Of a stretch of DNA of 62,034 nucleotides, positions 1-62,034 are shown piece by piece; within the stretch, counting starts at the first letter, position 1; each line of letters opens with the position of its first letter. The position numbers were made by a program, and so were the translations under genes. Under the pieces are notes generated by a model. The model did not search any database. It had not been told where the DNA came from and saw only the letters and a list, made by a program, of their open reading frames with translations. Origin of the DNA: a virus (Duplodnaviria > Caudoviricetes); the IMG/VR virus record IMGVR_UViG_3300036793_000104, positions 1-62,034 of that record. One strand, written 5' to 3'.

Positions 1-169
1 CACCTGTCGGCCAGCGACGTGTTCGAGGTCGAAGACACCGAAGGTCTGCCGGTGATCCAGCGGGAAGCGATCGCCTGGTGTCACGAGTGGACCGACCGCC
101 GGGGCCGGAGGCACCAGTGCTACTCGCGGCCTCACGAGGAAGGCACGCGGCACCGGTGCAGCTGCGGCA
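1..169. repeat. Terminal direct repeat, left copy (circular overlap)
   Basis: Positions 1-169 match 61866-62034 except G102 vs A61967. Confidence 0.97.
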
Positions 170-191
170 CAACGACAGCATGGGAGAAGCC

Positions 192-542
192 ATGACCGAG
201 ATCGTCCCTGTGACCCTGGTCGATGAGGTTGCGCAGTACGGTCCGACCCGGCGTATCAACGTGCTGGTCGCGTCGTGGTTGGCGTTGTTCGACCGTTATC
301 ACACGCAGCGGTGCTATTACCGCGACGTGGAAATGTGGCTGAAGTTCTGCGGTGAGATCGGCGTCGATCCGCTGGCCGCTCGTCCGTTGCACGTCGACAA
401 ATGGATGGAGCGGGACTGCGGTTACCGGCTGGATGCGAAGGAGGCGAGTAAGACGCGGCGGGTGTGGGCGGTCTCGTCTTGGTACGGGTTCCTGGTCGAG
501 CGCGGAGTTATCACGCAGAACCCTGTGGCGGGTTCCCGATGA
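192..542 (+). CDS. Stand-alone tyrosine-recombinase core-binding (SAM-like N-terminal) domain protein, no catalytic domain
   Basis: ATG192 overlaps the stop of the wrap-around ORF (ATGA). The pattern T.R.Y..D...WL.FC...G.DPL.....HVD.W...ASK.RR..AVSSWY.FL...G....NPV is typical of XerC/D N-terminal domains, and the ORF stops immediately after NPV. Confidence 0.7.
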   Translation: MTEIVPVTLVDEVAQYGPTRRINVLVASWLALFDRYHTQRCYYRDVEMWLKFCGEIGVDPLAARPLHVDKWMERDCGYRLDAKEASKTRRVWAVSSWYGFLVERGVITQNPVAGSR

Positions 543-620
543 AGCGTTTCAGGGAATCCGGCATTAGTTATGGAAACTGCTCTTCTCATAACCTAAATCG
601 GACTTAGATCGGAGTAAGAA

Positions 621-956
621 ATGAAGATGGTGGAATACGCCAGCTACCCGGATCCGAGCACCATTCCGCAACTGGAGACGGCCGCCGAGGCTGAGGCGTT
701 GTTGCAGGAGTTGGCGCAGACCAACGAATGGGTTTCCGTGTTCTGGGATCGGGGGTGGGGCGACGTTGGCACCCCCCTGGAGATCACGATCATTGTCGAT
801 GGCAACGGCCAGCAGCCAAAGGCGCTGATCAACGCTGAGATCTACAACGATCTCCGCGAGCGAGAGGTCATCGACCGGAACACACTGCAGACCTACAAGG
901 CGCGCAAGCTCCACGACTTCTGCAACCCAGACGACCGGTCACGCGTGAAGTCGTGA
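621..956 (+). CDS. Hypothetical protein (lower GC than neighbours)
   Basis: 111-aa ORF with GGAG RBS, preceded by an AT-rich tract; stop overlaps the next start. Confidence 0.7.
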   Translation: MKMVEYASYPDPSTIPQLETAAEAEALLQELAQTNEWVSVFWDRGWGDVGTPLEITIIVDGNGQQPKALINAEIYNDLREREVIDRNTLQTYKARKLHDFCNPDDRSRVKS

Positions 957-1954
957 ACGAGCTCGCAATCCCCTCCGTCTCCGCGGTCCAGCTGCCCGAG
1001 GCAGCCCCCTCTCCCGTCGCTACCTACCTTCAGTCACTCGGCTCCGTCGATTCCCGCCGCACGATGCAAGGCGCGCTCGACCAGATGGCCGCACTGCTCG
1101 CCGGCGACGGAGTCAAGGCTGACGCGATCCCGTGGCACGACCTGCGACCCGACCGCACGACATGGTTGAAAGCCGCACTACTGGAGCGGTACAAGCCGTC
1201 CACGGTCCGCAAGATGCTCGCCGCGCTCTCCGGGGTCCTGAAGCAGTGCTGGCGGGAAGGGCTGCTCGATGACGTCGCCTACCGCCGCCTGATCGACTGG
1301 GGTCAGGTGAAGGGGTCGGGGCTGACCGGTGCCAACGCCGGGCGTCACGTCACGGCAGCGGAGGTACGCGCCCTGTTCTGGGCGTGCGCCGACAGCCCGT
1401 ACCTCGCGACCGCGGCCCGCAACGCCTCCGTGCTAGGCGTCCTGTTCGGCGCCGGACTACGCCGGGCGGAGATCGTCGCGCTCGACCTGGAGCACTTCGA
1501 TCCGCAGACCGGCGAGACGACGGTGCGCGGTAAGGGCAACAAGATCCGCCTGTGCTACGTCACGGGCGGCGGCCGGGAGGCGGTGCAGGCATGGCTTCGG
1601 GTGCGCGGCCAGGAGCCCGGCCCGCTGTTCGTCGCGGTGAACAAGGTTGGCCGGCTGGATCCGGCGAGGCGTCGGCTGACGACGCAGGCGGTGTACGCGA
1701 TGCTGCAACGGCTGGCGCGGACGGCGAAGGTTGCCCCGTTCTCTCCGCACGATGGCCGCCGCACGTTCGCGGGCGATCTGCTGGACGCTGGCGTGGACGC
1801 TGCGACGGTGCAGAAGATGCTGGGGCACGCGTCGCTGGCAACGACGGGCATGTACGACCGGCGCGGCGAGCGAGCGAAGCAGCAGGCAGCAGGGCAGGTG
1901 CACATCCCGTATGTTCAACCGACGACGCTGCCGACGCTAGGTGAGGCGTCATGA
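953..1954 (+). CDS. XerC/D-like tyrosine recombinase
   Basis: Catalytic motifs GLRRAE (R), GKGNK (K), HDGRR (HxxR), LGHAS (H), TTGMYD (Y); core-binding domain present, no arm-binding domain. Confidence 0.93.
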   Translation: MNELAIPSVSAVQLPEAAPSPVATYLQSLGSVDSRRTMQGALDQMAALLAGDGVKADAIPWHDLRPDRTTWLKAALLERYKPSTVRKMLAALSGVLKQCWREGLLDDVAYRRLIDWGQVKGSGLTGANAGRHVTAAEVRALFWACADSPYLATAARNASVLGVLFGAGLRRAEIVALDLEHFDPQTGETTVRGKGNKIRLCYVTGGGREAVQAWLRVRGQEPGPLFVAVNKVGRLDPARRRLTTQAVYAMLQRLARTAKVAPFSPHDGRRTFAGDLLDAGVDAATVQKMLGHASLATTGMYDRRGERAKQQAAGQVHIPYVQPTTLPTLGEAS

Positions 1955-2003
1955 CGCACAAGCTGACCGAGCACCTGCTCGGCAAGGATGAGGAGGAAGC
2001 ATC

Positions 2004-2333
2004 GTGAGCGAGAATGACGACCTGCGATGCACGGCAGTGTCGGACAGCGGAGAGCGGTGCGTTCTCGCGGCGAATCACTACGGCGACAACCCGACGCAGT
2101 ACCTGCACGCCCTCGACGGGACCAGCGACACAGGCGACGGTGTGCGCCGTTTCGGGGTGGGCGGACACATGCCGTCTACACCTCGCCTGACGCCGACCGG
2201 TGAAGAGATCGACGGACTCCTCCAACTGTGGAAGGTGCATCCTTCGCGGCCGACCGAGGGCAACGAGCTGGCCAACTACCGCAGGCGGGTGCGGAACGCC
2301 ATCCTCGCACTGCTGAAGGGAGAGGAGTCGTGA
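2004..2333 (+). CDS. Hypothetical protein
   Basis: GAGGAGG RBS, GTG start, overlaps next gene. Confidence 0.65.
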   Translation: MSENDDLRCTAVSDSGERCVLAANHYGDNPTQYLHALDGTSDTGDGVRRFGVGGHMPSTPRLTPTGEEIDGLLQLWKVHPSRPTEGNELANYRRRVRNAILALLKGEES

Positions 2334-2752
2334 CGATCGTCGAGTTCCTGACCGCGCGGTACACCGAGGCGGAGAAGGTGGCGCGTGCTGTGAAGCCGCT
2401 CGGCGAGGTCATCGTGATGGGTGGCGAGCGGCATCCGGAGACATTTGGCCATTCGCGCTACACAGTCGCCTCCGCAGACGGGTATCCCCGAACGCTGAGC
2501 GATCCTGAAGCGAGCAAGCACTTCGCCCGCTACGAGCCCGCCGAAGTACTGGCTGATCTGGCGGCGAAGCGGGCGATCCTGGACGAGTACGAGCGCATTG
2601 CCCTGTCGGCCGACACCTACCCGTGCGCGCCGAACTTCGCATCGCTGATCGCCATGGGCGGTTGCCTTAAGATCCTCGCCCTGCCGTTCGCCGATCACGA
2701 CGACTACGACCAGGCGTGGACAAGTGGCATCGTGAGCCACCATCGCGGGTAG
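2330..2752 (+). CDS. DUF6221-like actinophage protein
   Basis: EFLTARY.E...VLADLAAKRAILD...LKILALPFADH.DY...W pattern; GAGGAG RBS. Confidence 0.7.
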   Translation: MTIVEFLTARYTEAEKVARAVKPLGEVIVMGGERHPETFGHSRYTVASADGYPRTLSDPEASKHFARYEPAEVLADLAAKRAILDEYERIALSADTYPCAPNFASLIAMGGCLKILALPFADHDDYDQAWTSGIVSHHRG

Positions 2753-2762
2753 AACACCACGA

Positions 2763-2799
2763 ACGAGGCTCCAGCGGCTGCTACCGCTGGGGCCTTCGT
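2763..2799. terminator. Hairpin between convergent genes, probable bidirectional terminator
   Basis: ACGAGGCTCCAGCGG ... CCGCTGGGGCCTTCGT inverted repeat. Confidence 0.65.
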
Positions 2800-2804
2800 C
2801 ATGC

Positions 2805-3131
2805 TCAGCCCGGCCCGGTCGTCCCGTTCGTGATGTCGGCGATCGCCTCGTCCATCAACCGCTGCAACGTCGGCCGGTCGAACCCGGCGCACACCGGCTT
2901 CCGGGTCGACGGCGGGTACGGGTCGCTCTTGTTCGTCCAGCCGTTCTCGTAGTCGACGCGGATCGCGTTCCGGCATGTCGCTTCGACCGGTGTCGGCTTC
3001 GCCTTCGGGGTCACGGTCACGGTCGCTGTGACGGTCGCCGGTGCCGCCTTCGGTGTGCCGCCCCCGCCGCACCCCGCCAGTACCACCGCCGCGAGCACCC
3101 CGGCCGCGGCCACCCCAATAGCGTTCTTCAT
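2805..3131 (-). CDS. Small lipoprotein
   Basis: Signal peptide with lipobox LAGC, Thr/Val/Pro linker, two further Cys. Confidence 0.8.
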   Translation of the reverse strand: MKNAIGVAAAGVLAAVVLAGCGGGGTPKAAPATVTATVTVTPKAKPTPVEATCRNAIRVDYENGWTNKSDPYPPSTRKPVCAGFDRPTLQRLMDEAIADITNGTTGPG

Positions 3132-3191
3132 CGCTCCCCCACTCCCCAGTAGACGGCCGATTGTGACACCCCGTGTCCGGCCTTGGCTACC

Positions 3192-3998
3192 TCAGGTCAG
3201 GTCGACGCCGTAATGCAGCACGTACTCCGGGCCCGGCACGATGACCCGCGATGCCTCGACCGGCCGGTCCCCCACCAGGAACACGCGCACCACATCGAAC
3301 ACCGGGGCCGCGGTCTCCATGCGCAGCGCGCGCCGCTCCTCGTCCCGCGGCGCCCGGGTACGGACCTCCTCGTCCACCCACGTCGCCACCAGGCCGAGCG
3401 AGTGGAGCTCGGCGATCGTGCCGCCCGGCCATGGCTGCCGGCCAACCTCCGCCACCGGGGTGCCGCCTGCGATGTCCCACGGGATCGCCGACCGTTGCAG
3501 CTGCACCGGGCGGCCCTTCACGTACTTCGTGAAACGGCGCCGCAGAATGTCGGTGCCCTCTGGTACACGCAGCCGACGCGCATCCTCCGCTGTTGCTGGT
3601 TCCTTCGCGACCTCGACGTCGACCGTGTAGTCCTGCCAGCCGATCCCGTGGTCGGCGGTGAACGCTGACCGGAGCGGGTGGTCGCCTCCGCGACGCAGGA
3701 CCTCGAGTTCTTCGACGTACCGGGCGGCGGCCATGCGGCGTTGCATCGGCGCTTCGGCGACGCGGGTCGCGGTGCCTTGCCGGCGGACGACGAGTCCGTC
3801 GTTGATGAGTTGGTCGATGCCGCGGCGGATCTGCTCGCGGGACATGCCGGTTGCGTCTTTCATCTGCTTCTCGGAGGGGATCTCTTCGCCTGGGGTGAGG
3901 CGGCCGTCGTCGATCGCTTCTCGGATCCGCGCTGCGAGCTGCTGGTACTTGGGTAGCTGCGCGTGGGGGTCGATCAGCGCGGTGAGGTCGATCGGCAT
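3192..3998 (-). CDS. GntR/HutC-family (UTRA) repressor, KorSA/KorA-like (copy 1)
   Basis: wHTH PKYQQLAARIREAIDDGRL.PGEEIPSE...SREQIRRGI..L...GLV.RRQG..T.V followed by a UTRA-type domain; divergent from the transfer operon. Confidence 0.9.
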   Translation of the reverse strand: MPIDLTALIDPHAQLPKYQQLAARIREAIDDGRLTPGEEIPSEKQMKDATGMSREQIRRGIDQLINDGLVVRRQGTATRVAEAPMQRRMAAARYVEELEVLRRGGDHPLRSAFTADHGIGWQDYTVDVEVAKEPATAEDARRLRVPEGTDILRRRFTKYVKGRPVQLQRSAIPWDIAGGTPVAEVGRQPWPGGTIAELHSLGLVATWVDEEVRTRAPRDEERRALRMETAAPVFDVVRVFLVGDRPVEASRVIVPGPEYVLHYGVDLT

Positions 3999-4046
3999 GC
4001 ACAGATCGTAGCCGAGTGTCGCGACACACTGCGGGATGTTGACATG

Positions 4047-4075
4047 TTGCCTTGTCTAGACGAGTGACGTACCGT
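4047..4075 (+). promoter_or_regulatory. Promoter of the transfer operon with overlapping HutC-type operator
   Basis: TTGCCT(4047)-17 bp-TACCGT(4070); near-perfect palindrome CTTGTCTAGACGAG at 4051-4064. Confidence 0.7.
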
Positions 4076-4128
4076 TGTTGACTACGCGCGCGCAGTACGT
4101 GCGGGCGCGGGAGAGAACGGGGTCACGA

Positions 4129-4374
4129 ATGGCGAACGAGCAGAAGCTCAAGCTCACGCTGAAGAACGTCGTCACCGACCGCGAGTGGAAGTACAAGCCG
4201 ATGACCGTCACCGCAGACCCCGACGACCACCGGGCACTCCGCGGCCACATGGAAACCATGGCCCGCGACCTCGACCGACGCTCCGGCCGTGGCTGGCTCA
4301 GCGACTACACCGCCACCGTCGAGGTGGTCGACCAGTCCTGGCGGAAACCCTTCACCATCTCCGGTGGGAACTGA
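4129..4374 (+). CDS. Hypothetical protein, first gene of the transfer operon
   Basis: MANEQKL... ORF; TGATG coupling to next gene. Confidence 0.65.
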   Translation: MANEQKLKLTLKNVVTDREWKYKPMTVTADPDDHRALRGHMETMARDLDRRSGRGWLSDYTATVEVVDQSWRKPFTISGGN

Positions 4375-4661
4375 TGGCCGCCGACACCGTGACCCCTCTC
4401 GACCGTGGACTCGACCCGCACCAGGTGCGGCTGTCCCGCCTGCAACAGAAAGCGAAGAAGAGCCGCGCCGCCTTCGTCATCAAGTTCGCTCGCGCCCACT
4501 CCGCCCGCGAAAAGTTCGACATCGCCGCCGACTACATGCGCAGCATCACGAACAATCCAGGCGTCGAGCACAGCCAGGCGCAAGACGCTCTGGAGCAACT
4601 CGCGCGGCTGATGATCGATCGGACGGACCAGCTCGCCAAGACCATCCGGAGGATCCGATGA
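4374..4661 (+). CDS. Hypothetical protein (transfer operon)
   Basis: MAADTVTP... 95 aa; coupled to both neighbours. Confidence 0.7.
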   Translation: MAADTVTPLDRGLDPHQVRLSRLQQKAKKSRAAFVIKFARAHSAREKFDIAADYMRSITNNPGVEHSQAQDALEQLARLMIDRTDQLAKTIRRIR

Positions 4662-5035
4662 GCGCCCCGGAGCACGTTGCCTCAGTCACCCAACTCCCCG
4701 TCCGGGCGCTTGGTACCACTCCCCCGGTGCCGTCGCCTGCCGTGGCCGACGTGCCGCGGGAGCCGATCATCACCCTCGACGCGGTAAAGGACGCGATCCA
4801 GCCGCCTGACATCTGGTCCGACCGGCGACCGTCGCTGCGCGAGATCTGGCTGTACGGGGTGTACGGACGCTGGACCCGAGCGAAGGGTCCGGTCCGGATC
4901 GCCGGCGCGGTCTACGCCACGGTCATTGCTCTGCCGATCCACGCGCTCGCCTACATCTTCTGCTGGCTCGCTGAACGCCCCGCTCGATTCTTCGTCGTCG
5001 CGACCGTCGCGGCGTTGACCATGCTCGCTCTCTGA
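4658..5035 (+). CDS. Membrane protein, Spd/mobile-element transfer-like
   Basis: MSAPEHV...; two C-terminal hydrophobic segments; RPSLREIW and W...RP.R motifs; operon context. Confidence 0.6.
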   Translation: MSAPEHVASVTQLPVRALGTTPPVPSPAVADVPREPIITLDAVKDAIQPPDIWSDRRPSLREIWLYGVYGRWTRAKGPVRIAGAVYATVIALPIHALAYIFCWLAERPARFFVVATVAALTMLAL

Positions 5036-5046
5036 AAGGAAGTCAC

Positions 5047-5490
5047 ATGGGTCTCACGTTGGGAGGTATCGCAGCGATCTCCCTCGTCATTGCTATCGGC
5101 CTGATGGTCGTCGGGATCGCCAAGCAAGCCGTCGTCTACCTGATGCTGATCGCCGGACTCGGCCTGTCCGGTCTGATCGGCGTAGCGCTCGGCCGGATCA
5201 TGGGCAGCGCGGTGAAGGGCACCGCGACCGCTGGCGACGCCGTGCTCGGGGCAGGCGGCCTCGGCACGCTCGTGCTGTTCGCGTTCCTGTCCACCCTGCT
5301 GGTCCCCCGGCTCAAGCCGCGCAGTAACCCGCCGACCAAGTGGACGAAGTGGATCGCACTGTCCTACGGCTCGGTCATGGTCGCCACGGGCGGCATCGTC
5401 TCCGCGCTCATGGGTCTGCAACAGAACGTCGTGACGCAGGCCGCGAGCGCGCTCATGTCGGCCGCCACCGCGATCGTCGGAGGGTTCTGA
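5047..5490 (+). CDS. Multi-pass membrane protein, Spd-like
   Basis: GAAAGGA RBS; about four Gly/Ala-rich hydrophobic helices; operon context. Confidence 0.65.
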   Translation: MGLTLGGIAAISLVIAIGLMVVGIAKQAVVYLMLIAGLGLSGLIGVALGRIMGSAVKGTATAGDAVLGAGGLGTLVLFAFLSTLLVPRLKPRSNPPTKWTKWIALSYGSVMVATGGIVSALMGLQQNVVTQAASALMSAATAIVGGF

Positions 5491-5494
5491 CCTC

Positions 5495-6199
5495 ATGCTG
5501 AAGCGCGTCATTCTGTTCGGGGGTGCCCTCGTCGTCGCGGTGGCTGCGGGCTGGGCGTCGTTCGCGACGCTCGCAGCGCTGGCCAAGGCGACGCAGTGGC
5601 CGGGCGGGTACTTCCTGCTGCCGACCAGCATCGACGTGCTCGGCGCTCTCGCCTGCTACGTGTGGCTGACAAAGTCGTTCCCGCAGGACGCCCGCCGGTT
5701 CGCCCGGTGGACGACGCTGTTCGTGATCGCTGCGTCGGTGGTCGGCAACGGCATCGGGCACCTGGTGTCGTTCGGGAAGCTGACCCCGTCTGTCCTGTTG
5801 ATCGTCCTGGTCGGCGCCGTCCCGCCCTCGTCGCTGGCCGCCCTGATCCACCTGATCGTCCTGGCGACCTCGACCCCGGTCCCGGCGAAGCAGGTCCGGA
5901 AGACCGAGCCGGCCCGTCCTCAAGCCAAGACCGAGCCGCCGGCGGTTCCGGCCAAGCCGTCCTCGCCCCCGAAGAAGACGGCCGTCCCGAAGCCGAGTCC
6001 GGTGAAGTCCGGTCCGGAGTCCGGTCCGGTCGTGGATGACGTCCTGATGCAGCGTGCGCGGCATGCGGACCGGACCTACCAGGAGAAGAACAACGGCAGC
6101 CCGATCACGCGGGACGCGCTGAAGGCTGAGCTGAAGATCGGGACGGGCAAGGCGACTGACCTGCTCGACGCCCTGAAGAAGGAGAGGGAGGTGGCGTGA
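5495..6199 (+). CDS. SpdA-like / DUF2637 membrane protein with C-terminal HTH-like domain
   Basis: ASF..L..LA...LP.SID...SV.GN...AVPP..LA...HL transmembrane pattern, Pro/Lys linker, then ITRDALKAELKIGTGKATDLL. Confidence 0.75.
   Translation: MLKRVILFGGALVVAVAAGWASFATLAALAKATQWPGGYFLLPTSIDVLGALACYVWLTKSFPQDARRFARWTTLFVIAASVVGNGIGHLVSFGKLTPSVLLIVLVGAVPPSSLAALIHLIVLATSTPVPAKQVRKTEPARPQAKTEPPAVPAKPSSPPKKTAVPKPSPVKSGPESGPVVDDVLMQRARHADRTYQEKNNGSPITRDALKAELKIGTGKATDLLDALKKEREVA
5996..6029 (+). repeat. Tandem AGTCCGGTCCGG repeats inside the spdA-like gene
   Basis: AGTCCGGT at 5996; AGTCCGGTCCGG at 6006-6017 and 6018-6029. Confidence 0.9.
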
Positions 6200-7227
6200 T
6201 GGAGATCGTGATCATCGTCGCGATCTGGTCGGTCATCGTGAAGCGCGGTGTGGAGGACATCCTGCACACCGCGCGCGGCGGGACCCCGCACCGGTATGAG
6301 GCGGCGAGGGCGCGGCGTTCGTCAGGTGCCGCAGGGCGGTACTGGAGTACGTTGCGCGACGACACTTTCGAAGACCTGCTGCGGAAGCACAGCGAGCGGC
6401 GCGACCGTCGCCTCGCTGGGGGGTCGCCGAAGGTGGATCGTCCACGGGGTGCAGCGACCCAGTACTTCGCCGGCCTGTTGCAGGACGGGCGTCGCGGGGC
6501 GCGCCGGTCCTGGGACGGGGCGTGGGTGAGGCGGGACGAGAAGCGCCGCGCGAAGTCGACTCGTCCTCGTCCTGGTCAGGAGACGGTCCCGGGCGTAGTC
6601 GTCCCGAACGCTCCGTCTGAGGACGGGACGCAGGACGGTGCTCAGGACGAGAGCCAGGACCGTCCTCAGGACGACACGGGACCTGCCCCCCACGTCGTCC
6701 CGACCGAGGGCGGCAGGACGGACCTGCGATTCGGGGACGACCCGACCGACCCGACCGGGACGAAGCTGTGCCCGGAATGCGGCGGGACCGTCCTCGTCGA
6801 CGGCGAGATCTGCCTGTCCTGCCGCGACCGGCAAGAGCAACGCAACCAGCACTACGACAACCAGACCATCACCACCCCGGAGGGCGGCGAACAGGGCTCG
6901 CCCGACACCCAGGAAGGACCCACCACCATGACCGCAACCAACATCGAGGTCGTCGGACTCGACGGCGCGATCCGCTTCTGCGAGGACTCCGCCCGCGCGT
7001 ACCGCGCTCAGGCCCAGGCCATCGACAACACCCAGGGCAGCCTCCAGGCGGGCGGCGTGACGGGCATCGCTGTCGACTCGCTGACGCAGGCGATGGACCA
7101 GGCGAACGCAGCCGCGACCCAGATGGACGCGGCGGCTGCCGAGTTCGTGAAGCACAAGCAGGTCCAGGAGGCGTACAACGCGAACCAGGGTGCCGGCGAC
7201 CGGGACTTCATCCTCGCCGGGCAGTGA
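6196..7227 (+). CDS. Membrane-anchored protein with Zn-ribbon and helical C-terminal domain (TraA-like position before traB)
   Basis: N-terminal hydrophobic helix, Arg-rich region, CPEC..CLSC, Ala/Gln-rich C-terminus. Confidence 0.7.
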   Translation: MMEIVIIVAIWSVIVKRGVEDILHTARGGTPHRYEAARARRSSGAAGRYWSTLRDDTFEDLLRKHSERRDRRLAGGSPKVDRPRGAATQYFAGLLQDGRRGARRSWDGAWVRRDEKRRAKSTRPRPGQETVPGVVVPNAPSEDGTQDGAQDESQDRPQDDTGPAPHVVPTEGGRTDLRFGDDPTDPTGTKLCPECGGTVLVDGEICLSCRDRQEQRNQHYDNQTITTPEGGEQGSPDTQEGPTTMTATNIEVVGLDGAIRFCEDSARAYRAQAQAIDNTQGSLQAGGVTGIAVDSLTQAMDQANAAATQMDAAAAEFVKHKQVQEAYNANQGAGDRDFILAGQ

Positions 7228-7246
7228 GCGCACGTCGAGCGCCTCG

Positions 7247-7374
7247 GGTCCGGTTGGTCCGGTCCGGGGCGCTTGACATGTACCGAAAGTCTCGCGTACG
7301 CGCGGGCGCGCGCGAAGGCGCCTTGAAGGCGTCAGATCGAGTTCCGCCCGGACCGGACTCCACCGGACCGGACT
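7247..7374. repeat. Inverted clusters of the RGTCCGGTCCGG motif upstream of traB (candidate clt/sps-type site)
   Basis: GGTCCGGT at 7247; GGTCCGGTCCGG at 7256-7267; CCGGACCGGACT at 7348-7359 and 7363-7374. Confidence 0.8.
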
Positions 7375-7396
7375 TAGGTAGGGAGAGGAGCACTCG

Positions 7397-9421
7397 ATGA
7401 GTAGGAGGGCGACGAGGGAAGGGCAGCGGCTGGCCGAGGATGTGGCAGCCAAGGTGTATGCCGCGAGTGAGGCAGCGAGGCGGCGGCCACTGAGCCGGGC
7501 CGAGGCGAAGCAGATCAAGGCGGACCTCGCCCGGGAGCAGGAGGAGCGGCGAGCGACCAGCATGCGGGTGCTGTTGAAGCGGCAGTACGCGCCGTGGCTC
7601 GCCGGGCTCGGCGTGTTCGCGGTCGGCGCGGTCACCTGGCTGCTCAGCTGGCTCGCGATCAGTCCGATGCTGCCGGTCGCGGTTGCGGCGTTGACCGGGC
7701 TGTGTCTCGGCTGGGCGGCGTGGATGATGGGCCACCGGCATCAGCAGTGGCGACGCTCGCTGCACCGCGCCGCGATCATGTCTGCCGGCTGGCTGCTGAT
7801 GGCCGCGATCACAGGACCGTCCTGGTCTGTCGTCCTCGTGTGGGCCGTCCTCGTCGTCCTCTCGTCCTCGTCCTGGTGGAAGGCCAACCGGATCCCGTAC
7901 CCGACCGCGCCGTCCCCGCAGCCCGTCCCCGAGACGAAGCAGGCGTCGATCGAGATGCTGTGGGACGAACACCTCGGCGCGCCCGGCGCCGTCCTTCAAG
8001 GGAGCGTCCTCTCGGGACGGGACGATTCCAAGACGAACTGCGAGTCGTACGTGGTGAACCTTCGTCCTGGGAAGCAGACGATCACCGGGACGATCGCGCA
8101 TCTCGAGCTCATCTCGAGCGGGCTACATACTCCGGTGGAGAATCTCGTCCTCGAGCCGCATGAGGACCGCAGCCCGACCCACGCGAAGCTGACCGTTGTC
8201 CGGAAGTCGCCGATTGAGAAGACGATGGAGTACTCCGGTGCGCGGCTCGTCGGAGACCAGCGGCATGTGATCGAGGTCGGCCCGTACGGCGACGGTGACG
8301 GGTGGGCGCGGTGGCGGATGTGGGAGCCGGGCGAGCAGCCGATGACTGGCTCGTGGCTGTCGGGGTGCGTGATCGCCGGTACCGGGATCGGGAAGTCGCG
8401 GCTGATGGAGCTGCTGGCGGCCGGCTACATGGCGTCGGGTTCGGCGGTCGTGTGGTTCGTGGATCCGCAGGGCGGTGCGTCGAGCCCGGCGCTCCAGGAG
8501 TACGCCGACTGGTATGTGTCGTCCGAGGGGGTCGGTCGGATGCTCGGTGCGTTGGAGGCGATCGCGAAGGCGCGGGAGGCTCAGAACGCGCTGAAGAAGT
8601 GGTCGCGGTTCGACCCGACGCCGGAGCGTCCCGGGATCGTCGTGTTCCTCGACGAGTGCCATGTGACGATCGAGAAGTACGCGAAGCGGCTGGAGGACTT
8701 GGCGCGGAAGACGCAGAAGGTCGGGATCGGGTTCGTCGGCCTGACGCAGGGTGCGTCGCTGGAGTCGCTCGGGAAGGACATCCTGCGGGCGTGTCTGACG
8801 GCGAATCTGATTGTGATGAAGACAGGGTCGAACCAGACGAAGAACCTGCTGCCCGGTCTCACGGTGAACCCGGAGATGCTGCCGAAGATCGCCGGGTTCG
8901 GCTACACGATCGGCGACCCGAAGGACGGCACGCGGACGGCGCCGTTCCGGTCGGAGTATGTGGCGGAGCCGGAGCGATGGTTCCAGCAGTACCGGATGCC
9001 GAGGTTGGACGCGCTGTCGGCGAACGCCGCGGGCGACGTGTACCAACTGCGCAGCGAGGCCGCGGCCGAGGAGCAGGAGAAGAATCGTCGGTGGGTCGAG
9101 CAGCTGGAGTCTGGTGAGGGCGTCCAGCCCACGCTGGACGAGGCCGACGACGACGTGCAGGACGAGCCGGCGCAGGGTGGCGCGTTCCAGGTGGCGGCGT
9201 TCCCGTCCGCTCCCCGCCCGCAGGACAAGCCTCCGGCGCAGCGGATCATCGCGCTGGTCGCGCAGGGTGTGACGCGGACGAAGGAGATCGAGGAGGCGAT
9301 CGGGTTGAAGTCGTCGCAGACTGCGGCTCTGCTGCGGAAGCTGGTGGACGAGGAGCACCTGGAGCAGCCGACGCGTGGCGTGTACGCGATCGCGGGCAGC
9401 GCGTCGGTCCCGGAGCGGTGA
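7397..9421 (+). CDS. traB: TraB-like FtsK/SpoIIIE DNA translocase
   Basis: About four N-terminal TM helices, Walker A AGTGIGKS, FVDPQGG, Walker B VVFLDECH, C-terminal winged helix (RIIALV..G..RTKEIEEAIGL......LLRKLV....LEQP.RGVY). This matches the actinomycete TraB architecture. Confidence 0.85.
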   Translation: MSRRATREGQRLAEDVAAKVYAASEAARRRPLSRAEAKQIKADLAREQEERRATSMRVLLKRQYAPWLAGLGVFAVGAVTWLLSWLAISPMLPVAVAALTGLCLGWAAWMMGHRHQQWRRSLHRAAIMSAGWLLMAAITGPSWSVVLVWAVLVVLSSSSWWKANRIPYPTAPSPQPVPETKQASIEMLWDEHLGAPGAVLQGSVLSGRDDSKTNCESYVVNLRPGKQTITGTIAHLELISSGLHTPVENLVLEPHEDRSPTHAKLTVVRKSPIEKTMEYSGARLVGDQRHVIEVGPYGDGDGWARWRMWEPGEQPMTGSWLSGCVIAGTGIGKSRLMELLAAGYMASGSAVVWFVDPQGGASSPALQEYADWYVSSEGVGRMLGALEAIAKAREAQNALKKWSRFDPTPERPGIVVFLDECHVTIEKYAKRLEDLARKTQKVGIGFVGLTQGASLESLGKDILRACLTANLIVMKTGSNQTKNLLPGLTVNPEMLPKIAGFGYTIGDPKDGTRTAPFRSEYVAEPERWFQQYRMPRLDALSANAAGDVYQLRSEAAAEEQEKNRRWVEQLESGEGVQPTLDEADDDVQDEPAQGGAFQVAAFPSAPRPQDKPPAQRIIALVAQGVTRTKEIEEAIGLKSSQTAALLRKLVDEEHLEQPTRGVYAIAGSASVPER

Positions 9422-9424
9422 GAT

Positions 9425-9469
9425 TTGTCTAGGGCGAGATTGACTTGATTGTCTAGGGCGGGGTAGACT
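9425..9469 (+). promoter_or_regulatory. hicAB promoter with two operator-like inverted repeats
   Basis: TTGACT(9440)-18 bp-TAGACT(9464), 6 bp before ATG; GTCTA-N8-TTGAC (9427-9444) and GTCTA-N8-TAGAC (9451-9468). Confidence 0.7.
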
Positions 9470-9475
9470 ACTCTC

Positions 9476-9688
9476 ATGAAGCGGCGGGAAGTGATCAAGC
9501 GGATCAGCAAGCAGGCCAAGGTCGACGGCGTTGCCTTCGACCTGAAGCGCGAAGGCGCAAACCACAGCGTCTACGACGTCGGTGGCTGCATGATCCCGAT
9601 CCCCCGCCACAACGAGATCGGTGACAGGACAGCCGAAGGCATCTTCAAAGAGTGCGAGCCCGTACTAGGAAAGGACTGGTGGCGATGA
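9476..9688 (+). CDS. hicA: HicA-family toxin
   Basis: 70 aa; REGANH motif and IPIPRHNEI. Confidence 0.85.
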   Translation: MKRREVIKRISKQAKVDGVAFDLKREGANHSVYDVGGCMIPIPRHNEIGDRTAEGIFKECEPVLGKDWWR

Positions 9689-10056
9689 GCACCTACCACG
9701 CGAACGTCGAACGCGACGGCAAGTTCTGGCTCATCCACGTTCCGGAGGTGGACCGAGTCACCCAGGCTCGCCACGTCCGCGAGATCGAACGCATGGCCCG
9801 CGATCTCGTCGCAACAATGGAGGACGTCGAACCTGGCTCGTTCGATCTCGAGGTGTCGATCGACCTGCCGAAGTACGCTCAAGACCACCTGAAGGCATCC
9901 CGCGCCTACCGCCATGAAGCTCTCGAGGCGAACCGCCGGTCGGCCGAGGAAGCTCGGATCGCGGCGCGCAGCCTGGCCGAAGATCTGCCGCTGCGTGACG
10001 TGGCCGAACTGCTCGGCGTCTCACACCAGCGGGTCCACCAGCTCGTCAACTCCTGA
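9685..10056 (+). CDS. hicB: HicB-family antitoxin
   Basis: Y.A.VERDGKFWLIHVPEV...TQAR...E.E.MARDL plus C-terminal HTH LRDVAELLGVSHQRVHQL; ATGA overlap with hicA. Confidence 0.85.
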   Translation: MSTYHANVERDGKFWLIHVPEVDRVTQARHVREIERMARDLVATMEDVEPGSFDLEVSIDLPKYAQDHLKASRAYRHEALEANRRSAEEARIAARSLAEDLPLRDVAELLGVSHQRVHQLVNS

Positions 10057-10066
10057 CCCCAGACGC

Positions 10067-10111
10067 AACAAAGAGCCCCCCACCTCCGGAGAGGTGGGGG
10101 GCGCTCTTGTT
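10067..10111. terminator. Bidirectional intrinsic terminator between the accessory arm and the late operon
   Basis: AAGAGCCCCCCACCTC-CGGA-GAGGTGGGGGGCGCTCTT with A- and T-rich flanks, between convergent genes. Confidence 0.85.
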
Positions 10112-10152
10112 CGCTGGGGTACCGGCCTGCGGCGGCGAGCTCCCAGGAGCTT

Positions 10153-10299
10153 CTACGTGCGGGCGGCCTGGATCTGGATGGCGTACCCGATGACCCACAG
10201 CGCGAGGCCGAGGGCGGGCAGCTTGAGGTCAGAGTCGAACGTGCCGCCGATGAACGCCGCGAGAGCTGCGATCATCAGCGCCAGGAACAGGCCGCGCAT
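10153..10299 (-). CDS. 48-aa two-TM membrane protein (not in the ORF track)
   Basis: MRGLFLALMIAALAAFIGGTFDSDLKLPALGLALWVIGYAIQIQAART, directly after the holin. Confidence 0.55.
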   Translation of the reverse strand: MRGLFLALMIAALAAFIGGTFDSDLKLPALGLALWVIGYAIQIQAART

Positions 10300-10301
10300 G
10301 G

Positions 10302-10598
10302 TCAGGCCGCGCCGGGATCAGCCGGGGTAGGCGCGGCCGGAGCCGGATCGGCCGGCTTGGAGTCGGCTGCGAGCCACGGCGCGTACCGGTGCAGGAAGTC
10401 GTTCACCTGCGGCAACGCCAGCACCCGGGTGACACCGGCGGCGATACCGAGCCCGGTCGCGGCCCAACCGGTAGCGACAGAAGGGTCATGGTGGGTGGCG
10501 GCCTGGTAGACGAGCGGCGACATGGCCGCGGCACCGACGATGACAGCGAACGCGGTACGGGCGGTGGCCCGCCACGGATACTTCGACTGGGTAGACAT
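10302..10598 (-). CDS. Holin
   Basis: TQ.KYPWRAT.RT...AAGVTRVLALP.VN.FL....PWLAA actinophage holin pattern; two TMs; follows the endolysin. Confidence 0.8.
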   Translation of the reverse strand: MSTQSKYPWRATARTAFAVIVGAAAMSPLVYQAATHHDPSVATGWAATGLGIAAGVTRVLALPQVNDFLHRYAPWLAADSKPADPAPAAPTPADPGAA

Positions 10599-10624
10599 AG
10601 TCACCTTTCAGCGGTTGGTGGTGG

Positions 10625-11575
10625 TCACTGGCCCGGGTCCGCCATCGTCGCGGGCTGGTTGTCCAGCGCAGCGGCGACATCGGCGGTCAGGTTGGCCTGG
10701 AGCTTGTCCAGCTCCGCCTGCCGCTCCGTGTCGGTGGTGGAGTCGGTCTGCCGGGTGAAGGCGTTCACGGCGACGGCGTACTTCTGGACGATCTTGCCGA
10801 CCTCGGTGATGACGCGGTTCGAGTGCTGCCGGGTGTTGTCCTGGATCTGGATCGTGCACGCCTTCTGGTAGGCGAGGATGCTCTGTACGTCGGCCATGGT
10901 GAGTTCTCCTGTCGATGTGCCGGGTGTGCTGTTGCTGCCCCGCGTCTTGAGGTCGGCGAGGGTCATGTTCGCGATGTTCGCGTCGCGGTTGCCGCCGCCG
11001 AACGACTGGCTGAACTGCCAGATATCCGGCCCGGATCCCCAGTTGTTCTGCGTCGGGTAGCCGGTGATGGCGTCCGGCCACGCGGTCTTGCCGTCGTAGG
11101 CGGACGGGTACTCCGGGTACCACCAGGCGGCGTAGTGCGACCGCAGGTTCAGGGTCGAGTTGTTGCGGATGTAGCCGCTGCCGCAGTACAGGAACGGTTT
11201 CCGGCCGGTGGCCTTGGTGACGATGTCCGCCCACTTGGCCAACCAATCGCGCACCGTCAGCATCGGCAGGTTCAGCTGGTTCGCCTCCATGTCCATGCAG
11301 GCGATGTCCTCCGGCCCGAAGCCGCCGGCAGCGTTGACGTAGGCCAGGAACGCGTTCGCGTCGTCGGTCGGGTCGTTGTCCGGGTGCGCGAAGTGGTACC
11401 CGACCCGCACGAGACCGGCGGCCTTCAGGTTCCGCCAGTTCGCCAGAAACTCGCTGTCCTTGCCGCCTTCAGCCTCGGTGACCTTCGCGGCACCCCAGGT
11501 GAGCCCGTACTGCTTCTTCAGCGCACCCCAGTCCACCGTCCCCTGGTAGTGGCTGACGTCGATACCTCTCAACAT
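10625..11575 (-). CDS. Endolysin, GH25 muramidase
   Basis: GIDVSHYQG, K.TE, GYHFA, DME, IWQFS, D.N motifs. Confidence 0.93.
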   Translation of the reverse strand: MLRGIDVSHYQGTVDWGALKKQYGLTWGAAKVTEAEGGKDSEFLANWRNLKAAGLVRVGYHFAHPDNDPTDDANAFLAYVNAAGGFGPEDIACMDMEANQLNLPMLTVRDWLAKWADIVTKATGRKPFLYCGSGYIRNNSTLNLRSHYAAWWYPEYPSAYDGKTAWPDAITGYPTQNNWGSGPDIWQFSQSFGGGNRDANIANMTLADLKTRGSNSTPGTSTGELTMADVQSILAYQKACTIQIQDNTRQHSNRVITEVGKIVQKYAVAVNAFTRQTDSTTDTERQAELDKLQANLTADVAAALDNQPATMADPGQ

Positions 11576-11584
11576 GTCCTGACC

Positions 11585-12370
11585 TCATTTCCTGGCTTGC
11601 GGCAGAACCGCCGGCGTGCAGGCGGCGTTCGTGGTTTGGGTGGTGTTGTCGGTGTAGGTCACGACCCAGACGCCGGACTGGTCACAGGCCATCGACTGGA
11701 TCCCGCGGCCGTCCGCACCGTTCGTGCCGTTGGTCCCATCGGTTCCGTTGGTGCCGTCCTTGCCGTCGGCCCCGTTCGTTCCGTCCTTGCCGTCCTGGCC
11801 GGCTGTGCCGAGGCACGGCTTGGAGTCCTGCGCGCAGTACGCCGCCAGGGCCGTCTTCGCGGCGGTGAGCAGGTCGGCATCTGTGACCGGTGGAGCGTCC
11901 TTGCCGTCGTCGCCCTTCGTGCCCGGCTTACCGGTCGTGCCGGCAGGCCCGACACACTTCCCGTTCGCGCAGTACGCGGCCACAGCAGATACCGCGGCGG
12001 CATGTACCTGTGTCGCGGACGGTGAGACGCCGTCCTTCGGTTTCGGCACCAGGTTCGCGGCGACCCGTGCGACCTGGTTGACCTCGGCCGCCGTGATCGT
12101 GACGTGCTGCTTGGACAGTTCCTCGGTGACGATCGTGCGCACGTCGTCGGCGCCGATCCCCTTGATCGTTGGAGGCGCAACGGTCGGCGTACCACCGAGT
12201 GCCTTCACCTGCGCAGCCAGCGCGGCACTGTCGCGCTTGGACTGCTCGAGCTGGTTCCAGAAGAACGCCCCACCAGCTACGACCGCGGCGAGTACAGCGG
12301 AGCACAGCAACGCGAGGATCACCGCGGTCAGGTCATGTCGGCGCCGTTGTGACGGTGACTCAGACATCAA
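11585..12370 (-). CDS. Membrane-anchored collagen-like protein of the lysis region
   Basis: N-terminal TM, AL..QV..LGGTP, G-X-Y repeats, paired Cys. Confidence 0.8.
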   Translation of the reverse strand: MMSESPSQRRRHDLTAVILALLCSAVLAAVVAGGAFFWNQLEQSKRDSAALAAQVKALGGTPTVAPPTIKGIGADDVRTIVTEELSKQHVTITAAEVNQVARVAANLVPKPKDGVSPSATQVHAAAVSAVAAYCANGKCVGPAGTTGKPGTKGDDGKDAPPVTDADLLTAAKTALAAYCAQDSKPCLGTAGQDGKDGTNGADGKDGTNGTDGTNGTNGADGRGIQSMACDQSGVWVVTYTDNTTQTTNAACTPAVLPQARK

Positions 12371-12697
12371 TCAGCCCTTCAGGAACGCGGCAAGGACGAT
12401 CGCCACGAGGATCGGGAACACGAGCGCCGTCAGCACCGCGAACAGTGCCTGGCGTCGGTTGGTCGCAGCACGGTTGTCCGCCTCGTGCTTCTCCTGCGCG
12501 CGCTTGTCACGCTCGGCCTTGAGGTCCGAGGCGAGATCCGTGATGTCCTTCTCGTTCTCGCGGATCCTGAGTTCCATCAATTCCCGCTCGGCCTTCCACA
12601 CCTCGACGGTGAGGACCTCGCGCCGGAACTGGGCGAAGTCCTTTCGGAACTCGCCGATGAGGCGGGCGACCTCGCCGATGGTTGGTTCGTCAGCCAC
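12371..12697 (-). CDS. Coiled-coil protein with C-terminal TM (lysis-associated)
   Basis: EPTIGEVAR N-terminus, charged helix, hydrophobic tail. Confidence 0.75.
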   Translation of the reverse strand: MADEPTIGEVARLIGEFRKDFAQFRREVLTVEVWKAERELMELRIRENEKDITDLASDLKAERDKRAQEKHEADNRAATNRRQALFAVLTALVFPILVAIVLAAFLKG

Positions 12698-12698
12698 G

Positions 12699-13229
12699 TC
12701 AGCCCCCAGCGACGCTGTAGGGGCGGACCCGGAGATTTCCGGACCCGCCAGTACGTTCCCCCTGGATCTCGATCAGTACGTAGTCGTCCCAGCCGCCCGG
12801 CAATGCGAGCGACCACGCCGCCGCGTACGAGTCGCCGTCGGCGATCGCGGTGGGGGCATGGAGTTCCGTCGAGGTGCCTGAGATCACGGCCCTGACCGAG
12901 CCGGTGGTGCCGGCGTCGCAGGTGGCCTGGAACCGGACTTCCCAGGTCGCGTTCTGTCGGCGGCCGGCCAGCGTGAACGCCTCGACCCAGGACGCAGACG
13001 TGACCGTGGTGGCGGCGCCGGGGCTGGTCGGTGTGGCCGAGAGCCGCGGTTTCAGGATCCCCGATCCGGCGTCGATGTCGGCGCCGAAGATCAGGTTCCC
13101 GAGCGGGTCATGGAGCTGCGTGCTCGGGTCACCGCCCGACGTCGCGAGCAGGGCGCGGAGCCGAGCCATGTCCGACTCGAGCGCCTTCAACCGTTGAGCG
13201 ATGGTGCGGTTGTCGAGGGGTACCCCCAT
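12699..13229 (-). CDS. Minor tail protein
   Basis: MGVPLDN...IAQRLKALE coiled-coil then beta-rich domain; TGATG coupling. Confidence 0.75.
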   Translation of the reverse strand: MGVPLDNRTIAQRLKALESDMARLRALLATSGGDPSTQLHDPLGNLIFGADIDAGSGILKPRLSATPTSPGAATTVTSASWVEAFTLAGRRQNATWEVRFQATCDAGTTGSVRAVISGTSTELHAPTAIADGDSYAAAWSLALPGGWDDYVLIEIQGERTGGSGNLRVRPYSVAGG

Positions 13230-14374
13230 CAGGCTGCCTCCAGGTACGGGTTCCACAGCACCGGCGTGTAGGTGTCGTTCGGGATGTCCAGGGAGATGCC
13301 GATGACGCGGATCGTTTCCTGGTGGCCGTCCGGGTGCCTGGGTGATGGCGGGTCTTCGCCTGGTTTTGGGGCGGACACGAACCAGGTGGCGTTGTCGCCG
13401 AGCTCGAGGTCGCGCCGGTACTGCGGCCCGTAGGTGAGGGACACCTTGACCGAGTTGGTGATCTGTCCGCGGGCCCGCCATTTCAGGGCGGCTTGGGCGG
13501 CGCCGGTCAGTCCGGCGATGTTGAGGTCGCCGGACGGGGTGACGAGTTGTTCCCACCGTGGCCAGCCCTGTTGGGTGATCGCGGTGTTGTCGCGGGCTGC
13601 GGGTGCGGCGCCGCCGGCGGAGTTGAGGGCGATGACGTAGTTGGCGCCGTGGCCTTCGCTGAAGTCGTCGTCGACCTCGTATGAGTTGATGCAGCCGGGG
13701 AAGTCGAACCGGGCGTTCGGGGTGCCGGACCAGCCGAGTTGGGTGCGGGCCACGAATACGAGGTCCACCGAGGTGCGGGAGGCGTCGGTCCACTGGGCCT
13801 TGATGGTCCACTCGGGGCCGCCGTCCATGGCCGCCAGGTCTTGCAGCGCCTGCAGCACGGTCTTGTTTTCGGTGGCGAGGAACCGGACCGCGCGCAACGT
13901 GGGGCAGTCGACGTCGAGGATGAAGTCGAGCCCTTCGGCGGCGGCGTCGCCGAGCAGGTCGGTGATGATCTTCCCGTCGGTCTCCCCGGGCCCGGCGCTG
14001 TAGGTGTGGGTGCCGACGTGGCGCCGGTTCAGGTACGACGCGATGGTGGAGCAGTTCAGTTGGGCGTCTGTGGCCGAGCCGGCCTGACGGAGGACGATGA
14101 TGCCGGCCCACAGGATGTCGCTGGTGGAGTCGCCTTTGTACTCGCGTTCGACGATGACCATGGTGCGGCCCGGGGTGGTGACGCCGATGAAGTCGCCGCA
14201 CATCTTGAGTGCGTCGTACTGGTCGCAGGCGAACTGTGCGGTCGACACGTCCCCGATCCGTTCCGGCAGTTCCCCGGACGGGCGCAGCGGCAACTGGGCG
14301 ATCTTGTTGCCGGTGCGCAGGTCGCAAACCCAGTACCGGTAGACCGCGGTCGGCAGCGGCGGTTCCGTTGTCAC
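13229..14374 (-). CDS. Minor tail / baseplate hub protein
   Basis: GTG14374; YRYWVCDLRTG..IAQLP, LWAGII, GGPEW motifs typical of actinophage tail hub proteins. Confidence 0.8.
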   Translation of the reverse strand: MTTEPPLPTAVYRYWVCDLRTGNKIAQLPLRPSGELPERIGDVSTAQFACDQYDALKMCGDFIGVTTPGRTMVIVEREYKGDSTSDILWAGIIVLRQAGSATDAQLNCSTIASYLNRRHVGTHTYSAGPGETDGKIITDLLGDAAAEGLDFILDVDCPTLRAVRFLATENKTVLQALQDLAAMDGGPEWTIKAQWTDASRTSVDLVFVARTQLGWSGTPNARFDFPGCINSYEVDDDFSEGHGANYVIALNSAGGAAPAARDNTAITQQGWPRWEQLVTPSGDLNIAGLTGAAQAALKWRARGQITNSVKVSLTYGPQYRRDLELGDNATWFVSAPKPGEDPPSPRHPDGHQETIRVIGISLDIPNDTYTPVLWNPYLEAA

Positions 14375-15402
14375 GGTGTCTCGTTGGCGGGCCGGAACCG
14401 CAGGGTGATCGCGAGCGTGTCGCCGGTGTCCGGGACCGGCCCGGCGGGACCGAGCCGCACCCCTGCTTCGGAGACGGCCGCGAACGAGGCGGGCTGGCCG
14501 AGGGTGACGGCGTTGCGGGTCAGGCATGCCCCGGCGGACACGTCGTTGAAGGCGGTCCGGCCGACCGATCCGATCGCCCAGTCTGAGGCTGCGGCGACGG
14601 GCATGGTCCAGGCCCAGAGTCCGGCGCCGACGACGAACGCGGTGCCGTACGTGTACTTCCAGAACGCGTCGACCATGCCGCCGCTGATGCGGTAGGCGCC
14701 TGCCTCGACGCCGTTGCCGCGCTGCGGGTCCTGGGTGGTGCCCGTCCATGACGGGACCCAGTTCGTCCAGACCGACGACATGATGTTGCGCCACGCGGAC
14801 GAGTGGAACACTTCGAGGACCCCGGTGGACCGGTTGTAGATCACGGCGCCGGGGCGCGGGTTGGACGGCCGGGCGGCGATGTCGAGGATGCCGCCGGCCG
14901 CTGCGTAGCCGACCAGGTTCGCGTTCGCTGTGAACGCGGGTGAGGCGCCGCCTGCCGCGGGCACGTTGAAGGTGCCGAGCCGGATCCCGACACCGGTGAA
15001 CGCCGGGGCCGAGCCGGAGCCGGGGGTGCCGGTGGTGAGGACGATGTCGGCGCCTCGGAGTCCGGAGCCGTCGGCTTCGTGGTCGTAGATCTTGACGTCG
15101 AGTGCGTCGATCCGGCTGAGGGTGGCGTGCGCGGCCGCGAGGGTCTTCGACAGTTCGCTCGAGCCGCCGGGGAACGCTGCCCGGTAGACGCCCAGCGACG
15201 CCAGCGTCTGCACGACGACGGTCAGCGGGGCGATGGTCACGGAGCTGCCGGTGTTCGTTACGGCGCCGCCGCGGACTCCGCCCATGACGACGTCGGTGGT
15301 GTCGCGCAGGAACAGGCTGGTGTCGGTCAGCCGCCACTCGGTCGCGGTCAGCTCGGGGCCGCTAGACCCGGCGTCGTAAGTGATGCCGATGAGGTCACGC
15401 AT
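14371..15402 (-). CDS. Minor tail protein
   Basis: AAHATLSRID...GTPGSG.AP motif; position after Dit. Confidence 0.8.
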   Translation of the reverse strand: MRDLIGITYDAGSSGPELTATEWRLTDTSLFLRDTTDVVMGGVRGGAVTNTGSSVTIAPLTVVVQTLASLGVYRAAFPGGSSELSKTLAAAHATLSRIDALDVKIYDHEADGSGLRGADIVLTTGTPGSGSAPAFTGVGIRLGTFNVPAAGGASPAFTANANLVGYAAAGGILDIAARPSNPRPGAVIYNRSTGVLEVFHSSAWRNIMSSVWTNWVPSWTGTTQDPQRGNGVEAGAYRISGGMVDAFWKYTYGTAFVVGAGLWAWTMPVAAASDWAIGSVGRTAFNDVSAGACLTRNAVTLGQPASFAAVSEAGVRLGPAGPVPDTGDTLAITLRFRPANETP

Positions 15403-15415
15403 CAGTCTGTTCTCC

Positions 15416-16264
15416 CTACTGGTACGTGTCGGAAAAGGCGAGGTCTGCGGTGCCGGAGCCGCCGGCTGAGCGGAACGCGATGTTGTTGCCTCCGGGCTCG
15501 ATCTCCAACGTGCCGCCGCCTCCGGTCGAGACCTTCCCGGTGCGCAGCGCGGTGCCTTGCAGCAGCGCGACGAGCGGGTAGCGGAGGTACAGGACGACGA
15601 ACTCGCCTGCCGCGAGGGCGTCGTTGTAGGTGACCCACTGGCCGGTGTCGACGTTCCGGATCGTCGGCGACTGCAACGGCCCGGTGAACGTCACGGTGAT
15701 CGGCGCCGGCATGTTGCCTTCGTTCGGCGCGTAGACGTCGCCCGACAGGGTGGTGCCGGTGAACCGGAGCGGGAACCGGACCGGGAACTGGACGCCACCG
15801 GTCGTGGCGGGCAGGCCGAGTGTGATGGTGCGGTCGGTGCCGTAGCGGCGCGGGTCCGGGCATTTCAGTTCGGCTTGCCATGTCGACTGGGTGTCGGTGT
15901 CGTCGGCGACGGCCATGTCTCCGGAGCGTTGCGCCTGCACCTTGAGCGGGATCGCGTCGACGACGGTCAGGTCGAACAGGGCGAGGCCGAGTGCCGCGGT
16001 GAGGCGATGCTCGGCGTGCTGCCGCAGTTCCCGTGTCGGCGCCTGGATCCGGCCGGTGAGTTGCAGTGTGCGTGCGTTCAGTTTCGGGTTCGGTGCGGGC
16101 GATTCGCCGTGGTCTCCTTCGCGGGACTGGCCTGCTGTCTTCGACCCGGGCGACCCCCAGCCGTCGAGGGTGGCGCACGTCATGAGTACCCCGTCTGTGT
16201 CGGGGTCGCCGTTGAGGGTGATGCCGTTCGGCAGGTGGAGTTCGGTCTCATCTGGGAACGGCAT
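15416..16264 (-). CDS. Distal tail protein (Dit)
   Basis: Directly after the TMP; LDGWGSP, CPDPRRY, FP..FP..F, N.GN..AP motifs. Confidence 0.85.
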   Translation of the reverse strand: MPFPDETELHLPNGITLNGDPDTDGVLMTCATLDGWGSPGSKTAGQSREGDHGESPAPNPKLNARTLQLTGRIQAPTRELRQHAEHRLTAALGLALFDLTVVDAIPLKVQAQRSGDMAVADDTDTQSTWQAELKCPDPRRYGTDRTITLGLPATTGGVQFPVRFPLRFTGTTLSGDVYAPNEGNMPAPITVTFTGPLQSPTIRNVDTGQWVTYNDALAAGEFVVLYLRYPLVALLQGTALRTGKVSTGGGGTLEIEPGGNNIAFRSAGGSGTADLAFSDTYQ

Positions 16265-16266
16265 CG

Positions 16267-19200
16267 TCAGCTCCTCGCCGCGAACTCGGCCTTCGCGTTG
16301 GCGCGAGACGCGATCAGATCGGCCTCAGCCATCGAGACGCCTTGGAAGGTGTTGTACTGGTTCACGACCTTCTGCACGCCCGGCTGCTGCTGGTGCATGA
16401 CGTACCGGTTCGGTTCGACCCAGCCGCGCTGGACGCCCATGCGCAGCACCTCGGGACCTTCCTCACCGACCACGTAGTCCTTGCCGGGAAGGGTCGAGCC
16501 GCCCTTGGCGCGGCGCCCGGTGACCTGTGCGCCGTACTGGGCTGTCGCCGACCCGGCGCCGATCTGGTTCGCCTGGTTCTCGAGAGCCCACTGCGCCTTG
16601 TTCAGCGAGTTGATCAGGGCAAGGCCGCCGCTCAGGATCGCCTGCGCGACGTCGGTTCCCCCGGACGCGCCCTTGCCGACGATCTGCTGAATCAGGCCCT
16701 CGTCGAGCCCGGCCTTCCGCAGTTTCGTGACCAGCGTGTTGAACTTCGCGAGGTCCGCGCCCTGCGCCTGGAGATCGGACAGGAGTCCCTTGCCGGTCAG
16801 TGACTTCTGGAACAGGTCGCCGATGTTCGCGCCCTGCTGCAGGCTGTCGGAGATCTGCTGAGCGAACTGGACCGCGGCCTTCTGCTGCTCGATGAGGGCC
16901 TGGATCGACGCCTTGTGCGCCTCGTTCGCTTTCGTGGCCGCGTCGACCTTCACCTTGTATGCCGCGTCGGCCGCGGACGATGCCTTGGTCGCTGCGGTGG
17001 CCTTGTTCTTCGCGGCGTACAGCTCGTCCTGGAGCTCGATGAGCTTCTTCTGCTCGGCCGCGACCCGCTTGTCCTCGGCTGCCTGGCCCGCCTTGGTGGT
17101 CTGCTTGGGTGCGCGGGCGGCGGCGACGGCGCGCTGCTGCAGCGTGATCGCACGCTGGATCGCGGCGACCTGAGCCTTCGCGGCAGCCTCGGCCTTCTGT
17201 GCCTGGAGGGCTGCGTCGCGGGGCGCGATCGTGGCCCGGTTCGCCCGGTTCGCTGCCGCCAACGTGCCGCTGTAGTTGATCCCGGCGAGCGGGTTGAATG
17301 GGATGTTCAGCTGGCTCAGGATGTAGCTGATGTCGACGAGCTGCCCGGAGCCGGGCAGGATCCCGCCGGAGGCGAACGACTTCACCATGCTCATGCCGAA
17401 CTTGTTCGCGACCTGGCCGAGGATCTTCTCTGACCGGTCCCGCTTCGACGGGGCGAGCGGAATGAACGCTTCGCCGCCGGTCTCCTGTTCGGCCCACTGC
17501 ACCATGCCGCGGCCCTTGCCGGGGGCAATCGTCGCCTGCTGGGGCAGCTTGCCGTCGGCGTAGGACGGGATGACGCCGTACGGGTAGAACCCGCCGTTGG
17601 CGTTCACCTTGGGCGCCGGGACCCGGACGCCGACATCCTTGTGCGTCGTGGTCTCGACGAGGTTCTTGTACGTGTTGACGGTGATGGCGACCGTCTTTGA
17701 TGCGGGCACTCCGGCCAGGGCGTCCTTTGCCGTCTTGATCCCGGCGAGCAGGTTGTCGATCTTGGCTTCGAGCTTCGCGCGCTGCGTCGCGGTTAGCTTC
17801 GGGTCCTTCAGCCTTTCCCGGGCGGTTGCAAGCTTGGCCTCGAGGTCGGTGATGTTCGCCTGCAGCCGTGCCGTGCGAGTGACGTTCGGGATCGCGATCA
17901 GCGAGGCCGCCATCGCCTCGGCCTCGGCCTTGCCGTAGTGCATCTGCTCGGCCAGCTTGATGAAGCTCCGCTGCGACGCCTCCGCGAACCCGGCAGCCTT
18001 GACTGTCCCGTCGCCGCCCTTGAGCATCGCGTCCCGCTGCGCGGTCGCTGCTGCGGCGAGCTGCAGGAGCGCGGTCTTGTTGTCGCGGCCCTTCTGTGTA
18101 TTGATGTCGTGCGTTGCGCCGTTCGCCTTGATCGCCGCAGTCGTGTCGTCGAGGGCCTGCTGGTAGGAGATCTGCGCACCGGCCAGGGTCTGCAAGATGC
18201 CCGACTCGCGGTTCAGCGCGTCGACCGCCTTCTGCGTGGCGGCTGCCTGACGGTCGTACGCGCCCGCGAGCAGAGCCGCAGCAGTGTTCGCCTCGTGGGT
18301 TGCGTGGGCGTTGTGTAGCGCAGCGGCAGCGTGGGCCTGATGCTCGGCGGCGGCCTTGGCCAGGCTGTCTGCAAGCTTGCTCGTGGATGCCGCCGACTGG
18401 TCCGCCTGCGGGATGTAGATGCCGAGTCTCCCGGCCAGCCAGCGCGTGCCGTCGCCGACGCCGCCGAGCACCTTGGCGAGACCTTCGATCGGGCCAAGCA
18501 CAAGAAAGACAGCGGCGCGCAGCGTGCCCATCAGGGCAGTGACGGCAGACACCCCACCGGTCCACCGCTTGAACGCCCCGTCGGCGTCGTTCATGATGCT
18601 GAGGAACCTGAGAATGTCAGACACCAGGCCGCCGATACCCTTGGCGAAATCCGCGAGTGCAGTCGGGTTCTTCGAGATGCTCGCCGACAGCTTGGTGAGG
18701 CTCGACGACAGCTGCGCGAATACGGAGTTCAGCGCCGGGCCGAGCGAGCCGAGGATCTTGGAGAAGGCACCGGCGAGCGGCTGGATCGCGGGCGCGAGCT
18801 TCCCGAGGGCCTGACCGAGCTGGTCACCGAAGCCGGACAGGGCGGGGCCTAGGGTCTTGAACGCGGCAGCCAGTTCCGGCTTCAACTTCGCGAAGGTCCG
18901 CTCGGCAACGATCGCCATCGCGGAGAGAGTCGTCTCGAACGGCTTCGCGATCGACCGGGTCTGCGCACCGAGGTCAGCGGTCGTCTTCGCCCAGATCGAC
19001 TTCACGACCTCGGACTTCGCGGCGAACACGAGCCCGAGCGCGCCCAGACCGGCGCCGAACGCGGTCACGACGCCGCCCGCGAGGACAGCACCCACCGGGG
19101 CCGCGACCGACACCGCGGCGGCAAGCAGAGCGGCCAGGATAATAGGGCCGATCACCGGGGTCTTCAACAGGCCGGACAGGCCGGACAGGAAGCCGTTATT

Positions 19201-19812
19201 GAATCCCGCCACGGCTTCCTCGCCGAGTACCTTGATGCCCCCCGACCCGGCGCCGGTGAACCACTTCGCGATGCCCCGGAGGAAGCCCTTGCCGGAGTCG
19301 TCTCCGGCCTTCTCGAACTTCTTCACCGCCCGCTCAGCGGAAGCGAGCGACTCCTCGGCGCTGGCCAGCGCAGTGCCGCCCTTGCCCGACTTCTGAGCGT
19401 CGGCGAGCCGCAGTTGGGCGACTCGGAGACGGCCGAGGGCGTTCGCGTGGGCGTCGGTGACCTTGGACGCCTTGTCCATGCTCTTCGACATGCTGTCGAC
19501 CGAGGTGCCAACGTCCTTGGAGGACTTGCTGAGCTTGTCGAGCTCGCTGCTGGCGCCCTTCGCCGAGTTGCCGATCTGCTTGCCTGCGGCATCAGCGGCC
19601 GTGCCGGTCTTGGTGAGCTTCGCGGCGGCGGTGTCGGCCTTCGATCCGAGATCGTCGAAGCCTGTCTTCGAGCCGACGGTCGCGAGCTTCTTGTTGGCGC
19701 TGTCTGCGGCCCGCTCGAGGCGGTTGACGGCGGCCGGGGCCTTGACGCCGATGTCTGTGACGAAGTCGCCGATGTCGGCCTTGAGGCGGACGGTGACGGT
19801 GCGGTCGGTCAC
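16267..19812 (-). CDS. Tape measure protein
   Basis: 1181 aa, Ala-rich helical; RTVTVRLKAD start; WAEQETGGEAFIPL and VGEEGPE motifs. Confidence 0.95.
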   Translation of the reverse strand: MTDRTVTVRLKADIGDFVTDIGVKAPAAVNRLERAADSANKKLATVGSKTGFDDLGSKADTAAAKLTKTGTAADAAGKQIGNSAKGASSELDKLSKSSKDVGTSVDSMSKSMDKASKVTDAHANALGRLRVAQLRLADAQKSGKGGTALASAEESLASAERAVKKFEKAGDDSGKGFLRGIAKWFTGAGSGGIKVLGEEAVAGFNNGFLSGLSGLLKTPVIGPIILAALLAAAVSVAAPVGAVLAGGVVTAFGAGLGALGLVFAAKSEVVKSIWAKTTADLGAQTRSIAKPFETTLSAMAIVAERTFAKLKPELAAAFKTLGPALSGFGDQLGQALGKLAPAIQPLAGAFSKILGSLGPALNSVFAQLSSSLTKLSASISKNPTALADFAKGIGGLVSDILRFLSIMNDADGAFKRWTGGVSAVTALMGTLRAAVFLVLGPIEGLAKVLGGVGDGTRWLAGRLGIYIPQADQSAASTSKLADSLAKAAAEHQAHAAAALHNAHATHEANTAAALLAGAYDRQAAATQKAVDALNRESGILQTLAGAQISYQQALDDTTAAIKANGATHDINTQKGRDNKTALLQLAAAATAQRDAMLKGGDGTVKAAGFAEASQRSFIKLAEQMHYGKAEAEAMAASLIAIPNVTRTARLQANITDLEAKLATARERLKDPKLTATQRAKLEAKIDNLLAGIKTAKDALAGVPASKTVAITVNTYKNLVETTTHKDVGVRVPAPKVNANGGFYPYGVIPSYADGKLPQQATIAPGKGRGMVQWAEQETGGEAFIPLAPSKRDRSEKILGQVANKFGMSMVKSFASGGILPGSGQLVDISYILSQLNIPFNPLAGINYSGTLAAANRANRATIAPRDAALQAQKAEAAAKAQVAAIQRAITLQQRAVAAARAPKQTTKAGQAAEDKRVAAEQKKLIELQDELYAAKNKATAATKASSAADAAYKVKVDAATKANEAHKASIQALIEQQKAAVQFAQQISDSLQQGANIGDLFQKSLTGKGLLSDLQAQGADLAKFNTLVTKLRKAGLDEGLIQQIVGKGASGGTDVAQAILSGGLALINSLNKAQWALENQANQIGAGSATAQYGAQVTGRRAKGGSTLPGKDYVVGEEGPEVLRMGVQRGWVEPNRYVMHQQQPGVQKVVNQYNTFQGVSMAEADLIASRANAKAEFAARS

Positions 19813-19828
19813 AGGGGCTCACCGCCTC

Positions 19829-20266
19829 TCAGGGCTCGGGGGTGGGTACTGCCGTGGCGCGCCACAACTGGCCGGCGGGCTTGGCCTGTTTGCGGGCCTC
19901 GGTGTCGTTGGCGCCGCCGTCTTTCGCCTGGTGGTAGGCGATGGTTTCGCAGCGGTTGCACTCGTCGTGCTTGACGTCCCAGGCGATGTGCGGGTCGGTG
20001 GTTTGGTCGAGCGGGCCGCCGCACTGGGGGCACTCGTTCGCCTTCACCTGGGCGAGCGCGACGAGGTGGTCGCGGTCGCGGTCCGTCCACTCTGGTTCGC
20101 GGGTGACGATCGTGTGCCCGGTGTAGTTGCCGTCGGCGTCGAAGTGTTCGTGCCGCTCGGCAGGGACGCGGCCGAGCAGCCGACTCAGGGGTACGCCGTG
20201 CGCTATCGCCGATTCGACCTGCTGCCGCTTCGCTGGCGATTCTGCGAGTTGGCGTCGGAGAAAGTC
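19829..20266 (-). CDS. Tail assembly chaperone, T segment (probably reached by -1 frameshift)
   Basis: The frame of 19829..20047 stays open back to about 20315 with no start codon and reads ...HGVPLSRLLG...TREPEWTDRDR...CPQCG. Confidence 0.6.
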   Translation of the reverse strand, partial: DFLRRQLAESPAKRQQVESAIAHGVPLSRLLGRVPAERHEHFDADGNYTGHTIVTREPEWTDRDRDHLVALAQVKANECPQCGGPLDQTTDPHIAWDVKHDECNRCETIAYHQAKDGGANDTEARKQAKPAGQLWRATAVPTPEP

Positions 20267-20841
20267 GCTGTCCGGTCGTTCACGTTGCCGGCGACCTGGC
20301 AGGCGATGACGCGTTCACCGTTCGACATTTCGGCGATGAGGTCGGCGACGTCCATGTCGATCAGGTTGCCGTCGGCGTCCTCGACCTTCTTCGACGCGGA
20401 CGCCAGCATGAGAGCGTCCGGGAAGGCGTCGCGGTCGTAGTCGGCGAGCTGGTCGAGTTCGTTGCCTTCGCGCGGCGGGTGCTCTTTGAGGACCTCGTCG
20501 TAGTCGGCGGCCTTCAACGCGGTGAACGTGATGATCACCGACGCGGCGTCGGCAGCGGCCTCGGCCTTGGCGACTGCCGTCTCGGCGGCCTTGACGGCCT
20601 TGGCGAGCGCTGGGTCGACAGCGACCTTGCCGCCTGCGCGCACGTCGGCCGTGGCGTTAGCTTCGCCGGCGGCCTGCTGCGCGGCGGCCAGTTCCTGTTC
20701 GGCGTCCGCGAGGTCCATCGAGAGTTCGTCGGACAGGCAGATCGCCATGCGGCGCGACGCGCGGCCCTTCGTGGACTTCTTGCGGTCCTGCAGCAGCGCG
20801 AGCAGCTGCTCCTGGCGTTGGCCCTGATCGGTTTCGGGCAT
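20203..20841 (-). CDS. Tail assembly chaperone G
   Basis: Between MTP and TMP; F.AL....Y......HPPR motif. Confidence 0.85.
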   Translation of the reverse strand: MPETDQGQRQEQLLALLQDRKKSTKGRASRRMAICLSDELSMDLADAEQELAAAQQAAGEANATADVRAGGKVAVDPALAKAVKAAETAVAKAEAAADAASVIITFTALKAADYDEVLKEHPPREGNELDQLADYDRDAFPDALMLASASKKVEDADGNLIDMDVADLIAEMSNGERVIACQVAGNVNDRTATFSDANSQNRQRSGSRSNRR

Positions 20842-20937
20842 GGGTGTACTCCTGGGCTTGGTGGGCTTGGTGTGTGGGCTCGGTGAGGTGTGGAGGGCAG
20901 GCGGCCCAAGCCCGGTACCGCCTGCCCCGTGCAGGGG

Positions 20938-21468
20938 CTACGAGACGACGGCGATGTTCCGCTGAACGACGCCGGTCACGGCCACGGGCTGCGTCACCGT
21001 GATCTTCGCGAACTCGTCGTTGCCGGCGAGCGGCGTCTTGCCCTGGATGCCGAACACGATCGGCCAGATGTCGACCTTCTGCGCCGCGACGAAGTCGATC
21101 GTCTCCGCGTCGAGGCCGTACCGGACGACGAGGAACCCGCCGACACCGGACTGGAACAGCTCGTACGCCTTGTTCGTCACGGCCGCGGTCGCGGCCTGCG
21201 GGTCGACGATGTAGACGATGTCGTCGATCGCGGGGTTCTCACGACCCAGCGTCTGGAACGTCTGCTTCGACCCGACCCGGCGGTCGTCGCCGCGGTTCTG
21301 GTTCGAGTTCGGCTTGAAGTTGCCCTCGGTCAGGAAGAACGAGATGTCGAGGCAGCCGGTCGCGGTGAGGTCGGCGACGGGCGGCGCGGTGACGGAGGTC
21401 AGGGTCGGGCAGTAGGCCACCTTGAGGTTGCCTTCGGCCTTGACGCCCGGGGGAATTGTGACAGCCAT
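20938..21468 (-). CDS. Major tail protein
   Basis: P.GV.A.GN.KV...P, DIS.F, R.G.......A.QKVD.WP pattern; position. Confidence 0.88.
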   Translation of the reverse strand: MAVTIPPGVKAEGNLKVAYCPTLTSVTAPPVADLTATGCLDISFFLTEGNFKPNSNQNRGDDRRVGSKQTFQTLGRENPAIDDIVYIVDPQAATAAVTNKAYELFQSGVGGFLVVRYGLDAETIDFVAAQKVDIWPIVFGIQGKTPLAGNDEFAKITVTQPVAVTGVVQRNIAVVS

Positions 21469-21471
21469 GGG

Positions 21472-21675
21472 TCAGTGCTCCTCGGTGGTGACCGTGAGGT
21501 CAGGGTTGGTGTCGACCGGCGCTTCGGCCGGACGGTTCAGGGCGGGCTTGGCGGGCAGGAGGTCGCCGCGTTCGTCGACGGCCGGCTCGTCGAGGACGGT
21601 CTCGCCTTCACTCCGGGAGTAAGTCGAGTACTCGTGGCCGGTGGCGTCGTCCCGGACGCGTTGCGGTTCAGGCAT
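21472..21675 (-). CDS. Small hypothetical protein
   Basis: MPEPQRVRDDATGHEYS...; GAGGAG RBS. Confidence 0.65.
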   Translation of the reverse strand: MPEPQRVRDDATGHEYSTYSRSEGETVLDEPAVDERGDLLPAKPALNRPAEAPVDTNPDLTVTTEEH

Positions 21676-21686
21676 GGTGGGGCTCC

Positions 21687-22097
21687 TCAGATGTGGAGGC
21701 GGTACATGATCAGCCCGGAGGTCCGGGACGGGGTCACGTTCGTTTCGGTGCGGAACGTGACGTCGGCGAGGGCTTCCTTGAGGCGTGCGCCGCCGGTCGG
21801 CCGGGCGCCGGTCAGGGCCGCGCGGATCTTGTCGAGCGCCCACAGGGCACGGGTCTTGTCGCCGCCGACGATGAGGATCCGGGCAGTCCAGACCACGTCG
21901 GTGGGGACATGGTTGAGGCGGTCGCTGATCGCCTGCCCGCCGTCGGGGAAGTACACGGCGTAGGGGTGGACGCGGCCGTCCGGGTCGAGAGGCGGATCCT
22001 TGGGAAGCTCGGTGTCGAACGTGTTGAGGTGTTCGATGGCCTGCAGCAGCGCGTATGTGGCTTCGTCGACCGGGGTGACCGCGGGCAGGGCGGTCAC
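21687..22097 (-). CDS. Tail terminator protein
   Basis: Position before MTP; PYAVYF motif. Confidence 0.7.
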   Translation of the reverse strand: MTALPAVTPVDEATYALLQAIEHLNTFDTELPKDPPLDPDGRVHPYAVYFPDGGQAISDRLNHVPTDVVWTARILIVGGDKTRALWALDKIRAALTGARPTGGARLKEALADVTFRTETNVTPSRTSGLIMYRLHI

Positions 22098-22453
22098 AGG
22101 ATCGACTCCGCGACCTTGCCGAGCGCGGCCTCGAACGTCGACTCGTGCGTGTCGGCGGCGGGACCCATGTACGGCTGCGGCCGGTTCCGTTGGGTGCCGT
22201 CGTCGTTGTGGGTGCCGTCCTCGACGTACCTGCCGTAGGACGCCGTGGGGCCGATCTCTGCTTCGAGGCCGTGCACGTCCGTGGAGATGGAGCCCTTCAG
22301 GGTGCCGGTTTCGACCGGCACGAAAATCTTCGCGGTGGCTTCGATGTCGTGCGCGGTCTTCGAGACGACGAGCGGCGCGGCCTTCTCGACCTTCGCGGCG
22401 CCGGCCCCGAGGTCATGCTCGAGGCCGCGGAGTTCGGAGACGTCGAGGTGCAT
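22094..22453 (-). CDS. HK97 gp10-like tail completion protein
   Basis: PVETGTLKGSI, YG.YVE.GT, PQPYMGPA. Confidence 0.9.
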   Translation of the reverse strand: MHLDVSELRGLEHDLGAGAAKVEKAAPLVVSKTAHDIEATAKIFVPVETGTLKGSISTDVHGLEAEIGPTASYGRYVEDGTHNDDGTQRNRPQPYMGPAADTHESTFEAALGKVAESIL

Positions 22454-22875
22454 CAGGTCGCCTCCAGGTTGTCGGTGCAGATGGCGGTCCGGTCGAACAG
22501 CAGCGACCCGCGTTGGATGTCGATGACGCGCAGTTCGCGGCCGACGAGGGTCGGGTCACTGCTCGCGTTGACGGTTCCGACGTCGTACTTCGCGAGGTCC
22601 ATCTCGACGGGCCCGGACACCTGGTAGCGGTGGGTGGTGATCTGCTCGGCTGCCGCTACCGCAGTAGGGGCGTTGCCTCGCTCGTGGTTCTGGAGACGGA
22701 CCGGGCCTGAGTAGACGGTGATGCGCGGCTGGCTGGTCGACCCGGTGGCCGGGTCGTGGACGGGTGCGCCGTTGGCTCGGGTGAACGTGATCGTCGCCGT
22801 CCACGTCGTCTCCAGCACGGGCCGGTGGTGTGCTTCCCATCTGGCCGGGACGACAGGCGTGCGGGGGCGTGGCAT
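22453..22875 (-). CDS. Head-tail stopper (DUF6093-like)
   Basis: DP.TG......TVY.GP.R.Q and DP.LVGR...V motifs. Confidence 0.75.
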   Translation of the reverse strand: MPRPRTPVVPARWEAHHRPVLETTWTATITFTRANGAPVHDPATGSTSQPRITVYSGPVRLQNHERGNAPTAVAAAEQITTHRYQVSGPVEMDLAKYDVGTVNASSDPTLVGRELRVIDIQRGSLLFDRTAICTDNLEAT

Positions 22876-23477
22876 CAGAACCACCAGCCGGGTCGGTGCG
22901 GGTACGGCTCGTACTCGGCGATCTCGAACCCGGTGTCGGTGCCTTCTTCGCCGTCGTCGGCCTGCCTGCGCAACTCGGTGGCCTGCGCACGGAGCGCGGC
23001 GGCGACCGCGGGCCCGTCGGTTTGGAGGTCCTGGGTGCGGATCTTCTTCGACACCATGGCCTCGTTGGACGCGATCGTGTCCAGGGCCTGTGCCGCGGAC
23101 CTGCGTACCGACTGGGCGTTGAGGGTGAGGAAGTCTTCGATCTCGCTGGTGGAGAAGAACCTGTTGCCCGGGTCGGTGTCGGAGATCAGCAGCCGCACCT
23201 GCCGCTGCTCCGGGGTCGGTGGCGGCGGCGGTTCGGCTTCGAACGTGTCGACTTGGGAGCCGGCGCCTGTGCCGGTGGTGGTCCAGGTGACGTACCAGAC
23301 CCCCGGGACGCTGATCGGGGTCTGCACGGTCCAGGTCGCTCCCCCATCTGCGCTGACCGGGGTCGGGGTGGTTTCGGTGCCGTCCGGTGCCCGTACCACG
23401 GCGGTCGCGCCGGTGGTGCCGTCGAACGGGGCGACAGTGAGCGTAGAGATGGCGATGTCGCCGACGTCATACGCCAT
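22875..23477 (-). CDS. Head-tail adaptor with an extra N-terminal beta domain
   Basis: C-terminal half QVRLLI.D.....F...EI..FL...V.R.AA.ALD.IA..E....K.IRTQDL.TDG; N-terminal ~85 aa Thr/Val-rich. Confidence 0.8.
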   Translation of the reverse strand: MAYDVGDIAISTLTVAPFDGTTGATAVVRAPDGTETTPTPVSADGGATWTVQTPISVPGVWYVTWTTTGTGAGSQVDTFEAEPPPPPTPEQRQVRLLISDTDPGNRFFSTSEIEDFLTLNAQSVRRSAAQALDTIASNEAMVSKKIRTQDLQTDGPAVAAALRAQATELRRQADDGEEGTDTGFEIAEYEPYPHRPGWWF

Positions 23478-24543
23478 GGGTGGCCTCCAGACGGCTCGAT
23501 GGTGCGTTGGTCGCGGCGAGTACGGCGGATGGCGTGTTGGTTGCGGTGAGCATCGGCTCGTGGGCCGGGCCGCCCGATGACGGCGAGGCAAGCCGGAGCG
23601 TCCCGGCACCAGACAACGCGAGCCGGGCGGCGACGCCTGGGCTGCCCGCCGCGGTGAGGGCGCCTGCACCGGTGAACGCGACCTGGCCGGTCGCGGACGG
23701 TTCGCCGGTCGGGGCGAGCCCACCGGAGCCAGTGAGTGCCGTACCGCCTTGCGCAGCGGGCTTTCCAGCTGCGGTGAGGGTGCCGCTGCCGGTGAGTGCG
23801 AGGCTGCCGGAGTGTGTCTCGGGGGGTGTGCCTAGCGAGAAGTCGAACCCAGGCGGATCGTCGCCGGTGATGACGGTCGTACCGGTGACGGAGGTCTGGT
23901 CGGCTGTGCCTGCGGTGGACAGGTCAGCGACCGGGGTTGCCGTGGTTGCCTGGTCGAACAGCCAGAACGCGGACGGGTTCGCGGTCGCCCAATTGGCGGC
24001 GGCGTCTTTCAGTCCGGCGGCTTCGATCGCAGCGTCGCCGGTGGTGTCCGAGGCCCAAGGGAGACTGTTCGACCACAGCGCGCGGGCAGCGACCCGGCCG
24101 CCGAAGAAGTCGCTGCTGCCCTGGAACGAGAACCGGACCTGGCCGCCGGCACCGGGAGCAACGCCGTCTCCGGCCGGTCCGGAACCGTCGTGATGCGCCC
24201 ATGTGCCGGTCGTGTAGTTGTACATCGACAGGCGCGGAACGGCCGACCCGGTCGCCTTCCGGGCCACGACCAGCAGCCACGGACCAACAGACGGGGAAGG
24301 CCCCGACGTCCCCCAGTTGGCTGCCCCGGATTGGTAGTTGACCTCCCACGCGCCGAAGTTGGTCAGTCCGATCGGCTCGGACACCCACCCGTTCGACGCG
24401 TTGTGGACCATGCAGAAGTAGTGGAAGCCGGACAGCGTGGAGAACTTGATCAGGGCTGCAGCGGTGCCATACACCATGCCTGAGGCGGCTCCGACGCCTG
24501 TGACTAGTTCGTCGCTGGTGCCGTTGAATTCGCGGACGGTCAT
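23467..24543 (-). CDS. Virion protein, LamG/lectin-like domain plus Gly/Ala/Thr repeat stalk
   Basis: FNGTSD start, beta-rich aromatic domain, (L/F)(T/S)G.G.L repeats about every 20 aa. Confidence 0.65.
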   Translation of the reverse strand: MTVREFNGTSDELVTGVGAASGMVYGTAAALIKFSTLSGFHYFCMVHNASNGWVSEPIGLTNFGAWEVNYQSGAANWGTSGPSPSVGPWLLVVARKATGSAVPRLSMYNYTTGTWAHHDGSGPAGDGVAPGAGGQVRFSFQGSSDFFGGRVAARALWSNSLPWASDTTGDAAIEAAGLKDAAANWATANPSAFWLFDQATTATPVADLSTAGTADQTSVTGTTVITGDDPPGFDFSLGTPPETHSGSLALTGSGTLTAAGKPAAQGGTALTGSGGLAPTGEPSATGQVAFTGAGALTAAGSPGVAARLALSGAGTLRLASPSSGGPAHEPMLTATNTPSAVLAATNAPSSRLEATHGV

Positions 24544-24559
24544 GGGGGACCTCCGCGGG

Positions 24560-24946
24560 TCAGGACTGCGTGTAGGAGAGGTTCAGCGTGTACTGGCCCT
24601 GCGTGGCGAACGGCTGCGATGCGACGGCGCCACCGTCCAGGTAGGTGCCTGCGGTGAGCGCGGTGTGTACGCCAGCGCCCGCGACCGTCACGCCGGCCGG
24701 GACGTCGAACACGACCTGGCCATACATCACACCGGGCAGCGCGGGCTGTGAAGCACCCAGCGGTCCGACGGTGTTCGGCGCGGTCCAGGTGATCGACTTC
24801 CGGGCGTAGGCAGGCGAGCCCCCAGTGACCTCGGTACCCGCAGTGGCACCGGGCACGGTGGTGTACAGCGCGGCGTGAGTGGCGTTCCCGGCCGCGCCAT
24901 AGGCGGTCGCGAGGGCGTTCTTCATCGCCGTGGTCTGGATCGACAT
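24560..24946 (-). CDS. Virion structural/decoration protein
   Basis: L.T..PG...G.EVTGG.PAYARK.ITW, FDVPAG.TV motifs. Confidence 0.75.
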   Translation of the reverse strand: MSIQTTAMKNALATAYGAAGNATHAALYTTVPGATAGTEVTGGSPAYARKSITWTAPNTVGPLGASQPALPGVMYGQVVFDVPAGVTVAGAGVHTALTAGTYLDGGAVASQPFATQGQYTLNLSYTQS

Positions 24947-25138
24947 GTTGTTGCTCCTCGCGGCGCGAGTAGTTCAGGGGGGAGGGTGTGCGGGGCGCAG
25001 GTCGCGCGTGCAGGGAGAAAGGAGGGGGCTCGACGCAGCCCAGCCGTTAGCCTGGCCAGGGACTCCCCAGAACGCCTTCCCGCCGATCTGCAGTCGTAGC
25101 GGTCGCGTCGATTCCGGCGGGTTGACGCCCCGACACAC

Positions 25139-25339
25139 CTACTGGCCGGTGACCCGCTTCCGGGTCGAGGCCTTCTTCACCGGCGCCTTCTTGACGGTCG
25201 CCTTCTGCTCCGGCTCCCCAGCGGCCGGAGCATCCGCGGGCTGTGCCTGAGGGGAGTTCCCCAGCAAGCCGATGACCACATCGAGCTTGCCGGAGATCTC
25301 CTCCAGGAACAGATCCGTTGCCGTGACGGCGCGCGGCAT
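25139..25339 (-). CDS. Small protein after the MCP, Lys-rich tail
   Basis: MPRAVTATDLFL...KKAPVKKASTRKR; TGATG coupling. Confidence 0.7.
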   Translation of the reverse strand: MPRAVTATDLFLEEISGKLDVVIGLLGNSPQAQPADAPAAGEPEQKATVKKAPVKKASTRKRVTGQ

Positions 25340-26472
25340 CAGGTCGTCGGCGCCGACGCGTAGGCCGCGATCGGGTCGAGGGTGGTGCCGCCGGTGACGT
25401 GACGGATCCGGTACTGGATGTCGTCGTTGTCGAACGACCCCTCCTCGGCCGGGACGTTGCCGCCACCGACACGCATGCCACCATCGGCCTTGACCCGCAG
25501 GTCCGGGGTCTCGTGACCCCGCAGGAAGCCCATCACCAGCGCCGGGCGCGGCGTCGACGGCGCCGGGAACAGGTACCAGGTCTTGCCGGCGTGGCCGGAG
25601 GTGTCGATGATCGGCAGCCACGGGTTGGACACGATCGTGACCTTCCCCGCCAGCCAGTTCGTGACCTCGATGTCGCGCGCCCCGGAGGCGGACGACGCGT
25701 CGTTGCGCAGCCGGATCAGCGTCGCGTTGACGATGTTGTGCGCGTAGACCTCGAGCGCGGGCGGCACGACCAGCACGAACGCGCTGATCATGATCGGCCG
25801 GCCGTCGGAGTCATGCCGGGTCGCGACTGTGGTCAGCGCCGCCGACAGCGTGTCAATCGTGAGCGCCACAGTGTCGACCGCGCCGCCCGACGCGGTGAAG
25901 AACGCCGACACCGGGCCGGTCGCGGACGCGTAGAGCCGGGTGGCGAGCTTGTCCTCGGTGTCACGCGCGGCCTGCGCGAGACGCTGCGGAGCCGACTGGA
26001 ACGCGCCGAGGTCGTCGTTGATGATCATCTCCCACGTCAGCGGGAGACGCGCACCGAACTTGCCGACGGTCAGCGTGTACTTGTTGTCGGTCAGCGCACG
26101 CGCCTTGTACTCGGCGCCCTCGCCGACCGGGTCGAGCTCGGCGCGGCCACCGAGCAGGTCCAGCCACTTCTTCGACCGGAAGTCGTTGACCTGGGCACGG
26201 GTCGCGAAACCCTGCCACACCGGGGCGATCTGGTCGTACTGAGCCATCAGCTCCCGGTCGAGGACGTCACCGAACAGGTTCGGGAAGTCGCTCGTGGAGA
26301 GCAGTTCCTCGACCTGCAGCTTCGCGCGGCGATTGCCGGCGAACACCTGGCCGACGAGCGCCGCTGCCTCCGCGAGACGAGCGAGGTACCGCGGGTCGTT
26401 GCTCCGGCGCCGCGACGGGAGCGCCGTGGCCTCTGCGACAGCGAGGTCGCCAGTGAGAAAGTCCGTGGACAT
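25339..26472 (-). CDS. Major capsid protein
   Basis: STSDFP, V.DF, V.E..EY, K.G....LTWE.IINDDLG, L.VPPALE motifs. Confidence 0.93.
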   Translation of the reverse strand: MSTDFLTGDLAVAEATALPSRRRSNDPRYLARLAEAAALVGQVFAGNRRAKLQVEELLSTSDFPNLFGDVLDRELMAQYDQIAPVWQGFATRAQVNDFRSKKWLDLLGGRAELDPVGEGAEYKARALTDNKYTLTVGKFGARLPLTWEMIINDDLGAFQSAPQRLAQAARDTEDKLATRLYASATGPVSAFFTASGGAVDTVALTIDTLSAALTTVATRHDSDGRPIMISAFVLVVPPALEVYAHNIVNATLIRLRNDASSASGARDIEVTNWLAGKVTIVSNPWLPIIDTSGHAGKTWYLFPAPSTPRPALVMGFLRGHETPDLRVKADGGMRVGGGNVPAEEGSFDNDDIQYRIRHVTGGTTLDPIAAYASAPTT

Positions 26473-26486
26473 GTTCTGATCTCCGA

Positions 26487-26843
26487 TCAGGCGGGGACGT
26501 CGCTGGCGACAGCGAACTGAGCGAGGCGGACAGGGATGACGCCGGCGCCGGCGCCCTTGATGGCGAGGGCGTGGCCGAACAGCTGGATGCCCGCGCCCGG
26601 GGCGATGCCCAGGGTGTAGTCGGAGCTCTTGATGTAGATCGGCATGCCGACCGTGACCGCACCGGCGCCTACCGACACGTTGTAGACGCCCTCTGTGGTG
26701 ACGGTCGCGTTGCCGTTCGCGTCACGCGAGGTGGTCGCGACGCCCGGGATCATGCCGACGATCACCGGCGAACCGGAGACCGTGCCAGCGATGACGGGCA
26801 GGGTGAGGTCTTCGCCCTCGTCGAACACTTCATTCGTGGCCAT
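26487..26843 (-). CDS. Capsid cement/decoration protein (DUF2190-like)
   Basis: MATN......L.LPV....SGSPV.VG...GVA.T pattern. Confidence 0.85.
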   Translation of the reverse strand: MATNEVFDEGEDLTLPVIAGTVSGSPVIVGMIPGVATTSRDANGNATVTTEGVYNVSVGAGAVTVGMPIYIKSSDYTLGIAPGAGIQLFGHALAIKGAGAGVIPVRLAQFAVASDVPA

Positions 26844-26864
26844 GATTGTTTCTCCTTACCTGGA

Positions 26865-27179
26865 TTAGATGAGGGCTCGGACGGCCAGACGAAGGCTGGC
26901 GTTGGCGGTGTCGCCGTCAGCTCGGACACGGAAGTACCGCGCTCCGAGAGGCTGCTCGGAGAGTCCGCCGATGCTGGATCCCAGGACCGCCTCCAGCCCC
27001 TCGTAGAGGACGTTGGTCTGATCGCTGGAGTGATCGACGTACAAGACCCCGGCACTCGCACACCGGAAGGTGACGCGGATCTTGTCGACACCAGCCGAGT
27101 CGATCCAAGGCCCGATGTAGCCACCGGAGCCGTCGAGCGTCGTGTCGACTTCGCTGAGAAGGTCAACTCTCTGGGACAT
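26865..27179 (-). CDS. Hypothetical beta-rich protein
   Basis: 104-aa ORF filling the gap; ARYFRVR motif. Confidence 0.65.
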   Translation of the reverse strand: MSQRVDLLSEVDTTLDGSGGYIGPWIDSAGVDKIRVTFRCASAGVLYVDHSSDQTNVLYEGLEAVLGSSIGGLSEQPLGARYFRVRADGDTANASLRLAVRALI

Positions 27180-27185
27180 CGGCGG

Positions 27186-28829
27186 TCAGGCCCCCTTCAC
27201 GGTGCGGCCGAACGCGCCGGCGATGATGTTGTCGACCTGGCCCTCGGTGACCTGGGCGCCGCCCTCGGTCTGGCCGAGGCCCTGGACGGAGCCGCCGCGG
27301 TTCTTGATCACGGTGGCGAGGTAGGTCTCCTCGGCCTGCTGCGCCTCGGTGACCCGCTTGCCGAACGCCTCGGTGTCGAGACGCCGATCCGCTGCCTTCT
27401 CGGCCTCGGTCAGCGGCAGCTCCCGCATCGCCTCGGCGACGATCCGGTCGACCGCAGCCGGGTCGAGCTCGGAGTTGGCCTCACGGACCTGCTTCGCGCC
27501 GAAGTCACGCGCGTAGTCGCGGGCCTTCTCGACGGCGAGTGCCTGCTCGGCGGCGTTCGCGCGCTCGGTCTCGGAAGCCAGCTTGGCTTCGAGCACGGGC
27601 ACCCGGCCGGCCTTCTCCTCGAGCTCGCGCCGCTCCGACTCCTGAATGGAGGTCGTGGCGCCCTCGTTCTCGGGCATGGTGTTCTCCCTGGTGGTTGTGG
27701 ACTGCCCGGCCGGGTGGGTGACCGGGACGACTGGAGGTGCGGATTCCGTGGTTGCCACGGGCACGTAGGTGGTGCGGCGGGTGACCTCGACGCGGTCGCC
27801 GGTGAGCTCGACTTCGCCGGAGTCGGCGACCGTGTACGCCTGCTCGTAGGTCGTGCACACGCCGTCGGCGGACAGCTCGAAGTAGGCGAGCTTCGCGTCG
27901 GGGTCGAAGTCGCGGACCCACGCGTAGGTGTCGTTCGCCGAGTCGGCGTACGCCTGGCTGACCGCGTTGTCGAGCGCCTGCTCGGTGTCGGCGGTGGCGG
28001 CCTCGCGCGCCGGGCGGGACTCCTCGGCGGCCATGGCGAGCGCGTCGGGTTCGGCCCACAGGTCCCGCGTGTACAGCTGCGGCGCGGACTTCTCCAGGTC
28101 AGCGACGAACGCCTGCAACGCGTCGCCGACAGCGGACGACAGCGCGATGCGTTCCTCGCGGGTCAGCCGGCCGTCGCCGAACATGTTGTCGGCGAGCTGG
28201 GTGAGTTCGAGGTGGATCCGCGACTCGATCCACTGGCCGATGTTGCGGGCCTCACGGATCTTCGCGATCGCCGACTCACGCAGGAACGCGGCGGGCACGT
28301 CCTGGTCCTGGGCGGCGCGGGCGGACTCCAGCACCATGCCGCCGCGTCCTGCGTGGGTGACGAAGTCGACGCTGTTGAACGTGTCGGGGAAGATCTCCTG
28401 GACGATCGCGCCCTTGCGGCCTTCGGCCTCACCGATGCCGATGTCGGCCGCGGCACGTACGGAGACGCCGACAGCCTTCCGGAATGCTTCGTCTGCGAGG
28501 ACGGTCTTGCCGAGCCCGACCGGTGTGACGCGGGCAACGAGCGATCCGCGCGCCGAGTCCCAGCGGGCATCCTCAGCGAGGGTCGCGGCCAGGTCCTTCA
28601 CGGACCGCTCCGGCCGATCGACACCCTCGGACGCGGACGGGTGATCGAAGTAGAGATGGGTACCCGCGGGCCACACCTTCGCCTTGCCGGCGGCCTCGAG
28701 CACTGCGGACGAGTAGTAGCCGGACGAGCCCCAGCCGGGCGAGATGACCTGGACGAGGAACGATCCGTCCTTGCTGGCTTCGAGGATCTTGGTTTGGGCT
28801 CCGGCCTCGGTGAGGTTCTGGCGAGCCAT
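27186..28829 (-). CDS. Capsid maturation protease/scaffold fusion
   Basis: MARQNL start; I.PGWGSSGYYS, DHP, RSVKDL, GVS, SVDFVT.AGRGG motifs; coiled-coil C-terminus. Confidence 0.88.
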   Translation of the reverse strand: MARQNLTEAGAQTKILEASKDGSFLVQVISPGWGSSGYYSSAVLEAAGKAKVWPAGTHLYFDHPSASEGVDRPERSVKDLAATLAEDARWDSARGSLVARVTPVGLGKTVLADEAFRKAVGVSVRAAADIGIGEAEGRKGAIVQEIFPDTFNSVDFVTHAGRGGMVLESARAAQDQDVPAAFLRESAIAKIREARNIGQWIESRIHLELTQLADNMFGDGRLTREERIALSSAVGDALQAFVADLEKSAPQLYTRDLWAEPDALAMAAEESRPAREAATADTEQALDNAVSQAYADSANDTYAWVRDFDPDAKLAYFELSADGVCTTYEQAYTVADSGEVELTGDRVEVTRRTTYVPVATTESAPPVVPVTHPAGQSTTTRENTMPENEGATTSIQESERRELEEKAGRVPVLEAKLASETERANAAEQALAVEKARDYARDFGAKQVREANSELDPAAVDRIVAEAMRELPLTEAEKAADRRLDTEAFGKRVTEAQQAEETYLATVIKNRGGSVQGLGQTEGGAQVTEGQVDNIIAGAFGRTVKGA

Positions 28830-28852
28830 GCGGACCTCCCTGAGGTCGGGGT

Positions 28853-29887
28853 TCAGGCGGACTTCGGGACAGGTGAGGTGACGTACGAGTCGCGCCACCC
28901 GTCGTTGGAGCGGCGCGCGGCCCAGGCGGACATGGGGTAGTCGCCGCGGAGGTAGGCGGCGTACCGGGCCGGGCCGAGGATGCTGCGCTGGGTGGCTTCG
29001 TCGCGGGAGTCGAACCACGCTTGCGACCCGGTGGCTGCTGGTGCTGGTTCGTCGAGGTCGATGCCGAGGTCTGCCCAGCTCTTGGTGAGCGGGACCCTGC
29101 TGCAGCGGCAGTTCTGGTGGCCGAGCGGACCCGGCTCGTCGAGCGGGTGCTCGGTGCCGTTCATCGCGAGGCAGGCGGGGCAGGTGCGGTCGCTGGTTGC
29201 CGCGAGCCACATCCAGCCGCGCAGCACGTCGGCGTTCTCGTTCTGCGCGACGGCCGCCGCTGCACGGTGAGCGTCGAGGGTTTCGGTGCGGGCGATCGTC
29301 ATGGCCCTGGCGAGGCCGCCGTTGAAGTCGCCTTCGGTGCGCTTCACGATGTCCCGCGCGGTGGTCTTCGGGTTCGCGCCGGTCGCCAGCCCGCGGACGA
29401 GCCCGGTGCGGATCGCTGCATCAGCGGACGGGGAGATCGGCCACATCTGCGACGTGATCTGCTCCGTGGACCGTTGCACGATCGCGTCCAGTTGCCGTCG
29501 GTCGACCAGGCCGGACAGGTTGACCCGCTCGGCCTTGGGCAGCTGCGACGCGGCCACGGCCTGTTGAGCTTCGGCAGCCTGGGTCACGACCTGCAGCAGG
29601 TCGCCGGCGACCCGGATACCTGCGTCTTCGGTGAGCTGCGTCAACGCTCGGGCGATCGTGTCGAGCGCGATCAGCAGCCGACGCGAGCGGAGGATCGTGG
29701 CGCGGGACAGGATGGCGCCCGCGGCGTTCCCGACGAGCTCGTTGATCGCAGCGTCGTAGTCGCCCGCGACCGTGTCCCAGGCGTTCACCCAGGCGGCGGT
29801 GAGTTCCCGGTCGTGGGTGTCGGTGATCTTGAGCAGGTCAGCGCGGACGCGGCGCGCAAGGCGCAGCGTCGTCTTGGTGACGGCCAC
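28853..29887 (-). CDS. MuF/SPP1 gp7-like minor head protein
   Basis: IARTE, W.A..D.RTC.AC, H.NCRC motifs. Confidence 0.9.
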   Translation of the reverse strand: MAVTKTTLRLARRVRADLLKITDTHDRELTAAWVNAWDTVAGDYDAAINELVGNAAGAILSRATILRSRRLLIALDTIARALTQLTEDAGIRVAGDLLQVVTQAAEAQQAVAASQLPKAERVNLSGLVDRRQLDAIVQRSTEQITSQMWPISPSADAAIRTGLVRGLATGANPKTTARDIVKRTEGDFNGGLARAMTIARTETLDAHRAAAAVAQNENADVLRGWMWLAATSDRTCPACLAMNGTEHPLDEPGPLGHQNCRCSRVPLTKSWADLGIDLDEPAPAATGSQAWFDSRDEATQRSILGPARYAAYLRGDYPMSAWAARRSNDGWRDSYVTSPVPKSA

Positions 29888-30348
29888 TAGATCCAGCCAG
29901 CGGCGCGCGCCGTGTTCTCCAGGATCGAGGCGAGTTGGTCGGACAGCCCGAAGCGCTCACGCTGGATCCGCAGCGACACCGCGAGATCGCCGTCGGCATG
30001 CCGCTCGGACGCAGCCTTCCAGTCGGCGAGCATCTCGACCAGGTCGACCAGCGTCATCCCGGCGACACCGTCTTCGAAGTGTTCGGGGTGGTGCCGGTTG
30101 TTGGCGTAGTGGTGGTCGAGTGCCACCCTCATCTCGGCGAGGAAGCCCTTGTACTCATCCGACCCGTAGGTGCTGGTCTTCAGCTTCGGGCCGTACTCGT
30201 CGAAGATCGCCTTCTCCGGATCCTCGAGCTTCGACGCGTCGTGCTTGGTGATCCGGTCGTGCACGCTGGCGACCATCTGCAGGAGCAGTTCATCGACGCG
30301 CCGCGAGTGGCGCAGGGTGTCGACCGTCGAGTCGATCGGGGCGACCAT
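29887..30348 (-). CDS. DUF5662-like (HD-type His/Asp-rich) protein
   Basis: H...V, HDASK, HHY..N.HHPEH, EM.ADW.AA motifs. Confidence 0.75.
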   Translation of the reverse strand: MVAPIDSTVDTLRHSRRVDELLLQMVASVHDRITKHDASKLEDPEKAIFDEYGPKLKTSTYGSDEYKGFLAEMRVALDHHYANNRHHPEHFEDGVAGMTLVDLVEMLADWKAASERHADGDLAVSLRIQRERFGLSDQLASILENTARAAGWI

Positions 30349-30349
30349 G

Positions 30350-31972
30350 TCAGGCTCCTTCGCCAGGCGGCGGCGTGGGTGCTGGCTCGCCGGGGTTGAG
30401 GACCGGATCCTGCCCGTTGCGGAACCGGTCGACCACGACTTGCCCGGCGTTAATCCCGGGGTCGATGAAGTTGCCGTCCGCATCGGTCATCTCGTCGAGG
30501 ACCTCGTCGATGTTGTCGACCTTCAACGCGGTCAGCAGCAGCCGCAGCGTCACGAGCGGAGGCATCACCGTCGTGCCGTCAGCGGCGACGATCGCGGTCA
30601 CGAGCTCACCGACCGGGACCGAGTCGAACTCCGGCCAAGTGATGTCGATGCTGCGGTCGTCGTTGTCGGGCAGTTCACGGATGACGCGGTCGCCGGTGCG
30701 GGTGACCTTGCCCTTCAACGGGCCCTTGGGTGCCTGGATCGCCCAGTCGATGACGTGGTTCAACACGTCGAGCATGAACTCGGCCCACAGGTCGCGGCGC
30801 AGCGAGAACGTCAACTGGGTCGGCTCATCCAGCGTCTCCGCGACCGCGCGGGCGCCGTTCATGCCGGGGTCGCCGAGCAGCATCGTCACCGGTACGTCGA
30901 GCGCGGCGGCTGTGAGTGCGGCGAGTGGCCGGCCGGAGTCGGCGTCGATGGTGGCGCCGGTCTTCGGGATCGCCTCAAGGCTGGTGTTGGGGTCGGTGAC
31001 GACGGTCGCGCCTGCGCCGGCCGGGTTTCCGCCACGCAGCACGTCGGTCGTCGGCGCGGCAGCGGTCTTCGCAGCGACAGCTTTGGCTCGGTCGCCGCGG
31101 GTCTTGGTCTGCCACGCGAACCGGGCCAACGACTTCATCAGCACGGACCACTGCTCGAGGAACTCCTTGTACGCGCGGGCCCATGCGACGGCAGCGAACG
31201 AGTCCGGGACGCCGCGCACAGCGCGGGTCGGACGGTTCACGGTCACCATGCGCACAGGCACGTTCCACAGCACCGGGTGGCCGTCCAGCGTGCTGGGCTT
31301 GGCGCGGGGTTCGTAGCCGAGGGCCGGGTAGTACACGGTCCGCAGCCGCTGCAGGATCTGGCCGCCGACAGGGATCCGTTCGGTCCATTCGCGCCGGTAG
31401 TACCAGTGCGTGACCTGATCCTCGGGGTCGGTGATCACGTCAGTGATCTCCTCCACCGGGACCCACCGCAACTGCACGGTGCCGTCGAGCGGGTCCGTGA
31501 ACAGCGCCGCAGCGAGCTCGCCGTCGGTGTAGGCGGCCTGCTCCATCTCCTCGCGGGCCTGCGACCCGGAGAACGTGGCCTTGTTCGCCTTGTCGTCCAG
31601 GAACGCCTGCACGACAGCGTTGACGTCCTGGCCCTTGTCGGACTGGTCCCGGACCGTGATGTCGACACCCTGGCCCCAGATGTACGCCTTGCGCAGCGAC
31701 AGGCCCCGCTTCATCAGCGGGTTCATGATCGCCATCACGCGGCACAGGTCCCGGATCCGTTTCCGGCCGGCCGGCGACAGTTCGTACTGGGCCTGCGTTG
31801 TCAGCTGCAGCCAGCCGCGGTCGTCGAACGCGAGCTGAATGTCTGCGAGGGACTCCGACAGGATCTCGACCTGGTTCGTGGACGCCTCCAGCTGCTCGAG
31901 CAGGTGCGTTTCGCGCAGGGTCGCGACCTCGGTGAGGTGGTCGTCGAGGGTGGGCTGTGTCCAGTCGGCCAT
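30350..31972 (-). CDS. Portal protein
   Basis: Follows TerL; NPL.KRG..LR..Y.WG.G, DGE, ID..SG, A.AETL motifs. Confidence 0.9.
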   Translation of the reverse strand: MADWTQPTLDDHLTEVATLRETHLLEQLEASTNQVEILSESLADIQLAFDDRGWLQLTTQAQYELSPAGRKRIRDLCRVMAIMNPLMKRGLSLRKAYIWGQGVDITVRDQSDKGQDVNAVVQAFLDDKANKATFSGSQAREEMEQAAYTDGELAAALFTDPLDGTVQLRWVPVEEITDVITDPEDQVTHWYYRREWTERIPVGGQILQRLRTVYYPALGYEPRAKPSTLDGHPVLWNVPVRMVTVNRPTRAVRGVPDSFAAVAWARAYKEFLEQWSVLMKSLARFAWQTKTRGDRAKAVAAKTAAAPTTDVLRGGNPAGAGATVVTDPNTSLEAIPKTGATIDADSGRPLAALTAAALDVPVTMLLGDPGMNGARAVAETLDEPTQLTFSLRRDLWAEFMLDVLNHVIDWAIQAPKGPLKGKVTRTGDRVIRELPDNDDRSIDITWPEFDSVPVGELVTAIVAADGTTVMPPLVTLRLLLTALKVDNIDEVLDEMTDADGNFIDPGINAGQVVVDRFRNGQDPVLNPGEPAPTPPPGEGA

Positions 31973-31985
31973 GCGGGTCACCTCC

Positions 31986-33473
31986 TCAGTACGGGCTGAT
32001 GGCGTATCCGGCTGCGTCGAGTTCGTCGAACTCGTCGGGTTCGATCAGGGCGCCGTCGAGCAGAGGCGCGAGGATCAGCCGGTTGAGTGCTTGGGAGAGG
32101 CCGTCGACCTGGTCGTCGTGGGCGCCGGTGGGGAACGCCGCGGCTTCTTCGATCAGGTCACCGACCCAGGGCGCGATCTCGGGTGACGGGAGCCACACGT
32201 TGCCTGCCTCAACCAGCGGGGTGACGGCGGCGGCGCGGGCTTCCTTCGATCCGTGCGGCTCCTCCGGGACGATGCCGGGCACGATGCGGCGTAGCGCGTT
32301 GATGACCGCGGTGCCGTTGGCCTTGTCCTCGACGAGCTTCAACGTGGCCTGAGGCCACTTCGCGGAGAACTCACGGAACCGGGCGCACGTCGTAACGAAG
32401 TCCATGCGGCCCCGGACCTGGTCGAGCAGGAACGCGTCCGCTCCTCTGCGCATCCACACCTGCCCGACAACGAAGTCGCTCGAGGCCGTGTCTTTGAACG
32501 TCATGTCCCAGGACGCGATGATCTCGTCGAAGTGGGTGACGACACAGGAGCCGTCGTCGCGTTCGAGCCACGGCGGAACGTCGTACTCGCGCCAGTGGTC
32601 CCGCTTGAACATGCCGCCCTCGGCCGGTGACGGCCTGCCTTGGTAGAGGGCGTTCCAGGTGCGGGCGCCGGCGCGGACCTTGATCGCTTCCCACTGGGCG
32701 GTCGTCCGGCCGCGCGCCGAGATCATGAACTCGCCCGGCTCACGGCCGAGCGGGTCCGTCTCACCCTTCGCTGGGTCGTGGTCGGCCTGCGCGGGGATGT
32801 TGATGACCTTCCACAGGTGGCCATCCTCAGCAGCGAGGAGGCGGCCGGCGAGATCGTCCTCATGCCAGCGGGTCAGGATCAAGAGCACCGATGCGCCGGG
32901 CGCGAGACGCGTCGAGGCTGCGTCGGTCCACCAGTCCCACACGTTCTGCCGGATCAACGCCGAGTCGGCCTCTTTGCGGTCCTTGATCGGGTCATCAATG
33001 ATCAGCAGATCCGCAGGGCGGCCGGTCAGACCGGCGCCGATGCCGACCGAGAGGACACCGCCACGGTGGCCGGCGATCTCCCACTCATGCTTCGCGCCGT
33101 TGTCGGCCGCGATCGACAGGCCAAGGCCCGGGTGGTCGCTGATGTTGCGTCGGAGCGCGAGACCGTTGCGGTTCGCAAGGGTCTGGCCGTACGAGGCGGT
33201 GACGATCCGCGTCTCCGGGTCCTCTTGCAGAACCCAGGTCGGGAAGTCCTTCGCGCCCCTCGTCGACTTCCCCTCCTGCGGACTCATCGAGCAAATGAGC
33301 CGACCATCCGGGGTGTTCGCGAGCTCTACGAGTGCGTCGTCGATCTGCTCGTGCGCGGGCGTCTGCTTCGTGCGCGGGTCGAGCGCCTGGGCAAGTTCGC
33401 CGGGTGTGGCGTACTTGCGTTCGGGGTTCTCGAACAGTCGGGCGGCGTACTCGAACGGCGAGAGGGCGGCCAT
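31986..33473 (-). CDS. Terminase large subunit
   Basis: Walker A PQEGKS, Walker B LIIDDP, TRWH, nuclease motifs SWD, VEDKANG, HDDQVD. Confidence 0.96.
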   Translation of the reverse strand: MAALSPFEYAARLFENPERKYATPGELAQALDPRTKQTPAHEQIDDALVELANTPDGRLICSMSPQEGKSTRGAKDFPTWVLQEDPETRIVTASYGQTLANRNGLALRRNISDHPGLGLSIAADNGAKHEWEIAGHRGGVLSVGIGAGLTGRPADLLIIDDPIKDRKEADSALIRQNVWDWWTDAASTRLAPGASVLLILTRWHEDDLAGRLLAAEDGHLWKVINIPAQADHDPAKGETDPLGREPGEFMISARGRTTAQWEAIKVRAGARTWNALYQGRPSPAEGGMFKRDHWREYDVPPWLERDDGSCVVTHFDEIIASWDMTFKDTASSDFVVGQVWMRRGADAFLLDQVRGRMDFVTTCARFREFSAKWPQATLKLVEDKANGTAVINALRRIVPGIVPEEPHGSKEARAAAVTPLVEAGNVWLPSPEIAPWVGDLIEEAAAFPTGAHDDQVDGLSQALNRLILAPLLDGALIEPDEFDELDAAGYAISPY

Positions 33474-33488
33474 TCGGTCACCCCCGTT

Positions 33489-34400
33489 CTAGACCCATGC
33501 GCTGGACTTGCGGACCATCCACTGCGCCGGCACCCACGCGTCGCTTTTCCTCACGAACAGGTCGTGTGGCTTGATGGTGATCTGCACGGTGTCTTCGCTC
33601 GAGAGCGTTGATCCGTCGCCGACCTTCAGGCCGAACACGAGCGTCGCGCCGGCGATGTCGGCCGGTGCGGTGAACGTGGGCTGCGCTGCCGACGTGGACG
33701 ACAAGGTGACGGCGGGTCCGGAGATCTGCTCCCACTGGTACACGGACGGGCTGCCGGTGGAGGCTGTGCCGTCGAGGGTGACCGTGGCGAACGGGACGAT
33801 GTCGGTCTGGTCGGGGCCTGCGTTCGCGGTGCCGGCGAACGCGGTCGAGTAGGTGACCGAGACCTGCGCGGCGTCCGCTGGCACGTTGTCGTAGGACCGG
33901 AACGACACCGCGTTCGCTGCAACGAACGCGTCACCGCGAGGCACGGTGAACACCAGGACGATCGCCTCACCGGAGCCCCATGTGCCCTGGTTGACGATCT
34001 CCTGAATGATCGTCTTCAGGTCCGGGGTCTGGTACGACGTACCCGCAACCCACGCCGACGGCGTCCAGGCGACTGACGCGGTGGTGAGGGTGAGCGCGTT
34101 CGCCGCTGCCCGTGTGGCGGGTGCGGCAGGGTTGTCGCCCTTCACGCCGTAGATCGTCAACGCCGGGATCGTGCCGGACAGTCCGACGGCTTTCAGGGTC
34201 GCGTGCGCCTCGGTGATGGCCGCACCGACCGGGATCGTGAGGCCGGCGATGCGGGCGAGACCCCAACGGTTGAAGTCGGTGCTGCTCGAGTCGCCGATCA
34301 GGATCGACACGGAGGTGGTGGAGAACGCGCCGGTGCCTTCGTTGTGCCAGGAGAGGTCGTCTCCGCCTGCTGCGACTTGGGCTGTGACGGTGGTCGTCAT
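33489..34400 (-). CDS. Virion appendage protein (carbohydrate-binding-like domain plus PKD-like domain)
   Basis: ANAGPDQ...VTLDGT.S...Y.W.QISGP PKD-like signature; N-terminal domain paralogous to the C-terminal domain of the upstream gene. Confidence 0.75.
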   Translation of the reverse strand: MTTTVTAQVAAGGDDLSWHNEGTGAFSTTSVSILIGDSSSTDFNRWGLARIAGLTIPVGAAITEAHATLKAVGLSGTIPALTIYGVKGDNPAAPATRAAANALTLTTASVAWTPSAWVAGTSYQTPDLKTIIQEIVNQGTWGSGEAIVLVFTVPRGDAFVAANAVSFRSYDNVPADAAQVSVTYSTAFAGTANAGPDQTDIVPFATVTLDGTASTGSPSVYQWEQISGPAVTLSSTSAAQPTFTAPADIAGATLVFGLKVGDGSTLSSEDTVQITIKPHDLFVRKSDAWVPAQWMVRKSSAWV

Positions 34401-34401
34401 G

Positions 34402-36516
34402 TCAGCTCCAGGCGGCTTGCAGGTTGGCTGACAGGGCCGGGTCGGTCTCGTAGGCGTTGCAGGAGATCTGGCCGGTCGTGTTGCCTGCCTGGTCGGGGCT
34501 GGTCTCGACGAACAGCAGCACCGGCGAGGACGGGGTCCAGCCGGGCAGTGAGGCGAGCTCTTGCAGGATCGCGCTGATGTCCGGGCTGGCCTGCCAGGTG
34601 CCGTTGGGCCAGGTGGTGGGCTGCCAGTCGACCTTGGCGGTGGTCAGGTTCGCGAGGTGCGACGTGACGAGGTTCGTTTTCGACGTCGGCACGGTCGCGG
34701 CGATGGTCTTCTCGGCGGAGATCCGCAGCTTCGGGATGACGGTCCCGGACAGGCCGGTCGCGTACAGGTACAGCCGTGCCCCTGCCGCCACTACCGCACC
34801 GCCAGGCATCGACGGGGCGAACAGGAACACTCCCCCGCGGTCGGCGTCGTCTGTCACGGCCGCGTTGTCGCCGAGGAAGATCTTCGTGCCGGTCTGCGAC
34901 CAGAACCCGGCGTTCGTGTTGTGCCAGTTCTGGTCGCTGCTGCCGGCCGTGACCTGCCAGCCTGGCCGAGGCGCGACGAGCTGCTGCCCGGTGGCTTCCT
35001 GGCCGGCCGACCGCCAGTTGTCCCAGGTGCGGTACCCGGAGTTCCACGCGTACTGGGCCCGGGTGGTGGCTGCGACCCGGTACGTGTTGGCGTCGAACCG
35101 GTTGTTCTTCCGGGAGTCGAAGTACTGCGTCGGGTCGATCCCGCTGGACCCCATGAGGGTTCCGAGGCCGGAGACGCCTTCGCCGAACTGGTTGCCGGAC
35201 GTGTACAGGTTCCCGGTCTTCCCAGTGAGGGTGACCGGGGTCATGGTGACGTCGTTGTCGTGCACGTAGAGGTTGACCAGGTCCCGGTTCGGGTGGGTCG
35301 AGTCGGCGCGCGGACGGAACTGGGCAAAGATGCCGTTCTGGTTCGGGCCGAGCGTGTTGCCGGTGACCTCGACGTCGCGGGACGTGTTGATGTTGATGCC
35401 CGCAGTGCCGAACCCGGAGTAGCCGGTGAACGAGGCACCCTCCGGTGCATGGTCGGCGGCGAACTGGAACCCGCACCCGGTGATCGTGTTGCCGGAGATC
35501 TCGCAGTCGTAGGAGATCTCGTACCGGATGCCGTCCGCGTAGCAGTTCTCGACCCGGTTGCCGCGGATGTACACCTTGCCGGTGGCACCGTTCTCGATGT
35601 CGCCCCAGATCCCGAGGCCGCGGGAGTCGTGACAGTAGTTGTCCTCGACCGTGACCGAACTCGAGTTGGTGAACTTGATGTCGCCGGATTCCCAGTCGTC
35701 CGGACGGTACCCGTCGGTGTTGTTGTTGTGCAGGTGGTTCACCGCGACGCGGGCGCCGTCGGAGGCGTGGACGCCGATGCCGAGCTGCCCGCAGTGGTGC
35801 ACGTGGTTGTCGTGCACGTAGCCGTTGGTGGCGCCGTCGAGGAATATCCCGATCGCGTGCGTGTCGGTGATCTCGCAGTGGTCGACCTCGACACCGGAGC
35901 CTTGCAGGCTGATCGTGCCGAGCTGCGACGGCGGCGCGTAGTGCTGCACCTTGATCCCGGTGATGCGGATGTTCGCCGCGTTGCTGTTGATCGCGTACGT
36001 CTTGGACGCCATCACAATGGTGTGCCCGGCGGGGTCGAAGCCGAGGTAGACGCGGCCCGCGGCGTAGTCCTGGTAGAACCCGGTCGCGTCGACCAGGTCC
36101 GTGAGGGCCATGACGCGGGTCAGGTGGACGCTGTCGGACCAGACCTGCTCGCGTTTGCGGCACGGGTTCGTGTCGGACAGCTCGCACTGCACGCTGGTGG
36201 ATTCGGTGTAGCTCGGCAGGGTCGCGGTGGCGTACCAGTGGCCGGAGCCGTCGCTCGTCCAGGAGGTGAGCGTGGTGCCGCCGTCCCAGATCGTGCCGGT
36301 CTGCCCGACCAGGACCTGCCCTGTCTTCGGGGCGAGCGAGTCGGGGCGATGCGTGCCGGGCTTGAACAGGATCGACGCGCCGGCCGGTGCCGTGTTGAGC
36401 ACGGTCTGTGGGTTGTCGCCGGGGTTGACGACGTACGTGTAGCCGCTACCGGGGTCGACGGGCGTGTAGCTGGGGCGGGTCCATACGCCGCCCTTGCGGA
36501 CGAGCGCGTAGCTCAC
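34402..36516 (-). CDS. Right-handed beta-helix (pectin-lyase-like) tailspike/depolymerase candidate
   Basis: Repeated N..H.N / GI...N.V..N rungs, GIW.D, GI.YEIS. Confidence 0.8.
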   Translation of the reverse strand: MSYALVRKGGVWTRPSYTPVDPGSGYTYVVNPGDNPQTVLNTAPAGASILFKPGTHRPDSLAPKTGQVLVGQTGTIWDGGTTLTSWTSDGSGHWYATATLPSYTESTSVQCELSDTNPCRKREQVWSDSVHLTRVMALTDLVDATGFYQDYAAGRVYLGFDPAGHTIVMASKTYAINSNAANIRITGIKVQHYAPPSQLGTISLQGSGVEVDHCEITDTHAIGIFLDGATNGYVHDNHVHHCGQLGIGVHASDGARVAVNHLHNNNTDGYRPDDWESGDIKFTNSSSVTVEDNYCHDSRGLGIWGDIENGATGKVYIRGNRVENCYADGIRYEISYDCEISGNTITGCGFQFAADHAPEGASFTGYSGFGTAGININTSRDVEVTGNTLGPNQNGIFAQFRPRADSTHPNRDLVNLYVHDNDVTMTPVTLTGKTGNLYTSGNQFGEGVSGLGTLMGSSGIDPTQYFDSRKNNRFDANTYRVAATTRAQYAWNSGYRTWDNWRSAGQEATGQQLVAPRPGWQVTAGSSDQNWHNTNAGFWSQTGTKIFLGDNAAVTDDADRGGVFLFAPSMPGGAVVAAGARLYLYATGLSGTVIPKLRISAEKTIAATVPTSKTNLVTSHLANLTTAKVDWQPTTWPNGTWQASPDISAILQELASLPGWTPSSPVLLFVETSPDQAGNTTGQISCNAYETDPALSANLQAAWS

Positions 36517-37313
36517 GACGCCTCAACGATCCAGACGTCTCGTTCCTGCGCCGCTGCTGCCGGGTCGTTCGCGGAGGTGGAGAAGAACACGCGCCGAAGA
36601 CGGGTGTCCGGGGTGGCGTCGAACGAGGACGTGCCCGCGTTGTAGTCGCAGGCGATGAGGACCTTCGCGGCGAGGATGGCCTGTGTCTGGCTCGAGGTCA
36701 AGGGGATCGATGCGACGTAGTCGACGAGGTCGACTTTTCGGCCGCTGGTGGCGACAACAGCCAGGCCGGACACGTCACCGGGTGCGCCCTTGAGCGAGGC
36801 GAGGAAGTCAGCCTGCGTGCCGGTGTTGCCCGCGTCGAGCCACACCTGGTACGCCGACTCCCCTGCCGCACCGGTAGAGCCTGTAGCTCCTGCCGCGCCG
36901 GTCGCGCCAGTGGCTCCCGTGTCACCCTTCGCACCGGGCAGTGGAACCACACCAGCGCCTGCGGGGATGGGGTCGAGGGTGCCGAGCTGCAGTGCGCCGG
37001 AGCCGCGTGGGATGGGCACATGGTAGGTGGCGTTGTACTGGTTGTTGTCGGTGTCATGCAGCGTCTCGACGACGGTGTACGTGAAGTCGTGGTTGTGCAT
37101 GTCGGGGTCGTCGGTGACCCGCAGCGTGACCGACAGCTTCCCGGCCGAGTCGAGCGTCGCGGACTGGGTCTTCGGCATCACGACCGTGTCTTCGGCGGCG
37201 GTCTCGACGGGCACGTCGCCCTTGAAGGTGACGGTGCCTTGGAGCGGGGTGCCGTCCCAGGCGAGGTAGATGCGTTCGACGACTCGGGTGTCCCACTCGG
37301 CGGGGAGTGCCAT
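36513..37313 (-). CDS. Collagen-containing fibre protein, first late gene
   Basis: G.P..G.V.F, LD..G..SV.L..TDDP, G-X-Y run, G.SAYQVW...GN.GT..DFLASLKG. Confidence 0.8.
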   Translation of the reverse strand: MALPAEWDTRVVERIYLAWDGTPLQGTVTFKGDVPVETAAEDTVVMPKTQSATLDSAGKLSVTLRVTDDPDMHNHDFTYTVVETLHDTDNNQYNATYHVPIPRGSGALQLGTLDPIPAGAGVVPLPGAKGDTGATGATGAAGATGSTGAAGESAYQVWLDAGNTGTQADFLASLKGAPGDVSGLAVVATSGRKVDLVDYVASIPLTSSQTQAILAAKVLIACDYNAGTSSFDATPDTRLRRVFFSTSANDPAAAAQERDVWIVEAS

Positions 37314-37337
37314 GGTTCACCTCCGGGTCGTGGGAAT

Positions 37338-37377
37338 GGCGAAGGCCCGGCTCTCAGGTGGGGAGCCGGGCCTCGCC
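37338..37377. terminator. Strong GC hairpin in the late leader (no U tract)
   Basis: GGCGAAGGCCCGGCTCTC ... GGGAGCCGGGCCTCGCC. Confidence 0.5.
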
Positions 37378-37381
37378 GGGG

Positions 37382-37467
37382 GCGTCAACTACGGGGGTCG
37401 AATCCGTAGGACTTGCTGCACCAGGTGCAGCGCCGGGGGTTGCGGCCCCGGGGGTGTTCAGTTGCGC
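37382..37467 (-). ncRNA. tRNA-like / degenerate tRNA structure
   Basis: Closing CAACT/AGTTG stem and three hairpins, the last with a TTCGACC loop; no canonical D loop, anticodon loop or CCA. Confidence 0.35.
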
Positions 37468-37543
37468 AGTAGCGATACCTCGCCTGCTGTCGCTCAGTGT
37501 TGCTGACGGCAAACGACCGTGTCAAGTGACGCTTGACGGTGTG

Positions 37544-37786
37544 TCACGCGACACTGGACACGGAGGGCATGCGTGGGCGGTGGCGGACGGTCATGGAGTA
37601 CGCCGAGACCTCAGGCACGAAGTACAGCTTCGCGCCGCGTGGCCCGATGCCGTGGGCTCGGATGTGGCCGGCTGATGCCCAGGCACGGATGGTGCCGGGT
37701 GCGATGGCGAAGGCGCGGTAGGCGTCGGCCGGGTGGAGGTGGCGGCGGTAGGCCTCGTCGGCGGTGTAGGTCGGCAGCTCGGTCAT
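37544..37786 (-). CDS. MerR-type HTH protein (candidate late regulator)
   Basis: PGTIRAWAS.GHI...G..PRG.KLY...EV. Confidence 0.75.
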   Translation of the reverse strand: MTELPTYTADEAYRRHLHPADAYRAFAIAPGTIRAWASAGHIRAHGIGPRGAKLYFVPEVSAYSMTVRHRPRMPSVSSVA

Positions 37787-37799
37787 CAGTCCCCCAGGG

Positions 37800-38958
37800 T
37801 CATGGCAGCAGTTCGTATCCCGCGTGCTTCACCAGCGCCTCACCAGCGGCCTGCTTGTCCGGGAACAAGCCCACCTGGTGGCCTCGCGGCGTGTATGCGA
37901 CGCACCCGACAGGGCCGTGGCTGGTGACGGCCCCGACGCACTCACCCCAGGGCGCGGCGGTCACGTGCCAGCTGCCGTCCTGCTGCTTGGCCAGGGTCGC
38001 GGTTGCGTAGCCCGGGTAGGCGGTGGGCTCGGTCATGTCACCCATTGTCCGCTAGTGCGCCCAACTCCTGACGCCACCGCAGGCCGTACTTCGACAGGTC
38101 GACCCGCCCGATCTCCCGCGATGTCGCGACCCAGCCGCATCCGGTGCACTCCTGCGTGATCGTCGTGACCCCGTAGATCATCTCCCGAAGCATCTGGTCC
38201 GAGATGCGTTCGACCTCAAAGCTTCGGCCGACCGGAGGCTCGTACCGCCCACCCGCCACCTTCCAGGCGTGCTGATGCTTCGGCTCACGAGCGAAGAGGC
38301 TCACCGCCGCCTCGCCTTCGGCTTGCAGTCGCCGGCGTGGTTCGGCTCGAACCGGCAGCCGCCGCGCATGGTCGACCACCGGTACGGCTTGCTGCAGGTT
38401 GGGGGCTTGAGCCTGTACGCGGATCCCCAGGTCGGCATCAGATCCCCCTCCGGGTATTGGCCTTCTTCAGCGCCGCCATCTGCTTGCCGATTCGGGCCGC
38501 GACCTCGGGTGGAAACACCGGCATGACGAGCCGTGGCGGGGCCGTGATCCTGATGGGTGGCGGCGGCGGTGGGTCGAGCCTGTCCGCCATGCCCCGGAGA
38601 GCGGCGGCGATGCGGTGCTTCATGGCTTCTCCCTGGTGATGGTGACCTCGACCGTAGCCGAGTTGATGACGTCCTCAGCGATGCGTCGGATCGACCACGA
38701 CAGGAACGCGACACCCATCGGTATGCGCAGCCAGCGCGGCAGCGCCGAGGACAGGCTCGGGTCGGCGTATGACGTGATCTCGTGGATCGCTAGGACGAGG
38801 TACAGGTAGGTTCCGGCGCTCCGCTTGAGCCGCCTCCATCCGCGCGCCCGGTTGGCCCACGCTGCCTTGAGGTCGCCGTTGCGGGCTGCTTCGGAGAGCG
38901 CCATCAGCACGGCCAGCAGCACGCCGACAACGAGGACGAGTCCGATGAACGTGCTCAC
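37800..38958 (-). other. Run of five small hypothetical genes, including a 3-TM protein at 38620..38958
   Basis: Coupled short ORFs 37800..38036, 38038..38304, 38301..38438, 38438..38623, 38620..38958. Confidence 0.55.
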
Positions 38959-39839
38959 GATGCGTCCTCCAGTCGATTGCCGTTGTCGTCGATGATGCCG
39001 ATCTTCAGCCCCAGCTCGCGTAGCCCCGAGTCGGCCTCGTACCGCGATCCGCACGACGCGCACCGAACCGCCCGCGATTCCTTGTCCATGAACAGCGGCC
39101 CTCCGCACACCGCCGTCTCGGCCTGCCCGACCGGCTGGGCTTTGCAGGTGCCGACCGGGTGGGTGCGGTACTCGCCGACCGCGTCCCGCAGCTGCCGGTG
39201 CAGGGACTTGAGTTCGGCGTACAGGTCACCGGCCCAGTCCTGCTCGGTGCACCAGGCCAGGTTGCCGATCAGGGTGGAGACCTCGGCCGTGACGGTGACT
39301 GCCGCGGGCTCCCAGTGCTGGCAGGTGCAGGCGATGACGGTGCAGCCTCGGTGCCGCCTGTCGGTGCCGTGGCTCGGCCGAGGGTGGCTGCATCCGCCGG
39401 CGCATGGGCGCGGGTCGTGGCGTTGGTCGCGTACGAGTTCGGCCCACCGGTGGAGCAGACCAAGGACGCCGCGGCCGTCGGTGGTTCCGTCGCTGCGCAT
39501 CCCGACCCGGGTGTCGAGCAGGTCGACGATCTCCAGCCGCATCGGGGCGGGCGGGTCGGGGTTCTTGGCCCGCACGTTCTCCGGGTTGCCGGCGACGGAG
39601 CCGTGTTCGACGACGGCGGGCAGGAGCGCGTACAGGTCGGGCAGGGCACGCAGCCATCCGTCGAGCCGCTTGGAGCACCGCGGACACAGCAGTTTGCCGG
39701 GTTCGCAGAAAACCATGCCCCTCTGCGGCCCCGTGCCGGTCTGGCACGCGTTCACGCACTGGGACGGGGGTACGGCCGTGTAGGCAATCTCGGCCCGCAG
39801 ATCGGCGTACAGGGCGTCTGGGCGCTCGGTCATCGTCAT
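38955..39839 (-). CDS. Cys-rich protein typical of actinobacterial prophages before the late region
   Basis: LC.RC..RL...L..LPDLY and G.C...CGG.L...RC..CG motifs. Confidence 0.75.
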   Translation of the reverse strand: MTMTERPDALYADLRAEIAYTAVPPSQCVNACQTGTGPQRGMVFCEPGKLLCPRCSKRLDGWLRALPDLYALLPAVVEHGSVAGNPENVRAKNPDPPAPMRLEIVDLLDTRVGMRSDGTTDGRGVLGLLHRWAELVRDQRHDPRPCAGGCSHPRPSHGTDRRHRGCTVIACTCQHWEPAAVTVTAEVSTLIGNLAWCTEQDWAGDLYAELKSLHRQLRDAVGEYRTHPVGTCKAQPVGQAETAVCGGPLFMDKESRAVRCASCGSRYEADSGLRELGLKIGIIDDNGNRLEDAS

Positions 39840-40008
39840 CGGTTCCTCCATGCGGCGTCCAAGCGGTTGAGGTCTCGAAGGTCGTCGTCGCTCAGCGCCT
39901 CAACCCTCGCTACCAGAGCGGGGTCGTTCGCTGCACGCAGGTCTGAGACGACGGGCCACATCAGGCCGCGCCGGTAGAGCGCATCGATCCGCTGGATCAG
40001 CTCGTCCT

Positions 40009-40320
40009 TCACTTCGTCCTCCTCGTTCGGCGGCGTGCACGCGATCGGTATGCGACTCGGGCAGCCTTGCGCCGCGGCGTAGCACCGAGCTCGCGGGTCA
40101 GCGTGACGATCCGGTCATGGCTCCAGCGCAGCTCGTGCAGCAGCCCGTCGTGGTCGGCCATCAGGCAGCGGGTGCCGAGCTCGGAGCGTTCCCGCATCCA
40201 CGTCCACGCCTCCATGCGACGCTCGGGAGTGAAGCACTGGTCGAAGTGCTCCAGCGCTACGTCGTCGGGCAGCATGACGTTCTCCGGGCAGACCTCGCGG
40301 TGCTTGCAGGTTGTCGTCAT
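40009..40320 (-). CDS. Hypothetical protein
   Basis: MTTTCKH...; GGAGG RBS; coupled downstream. Confidence 0.6.
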   Translation of the reverse strand: MTTTCKHREVCPENVMLPDDVALEHFDQCFTPERRMEAWTWMRERSELGTRCLMADHDGLLHELRWSHDRIVTLTRELGATPRRKAARVAYRSRARRRTRRTK

Positions 40321-40474
40321 GGCAGCCTCCGGATCTTCCGGCCGATCCACGTCAACCGCCTCCAGACATGCTCGCGAGCGATCCAGTGCTGACCGCAGTC
40401 GCATCGCCAGACCATCCCCGCCGCTCCCCAGCCGGGGCTGCATCGGTGCGGGGCAGGGCGGACGACCTGGCCGG

Positions 40475-41107
40475 TCACGCCGCATCCCCCGTCTCAGGCT
40501 CGACCAGCGACCGGAAGTGCTTCGCCAACATCCCCGGCACCCGAGCCTGCTGCTCCTCCGACAGCCCCAACTCAGCCACCGCAGCCAACACGACCGCGCC
40601 CATCTGCTCCCCCGCCGTCCGGTTGATCAACGTGATCCGAGCCTCGATCGCCTTCGCGTCCAGGCCCAACTGGATCATCCGCGCCAACGTCCGCTCCGCC
40701 CGATCCAACGCCCGCTCATACGCCGCGACATACGCCCGGACCTGCTCCCCCATCGCCATCAACTGCTTGCCGTCAGCCTCGTCATCGCTCGCACCGAACG
40801 CCGCGATCCTGAGCGTCCAGTCATCCAGCGTCTCCACCCGCTCCCGCAACCGATCCTTGAACGCCAACACCTCCCCCGCGTTATCCGCATACGCCCCGAC
40901 CGGGTCCGACACCGGCGCCCAGCCCTGCCGGCCGATCTCCCGAGCGACCTGCTGCTCGAGCACACGCTCGGCCGCCTTGGCCTTGACCTGCGGCGCCGAG
41001 CCACCATGCGTGTAACACACGTCACCGCCCACGATGGGTCGCTTGCGGCAGCGTTCTCCGGTCTGGGTGCTGGTGGCCTTGCAGCGGGGGATCTCGAGCT
41101 CGGTCAT
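40475..41107 (-). CDS. HGGxSTG-type Zn-finger protein, probable terminase small subunit
   Basis: RC.A....G.RC.......VC..HGG.APQVKAKA followed by a helical oligomerisation-like region. Confidence 0.65.
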   Translation of the reverse strand: MTELEIPRCKATSTQTGERCRKRPIVGGDVCYTHGGSAPQVKAKAAERVLEQQVAREIGRQGWAPVSDPVGAYADNAGEVLAFKDRLRERVETLDDWTLRIAAFGASDDEADGKQLMAMGEQVRAYVAAYERALDRAERTLARMIQLGLDAKAIEARITLINRTAGEQMGAVVLAAVAELGLSEEQQARVPGMLAKHFRSLVEPETGDAA

Positions 41108-41240
41108 GAGGGCCGCCTCTCGCGGATGGCTTTGGTGAGTTCGTCGATGCGGCGCGCGACGAGTCGCAGGGAGTCGACGATGCCGCTGAGGCAGATGACG
41201 GAGACCACGGCTAGGGCGATGAGCGCCTTGTCTGGGGAGC

Positions 41241-42272
41241 TCATGCCTGCGCCTCCTGCAGGCTGGGGGTGGTCGGGTACTGGTCCCAGGTGCTGCCGTC
41301 GAGCTCGCGGCCGGCGGCGTGCTTGCCGGGCCGGGTCATGCCCTGTGCACCGCGCGGAGTCTGCGGTGAGCGCGCGAGGCTGGTCGGCTGGTGGCTGAGC
41401 TCCATGAAGTGCGCGGTGTTCTCATCGAGGTAGCTGCCGGTAAAGGCGTGGGTTGCGCCGCCCTCGCCTTTCCAGCGAGCCGGGGCCCATTCGCCCCACT
41501 GCTTGAACAGGAAGGGGATGCCGTAGGTCGTGCACTCGTAGCGGAGCTGTCGTGCCCAGTCGGGGTGCATCGGGCGAGCGCGAGGGCCGGATTCGCCCCC
41601 GACGATGACCCAGTCGACGAGGGTGCCGGTGTCGATCTTGGTGTTGTCGAAGAGGCTGACGGGGCCGAGCAGCGGCTCGCAGGACAGGAACCGTACGGCG
41701 GCCGGGGTCTCGAGCAGGGCCGGGATGCGGATGTCAGCCCACTTCTGGTCCTCGACAGAGACGCCCAGCCACACGTTCGGCAGCGGCCACATGCCATCGG
41801 TGACGTCCTCTGCGGTGTTGTCGAAGCGGCTATCCCACTCCTGCCCCCAGTGGCGGAGCCACGAGATCACGTCGTCACGGAAGTCCGCGTTGCTCAGCAG
41901 CGAGCGCATCCGGTCGTGGCGCTTGGTGAGGATCTGGTAGGTGTGCTGCGGGGTGTGCGCCATGACGGCGAACACGCGCGCGATGAAGTCTGCGGTGACA
42001 CCCTTGTGGAACAGGTCGCTCATCGAGTTGACGAACACCTTGCGGGGCTTCCTCCAGCGCAGCGGCACCTCGAGCCTGTCGGGGTGCATCGCGATTCCGA
42101 ACCCTGGCCCGGAGGTCTTGGGGTCGCCGTCGGTCTGGTAGTCGGCCTGCCCCATCGCTTTGAGCCGCTTGGCCATGCCGAGGGCGTAGCAGTTGTCGCA
42201 GCCGGGCGAGACGCGGTCGCATCCGGTGGTGGGGTTCCAGGTCTCGTCGGTCCATTCGATGCCGGTGCTCAC
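41241..42272 (-). CDS. Phage Gp37/Gp68 (DUF5131) family protein
   Basis: IEWTDETWNP.TGC..VSPGCDNCYA, FVNSMSDLFH, LTKR, FLSCEPLLG, WVIVGGESG, FKQWG. Confidence 0.93.
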   Translation of the reverse strand: MSTGIEWTDETWNPTTGCDRVSPGCDNCYALGMAKRLKAMGQADYQTDGDPKTSGPGFGIAMHPDRLEVPLRWRKPRKVFVNSMSDLFHKGVTADFIARVFAVMAHTPQHTYQILTKRHDRMRSLLSNADFRDDVISWLRHWGQEWDSRFDNTAEDVTDGMWPLPNVWLGVSVEDQKWADIRIPALLETPAAVRFLSCEPLLGPVSLFDNTKIDTGTLVDWVIVGGESGPRARPMHPDWARQLRYECTTYGIPFLFKQWGEWAPARWKGEGGATHAFTGSYLDENTAHFMELSHQPTSLARSPQTPRGAQGMTRPGKHAAGRELDGSTWDQYPTTPSLQEAQA

Positions 42273-42700
42273 GCTGACTCCTGTTCGGTGGCGGGTTCGT
42301 CGGTGGTTCCGTGTGCCGCAGCAGATGCGACGGCTCGGGCTTGCTGGATGGCGGCGATCCGGTCGGGGTTGTCGCGCACGATCTCGTCGCGTTTGACGTC
42401 GCACGGCTGGCCGGCTGGGTGCGGGTAGCGGCACCTGTCGCAGATCCCCGAGTTGCGCTTGGTGGCGTTCGCCGGTGCCTTGGGTGTGGTCGCTTCCCAC
42501 CACGGCCCGGCTTCGAGTAGCCGGCCGGGTGTGAGGGTGTCGGGGTCGGTGGCGATCCAGGCGACTGCGACGGCGAGGTCCCGGAACGGCCGGGTCCCGT
42601 GGTTCGCTTTCAGGTTGGTGAGGACCGACGACAGGACCCAGTCGGGGCGCAACGCGACAGCCATGGCGGCGACGCGTTCGAGTTCGTTGATCGTCGCCAT
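42269..42700 (-). CDS. Replication-region hypothetical protein with Zn-ribbon
   Basis: RPDW...A.DP.T.TPGR....GPWW and CDRC motifs. Confidence 0.7.
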   Translation of the reverse strand: MATINELERVAAMAVALRPDWVLSSVLTNLKANHGTRPFRDLAVAVAWIATDPDTLTPGRLLEAGPWWEATTPKAPANATKRNSGICDRCRYPHPAGQPCDVKRDEIVRDNPDRIAAIQQARAVASAAAHGTTDEPATEQESA

Positions 42701-42839
42701 CAGCCACCAAATCCAATCGAGGCCGCCTCGCGCGTTGGCTTAGGTGAGTTTTGGATTTGGCGAGTTCCGCTGGTGAGAAGAGACAGACCTGCGGCTGTGT
42801 AGGGACGTGCCCCAAGTACTTGCTGCTGTTGCTGATGCT

Positions 42840-42930
42840 GTTGGGTAATACGACCGTATTTCCGAGACCTATTCGATTTGGTATAGCTAATCGAATAGCA
42901 CTTGCTATAGGTGTTGGTATCAGTCATTGC
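42840..42930. other. Candidate replication origin (AT-rich, nested inverted repeats)
   Basis: AATACG-AC-CGTATT, CTATTCGATT-N10-AATCGAATAG, ATAGCA-CT-TGCTAT directly after the initiator-like gene. Confidence 0.5.
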
Positions 42931-43360
42931 ACTTCTCGCAGTCCTCGAACGACGCCTGGTGATCGACGTGGCCCTGCCGCTGCCACCGGTCATGGATGCC
43001 CTTCCGGCCCGCCAATTTCCGGTCCGCGCGCAGCTTCCGGATCTGCCGTGCGGACCGGTTGTGCTCGTGGTAGTCGTGGACGACCAGGTCGCCCGCCTGC
43101 TGCGGCTGGGGGCACTTGTCGCAGTGGTGGCCCTTCTCGTGCCAGATCTCACGGTTGATGAGCTCCCGCACGAACTTCTGGGGGACGTCGGCGACGACGA
43201 CGGCGACACGTGGCTCGAAGATGCCGTCGTTGAGTTCCGCGTTGCACCAGAGGATCGTCGAGGCGTACAGCCACTTGGCTCGGCCGTCCGCCCCGCGCAG
43301 TTTCGGGTGTCGGGGCAGGCCGAGGTCCATCGGCGCGTACGGCCGCTCGTCCTTCGGCAT
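42920..43360 (-). CDS. Replication initiator-like protein (N-terminal domain only)
   Basis: D.GLP.HPK....A.WLY...WC....DG ... HDY.EHN.S pattern seen in actinophage initiators. Confidence 0.65.
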   Translation of the reverse strand: MPKDERPYAPMDLGLPRHPKLRGADGRAKWLYASTILWCNAELNDGIFEPRVAVVVADVPQKFVRELINREIWHEKGHHCDKCPQPQQAGDLVVHDYHEHNRSARQIRKLRADRKLAGRKGIHDRWQRQGHVDHQASFEDCEKCND

Positions 43361-43431
43361 CTCGTCTCCTCAGTGCTGGGTGGCGCAGGTAGCGGGTGGT
43401 CTGGGTGTGGCGCGTGGCCGCGGTGGGTCGT

Positions 43432-44259
43432 TCACGCGGCGCCCCCGTCTTCGAAGTCCAGGACTCCTTGCGGCGTGAAGTTGCTCCACAGCACCTCCGT
43501 GCGCTCCTTCCACACCGACCCCTGGCCGGTGGTGGCTGAGATCTCGTGGACGTACCAGCCGCTGTACAGCTCGTCGTACAGCGGCGAGTGGTAGCCGGAG
43601 AGCACGACGGCGGCGGATGTCGAGTTGAGCGCTTCAGCTAGTCCTCGGTGCTCTGCCTCGTCGGGCATCTCGTGCCGGTAGCCCATGCCGCTGCGTGTGG
43701 TCCGCAGGTACGGAGGGTCGACATAGAGCAGCGTTCCGGGGTGGCTGTACGCGGCGACTACCTCGAGGCCCGGGCGGCACTCGAGCGACACATTGGCGAG
43801 CCGGGCCGCAGCGGGAGCCATCCGGCCGAGGTAGCCGGCCAGGTAGGCGGGCATCCCCATCGTGGTTCCGCCCGCGTCAGCGTGGAACCTCCAGCCCGTC
43901 TTGCGAAGCGTGCCGGTCCGGCCTTGGGTCAGCTGCACCCAGATCCGTCGGGCTCGCTCGAGGTCGGTCAGGTTGTCCGGGCGGTTGTAACTCGCCTGGT
44001 GCTCCGCACGGCCGTGCGGTGTGAGACCGCAGACCCGGGCGAGATCGTCGGGCTGGTCGCGCAGCACGCGCCAGAACGTGATCAGATCTTGGTCGAGATC
44101 GTTGATGGTCTCGAGCGCGCTGGCGGGCTTTGCGAGCAGCACCGACAGTCCGCCTGCGAAGGGCTCGACGTAGTGCTGATGCGCTGGGAATAGCTCGACG
44201 ATGCGCTCAGCAATGCGCTGCTTGCCGCCGAAGTACGGCACGGGCGGGGCGATGCTCAC
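43432..44259 (-). CDS. Dam-like (D12 class) N6-adenine DNA methyltransferase
   Basis: PYFGGK, YVEPFAGG, ND, YVDPPY, EVLWSN. Confidence 0.93.
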   Translation of the reverse strand: MSIAPPVPYFGGKQRIAERIVELFPAHQHYVEPFAGGLSVLLAKPASALETINDLDQDLITFWRVLRDQPDDLARVCGLTPHGRAEHQASYNRPDNLTDLERARRIWVQLTQGRTGTLRKTGWRFHADAGGTTMGMPAYLAGYLGRMAPAAARLANVSLECRPGLEVVAAYSHPGTLLYVDPPYLRTTRSGMGYRHEMPDEAEHRGLAEALNSTSAAVVLSGYHSPLYDELYSGWYVHEISATTGQGSVWKERTEVLWSNFTPQGVLDFEDGGAA

Positions 44260-44510
44260 GCTGCTGCTCCCCGTCCTGGCTGCCGCGACTTCTGGATCTC
44301 TTCGGCGAGGTCGGCCGCGGTGGCGTTGGCGCTGACTTGGTCGCCGGCCCGGAACGCGTCGACGGCGTCGCCGAGGTCTTGCCGTGCCCTGATCTCAAGC
44401 GGCCCGCCGCGTACCCCGACGAGGTGGAGCGCGAGGTCGATGGTGCGGATGCCTGCGACGGCGTCCATGAGGATGTCTGCGCGCCACCCGCCGGTCTGTT
44501 CGTGGCTCAT
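44256..44510 (-). CDS. Hypothetical protein
   Basis: Coupled 84-aa ORF. Confidence 0.6.
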   Translation of the reverse strand: MSHEQTGGWRADILMDAVAGIRTIDLALHLVGVRGGPLEIRARQDLGDAVDAFRAGDQVSANATAADLAEEIQKSRQPGRGAAA

Positions 44511-45292
44511 GCCGCCACCCCGTACCGCTCGGCCTTGATGCCGTAGTCGTGGAGGATCGTGCGCGATGAGACACCGGCGGCGATGAGGCGCCGGGCGACC
44601 TCTTCGGTCTCTCCCTTGTGGAGCTTGACCGTGCGATCCCCGGCGATGCGGCGTTCGATCGCGGCCTCGTCGATGATCGCCGCGGCCTTCGGGTTGTCTT
44701 TGAGTCCGGCCGGTTTGGCGTTCGGGTCGTCGATCACGTCGTCATCCCAGGCCAATGGGACGATCCAGCCGACCTTCCGGGCGTAACGCCTCTGCCTGTC
44801 TGCGCGCCATCCTTCAGGCCGGATCATTGAGAGCAGGTCGTATACGCGAATGACGTGGTCCCTGGTGTTGACGTGGACGCGGTCCCAGTGGCCGCTGGCG
44901 ATCTGGTTGACCCTGCTCGGGCTGACATTCAGGGCAGGGGCCAGGTCGTGAGCGGTGTGTCCAAGAGCGAACAGCCCCTGGAGGCGGCGCATCGTCCCGG
45001 TCGGGTCGATGTGGACTCGATAACCGGCGCGACGGCGTGCGCGGTACCGGACAGCGTGCTCCCGTGCGCGCTTCCGGATCTCTGCGCGCTCGGTTGCGAG
45101 CTGCCGCCATGTCGCGATGTCTTCGTCGCTCGGCCACTGTGGACCGAACTCGCGTCGCTTTCTGCGCCATGCCGCGACGGCCTTTCGGCTGACTCCGAAC
45201 GCTTCGGCGGTCTGTGCCATCGAGGTGTGCTCGGCGTGCTCGAGTACGACGCGAATGATCGCGGGGTCGGTGCGTGTGTCGCAGGGGGTCAT
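44507..45292 (-). CDS. Multi-HTH DNA-binding protein
   Basis: AQTAEAFGVSRKAV; RRLQGL.ALG; PLAWDDD.IDDP.A.P. Confidence 0.75.
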   Translation of the reverse strand: MTPCDTRTDPAIIRVVLEHAEHTSMAQTAEAFGVSRKAVAAWRRKRREFGPQWPSDEDIATWRQLATERAEIRKRAREHAVRYRARRRAGYRVHIDPTGTMRRLQGLFALGHTAHDLAPALNVSPSRVNQIASGHWDRVHVNTRDHVIRVYDLLSMIRPEGWRADRQRRYARKVGWIVPLAWDDDVIDDPNAKPAGLKDNPKAAAIIDEAAIERRIAGDRTVKLHKGETEEVARRLIAAGVSSRTILHDYGIKAERYGVAA

Positions 45293-46146
45293 GACGACCG
45301 CCCTTGACGCCGGGGCTGGATGCCTTGCTTCAGGATGGTCTTCTGGATCGCGGTGAGGGCGACGCCGTATGCCTTGGCGAGCGTGCTCATGGACTCGCCG
45401 GCGAGGTATCGCTGGCCGATCTCTTCGCGCTTCCCGGCTAGCTTGCCGCGACCCGCGAGAGACTCACTGCGGTCTCGGATCTCGACCCCAGCCATCCTGA
45501 GTGCGCCGTAGACGGTCTTCGGTGCGACGCCGTAATCACGGGCGATCTTCAGGACACTCTCGCCGTCCTGGTAGCGGCGAGCTACGACGATCCGCTGTTC
45601 GGATCTGATCTTGGAGTTGATGAGCTTCGGCCGCGGGCCGCGCGCAGGGAATGCGGGCGTCGGTTCGTCATGCTCCCTGTAATCGGTGGCGAGTTCGAAC
45701 GTGTGCACTGCCCGCCGCGAGGTGGCCGCGGTGCCGCGGATCATCTCGACCCGGCTGCTGTCGGTCCACACCGAGTCGTCGACTATGCCGTCGTTCGCGA
45801 TGTAGTTCTCGCGGATCTTGCCCCAGTCGATCCCGATCTGTTGCTTGTGGCCCCGGTACCGGACGGGCGCAGTGGGCAGGCCTTGGTAGTCGCCGCCGCC
45901 GACGTGCTGTCCTCCGGCGCCGATGTGGCCGGCGGGAAGCGGCTCGCGTTCGGGCTTGTCGGCCTTGCGCGGCTCCCCGGTCTCGAGGACGTATCCGGCG
46001 GACGTGAACCGGTTCTGGAGGGTGGCGCGGGCGACGCCGTGGTCCTGGCAGATCGCGTCGACGTTGTAGCCGTCGCGGATCCGGGCGGCGAGGTCGGTGA
46101 TCGGCGGGAGGGTCGACGGGCGGCCCTTCTCGACAGGGAGTGTCAT
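45289..46146 (-). CDS. Multi-HTH DNA-binding protein
   Basis: Repeated RY..GES...(I/L)A..YGV HTH units. Confidence 0.75.
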   Translation of the reverse strand: MTLPVEKGRPSTLPPITDLAARIRDGYNVDAICQDHGVARATLQNRFTSAGYVLETGEPRKADKPEREPLPAGHIGAGGQHVGGGDYQGLPTAPVRYRGHKQQIGIDWGKIRENYIANDGIVDDSVWTDSSRVEMIRGTAATSRRAVHTFELATDYREHDEPTPAFPARGPRPKLINSKIRSEQRIVVARRYQDGESVLKIARDYGVAPKTVYGALRMAGVEIRDRSESLAGRGKLAGKREEIGQRYLAGESMSTLAKAYGVALTAIQKTILKQGIQPRRQGRSS

Positions 46147-46430
46147 GCTGCGTCCCTCCTGGTCTCGGTGATGGGTGTGCGGGTGCGGCGGTACTTGCGG
46201 ATCGGGCTGCGGTTCGCGGTGTCGCCGGTGGACTGGATGTAGCCGGCCCGGCGGAGGTAGCCGTGCTCGACGGCTTGGGCGAACAGGCCACCCCTGGACT
46301 TCTCGGGGATGTCGGCGGCAGTGAGGAGGTCGCGGAGAAGGTTGCTGGTGACCTCGTCGCCCGTGCTGGTGGTGTCGAGGACGCGCAGGAACGCGACCCA
46401 CGCGTTGTCGTTCATGTCATTGCGAGGCAT
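46143..46430 (-). CDS. Hypothetical protein
   Basis: MPRNDMND...; GAGGAG RBS. Confidence 0.6.
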   Translation of the reverse strand: MPRNDMNDNAWVAFLRVLDTTSTGDEVTSNLLRDLLTAADIPEKSRGGLFAQAVEHGYLRRAGYIQSTGDTANRSPIRKYRRTRTPITETRRDAA

Positions 46431-46547
46431 CGGTTCGCTCCTCTTCGGTGTCGGTTGATGGCTGGGTGCGTTCACAGGCGCACCAGATGCCGGCGAAGAT
46501 CTCGGCGCGGGTTACTTCTCCGCAGCTTGGGTCGTTGGGGCAAGGCA

Positions 46548-48296
46548 TCAGGCCACCGCCTCGGAGTGCAGGACTGCGCGCAGTCGGCCGCCGATCCATT
46601 CGCCGACGGCCGGGGTGACGGCGTTGCCGTAGCCGTCGACCTGGTCACGGGCGGATCCCCAGACCTTGAACTCGCCCAGGTGGTCGCCGAAGGTGACATC
46701 GAATCCGCAGCCGCGGCCGATCTCGTGGGCGGCCATCATGCGGAAGTAGCAGTCGTCGAGAGTCAGATCGGCGAGGGCTTCGCGCCACTCGGCGGCCAGG
46801 AGCGCGGTCGTGTCGCGGGAGGTGAGGGTGCCGAGCGGGTCCGTGACCGGGTGCGCGGCCGTCTCGGTGCCGGTCGAGCCGTTCTGCTTGTACCAGCCGG
46901 AGAACAGCAGCCCTGGGGTCTGGTCGCTGGTGACGGTCGGCATCGGTTCAGCGTGGGTCGTCGGGATCGTGTTCTTCCGGAACGGGACGACTCCGGTGGA
47001 CAGGAGCCCCATGGTCTCTGAGCCGCCCTGTGTCGGCAGCGGCTCATCGGCGCCGCGGCCGGTGCCCTGGTAGTTGTTCACGGCAAGCAGGACGGCCTTC
47101 TCGTGGGTTGCCGTGACGGTGTCCATCGGGCGTGTGATGTGCTGCCCGTCGCCGTTGTGGCGGTGCGCGGCCATGACCTGGCCGGTGGACAGGATCGCGG
47201 TCTCCTGCTGGCTGGTCTGCGTCGACATCGGCTGCCAGGGATGCTTCTCGCTTCCGTGCGCGGACTTGGCCGGCATCAGCACTGCGGGGAAGTCGGCGAA
47301 CCGTCGGCGGCACCGTTCGGCCCGCGCCATGGTCGCGGGCGCCATCGGTGACAGCACCTCCACACCGGTGATCTTGTCCTTGAACTTCTTCAGCGGCTTG
47401 TCGCCGATGCGGGTACCGAGGTCCCTGAGGTCGAGCGCGTCGAGCGACGGGGTGAACGCGGGCACGACTTCCTTCCGGCACCGGGGGCAGCGGTAGTCGT
47501 ACTGCTTGCCGTACCGGACGGAACCAGTTGCAGGGATCGCGGTGCGCCACGTCTGCCGGGCTTCGACGACGTCCGAACAGTTGCCGCACCAGGTCGGTGG
47601 CCGATGCTCCAGGTCCGGCGCGGGGAGGTTCTTGTCCCAGAAGACGCCGTACCAGCGGTCGCGGGACTGGCCAACGCCGAAGAACATCGAGTTCAAGAAC
47701 AACACCTTGTGGTCGTAGCCCTCGTGCTCGAACTGCTTGAGCCACCAGCGGTACGTCGAACCGTCGCCGACCTTCTTCTTCCCGGGGACGAGCGGCCCCC
47801 AGGACTGCAGCTCGGTCGTGCACTCGACCAGGATCAGCCGCGGGTGATGTACCTGGGCGTAGTGCAGTACGCAGTTCGCGGTTGCCCGGTCGCGCTCGGA
47901 TCGGGTGACGCGCTCCTCGTAGTCCGGGTCGTTGAAGTTGAACAGGGTGAGGCCCTGCTCGTACGCCTTCTGCGTGTTGGCCTGCGAGTGGTTCACGCAG
48001 GAGACGCCAGCGGCGAGGAGATCGCCGGGCGGCAGGTCGCGGGCGTCGTGGTAGTCGGCGGATTCCGGGTCGACGAGGTCGGCGATCCAATGCTCGGTGG
48101 TGGGGTGGTTGGCCTCGTGCACCTCGACCTTGTACGAGTTGTGGTTCGCGGCGGTGATCACGTCGAACCCGGCACGTTCGATGCCCTTGCTCAGTCCGCC
48201 GAACCCGGAGAACAGGTCGACGGCGACGAGGGTGTCGTGGCGGTTGCGGCGCTTGACCGGCGCCGGCCGGTGCGTGGCCACGCGTGCGGTGCTCAT
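46548..48296 (-). CDS. C5-cytosine DNA methyltransferase with variant motifs
   Basis: Motif I DLFSGFGG, IV GVSC, VI LVEC, VIII Q.RDR, X GNAV. Confidence 0.88.
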   Translation of the reverse strand: MSTARVATHRPAPVKRRNRHDTLVAVDLFSGFGGLSKGIERAGFDVITAANHNSYKVEVHEANHPTTEHWIADLVDPESADYHDARDLPPGDLLAAGVSCVNHSQANTQKAYEQGLTLFNFNDPDYEERVTRSERDRATANCVLHYAQVHHPRLILVECTTELQSWGPLVPGKKKVGDGSTYRWWLKQFEHEGYDHKVLFLNSMFFGVGQSRDRWYGVFWDKNLPAPDLEHRPPTWCGNCSDVVEARQTWRTAIPATGSVRYGKQYDYRCPRCRKEVVPAFTPSLDALDLRDLGTRIGDKPLKKFKDKITGVEVLSPMAPATMARAERCRRRFADFPAVLMPAKSAHGSEKHPWQPMSTQTSQQETAILSTGQVMAAHRHNGDGQHITRPMDTVTATHEKAVLLAVNNYQGTGRGADEPLPTQGGSETMGLLSTGVVPFRKNTIPTTHAEPMPTVTSDQTPGLLFSGWYKQNGSTGTETAAHPVTDPLGTLTSRDTTALLAAEWREALADLTLDDCYFRMMAAHEIGRGCGFDVTFGDHLGEFKVWGSARDQVDGYGNAVTPAVGEWIGGRLRAVLHSEAVA

Positions 48297-48871
48297 CTGG
48301 TCCCCCCAGTGAGTTCGGGCCACCGGACCGCGTCCATGGCGGCGAGGTGGGCTTGCGGTAGCGAGTCCTCGATGGGTGCGCCGAGGTGTCGGGCTCCGAT
48401 GGCGGCGAGGATGAGGCTGTCGGCCTCGTCGTTGCCGGTGACCTCGACCTGCGGGTAGCGGCGGACGACGGCAGCGAGGACGGCGTCCTTGCCCGCATTG
48501 CCTTTGCCTGTTGCGTACTTGGCGCGGGTCGTGGGTGATACTTCGGCGACGTGGTACCACTTGCCCGCGTGTGAGACGACGAGCCACCACAGGCCGGAAC
48601 GGTCGTGCATGTGTCCGGTCTGGCGGGAGAACGCGGGCTGCTCGATGACGATGAGCGGGACGGAGTTGACCTCGGTCATCTCGTGCGCCTTGGTGATGCT
48701 CGTCTGGACGGCGTACTGAAGTTGCAGGAGCCGGTTTCGGCGTTCGTCGAGAGTGGCGTCTTTCTTGCCCTTGCTGACGATCCGCTCGACGGTTGTATCG
48801 CCGGTGGCGGTGTCGATGACGGCGATGCCGGTGGATGTGAGGCTGAGGTCGAGTCCGATGACGACGGTCAC
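48293..48871 (-). CDS. RuvC-like Holliday junction resolvase
   Basis: IGLDLSLTSTG, IE, KYATGKGNA.K, DEAD. Confidence 0.9.
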   Translation of the reverse strand: MTVVIGLDLSLTSTGIAVIDTATGDTTVERIVSKGKKDATLDERRNRLLQLQYAVQTSITKAHEMTEVNSVPLIVIEQPAFSRQTGHMHDRSGLWWLVVSHAGKWYHVAEVSPTTRAKYATGKGNAGKDAVLAAVVRRYPQVEVTGNDEADSLILAAIGARHLGAPIEDSLPQAHLAAMDAVRWPELTGGTR

Positions 48872-50460
48872 TGGCCTGCCACCTCCTTCAGGTGCTGTTC
48901 GATCTGGTGGATGCCGCGGGCGGCGCTGCTCTGGATGAGTCGCTCGACGCGTTCGGCCTGGAGGCGGGCCTGCTCGTTGCTGCGGGCCCGGATCAGCAGG
49001 ACGACCTGCCGGCGGGACGGGGTACTCACAGGACCACCCCGGCCGGTGCCTCATGCTCGGGCGCGGTTTCGAGGTGCTCGGGGCACCACCAGTCGCCGGT
49101 GTCGCCTGGCTCGTCATTGACGAGGTTGTCGGTGCGGTCGCAGTCCGCGCACTCCGGGAGCCGGTGGTGGTCGCAGTAGTGCTTGCCGTCCTCGGTGACC
49201 TGGAGGCCAGCTTCGCGCCATTCGTCCTCGGCGTGCCCGGCCTCGGTCCAGCACTCGTACTCGCTGACGTCGATGGTCGCGTACTTGCAGTTCGGCCCAT
49301 CGCAGACGACCTTGTACATGGTGACGTTGCGGACGCTCACGGGTGGGCTCCTTCGACCTGCAGCGCGATGAGGTTGGCGCGTTCGTCGAGCCAGTCGGCG
49401 AGGTTCTCCGCCTCGGCGGCTCCGTCGCGGGTGCGGGAGTTGCGTGCGATCTCCCGCTGCGCGCGGGCCGCGTCGCGCAACGCTTCGGCCTTGATCGCCT
49501 CGGGGTCCGTGTCGTCGCTCAGGTCGATGCCTTCGCGCTCCAGGTCCTCGCTCAGCATGCGGCGGGCCTGGGCGTGGCCCTGCCAGCGCCAGTAGTCCTC
49601 CATGTTGCTGGCCGGGCAGTTCTCGAGCGCCCGGATGAAGTTGGCGCGCTCGTCGAGGAACTTCGTGACGACCTTCTGCAGGGCGCCCATCACTGGGCCG
49701 CCTTGCATGCTTCGCGGGCGGTCTTGTACGTCTCGCCCTGCGCCGACAGGGTCGGGTTCAGCGCGTTCAGCTTCTCGGTCGCAGCCTGGATACCGGCCGT
49801 GTCGAGGTTGGCTGCTGCGCCGAACGCGTCGGCCATGATGCTGACCGCCTGGGCGGAGGTGCCGATGACCGTGTCGGCGTCGTCGAGCGCGTCGAGGCAG
49901 GACTGCGGGACGACGGTGGTCGTGGTGGTGACGGTGGGTGCCGGGGTCGGTGTGACGGCCGGGTGGCTGGTGGCGTAGGTCGCTGCGTCGGTCGCGTTGT
50001 TGTCGGTGACGGCGATCGCGATCCAGCCGCCAGCGACGGCCGCCGTGGCGGTGATCGCGGCGATGGTGATCTTCTTCATGGGCTCGGTTCCTGTTCAGTC
50101 AGTGGTTGGCCGGCGTGCGGCGCTTGTGTGTGCGGGAGGGGTCGGCGTGGATCGCGGCGACCCGTGACGCTTTGGTTTTGGTGCGGTAGCCGTCGGCCTT
50201 GGCGGGGCAGTCCTCGCAGGAGAAGCCCCAGCCGTTGTCGGTGACGTGGGTGACGGTCGAGTGGATCCGGTGTGGGTTCACCCGGCGTCCGCCTTGTCCT
50301 GCTCGGCGGGCAGGGACCGCATCTGCGACGCGGCGACGGCGAGAGTCGCGTGGACCTGGGCCTCGGCGAGCAGCTCCGTCACGGCCGCGCTTCCCCGCTC
50401 GTAGTCCGGCAGCCAGTCCAGGCAGCGTTCCGCCGCAGCGAAGTGCTCGGCCGCCTTCAC
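48868..50460 (-). other. Run of six small hypothetical genes, including a membrane-anchored/secreted protein at 49690..50079
   Basis: Coupled ORFs 48868..49029, 49026..49340, 49337..49690, 49690..50079, 50099..50281, 50278..50460. Confidence 0.6.
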
Positions 50461-51470
50461 GACTGACCGCCGTCCTCGACGACCTCAGCATCGAGGACCT
50501 CGCCGGTCCCGGTGTCGGTCATGCCAGCCTCGGTCCGGATCAGCAGGTCGAGCCGGTCGATGACCGCCGACGCCTCGTCCTTCGACAGCTGCTTCCGGGA
50601 CGTGACATCGCGGCCGATGACACCCATCACGTAGTCAAGGGCATCCTGCCGATCCGTGATCCCGGCCGCCTTCATCGCGACCGCGAGCTTCTTCGTCTGC
50701 GCGTCGGTGATCGTGCCGGTCTCGGTGACGACCTCCGCGTCCTGAATGTCCTGCGACGGCAGGGCGGTGTTGCCCGCCGGACTCGAACCGGCCTCGCCCG
50801 CTGCAACTGCGGTCTCCACCTGGGAGCCCGCCCCGCCGTCGTTCTGGGGGGCCTGACCCGCGGCCTCGCGCAAGGTCATGCCCGGTCGGTGCGCCGGTCG
50901 GTCGTTGACCTGCGTCACAGTCACGACATCGCCGGCGCTGTTCACCTCGGCCCCCAACTCCTCCGGGGTGTAGATCACGCCGTACATCGCGTCCGACGCG
51001 CCCATCCGGATCACCTCGGTGATCGCCCGGTTCCGCATCATCTGGTCCGGGTACGTCTTCCAGTTGCCCTTCCCGAGCAGGTTCGCGGTACGGGCCTTGT
51101 CCTCGTCCCACTCGGCGACGAACGGGTTCTCCGGGTCGTCCGCCCGGATCAGCTCCGCGACCACGTGAAGCGGGTTCCGGGTCACCTTCACCCGCAGTTT
51201 GTGGCCCGCCTTCCGGACGAGCGCGGCCATCAGGTCAGCGGACGCGGACGGCTTGCCCTCGATCACGTGGATGCTGTTGATCGCCTGGATCGCCGGGATA
51301 CCCAGCGCGTCGCCGAACTCCATCGCGATCAGCACGTTGCCCGGGTTCTGCTGGTACGCCCGCGGTAGCAGCGACGCCGTAGCGAGCGCCCGCGCGAACT
51401 GCATCTTCGTCTCCAGGCTGCTGCCGGAGTGCGACGCGATCGCGGGCAGGTTGGCGGTGGTCTCGGTCAT
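50457..51470 (-). CDS. RecT/Red-beta-like single-strand annealing protein
   Basis: LP..Y...P.N......G..LG....A...IHVIEGKP...W..YP.QM...RA...Y.PEE. Confidence 0.85.
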   Translation of the reverse strand: MTETTANLPAIASHSGSSLETKMQFARALATASLLPRAYQQNPGNVLIAMEFGDALGIPAIQAINSIHVIEGKPSASADLMAALVRKAGHKLRVKVTRNPLHVVAELIRADDPENPFVAEWDEDKARTANLLGKGNWKTYPDQMMRNRAITEVIRMGASDAMYGVIYTPEELGAEVNSAGDVVTVTQVNDRPAHRPGMTLREAAGQAPQNDGGAGSQVETAVAAGEAGSSPAGNTALPSQDIQDAEVVTETGTITDAQTKKLAVAMKAAGITDRQDALDYVMGVIGRDVTSRKQLSKDEASAVIDRLDLLIRTEAGMTDTGTGEVLDAEVVEDGGQS

Positions 51471-52342
51471 GATGCGATTCCCCTCATTTGCTTTGCGAGG
51501 CCACGGGCCGGCTCGATCCACGGCGTGCCTCCGTTGCGTGCCTTGCGGGTGGCGATGTGCTGGTTGCCGTACACGGCGCGCTTCGCGGTGCCGGTCGCTG
51601 CGAGCAGCTCCGTCTTCGCGAGTGCTGCGCGCTGCTCGGCGTCTTCCAGGTCGATGACAGCGGCGATGAACTCCTGCGCCACATCCCCCGGGACCTGGAT
51701 CTCGGATCCGTCGATCGCCGGGTGAAGCTTCCGCACCGACTGGTACGTCGAGGCGTGGCCGTCGATCGCCGGAGGCTCCCCCACCTCGATGCTGGCCAGG
51801 AACGCGGCGGCCCGGTCACGGGCGAACTCGGCGTCGTCCGCGTCGTACTCGACGACGTATTCCTTGAAGTCGAGGTACGACGTCAGGAGGGCGAAGTACG
51901 TGACGCTGCGGCCGGTGATGTCCATCGCCCACTGCGCCTGCGCCCGGTACCAGACCGGGACCTGATCCGTGCCGGGCCTGCCCCAGTCGTCGTTGCCGGC
52001 GTCGGTCTTGATCTCGAGCAGCGCGTCCTCACGGACCAGACCGTCGGGGTTCGCGACCATCCAGGGGCGCTGGATGCTCACCCACGTTCCGCCCGGGTAG
52101 CTGACGGCCCAGTCCGGGTGCTGGTCCTGGAACCAGTGCGCGATCGCGGGCTCGAGGTAGTGGCCGCGGGCCTGGTCCTTCGTCTGCGGCTCTGGATCCT
52201 CGCGTCCGGCCATGAGCTGCCAGAGCGTGTACGGCGAGGTCCACGGCGAGATGCCGAGGACGGCGCTGACCTTGCTGGCGGTCATGACCTTCAGCCACTC
52301 GGGCGACCCGGGCACGAGCTCCGGGATCTGGCGGGCGATCAT
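51467..52342 (-). CDS. YqaJ-like (RecE-type) exonuclease
   Basis: EW....TAS..SA.LG.SPW, G..LEP.I, PDG, LEIKT, Y..Q.QW.M. Confidence 0.92.
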   Translation of the reverse strand: MIARQIPELVPGSPEWLKVMTASKVSAVLGISPWTSPYTLWQLMAGREDPEPQTKDQARGHYLEPAIAHWFQDQHPDWAVSYPGGTWVSIQRPWMVANPDGLVREDALLEIKTDAGNDDWGRPGTDQVPVWYRAQAQWAMDITGRSVTYFALLTSYLDFKEYVVEYDADDAEFARDRAAAFLASIEVGEPPAIDGHASTYQSVRKLHPAIDGSEIQVPGDVAQEFIAAVIDLEDAEQRAALAKTELLAATGTAKRAVYGNQHIATRKARNGGTPWIEPARGLAKQMRGIAS

Positions 52343-53513
52343 GCGGTCACCCCGTAGCCGCGGCAGGCGATGCAGGTGTAGGTGTGGCCGGTGCGCTCGT
52401 CCTCGACGCTGCCTTCGCCATCGCAGAATGTGCACTCGTCGCCGCACTTCATGCGGGTGCACGGGCAGCCGTCCACCTCGCAGGGCGTCGCGGTGATCGC
52501 GGCGTGCAGGCTGTACGCCTCGACGCGGCGCGCCTCGACGATCTGCGCCGGGGTCATGCCGGTGGTGTCGATCGGCTTCGGCAGGTCGCGCATGACGTGG
52601 CGGCATTCGGCGTGGTTGCAGTCGACGCAGGGGACGCACTCGTCCGCGTCGAACCTGGTGTCCTTCTCGCAGACATGCAGCTGGGTGATGTAGTCGATCT
52701 GGGCAGCGGCACTGAGCGGGAACTCGAGGATGCTCATGCCGGGACCTCGGCCTTCTCGTCGCGGCGGTAGATGGCTGGCCGGCGCGTGACCCGCTCGACC
52801 CACGCGGTGGCCTCGGCGATGCACTCGGGGCGGTCGCAGACGTTGGTCGCGGCGTGCGATCCGCTTGCTGCGGTCCACGGGCCGGAGGTCACTACCCCGG
52901 TCCGCGGGTGGGTGCACTGGGCGCTCATTCGGGGGCCTCCGTCTTCATGAGGTCGGCGATGAGCGTGCTCAGCTGGTCCCGAAGTTCGGTCAGGTAGGTG
53001 ACGGTGTGCTTGGGGAGGCTCGGCCTGAACTGAATGGTGACGTCGCCCATGCGGATGACGGGGACGCTCTTGTCGGTGCCGCCGAGGGTGGCTTGGGGGC
53101 GGTCGCCCGGCTCGGGGGTGAAGGTGGCTTGCGTCCTCACCGGTCCTCGCCGCCCTGGCGCGTCTGGTCGATCGGCTCGACGGGGAGCGTGTCCACGACC
53201 TCGGCGCACACCGCGCACCACGGGCGGTCCGGCAGGGCCGGGTTCTCGCAGCAGCGGAGGCACGTCATGTTGGCCGGGAGGTACACCGGCTCGGGCGCGG
53301 CGATCTCGTCGTACAGGTCGCGGGCGCGCTGCATGCGGCGCACCAGCGCCCACACGCCGAGCGCGGCGAGCAGGACGACGGTGAATAGCACCGCCTTGCC
53401 CGGGGTCACGGGTGCACCTGAGGCGGCAGCACCAGCCACACGCCAGCCGCGAGGATCGCGATGGTCAGCGCGGGCAGTGCCAGCACCTTCACCGCCTGTC
53501 GGAGGAACTGCAT
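52339..53513 (-). other. Five small early genes (Cys-rich and membrane)
   Basis: Coupled ORFs 52339..52737, 52734..52928, 52925..53140, 53137..53409, 53406..53513. Confidence 0.6.
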
Positions 53514-53592
53514 GTCATACTCCTGTCGTTCTGATGGGTCGTCTCGACATCGCTTGCCGGTGGAGTCGAGGCGGCCCTTCGGTTTTCCGGGG

Positions 53593-53790
53593 TCAGGACG
53601 CGACGGCGTGGTCGCGGAGGTACTCGTCGAGCGCCGTGCGGGTGATGCGGTAGTTCGGGCGGCCGGAGGTCGCGATGTTGATCGCGGCGAGGTCGCCGCG
53701 GCGGATGAAGCGGCGGACGTGCTCGACCGACACGGCGAGCTCGTCGGCGACGTCGGCGGCGGTGAGCATCCGCTTCGTCGCGGTGGTCAT
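53593..53790 (-). CDS. Excisionase-like HTH protein
   Basis: LT..DVA.EL.VS...VRR.I..G.L.A.......YRI....L..Y. Confidence 0.85.
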   Translation of the reverse strand: MTTATKRMLTAADVADELAVSVEHVRRFIRRGDLAAINIATSGRPNYRITRTALDEYLRDHAVAS

Positions 53791-54095
53791 GCCGCCTTCT
53801 TCGGTCCGGCCGCGCTGGACTTGAGTCCAGTGGCGGTTGACTCGTTGGGCTCGAAAAGCGTGCCGGGGATGAGCCCGAGGGCCTCCTCGATGAGCTTCGC
53901 GATGTCCTTGGTGCAGGTGTTCCGCTCGCCGGACTCGAGCTGCCAGATGAACTGGCGGCTGCAGGTGGCATACCTGCCGAGACCTGCTTGTGAGAGGCCC
54001 TTCTGCTCGCGGTAGGCCCTCATCAGGTCCCGCTTGCGGAGTCTCATCCATCGCCCCCTGGCTCGTTGACGCCGGCGTGTGTGTGCAGGAATCAC
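53787..54095 (-). CDS. Cro-like XRE HTH protein
   Basis: GLSQ..L.....CSRQFI.QLE.G.R.TC....A..IE.ALG; GTG54095 with GAGGAGG RBS (alternative ATG54047). Confidence 0.85.
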   Translation of the reverse strand: MIPAHTRRRQRARGRWMRLRKRDLMRAYREQKGLSQAGLGRYATCSRQFIWQLESGERNTCTKDIAKLIEEALGLIPGTLFEPNESTATGLKSSAAGPKKAA

Positions 54096-54111
54096 TCTGT
54101 CGCCTCCTCTT

Positions 54112-54271
54112 GTGCTTGTCAAGCACCGTTGGACTAAAGGTCGCATGCCACTTGACGACGTGTCAAGCTGCCCGCCCAGGCAATTTCCCGTCTGCGCACG
54201 GCGTGTGCGGCTCTCTGCCGTCTCGGATTGCTTGACAGACTTGGTGGCAGTTCGGTCCATTAGTGCTTGAC
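54112..54271. promoter_or_regulatory. Immunity-region operators/promoters
   Basis: GTGCTTG-T-CAAGCAC (54112-54126), CTTGAC-N5-GTCAAG (54151-54167), CTTGAC at 54231 and 54266. Confidence 0.65.
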
Positions 54272-54325
54272 CGATCGATTCGGTCGCGCTGTACACGCGC
54301 GAAACGGCAGAGGGAGCCTGAGGAC

Positions 54326-54883
54326 ATGCACGCACTGCGGCGCTACCTGCTACAGGAGCTGGATTCCCGCGGTTGGCAGCCTCGAGATCTCGTGGTGAGG
54401 TCGGGGCTTAGCAAGCAGCGGGTAAGCCAGCTACTCAACGACGACCGAGAGGTCATGCCTCAGCTCCCCCGCACGTCGACTCTGGGAGCCTTGGCGCAGG
54501 CGTTCAATGTGCCGTTGACCCACATCACGTCGGTCGCGATCGAGGCGCTCGGGGTGCCGGGGGTGCTCGGGCCGAAGGTCGTTCATCAGGTCCGGGAAGC
54601 GGATGACGAGACTCTGCTGCGGGAGCTGCTGCGGAGAGCCATCGACCGAGATGAGGAGCAACCGCCGGCGCCGGTCGCGATCAACGGCCGGAGGGACCCT
54701 GAGGTCTTGGCTGCCGAGCTCGATGCAGCTGTGAAGGATCTGGAGGAGTGGGTCGCGTTGGATCTTGGCGAGCCGGGCGAGGCGAAGCGGGCGGAGTTGC
54801 AGGCGCGTGTGGATGCGCTGCGGGCGCAGCTAGTTTCGTCACGGTCGGCAACAGTTTCGGACAGAAATGTATCCGGATCGTGA
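54326..54883 (+). CDS. CI-like immunity repressor
   Basis: N-terminal XRE HTH (GW..RDL..RSGLSKQRVSQLL), divergent from cro and upstream of int. Confidence 0.82.
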   Translation: MHALRRYLLQELDSRGWQPRDLVVRSGLSKQRVSQLLNDDREVMPQLPRTSTLGALAQAFNVPLTHITSVAIEALGVPGVLGPKVVHQVREADDETLLRELLRRAIDRDEEQPPAPVAINGRRDPEVLAAELDAAVKDLEEWVALDLGEPGEAKRAELQARVDALRAQLVSSRSATVSDRNVSGS

Positions 54884-55031
54884 CGTGCTGGGCGGTAGCG
54901 CTTTCGCAACATCGAACGATCAATTAGTGACCAGACACCGGCCGGGTTCCTCAGCGGATGCCACCGGAGAACGCACCAGCCGATGTCTGGCGAAACTATC
55001 TAACGAGCGTGGTGGGGAAAGGTGACGCACG

Positions 55032-55340
55032 GTGGCAAGATCGCTCAAGTGGGGGAGTAAGACGGTGATCGTCCCGTTGTATGTAGCGGCGGGACTCCTG
55101 GGGGTCGCGGATGCAGTGCTGCCCTTCAAGCAGTTCGACCGGACAGGCCTGTACATGCTGCTCCTGGCCGTGACTGCGCACATCCTGAGCCGGATGGACC
55201 AGCGGACGGACGCGGTGAAGAAGAAGATCGACCATTCGGTCGGCGACGTGTACGAGGCCGGCAGCCGGTCTGAGCGGCGCCGGATCGAGCTCGAGGCCCA
55301 GCCGACGGCCAAGGTTCGGCATCTGGTGCCGCGACGATAA
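55032..55340 (+). CDS. Two-TM membrane protein between repressor and integrase
   Basis: GAAAGG RBS; two hydrophobic segments. Confidence 0.65.
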   Translation: MARSLKWGSKTVIVPLYVAAGLLGVADAVLPFKQFDRTGLYMLLLAVTAHILSRMDQRTDAVKKKIDHSVGDVYEAGSRSERRRIELEAQPTAKVRHLVPRR

Positions 55341-55483
55341 TGAAGACTCCGGCGGGGCTCCCGGCTGCGGGTAACAACCAGGAGCCCCTACCGGTGAGAC
55401 GTCGGCAGGGGCGGATTATGATGCTGTCGGCAACGATTTCTTGGCCGTGCGTGTTGGGGTGCCCTGCCGGTAAAGTGTTGTAG

Positions 55484-56629
55484 ATGGGCCACGTTCAGGA
55501 TCTGTGGATGAAGAAGGGTCCGGACGGGAAGAAGACTGTCCGGTCGGCTCGGTACGGCCTGGGCAAGCGGTGGCAGGCGAGGTGGATCGATCCGCTCGGC
55601 GACGAGCAGACGAAGATGTTCACCGCGCAGGATGCCGCGAGGGCTCACGTCACGAGGATGGAAGCGAGTGTCCATTCGGGTAGTTACGTCGACCCGAAGA
55701 AGGGCAAGGTTGCGTTCCGGGAGTACGCCGAACGGTGGCGCGCTGACCAGCTCCATCATCGCCGCTCGACCGCGGTGCAGGCCGAGTCCAGGTTGCGGCT
55801 GCATGTCTATCCGATGCTCGGTGCGAAGCCGATCGCGTCGATCCGGCGGCCCCAGGTGCAGGCGTGTGTCAACGAGATGGCGAAGACGCTTGCCCCGACG
55901 ACCGTCGAGGTGGTGTACGGGTACATCGCGACGGTGATGAAGTCGGCGGTGCTCGACGAGGTCATCGGGAAGACGCCGTGCGTGAAGATCAACCTGCCGG
56001 AGATCAGCCGGAAGAAGGTTGTCCCGTTGACGGTCGAGCAGGTCGAGCGGATCTGCCGGAAGGTGCCGGCCAGGTACCGGGCTGCTGTGATCGTGTGTGC
56101 GGCGACCGGGCTGCGGCAGGGCGAGTTGTTCGGTCTGAAGATGGAGCACGTCGAGGGGGCGTGCGACAGCGTGGTGTTGCGGGTCGAGGAGCAGGTCGAC
56201 GGCGGCGCACCGAAGACGGAGTCAGGTGAACGCAGGGTCGCGATCGGGCTGGTCGCGTCGAGGGCGCTGTGGAGGCATCTCGCGACTTACCGGGAGGGGA
56301 TCGGCGGGTACGTGTTCTCGACGCCGCGGCGGACCCGGATCTCCAGGTCGACGGCCGCGTTCTTGTGGAACGCGGCGACCGAGGGCATGGGGTTGAAGGA
56401 CCGGTCGGGGTGGCACGAGTTGCGGCATCATCATGCGTCGCTGCTGATCTCGGCTGGCCTGTCTGTGGTGGCTGTTGCGGAGCGGTTGGGGCACAAGGAC
56501 GGGACGGAGACGCTGCGGACGTACGGGCATCTGTGGCCGACGGATCATGAGCGGGCTGTGGCTGCGGTGGATGCTGCGCTGGCCGGGTTGAGCATGTCTG
56601 ACGGAACGGTGACGGAACGCGCAGCTTAA
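55484..56629 (+). CDS. int: Tyrosine integrase
   Basis: N-terminal arm-binding RWQARW.DP.G, TGLRQGE, PKT, HELRH, LGH, LRTYGH. Confidence 0.95.
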   Translation: MGHVQDLWMKKGPDGKKTVRSARYGLGKRWQARWIDPLGDEQTKMFTAQDAARAHVTRMEASVHSGSYVDPKKGKVAFREYAERWRADQLHHRRSTAVQAESRLRLHVYPMLGAKPIASIRRPQVQACVNEMAKTLAPTTVEVVYGYIATVMKSAVLDEVIGKTPCVKINLPEISRKKVVPLTVEQVERICRKVPARYRAAVIVCAATGLRQGELFGLKMEHVEGACDSVVLRVEEQVDGGAPKTESGERRVAIGLVASRALWRHLATYREGIGGYVFSTPRRTRISRSTAAFLWNAATEGMGLKDRSGWHELRHHHASLLISAGLSVVAVAERLGHKDGTETLRTYGHLWPTDHERAVAAVDAALAGLSMSDGTVTERAA

Positions 56630-56833
56630 ACGTGCAGGTCAGGGGCTTGTGGGACTGTGTCCGGCTTACATGACCGACCCGTTCCTTTTGCACGCTCGGC
56701 ACGCTGCAATGTGGCCGTGACCAGCCTGAACGCCATGCGACGGGACACTACTGGACGCGATAGCGCGTGATGGCGCGGACGGAATTTACGCGGAACGTCC
56801 GAGTCGTGACGGAACCGGGACGGAACACGGAAC
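56599..56833. other. attP region with arm-type repeats
   Basis: ACGGAAC-core direct repeats at 56601, 56612, 56809, 56820, 56827 and variants at 56779 and 56790, flanking a ~160-bp interval right after int. Confidence 0.7.
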
Positions 56834-56841
56834 GGGTCAGG

Positions 56842-56870
56842 TTGCCTTGTTGCAACAAGGCACCTACTCT
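56842..56870 (+). promoter_or_regulatory. Promoter with perfect 20-bp palindromic operator
   Basis: TTGCCT-17 bp-TACTCT, 6 bp before ATG56877; TGCCTTGTTGCAACAAGGCA at 56843-56862. Confidence 0.8.
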
Positions 56871-56876
56871 CGACCC

Positions 56877-57128
56877 ATGGGCCACCACGAACCGCGCACC
56901 GCAGCCGATGAGATCGCTGAGGCGAAGGCGAAGCTTGATGCCGCGTTCGCCGAGATGGAGACCTGGCGTACCCACCTGGACATCATGGCGAAGAACCCGC
57001 AGGACCGCGAGGCGGTGGCCTTCCAGGCTCGCCGCTCGGCCGGGATCGTCGCGGCCCTGATCGCGGAAGCCGAGTCCGGTACGCGCGTGGCCGAGCGGCT
57101 ACAGGCTCAGCTGACCGTCGTCTCGTAG
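56877..57128 (+). CDS. Small helical protein, probably leaderless
   Basis: 83-aa ORF downstream of the promoter; overlaps the 3' end of GntR copy 2. Confidence 0.65.
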   Translation: MGHHEPRTAADEIAEAKAKLDAAFAEMETWRTHLDIMAKNPQDREAVAFQARRSAGIVAALIAEAESGTRVAERLQAQLTVVS

Positions 57129-57931
57129 TGCAGTGCATGCCCGGCCATCGGGGCAATCACGCGTGACACCTCGACCGGGTTTCCGTCGACGCTGAACACG
57201 CGGACGATGTCCCACACGACCGGTGTGGGCGCGGTCAGGTTGAGCAGGCGCCGTTCGGTCGGGTTGGGTAGCCGGCCGACCGCGGTCTCGTCGACGTGCA
57301 GGACCGAGCCGTCGGGGATGAGTCCGGCGTCGTACAGCTCGGCGAGGGTGCCGCCCGGGTAGGGCTGGACGGTCGGGTCTGCGAGGACCTTGCCTTTGGC
57401 GATCTTCATCGGTACGGCGGATCGCTGGATCTGGATGGGTTCGCCGGCGAGTCGTTTCACCATGCGGCGACGCATGATCTTTGTTCCGGTTTTGATGCCG
57501 AGGTAGGCCGCGTCGGTTTCGGTCGCGGTCTCTTCGTCGTATTCGAGCGGGTCGACGGTGTACTCGTCCCATTCGGCGCCGTGGTCGGTGACGAAGGCGG
57601 TGGTGTCGCGTTGGCCGGCTCGTAGTTGGGTGAGTTGTTCGGCGTACCGGTTGGTGGACATGTGCCGGACGGGTATGGCGGGCGCGACGATGGTGGGTCG
57701 GCCTTGGGATCGGATGATGAGGCCTTCGTTGACGAGGATGGCGAGGGCTCGGCCGACGGTGGCGCGGTCGATGTTGATGGCGTTGGCGATGTCGTTCTCG
57801 CTGGGGACGCGGTCGCCGGGGTTGAGGTCGCCGGTTGCGATGGCTTGCCGGATGTGGTCGGCGAGTTGGTCGCGCATGGGCGGGTGGGGGGCGACCTGGG
57901 TGAGCGTCTGCTTGGAGAGCTTGAGGGCCAT
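57107..57931 (-). CDS. GntR/HutC-family (UTRA) repressor, KorSA-like (copy 2)
   Basis: QLADHIRQAI..G.L.PGDRVPSE...RATV.RAL..L.NEGLI.R.QG plus UTRA domain; shares QP.PGGT.AEL and PVE.SRVI.P with copy 1. Confidence 0.9.
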   Translation of the reverse strand: MALKLSKQTLTQVAPHPPMRDQLADHIRQAIATGDLNPGDRVPSENDIANAINIDRATVGRALAILVNEGLIIRSQGRPTIVAPAIPVRHMSTNRYAEQLTQLRAGQRDTTAFVTDHGAEWDEYTVDPLEYDEETATETDAAYLGIKTGTKIMRRRMVKRLAGEPIQIQRSAVPMKIAKGKVLADPTVQPYPGGTLAELYDAGLIPDGSVLHVDETAVGRLPNPTERRLLNLTAPTPVVWDIVRVFSVDGNPVEVSRVIAPMAGHALHYETTVS

Positions 57932-57987
57932 GGCTCGATGCTACGGGACTTGTTGCCTTTTTTGAACAACTTCGTCTCTGCTTGTTG

Positions 57988-58003
57988 ACTTGTTGCAACA
58001 AGT
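57988..58003. promoter_or_regulatory. Palindromic operator upstream of GntR copy 2
   Basis: Perfect ACTTGTTGCAACAAGT; half-sites at 57948 and 57981. Confidence 0.8.
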
Positions 58004-58050
58004 GGAGCAGGGTGGATCTATCACCACCGGATGCCACTGGGGAGACAGCA

Positions 58051-58218
58051 ATGAGCCAGGAAGACAAGCGGTACGCGATCGTGAACAGGTACGACGGGAC
58101 GTGGCGCGTGTACGACAACGTCGACGACCTGGCGCTGCCGGTCCCGCACAAGAGCAAGAAGGCGGCCCAGGCCGCCGCGGACCGGTACAACGAGCGCGCC
58201 GCGAAGGCCACGTCGTGA
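58051..58218 (+). CDS. Small hypothetical protein
   Basis: GGGGAG RBS; MSQEDKRY... Confidence 0.65.
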   Translation: MSQEDKRYAIVNRYDGTWRVYDNVDDLALPVPHKSKKAAQAAADRYNERAAKATS

Positions 58219-58436
58219 ACACGCCCGCGACCGCTGAGCGTCGGAACGTGCGGGTCTGGTTCGGCAGCCACGTGATCGCGAACTACACCGCGGAGCCCGA
58301 GTTGGCGGAGCGGTACGCGGTCGCGATGGGTCGCCGGTTCGCCGGCCTGAAGGTCACGAACGAGGCCGTGCCGTTGGTCGCGCCGGCCACGTTGCCGTTG
58401 CCGTCTGAGCGGCTGTGGGGTTTGCCGCCCCTCTAG
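58215..58436 (+). CDS. Small hypothetical protein
   Basis: GTGA overlap; VRVWFGSHVIA.Y.AEP.LA.RYA.AM.RRF.GL. Confidence 0.65.
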   Translation: MNTPATAERRNVRVWFGSHVIANYTAEPELAERYAVAMGRRFAGLKVTNEAVPLVAPATLPLPSERLWGLPPL

Positions 58437-58496
58437 ACCGGTCAGGGCGTCGGTGCATCCTCACCCCCCTCGCCCGGCGTCCTGGCCGCTCCACTC

Positions 58497-58541
58497 GCGC
58501 CCCCGGTTCCCGTTCCTCCCCGGGAATTGGGGGCGCTTCTT
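58497..58541 (+). terminator. Intrinsic terminator
   Basis: GCGCCCCCGGTTCCCG / CGGGAATTGGGGGCGC stem followed by TTCTT. Confidence 0.75.
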
Positions 58542-58585
58542 GCAACACTCCCGTCAGTTATCACTACACATGAGAGAAGGACCTG

Positions 58586-60539
58586 ATGAGCGACACCCGA
58601 CCGACCGGCGAGGACCTGGCCGATCAGATCCAGCGCCACGCCTACGACCCGAACTTCGTCGCGGGGTTCCTGGCCAACTTCGTCGCCGTGGTCGCTGACG
58701 AGCAGACGGAGCGGCCGGCGCACGTCGCGGCGCGCGAGGCGCTGGAGGCGCTGGCTGACTTCGACACGTTCACCGCGGATGTCCCGGCGGCGAAGCGATG
58801 AGCAACGACAGCCTGCGGGCCGCGCTGGAGAAGCTGCTCGGGGAGCGGAGTTGGTCGCTGACCGCAGGGGATGTGCGCCGGGTGCTCGATGAGGACCGTT
58901 GGGCCGCCCATCCTGCCGAGTCGGTACCGGTCGCTGACCGGGAATCGCTGGAATCGCTGATCGCTGACGAACTGGCGAACTGGGTGGAAGACGGCCCTCG
59001 TGCGCGGCGGGCGGTCGCGAAGGCGCTCGTGGCGGCCCTGCTCGCTGCTGGCGTGTTCCGTTCCGAGGTTGAGGATGCCACCAGCAACGAAGCCCCGATC
59101 GTGTTCCCCCCGCTGGGTTCAGGCCACAGCCACGATGATTCCCGGGCGCTGCCGGTCGATGGCTGCCCCCGGTGCGCCGAACTCACCCGGATTGCAGACG
59201 CCGCAGGCCGGAAGGCCGCGCAGGAGGTCCGAGCCAGTAAGCGCGCCAATGAGATGGAGGGCAAGTCGTGAGCGAGAACTGGCGCAGGCGGACGCTGCCA
59301 GACGGCCGGGTGGCTGAGTTCCTCGGCGCCGAATGGGAGCCCGACGACGGCACCGAACCGCCGGGGACGATCCGGATTCGCGTGCACTACACGGTCGGCG
59401 GACAGGCGAGCAGCAAGGTCGTGCTCCTGTCCAGCGCCGACTTGGAGGCTAGGCGATGAGCGACAAGGTGGAGATCCCCGACGCAGTCGTTGAGGCGGCT
59501 TCGATGGCTGCTTGGAACGCGTCTCCGGCGGGGGATCTGATCCTGTGGCCGCCGACAATGGAGGGGAATGCGCGGCAGGTTCGCGCGGAGATCCGCGCCG
59601 CTCTGGAGGCCGCTCTCCCGCTGCTGCCCGCCTCTGGTGGACCCGCTGTCGCCGAGCGGAGGCCGCTTTCGGAGGCGCTGGACGAGTGGCCTGAGGTCGA
59701 GGGCACGTTCGATGAGGTGCTGGAGTCGGCCGCCGCCGCGCGTCTCAGTGGTCCCGCTGTCGATCGGTACCGGCTGGCGTGGCTGTCCACTCGTCGTCGT
59801 GCTGCCTACGCGTCGAAGGCGTTCTTTGCTGAGGCCGCCGCTGCGAACGAACTGGAAGCGCAGCCCGTTGTCGATCGACAGGTGATCGAACGGGTGCTGC
59901 GGGACCGGATCGACGGGAGCGACGCAGTGATCAACAGCCTGACAGCCGCTCTTGTCGCGGCTCTCACCGAACCCCACCCGGTGAACTCGGACCTACACCA
60001 CTGCACGGGTTGTGGTGCTGCCGTGATCGGCCGGGAGACCTGTGGTGACCCGTCCCGACCGGAGTGCGCGGCTCTCACCGAACAGCCGAAGGAGGACGAG
60101 AAGTGAGCGAGGACGTCGAGTACATCGAGGCCGCCGAGGAACGGACCTGCGACTGTGGGACGCCCCTCAGGAATGGCCATTGGTGCGGCACCTGCCGCCA
60201 GAATATCTGGGAGATCCGCCGATGACACCCGCCGGCGAGCTCCTTGCTGCCGCTGACCGTGTGGAAGCACTGGCAGGAGCAGCCACCGAAGGACCGTCCT
60301 ACCAGGGGGTGTTGATCGGTGAGTTCAGCGCCGAGCCCAAGCAGTGCGGTGACGAGCACTTGCCGGGCTGCTGGAATGACGTCCTGGACCGTACCTGGTG
60401 CATCTGCGGTGAGCAGACCTGGGACGGCGATCAGGGCAGCTGGCATTCGCGTCAGTTGTGGTCGACGGCTGGCCAGGGTGCGGAACTGCTCGGGTATGAC
60501 CTGTACTACCTGCCGCCGCACGACCACACCGCTTGTTGA
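58586..60539 (+). other. Operon of six small phage-type hypothetical genes
   Basis: Coupled ORFs 58586..58801, 58798..59271, 59268..59459, 59456..60106, 60103..60225, 60222..60539. Confidence 0.65.
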
Positions 60540-60554
60540 ACCGCTTCAACCACC

Positions 60555-60582
60555 TGTATTGATAATCCCTCTTATCTTGCGA
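60555..60582. other. dif-like recombination site candidate
   Basis: TGTATTGATAA-TCCCTC-TTATCTTGCGA in an AT-rich intergenic gap. Confidence 0.4.
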
Positions 60583-60616
60583 AACCCCCTGATTTTGAAC
60601 GAGAAACGGAGTCCGA

Positions 60617-61223
60617 ATGAGGTATGCAGTAGAGCTGGGCGACGACGAGGCCAGGGCCATCGTCTACGACCTCCGCAACGACGGCAGCGACCTGGAGAAG
60701 GCCGTCGCCGATCAGATCGCGAAGCAGTTGCCGACCCCGCCCCCGGCCGAGCCGAGCGGCGACTGTGTCGTCTTCGTGCGGGACCAGTGGCCGCCATTCG
60801 TGAGGGGCGACGACGGCGGGTGGGACAACCGGGATGGCTACAGCTTCGGTGGGTGGGAGCAGTTCACCAACTACTTCAAGCGTGGCGGCGAGTTCGTCAT
60901 CTACCGACCGGAGGGGACCGATGCCTGAGACCACGACCTCCCGGAGCATCGCGTTCTGGCGCGACTGGGATAAGCGGCATCCGTACGTGATCGCAACGAC
61001 CCGGACCGAGGACGCTGCTGCGCCGATCGAGCTCATCCGGCGGTACTCCGATGATTCCGGCGATGAGGTGTTGGTGTCGCTGACCCGTGAGGAGTGGGCC
61101 GAGCTGATCGGGTTCGTTGGTGAGCACGCCGGCGCACCGGTACCAACCGGCCTCGTGTGCAGCAATTGCGACGGGGACGAGTTCTTCTGCGGAGCGTGCG
61201 GAATCCGACGGGAGAACGTCTGA
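60617..61223 (+). other. Two hypothetical genes (60617..60928, 60921..61223)
   Basis: RBS-preceded overlapping ORFs. Confidence 0.65.
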
Positions 61224-61597
61224 TGCCCCGCCTGATGAGTGTTGCCTTTACTGAAGATGCTGTGCGCCGCCGGGCGAAGACCGTGACCCGCCGCAAGGGC
61301 TGGCTGTTCCTGAAGCCCGGCGACCGGCTGACCCTGTGCCGCAAGGTGATGGGCCGGAAGAAGGGTGAGCCGCTGGTGCGGATCGTCGACGTGCAGGTCG
61401 TGTCAGTTCGGCGCGAGCCGCTGAGCGCGCTCACGATGGACCTGACGTACGGGCAGAACGAGGTGTCCTACGAGGGGTTCCCGGACATGTCGCCGGAGGA
61501 CTTCGTCGACGAGTTCTTCGTCAAGGCGCAGCGCATGCACGTCGAGGACGTGGTGACCCGGGTCGAGTGGCGCTATCTGGATGAGGTGGCCGAGTGA
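61223..61597 (+). CDS. ASCH-like domain protein
   Basis: K.VTRR.GW..LKPGD, EGFP.M.P..FV, VTRVE..Y. Confidence 0.75.
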   Translation: MPRLMSVAFTEDAVRRRAKTVTRRKGWLFLKPGDRLTLCRKVMGRKKGEPLVRIVDVQVVSVRREPLSALTMDLTYGQNEVSYEGFPDMSPEDFVDEFFVKAQRMHVEDVVTRVEWRYLDEVAE

Positions 61598-61700
61598 CCG
61601 GGTTTCTGATCGCTCTCACCAACGGCCGCGGCAGTGGTGTTTGTGGTGGCGTGGATCGCGCGGGAGCGGCTCGTGAAGCGTGCCCGAGGGGACGCGGGCG

Positions 61701-62034
61701 ATGAGTGACGAGCGTGTGCAGTACGACGGGGCCGAGCTCGACGAGATCCTCGCTGAGAACGTCACCGTGCATATCGAAGGCATGGACGCACACCATTGGA
61801 TGGTCAGGATCTGGCGGCCGGCTCGCTGGACGAAGGGTGTGCTGACACGCACCGCGGTCAACCTTCACCTGTCGGCCAGCGACGTGTTCGAGGTCGAAGA
61901 CACCGAAGGTCTGCCGGTGATCCAGCGGGAAGCGATCGCCTGGTGTCACGAGTGGACCGACCGCCGAGGCCGGAGGCACCAGTGCTACTCGCGGCCTCAC
62001 GAGGAAGGCACGCGGCACCGGTGCAGCTGCGGCA
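61701..62034 (+). CDS. Hypothetical protein spanning the circular junction (ends at TGA 193-195)
   Basis: MSDERVQYDG... stays in frame through the overlap to ...WEKP*, 119 aa. Confidence 0.7.
   Translation, partial: MSDERVQYDGAELDEILAENVTVHIEGMDAHHWMVRIWRPARWTKGVLTRTAVNLHLSASDVFEVEDTEGLPVIQREAIAWCHEWTDRRGRRHQCYSRPHEEGTRHRCSCG
61866..62034. repeat. Terminal direct repeat, right copy
   Basis: 168/169 identical to 1-169. Confidence 0.97.

Follow-up and report, generated by a model that had tools for sequence, protein, structure and literature searches.

A 12-base repeat, RGTCCGGTCCGG, was found to be confined to the transfer module of a temperate tailed phage of ~62 kb, and three of its copies occupy the gap directly before a traB-like translocase gene. 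We tentatively interpret these repeats, at somewhat less than even probability, as a clt-like set of TraB recognition repeats that overlaps the terminator and promoter region of traB. This interpretation draws on the observed clustering, conservation, and layout of the repeats and on the character of the gene and its phage carrier.

Distribution of the repeat

Because the window, the stretch of 62,034 bases that was analyzed, is the whole record, the count of RGTCCGGTCCGG is genome-wide. The repeat has six exact copies, at 4886, 6006, 6018, and 7256 on the forward strand and at 7348 and 7363 on the reverse strand, and 6/6 lie inside 4886-7374, which spans 2.5 kb or 4% of the genome. One hundred dinucleotide shuffles gave an expectation of 0.05 copies, none of them (0/100) yielding six, and the backwards-read control pattern had no match in the 62,034-base record. 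The earlier note had listed these six positions together with two 8-base partials, AGTCCGGT at 5996 and GGTCCGGT at 7247, and had called for a genome-wide k-mer count; an exact search reproduced all six positions, both partials were present in the sequence, and the count placed every exact copy in the module and none elsewhere.

The 8-mer GTCCGGTC alone had 14 matches in the whole window against 8.9 expected, a number reached by 7/100 shuffles and hence no overall enrichment; nine of the 14 nevertheless fall within 4887-7373 (binomial P 4.5e-10). Two Kribbella genomes carrying relatives of the phage hold 25 copies of it in 9.0 Mb and 32 copies in 7.6 Mb, a rate at which 62 kb would hold 0.17-0.26 copies. 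In an unbiased scan of all 8-mers over the whole window, GACCGGAC was the sole word to reach at least four copies per 200 bases. Scans of the window detected no other short-repeat cluster at or beyond the 3' end of traB, which favors the clt-like interpretation.

A similar concentration was observed in related genomes. Exact 11-mers lie within 525 bases upstream of traB in a 65.5-kb record (4/5; G102) and in a second record (1/1; G103), and within 1.07 kb upstream of it in a 62.5-kb contig (4/4; G002:C254). In the prophage of a Kribbella isolate, exact identity is limited to the copy nearest to traB, and the module has no excess of the 8-mer, a result that counts against the clt-like interpretation and indicates that the extra coding copies are not a constant feature.

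Table 1. Repeat copies, regulatory elements, and genes of the transfer module
Feature	Position	Strand	Remarks
GntR/UTRA (HutC-type) regulator	3192..3998	-	Divergent from module operon starting at 4129
Exact 12-mer	4886..4897	+	In small membrane-protein gene 4658-5035; encodes K-G-P-V-R, with rare GGT for Gly
DUF2637 membrane protein	5495..6199	+	234 aa; C-terminal helical tail; Pfam DUF2637 23.3 bits (cut-off 22.8)
Cluster A	5996..6029	+	AGTCCGGT, then two tandem exact 12-mers
Reverse 11-base core with one mismatch, GCGGACCGGAC	6065..6075	-	Coding; 35 bases past cluster A
343-aa protein	6196..7227	+	Cys4 ribbon motif; conserved C-terminal helical domain
Strong hairpin	7234..7277	+	Directly 3' of stop codon of gene 6196-7227
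TTGACA, -35-like box	7273..7278	+	Abuts hairpin; invariant in 5/5 close relatives
Palindrome CGCGTACGCG and 15-mer GTACGCGCGGGCGCG	7293..7310	.	Covers -10 region; palindrome conserved
Two exact reverse 12-mers	7348..7374	-	15 bases start to start; end 6 bases 5' of ribosome-binding site
Ribosome-binding site GGGAGAGGAG	7381-7390		Before traB
traB-like translocase gene	7397..9421	+	Profile, BLAST, structure model, fold search

The description of the clusters before traB as intergenic holds for 7256, 7348, and 7363 and fails for 4886, 6006, and 6018, which are coding. Nor did these three copies behave as fixed sites: the position of the copy at 4886 is not kept in relatives, and cluster A, whose translation KSGPESGPV belongs to the Pro-rich linker of the DUF2637 protein, has a one-mismatch version in the relative L007 and none in L008. 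The two 12-mers of cluster A look like a 12-base tandem duplication. Synonymous resampling of seven module genes gave 0.053 expected copies of the 12-mer against three observed (0/5000 reached three), and the excess persisted with the tandem pair counted once (Poisson P 0.0013). Gly-Pro pairs employed GGT or GGA in 6/7 cases in the module versus 6/25 outside it. This codon usage favors the clt-like interpretation, for which we also count the suggestion, drawn from these sequence statistics, that the coding copies are under selection at the DNA level.

The slightest probability of all is assigned to the copies being a functionless by-product of GC-rich, low-complexity coding for Ser-Gly-Pro linkers, of slippage that duplicated 12 bases, and of chance use of the word in a terminator stem. 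The tandem duplication in the Pro-rich linker would agree with such an origin, as would two repeat sets that we rejected as sites: a CCGGACC cluster in the distant relative L042 is simply Gly-Pro coding sequence of the gene that precedes traB, and the repeats within the DUF2637 gene of the control plasmid described below are coding repeats for R-E-Q. However, the excess survives shuffles, comparison with host genomes, and the synonymous null, a similar concentration recurs in three other genomes, and the sequence beside traB is strongly conserved, with 23 consecutive bases 5' of the ribosome-binding site invariant in 5/5 relatives against a mean column identity of 75% for the gap.

The position of cluster A within the gene of a spread-type membrane protein also raises the idea of SpdA/sps-type stability sites, at which a spread or stability protein would bind in or near its own gene and position DNA in the mycelium. 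A precedent appears in PMC4170104, where SpdA2 of pIJ101 binds a 12-base repeat, in two to three copies, within its own gene, and SpdA proteins are described as having 117-163 aa, an N-terminal DNA-binding region, and a 12-base palindrome, CGTCACGTGACG, in one to three copies. The window contained one near-match to CGTCACGTGACG, which is the chance level, and profile searches returned no SpdA match. The 234-aa protein that the earlier note had proposed as SpdA-like is DUF2637 and not SpdA, the sps palindrome is absent, and the repeat motif itself is not palindromic. Furthermore, DUF2637 and sps are separate in the control plasmid, and cluster A is not conserved. We therefore reject the SpdA option as highly improbable.

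Layout of the gap before traB

The gap before traB (7228-7396) comprises 169 bases and contains three copies, and its layout is kept in 5/5 relatives with a TraB identity of 59-70%; these intergenic copies are conserved. Counted as 8-base units (RGTCCGGT/ACCGGACT), two forward (7247, 7256) and two reverse (7352, 7367) units lie within 128 bases, so the gap displays the clt feature of several short direct and inverted repeats in ~50-200 bases. The core ACCGGACT-YC-ACCGGACCGGACT of the reverse pair is invariant in 5/5 relatives, and neither the reverse pair nor the right arm of the hairpin changes among them. One or two forward units (RGTCCGGT...) lie directly 5' of the -35 box, and the reverse units, ACCGGACT and CCGGACCGGACT, lie 15 bases apart directly 5' of the ribosome-binding site. 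Forward and reverse units thus point toward each other from either side of the traB promoter. The distance from the forward unit to the traB-nearest reverse unit is near-constant, at 105-109 bases in five relatives.

The sequence TACGCG lies 17-18 bases downstream of TTGACA, and TTGACATG occurs in the window at 4039 and 7273 only; a consensus promoter scan made no call at the 7273 site. The palindrome and 15-mer at 7293..7310 are a candidate operator distinct from the repeats, and the 15-mer pattern GTACGYGCGGGCGCG occurs in the window at 4095 and 7296 only.

This arrangement would also suit an operator read by some regulator besides TraB, for instance the C-terminal helical tail of the DUF2637 protein, the ribbon protein of 343 aa, or one of the small proteins of the module. 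Sites flanking the traB promoter would then repress or time traB in the manner of the kil-kor control of plasmid traB. Plasmid traB genes are described in PMC4447253 as toxic if unregulated and as repressed by GntR regulators. The near-constant spacing and the proximity of the units to the -35 box and ribosome-binding site agree with such control. Binding inside a protein's own gene has precedents in SpdA2/sps (PMC4170104) and in RepAM of pMEA300, which binds repeats inside its own gene (PMC2440964), and cluster A lies in the DUF2637 gene. The motif core, moreover, is constant while the predicted recognition helix of TraB varies.

We consider control by another regulator unlikely nonetheless. 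The other promoter region of the module (3999-4129) contains no copy of the motif, which speaks for the clt-like interpretation, and the traB -10 region already has a conserved palindrome of its own. Cluster A is not conserved in relatives. An operator for GntR was itself rejected: the units are direct repeats without the inverted half-sites that HutC-type dimers use, and the two GntR regulators have better operator candidates elsewhere. These candidates comprise GTCTAGAC at 4054, likely the operator of the GntR/UTRA regulator at 3192..3998 as judged from its sequence, TTGTTGCAACAA at 56847 and 57990, and GTACGYGCGGGCGCG, and their presence likewise favors the clt-like interpretation.

The forward copy has a second role that is better supported. 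The 12-mer at 7256-7267 lies in the 3' arm of the strong hairpin and GGTCCGGT at 7247 spans the 5' arm and loop, so that the forward unit would, at least in part, help to form a terminator-like RNA hairpin that serves the upstream genes. The hairpin has a folding energy of -37.8 to -40 kcal/mol (z -4.6) and is kept in 5/5 close relatives, whose left arms differ and whose hairpins contain 11 G.U pairs altogether; energies across the close relatives range from -30 to -40 kcal/mol, with z of -3.9 to -8.4 in the three scored against shuffles, and the plus strand is stronger than the minus strand in 3/5. The hairpin is followed by only UU and then GACA, with no U tract, and a terminator scan made no call for 7234..7277. 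Distant relatives have a hairpin at the equivalent place after the stop of the upstream gene with unrelated stem sequences, which counts against the clt-like interpretation.

These results raise the question of whether the intergenic copies function at the RNA level, with the forward copy forming the 3' side of a terminator or stabilizer hairpin of the upstream genes and the reverse leader copies complementary to it. Forward-reverse pairing in read-through transcripts could then change traB translation or transcript processing. The conserved hairpins, with their differing left arms, G.U pairs, and weaker minus strand, point in this direction, as do those of the distant relatives. RNAalifold paired the forward copy with the traB-nearest reverse copy through 12 invariant pairs, and the ribosome-binding site with bases 5' of the hairpin, including two compensated pairs. 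However, the 12 long-range pairs never vary and therefore give no covariation evidence, and the local hairpin would form first. The traB leader alone, folded from its presumed start, had z of -0.32 to +1.41 in five relatives without a shared fold; for this absence of excess stability a structured leader was rejected, and no known RNA family matched at the Rfam gathering score anywhere in the window. An action in RNA would also leave the extra coding copies in both orientations and the codon bias unexplained. The missing U tract likewise counts against it, and we regard it as decidedly improbable.

The TraB-like translocase and its phage

The product of 7397..9421 is, as judged from sequence and model, a distant TraB and not an equivalog. 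It matched the NCBIfam profile plasmid_TraB at 53.2 bits (E 1.8e-14), below the equivalog cut-off of 800, which counts against the clt-like interpretation. Its identity to an annotated TraB was 25% over 445 residues (E 2e-14) and to plasmid TraB proteins 23-34%. The Walker motifs GTGIGKS and VVFLDE are present, and Foldseek matched the model to TcpA (E 6.7e-11) and to the FtsK motor structures 6t8g and 2ius (E about 2e-9). The model has helices at 65-163, predicted as membrane helices, and a winged helix of helix-helix-helix-hairpin form at 613-665 (block-mean pLDDT 84-91), where Pfam AbiEi_4 gave a weak match at residues 624-666. These findings support the claim that the 12-mer cluster adjoins a traB gene, whose product combines an FtsK-like motor with a C-terminal winged helix.

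The DNA before traB was covered for five close relatives, all with the motif, and for relatives at 30-42% identity, in which the motif is absent. This absence argues against the clt-like interpretation, as does the variation of the predicted recognition helix among relatives (SQTAALLRK vs SQLHDVLKT) while the motif core remains constant.

The GntR/DUF2637/traB module lies within a temperate tailed phage. BLASTP found no similarity between its DUF2637 protein and that of the control plasmid. The gene of the 343-aa protein precedes traB in nearly all relatives for which upstream DNA was seen; the protein had no family match in profile searches and no similarity to plasmid TraA. The module order and the phage genes are kept, at ~70% nucleotide identity, both in the prophage of the isolate and in another ~62-kb contig, and in 9/57 other homologue clusters the longest contig is 58-66 kb; by these sequence comparisons, the module is neither a one-off nor an assembly chimera. 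In the 50,697 phage records, tblastn of the TraB-like protein found a single weak partial match, and megablast of 4000-10000 against phage records found none.

In the Kribbella isolate, the whole phage is integrated as one unit between 30-base att repeats, and the transfer module therefore belongs to the phage genome proper. An integrase lies at 55484-56629 with attP, and the isolate prophage has a second, divergent recombinase at the equivalent place. A separate AICE nested in the phage was not favored, the whole unit integrating through this integrase and attP. A tRNA-linked att site was also rejected, since neither the window nor either end of the isolate prophage contained a tRNA.

Under the clt-like interpretation, the repeats would be cis-acting protein-binding sites for the transfer module, read by the C-terminal winged helix of the phage's own translocase. 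Once the phage DNA is excised and circular, TraB hexamers would load on its repeat units and pump it, in double-stranded form, into a neighboring compartment or cell, and the occupied sites would also damp traB expression. Both the identity of the binder as TraB and the step from binding to transfer are our inference.

The wider proposition, which we hold as doubtful, is that a lineage of ~62-kb temperate tailed phages of Kribbella-like mycelial actinomycetes possesses a second, virion-free route of spread, in which the excised circle is gripped at the repeats and pumped as dsDNA and the repeats also set the level of traB. If so, phage dsDNA would reach neighboring compartments or other mycelia in the fashion of a conjugative plasmid, and the site would be the first viral clt on record and the first to straddle a traB promoter. 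Should TraB bind the repeats, the phage would combine pump and handle, the two components of a plasmid transfer system, and a prophage could move between cells or along hyphae without particles. The distinction between phages and conjugative elements of actinomycetes would become less sharp, and the 169-base fragment would constitute a defined test piece. Should another protein or RNA read the repeats, the site would still define the control of a toxic translocase gene in a phage.

Comparison with known systems

In the FtsK/KOPS and SpoIIIE/SRS systems, which the phage repeats resemble, an oriented word of 8 bases is read by the winged helix of an FtsK-family motor, and the fold of the phage motor matches FtsK. 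KOPS and SRS occur throughout the chromosome with a strand bias, whereas every exact phage copy is local, unlike a guide word. In parC of plasmid R1, the centromere repeats flank the promoter of their own partition operon; by analogy, repeats on both sides of a promoter would provide a DNA-moving machine with its cis site and also with an autoregulatory operator. The comparison with parC goes no further, the machinery being unrelated.

Like SpdA2/sps of pIJ101 and RepAM of pMEA300, the phage has short repeats embedded in the coding sequence of a mobile element; however, the protein families differ and the conserved phage copies are intergenic. Plasmid-type transfer or spread genes also occur on other actinomycete elements, namely the plasmid-phage pZL12 and, as SpdB2-like genes, the phages phiC31 and VWB. 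PMC3583192 cites pZL12 as requiring a major tra gene for transfer, and the authors of PMC4447253 suggest that SpdB2 homologues on actinophages might aid the spread of phage DNA. Unlike this group, the present phage integrates through an integrase and attP, with no partition genes seen, and carries a full traB plus the GntR/DUF2637 module.

The repeats are further comparable to the clt loci of Streptomyces plasmids. The recognition word of pSVH1 TraB in clt is said to be GACCCGGA, reportedly from work by Vogelmann in 2011; a full-text literature search for this word returned unrelated papers only. The C-termini of TraB proteins are described in PMC4170104 and PMC4447253 as recognizing 8-base direct repeats in clt. 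Known clt loci, according to PMC3583192, consist of several direct repeats of 5-9 bases, together with inverted repeats, next to traB. Their position differs between plasmids, the characterized clt of pWTY27 lying at the 3' end of traB and that of pIJ101 near korB. In a 14-kb Streptomyces plasmid used as a positive control (GntR, DUF2637 ... traA traB), TGACACC was found five times at the traB 3' end; this word is the published pWTY27 clt repeat, and its recovery favors the clt-like interpretation of the phage repeats.

The identification as a clt candidate, as the earlier note had it, stands insofar as a real cluster adjoins a distant traB and its intergenic copies are conserved; it is qualified by the 5' position and by the forward copy doubling as a hairpin arm. 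In contrast to the 3' sites of pWTY27 and the control plasmid, the phage site lies 5' of traB, over the promoter, leader, and upstream hairpin. It has fewer perfect units than the Streptomyces loci, and its carrier is a ~62-kb temperate tailed phage, not a plasmid or an AICE. The likeness, drawn here from sequence and models, makes the phage site a candidate. As in the clt of pSVH1, pJV1, pIJ101, and pWTY27, a word of 7-9 bases is present in several direct and inverted copies within ~130 bases, adjoins a gene whose product is a membrane-anchored, FtsK-like translocase ending in a winged helix, and is confined there, and the module order (GntR, DUF2637 ... traB) is that of a pWTY27-like plasmid.

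Distribution of the repeat copies

We counted the repeat word over the entire record, a check proposed in the earlier note, which had described six clustered copies of a 12-mer. All six exact matches of RGTCCGGTCCGG were re-found (4886, 6006, 6018, and 7256 on the plus strand; 7348 and 7363 on the minus strand), all within 4886-7374 and none elsewhere in the window; 0.05 copies were expected, and none of 100 dinucleotide shuffles gave six. The 8-base partials reported at 5996 and 7247 were likewise present, and a further copy with a single mismatch was located at 6065 on the minus strand. The 8-mer GTCCGGTC was not enriched overall (14 copies versus 8.9 expected, a count attained by 7 of 100 shuffles); nine of the 14 copies fell inside 4886-7374, which comprises 4% of the genome (P 4.5e-10). 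In two Kribbella genomes holding relatives, it was counted 25 times (9.0 Mb) and 32 times (7.6 Mb); at such densities, 62 kb would contain 0.17-0.26 copies. When all 8-mers were scanned without bias over the whole window, GACCGGAC was the sole one with at least four copies inside 200 bases. These results confirmed the clustering.

Three copies (7256, 7348, and 7363) are intergenic. The copies inside genes encode K-G-P-V-R (4886) and KSGPESGPV (6006/6018, in a linker of the DUF2637 protein), and their positions were not conserved: one relative (L007) retained one of these copies with a single mismatch, and another (L008) had none there. The only exact match in the related prophage of a Kribbella isolate was the intergenic copy nearest traB. 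Other relatives had additional copies of their own near traB: four of the five exact 11-mers in G102, a related 65.5-kb record, were located at most 525 bases before traB, one of these four being reversed inside the upstream gene; in the relative G002:C254, all four were located at most 1.07 kb before traB.

Synonymous codons of seven module genes were resampled 5000 times by using the window's own codon usage. The results revealed that 0.053 copies of the 12-mer were expected and three observed, a number reached in none of the resamplings; when the tandem pair was counted once, P was 0.0013. Rare GGT/GGA codons accounted for 6 of 7 Gly-Pro pairs in the module versus 6 of 25 elsewhere. Because of this synonymous excess and codon choice, the coding copies exceed a by-product of the encoded peptides; they are variable extras outside the conserved core. 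That the repeats are a by-product without function is unlikely, and we regard it as the least probable of the readings considered.

Anatomy of the gap before traB

We analyzed the 169-base gap between the 343-aa gene and the traB-like gene in an alignment of five relatives with TraB identities of 59-70%. A strong hairpin stands immediately 3' of the stop codon, and its 3' arm, TCCGG(T/G)CCGGGGCG, is the forward repeat copy. The folding energies were -30 to -40 kcal/mol; for the three relatives compared with shuffled sequences, the z-scores were -3.9 to -8.4. The left arms varied among the relatives, the stems together contained 11 G.U pairs, and in three of the five relatives the hairpin was 7-11 kcal/mol weaker on the minus strand; these findings point to a hairpin formed in sense-strand RNA. 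A hairpin stood at this spot in relatives at 30-42% identity as well, where the stem sequences were unrelated. The forward copy is accordingly explicable as a hairpin arm. Against a function in RNA only, the leader fold was neither conserved nor of unusual stability (z -0.32 to +1.41), no Rfam match was obtained, and the coding copies would be left unexplained. The long-range pairing suggested by RNAalifold has no probative value, because all of its pairs are invariant. We consider an RNA element to be improbable.

The hairpin is followed by an invariant TTGACAT and, 17-18 bases on, by TACGCG within the palindrome CGCGTACGCG. Because a consensus promoter scan made no call at this TTGACAT site, we infer the traB promoter from conservation. 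The window holds exactly two copies each of TTGACATG (4039 and 7273) and of the 15-mer GTACGYGCGGGCGCG (4095 and 7296), one per promoter region of the module (4039-4110 and 7273-7310); this pattern suggests that both regions have a regulator or promoter type in common. Downstream of the promoter-like elements stands the invariant block ACCGGACT-YC-ACCGGACCGGACT, which in the window consists of two full 12-mers 15 bases apart; this reverse pair stops 6 bases short of GGGAGAGGAG and 22 bases short of the ATG.

Such copies could be operators for another protein of the module, although the other promoter region of the module lacks them and the regulators have other plausible sites, namely GTCTAGAC, TTGTTGCAACAA, and the shared 15-mer. 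The candidate operator GTCTAGAC (HutC-type) is located at 4054, in the gap beside one GntR/UTRA regulator (3192-3998), and the palindrome TTGTTGCAACAA at 56847 and 57990, around the other (57107-57931); the candidate operators of the two regulators would differ from each other. We rate the operator reading as rather unlikely, though less so than an RNA element.

Likeness to clt and the TraB-like protein

The clt is the cis locus of Streptomyces plasmids recognized by TraB. As described in excerpts of three papers (PMC4170104, PMC4447253, PMC3583192), direct repeats of 8 bases in clt are recognized by the C-termini of TraB proteins, the known loci combine several direct repeats of 5-9 bases with inverted repeats, and the clt of pWTY27 extends from the final 16 bases of the tra gene through the following 159 bases. 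A positive-control k-mer scan of L041, a 14-kb pWTY27-like plasmid of Streptomyces anulatus, recovered TGACACC, the published pWTY27 clt repeat, five times across the traB 3' end (10351-10442); the same scan recovered sps, the palindromic site of SpdA2, three times at 10687-10716, a stretch without a listed gene. Measured against these loci, the gap resembles a clt in the length of the units, their number, their span, and their uniqueness, in keeping with the clt/TRS candidacy proposed in the earlier note; the repeats lie 5' of traB here and at its 3' end in pWTY27 and L041. Repeat scans of the window revealed no rival cluster at the traB 3' end. Of the readings considered, we prefer, at somewhat under an even chance, a clt-like set of candidate TraB recognition repeats over the terminator, promoter, and leader region of traB.

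The alternative proposal of SpdA sites failed: there was no SpdA family match, sps was absent from the window, the motif lacks palindromic symmetry, and in the control plasmid DUF2637 is separate from sps. An SpdA/sps site is hence very unlikely.

The traB product matched the NCBIfam model plasmid_TraB (E 1.8e-14, 53 bits, far under the equivalog cut-off of 800) and was 25% identical to the annotated TraB of a 14-kb Streptomyces plasmid in a 445-residue alignment reaching from the membrane region into the motor (E 2e-14). In the AlphaFold model (mean pLDDT 76.5), membrane helices lie at 65-163, the core is of RecA type, and residues 613-665 form a winged helix (helix-helix-helix-hairpin); Foldseek placed TcpA (6.7e-11) and FtsK motor domains (~2e-9) in the top ranks. 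Searches by tblastn with the protein yielded matches in 68 plasmid records from actinomycetes (23-34% identity) but just one, weak and partial, among 50,697 phage records. The gene thus encodes a distant TraB. The control plasmid shares the module order (GntR, DUF2637 ... traA traB). The 343-aa protein, which had no family match, combines a Cys4 ribbon with an acidic middle part of low complexity and a C-terminal helical domain. Its C-terminal end precedes traB in nearly all relatives with upstream DNA seen (L014, L023, L026-L028, L036, and L042-L047), down to 30% TraB identity; the two genes therefore constitute a conserved pair.

The predicted recognition helix differs among relatives (SQTAALLRK versus SQLHDVLKT), whereas the core word is constant. 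In relatives at 30-42% identity, the repeat word is missing before traB, and co-variation with the winged helix could therefore not be shown. Both findings count against recognition by TraB, as do the 5' location and the hairpin explanation of the forward copy. In L023, a distant TraB relative, two unrelated 15-base direct repeats (GAAGAAAGCGACACC, 1820-1864) occur at the same place, just before the ribosome-binding site, a single case that is suggestive. Another distant relative, L031, carries five copies of TGAGACAA before its traB (1769-1912).

A transfer module in a phage genome

Positions, strands, and surroundings of the annotated features
Feature	Position	Strand	Remarks
Second tyrosine recombinase	953-1954		
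DUF6221 gene	2228-2752		
Second GntR/UTRA regulator	3192-3998	-	divergent from plus-strand operon
Tightly packed operon genes	4129-4374, 4374-4661, 4658-5035, 5047-5490	+	
DUF2637 gene	5495-6199	+	same operon
343-aa gene	6196-7227	+	same operon
traB-like gene	7397-9421	+	674 aa; after the 169-base gap
hicA/hicB toxin-antitoxin pair	9476-9688, 9652-10056		promoter-like site at 9440-9469
Two-way terminator	10075-10102		12 pairs; after hicA/hicB; separates module from lysis genes
Tailed-phage genes	10625-53439	-	endolysin, minor tail proteins, tape measure, major tail, capsid/protease, portal, large terminase, two DNA methyltransferases, RecET
Integrase	55484-56629		
GntR/UTRA regulator	57107-57931	-	faces small plus-strand genes

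The window ends repeat (1-169 = 61866-62034, with one mismatch at position 102, G versus A), and the record, although classed as linear, therefore closes into a circle of ~61,865 bases; open frames exit both ends in matching phase. A 62,006-base contig (L009) bears an identical traB, and 62,006 minus 141 is likewise 61,865. Beyond the phage genes and integrase, the rest of the window is plasmid-like. The second recombinase and the DUF6221 gene sit between both regulator blocks; this recombinase may function in multimer resolution or in a second integration system, and the isolate prophage has a shorter one (30% identical) at the same place.

The whole window was collinear with ~41,067-100,848 of the Kribbella qitaiheensis isolate contig G001:C77 at ~66-82% nucleotide identity, with the break point at window 56622-56735, just past the integrase. 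The isolate prophage holds the regulators, operon genes, and traB; no HicA/HicB pair was found in it. It is flanked by a 30-base direct repeat (29/30 identical; 41002-41031 and 100895-100924, ~59.9 kb apart), with no tRNA at either end. The gene order recurs in circularly permuted form in G002:C254 (62,477 bases), and for 9 of the 57 other clusters of homologues of this TraB, the longest contig measured 58-66 kb. Among the genomes sampled, TraB relatives occurred in 3 of 101 belonging to the family and, at E<=1e-40, in 8 of 401 belonging to the order. The phage and the transfer module are one unit.

Other repeats were observed in the window. An attP region directly follows the integrase (56599-56815), and TGACGGAAC at 56599, 56610, and 56807 resembles arm-type integrase sites. 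Three copies of GCTTGACA at 54117-54230, between divergent helix-turn-helix genes (53787-54335 minus, 54263-54883 plus), look like a phage immunity switch. In the small-gene region past the regulator at 57107-57931, three copies of GGTCGCTGAC within 240 bases (58690-58929) may represent replication-origin iterons; a replication protein was not recognized in that region. Repeats with a 9-base period at 11710-11957 code for Gly-X-Y in a collagen-like minor tail gene.

This is a conserved temperate tailed-phage lineage with a complete plasmid-type double-stranded DNA transfer module, and this phage context is more surprising than the repeats themselves. Earlier hints are the SpdB2 homologues on phiC31 and VWB, which an excerpt of PMC4447253 proposes to aid the spread of phage DNA, and the plasmid-phage pZL12, mentioned in excerpts citing it (PMC3583192, PMC4487206). 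In the limited collection of papers searched, no described phage-borne TraB with its cis site was found. Compared with the clt of Streptomyces plasmids, the repeats here would represent a variant of that known kind of site.
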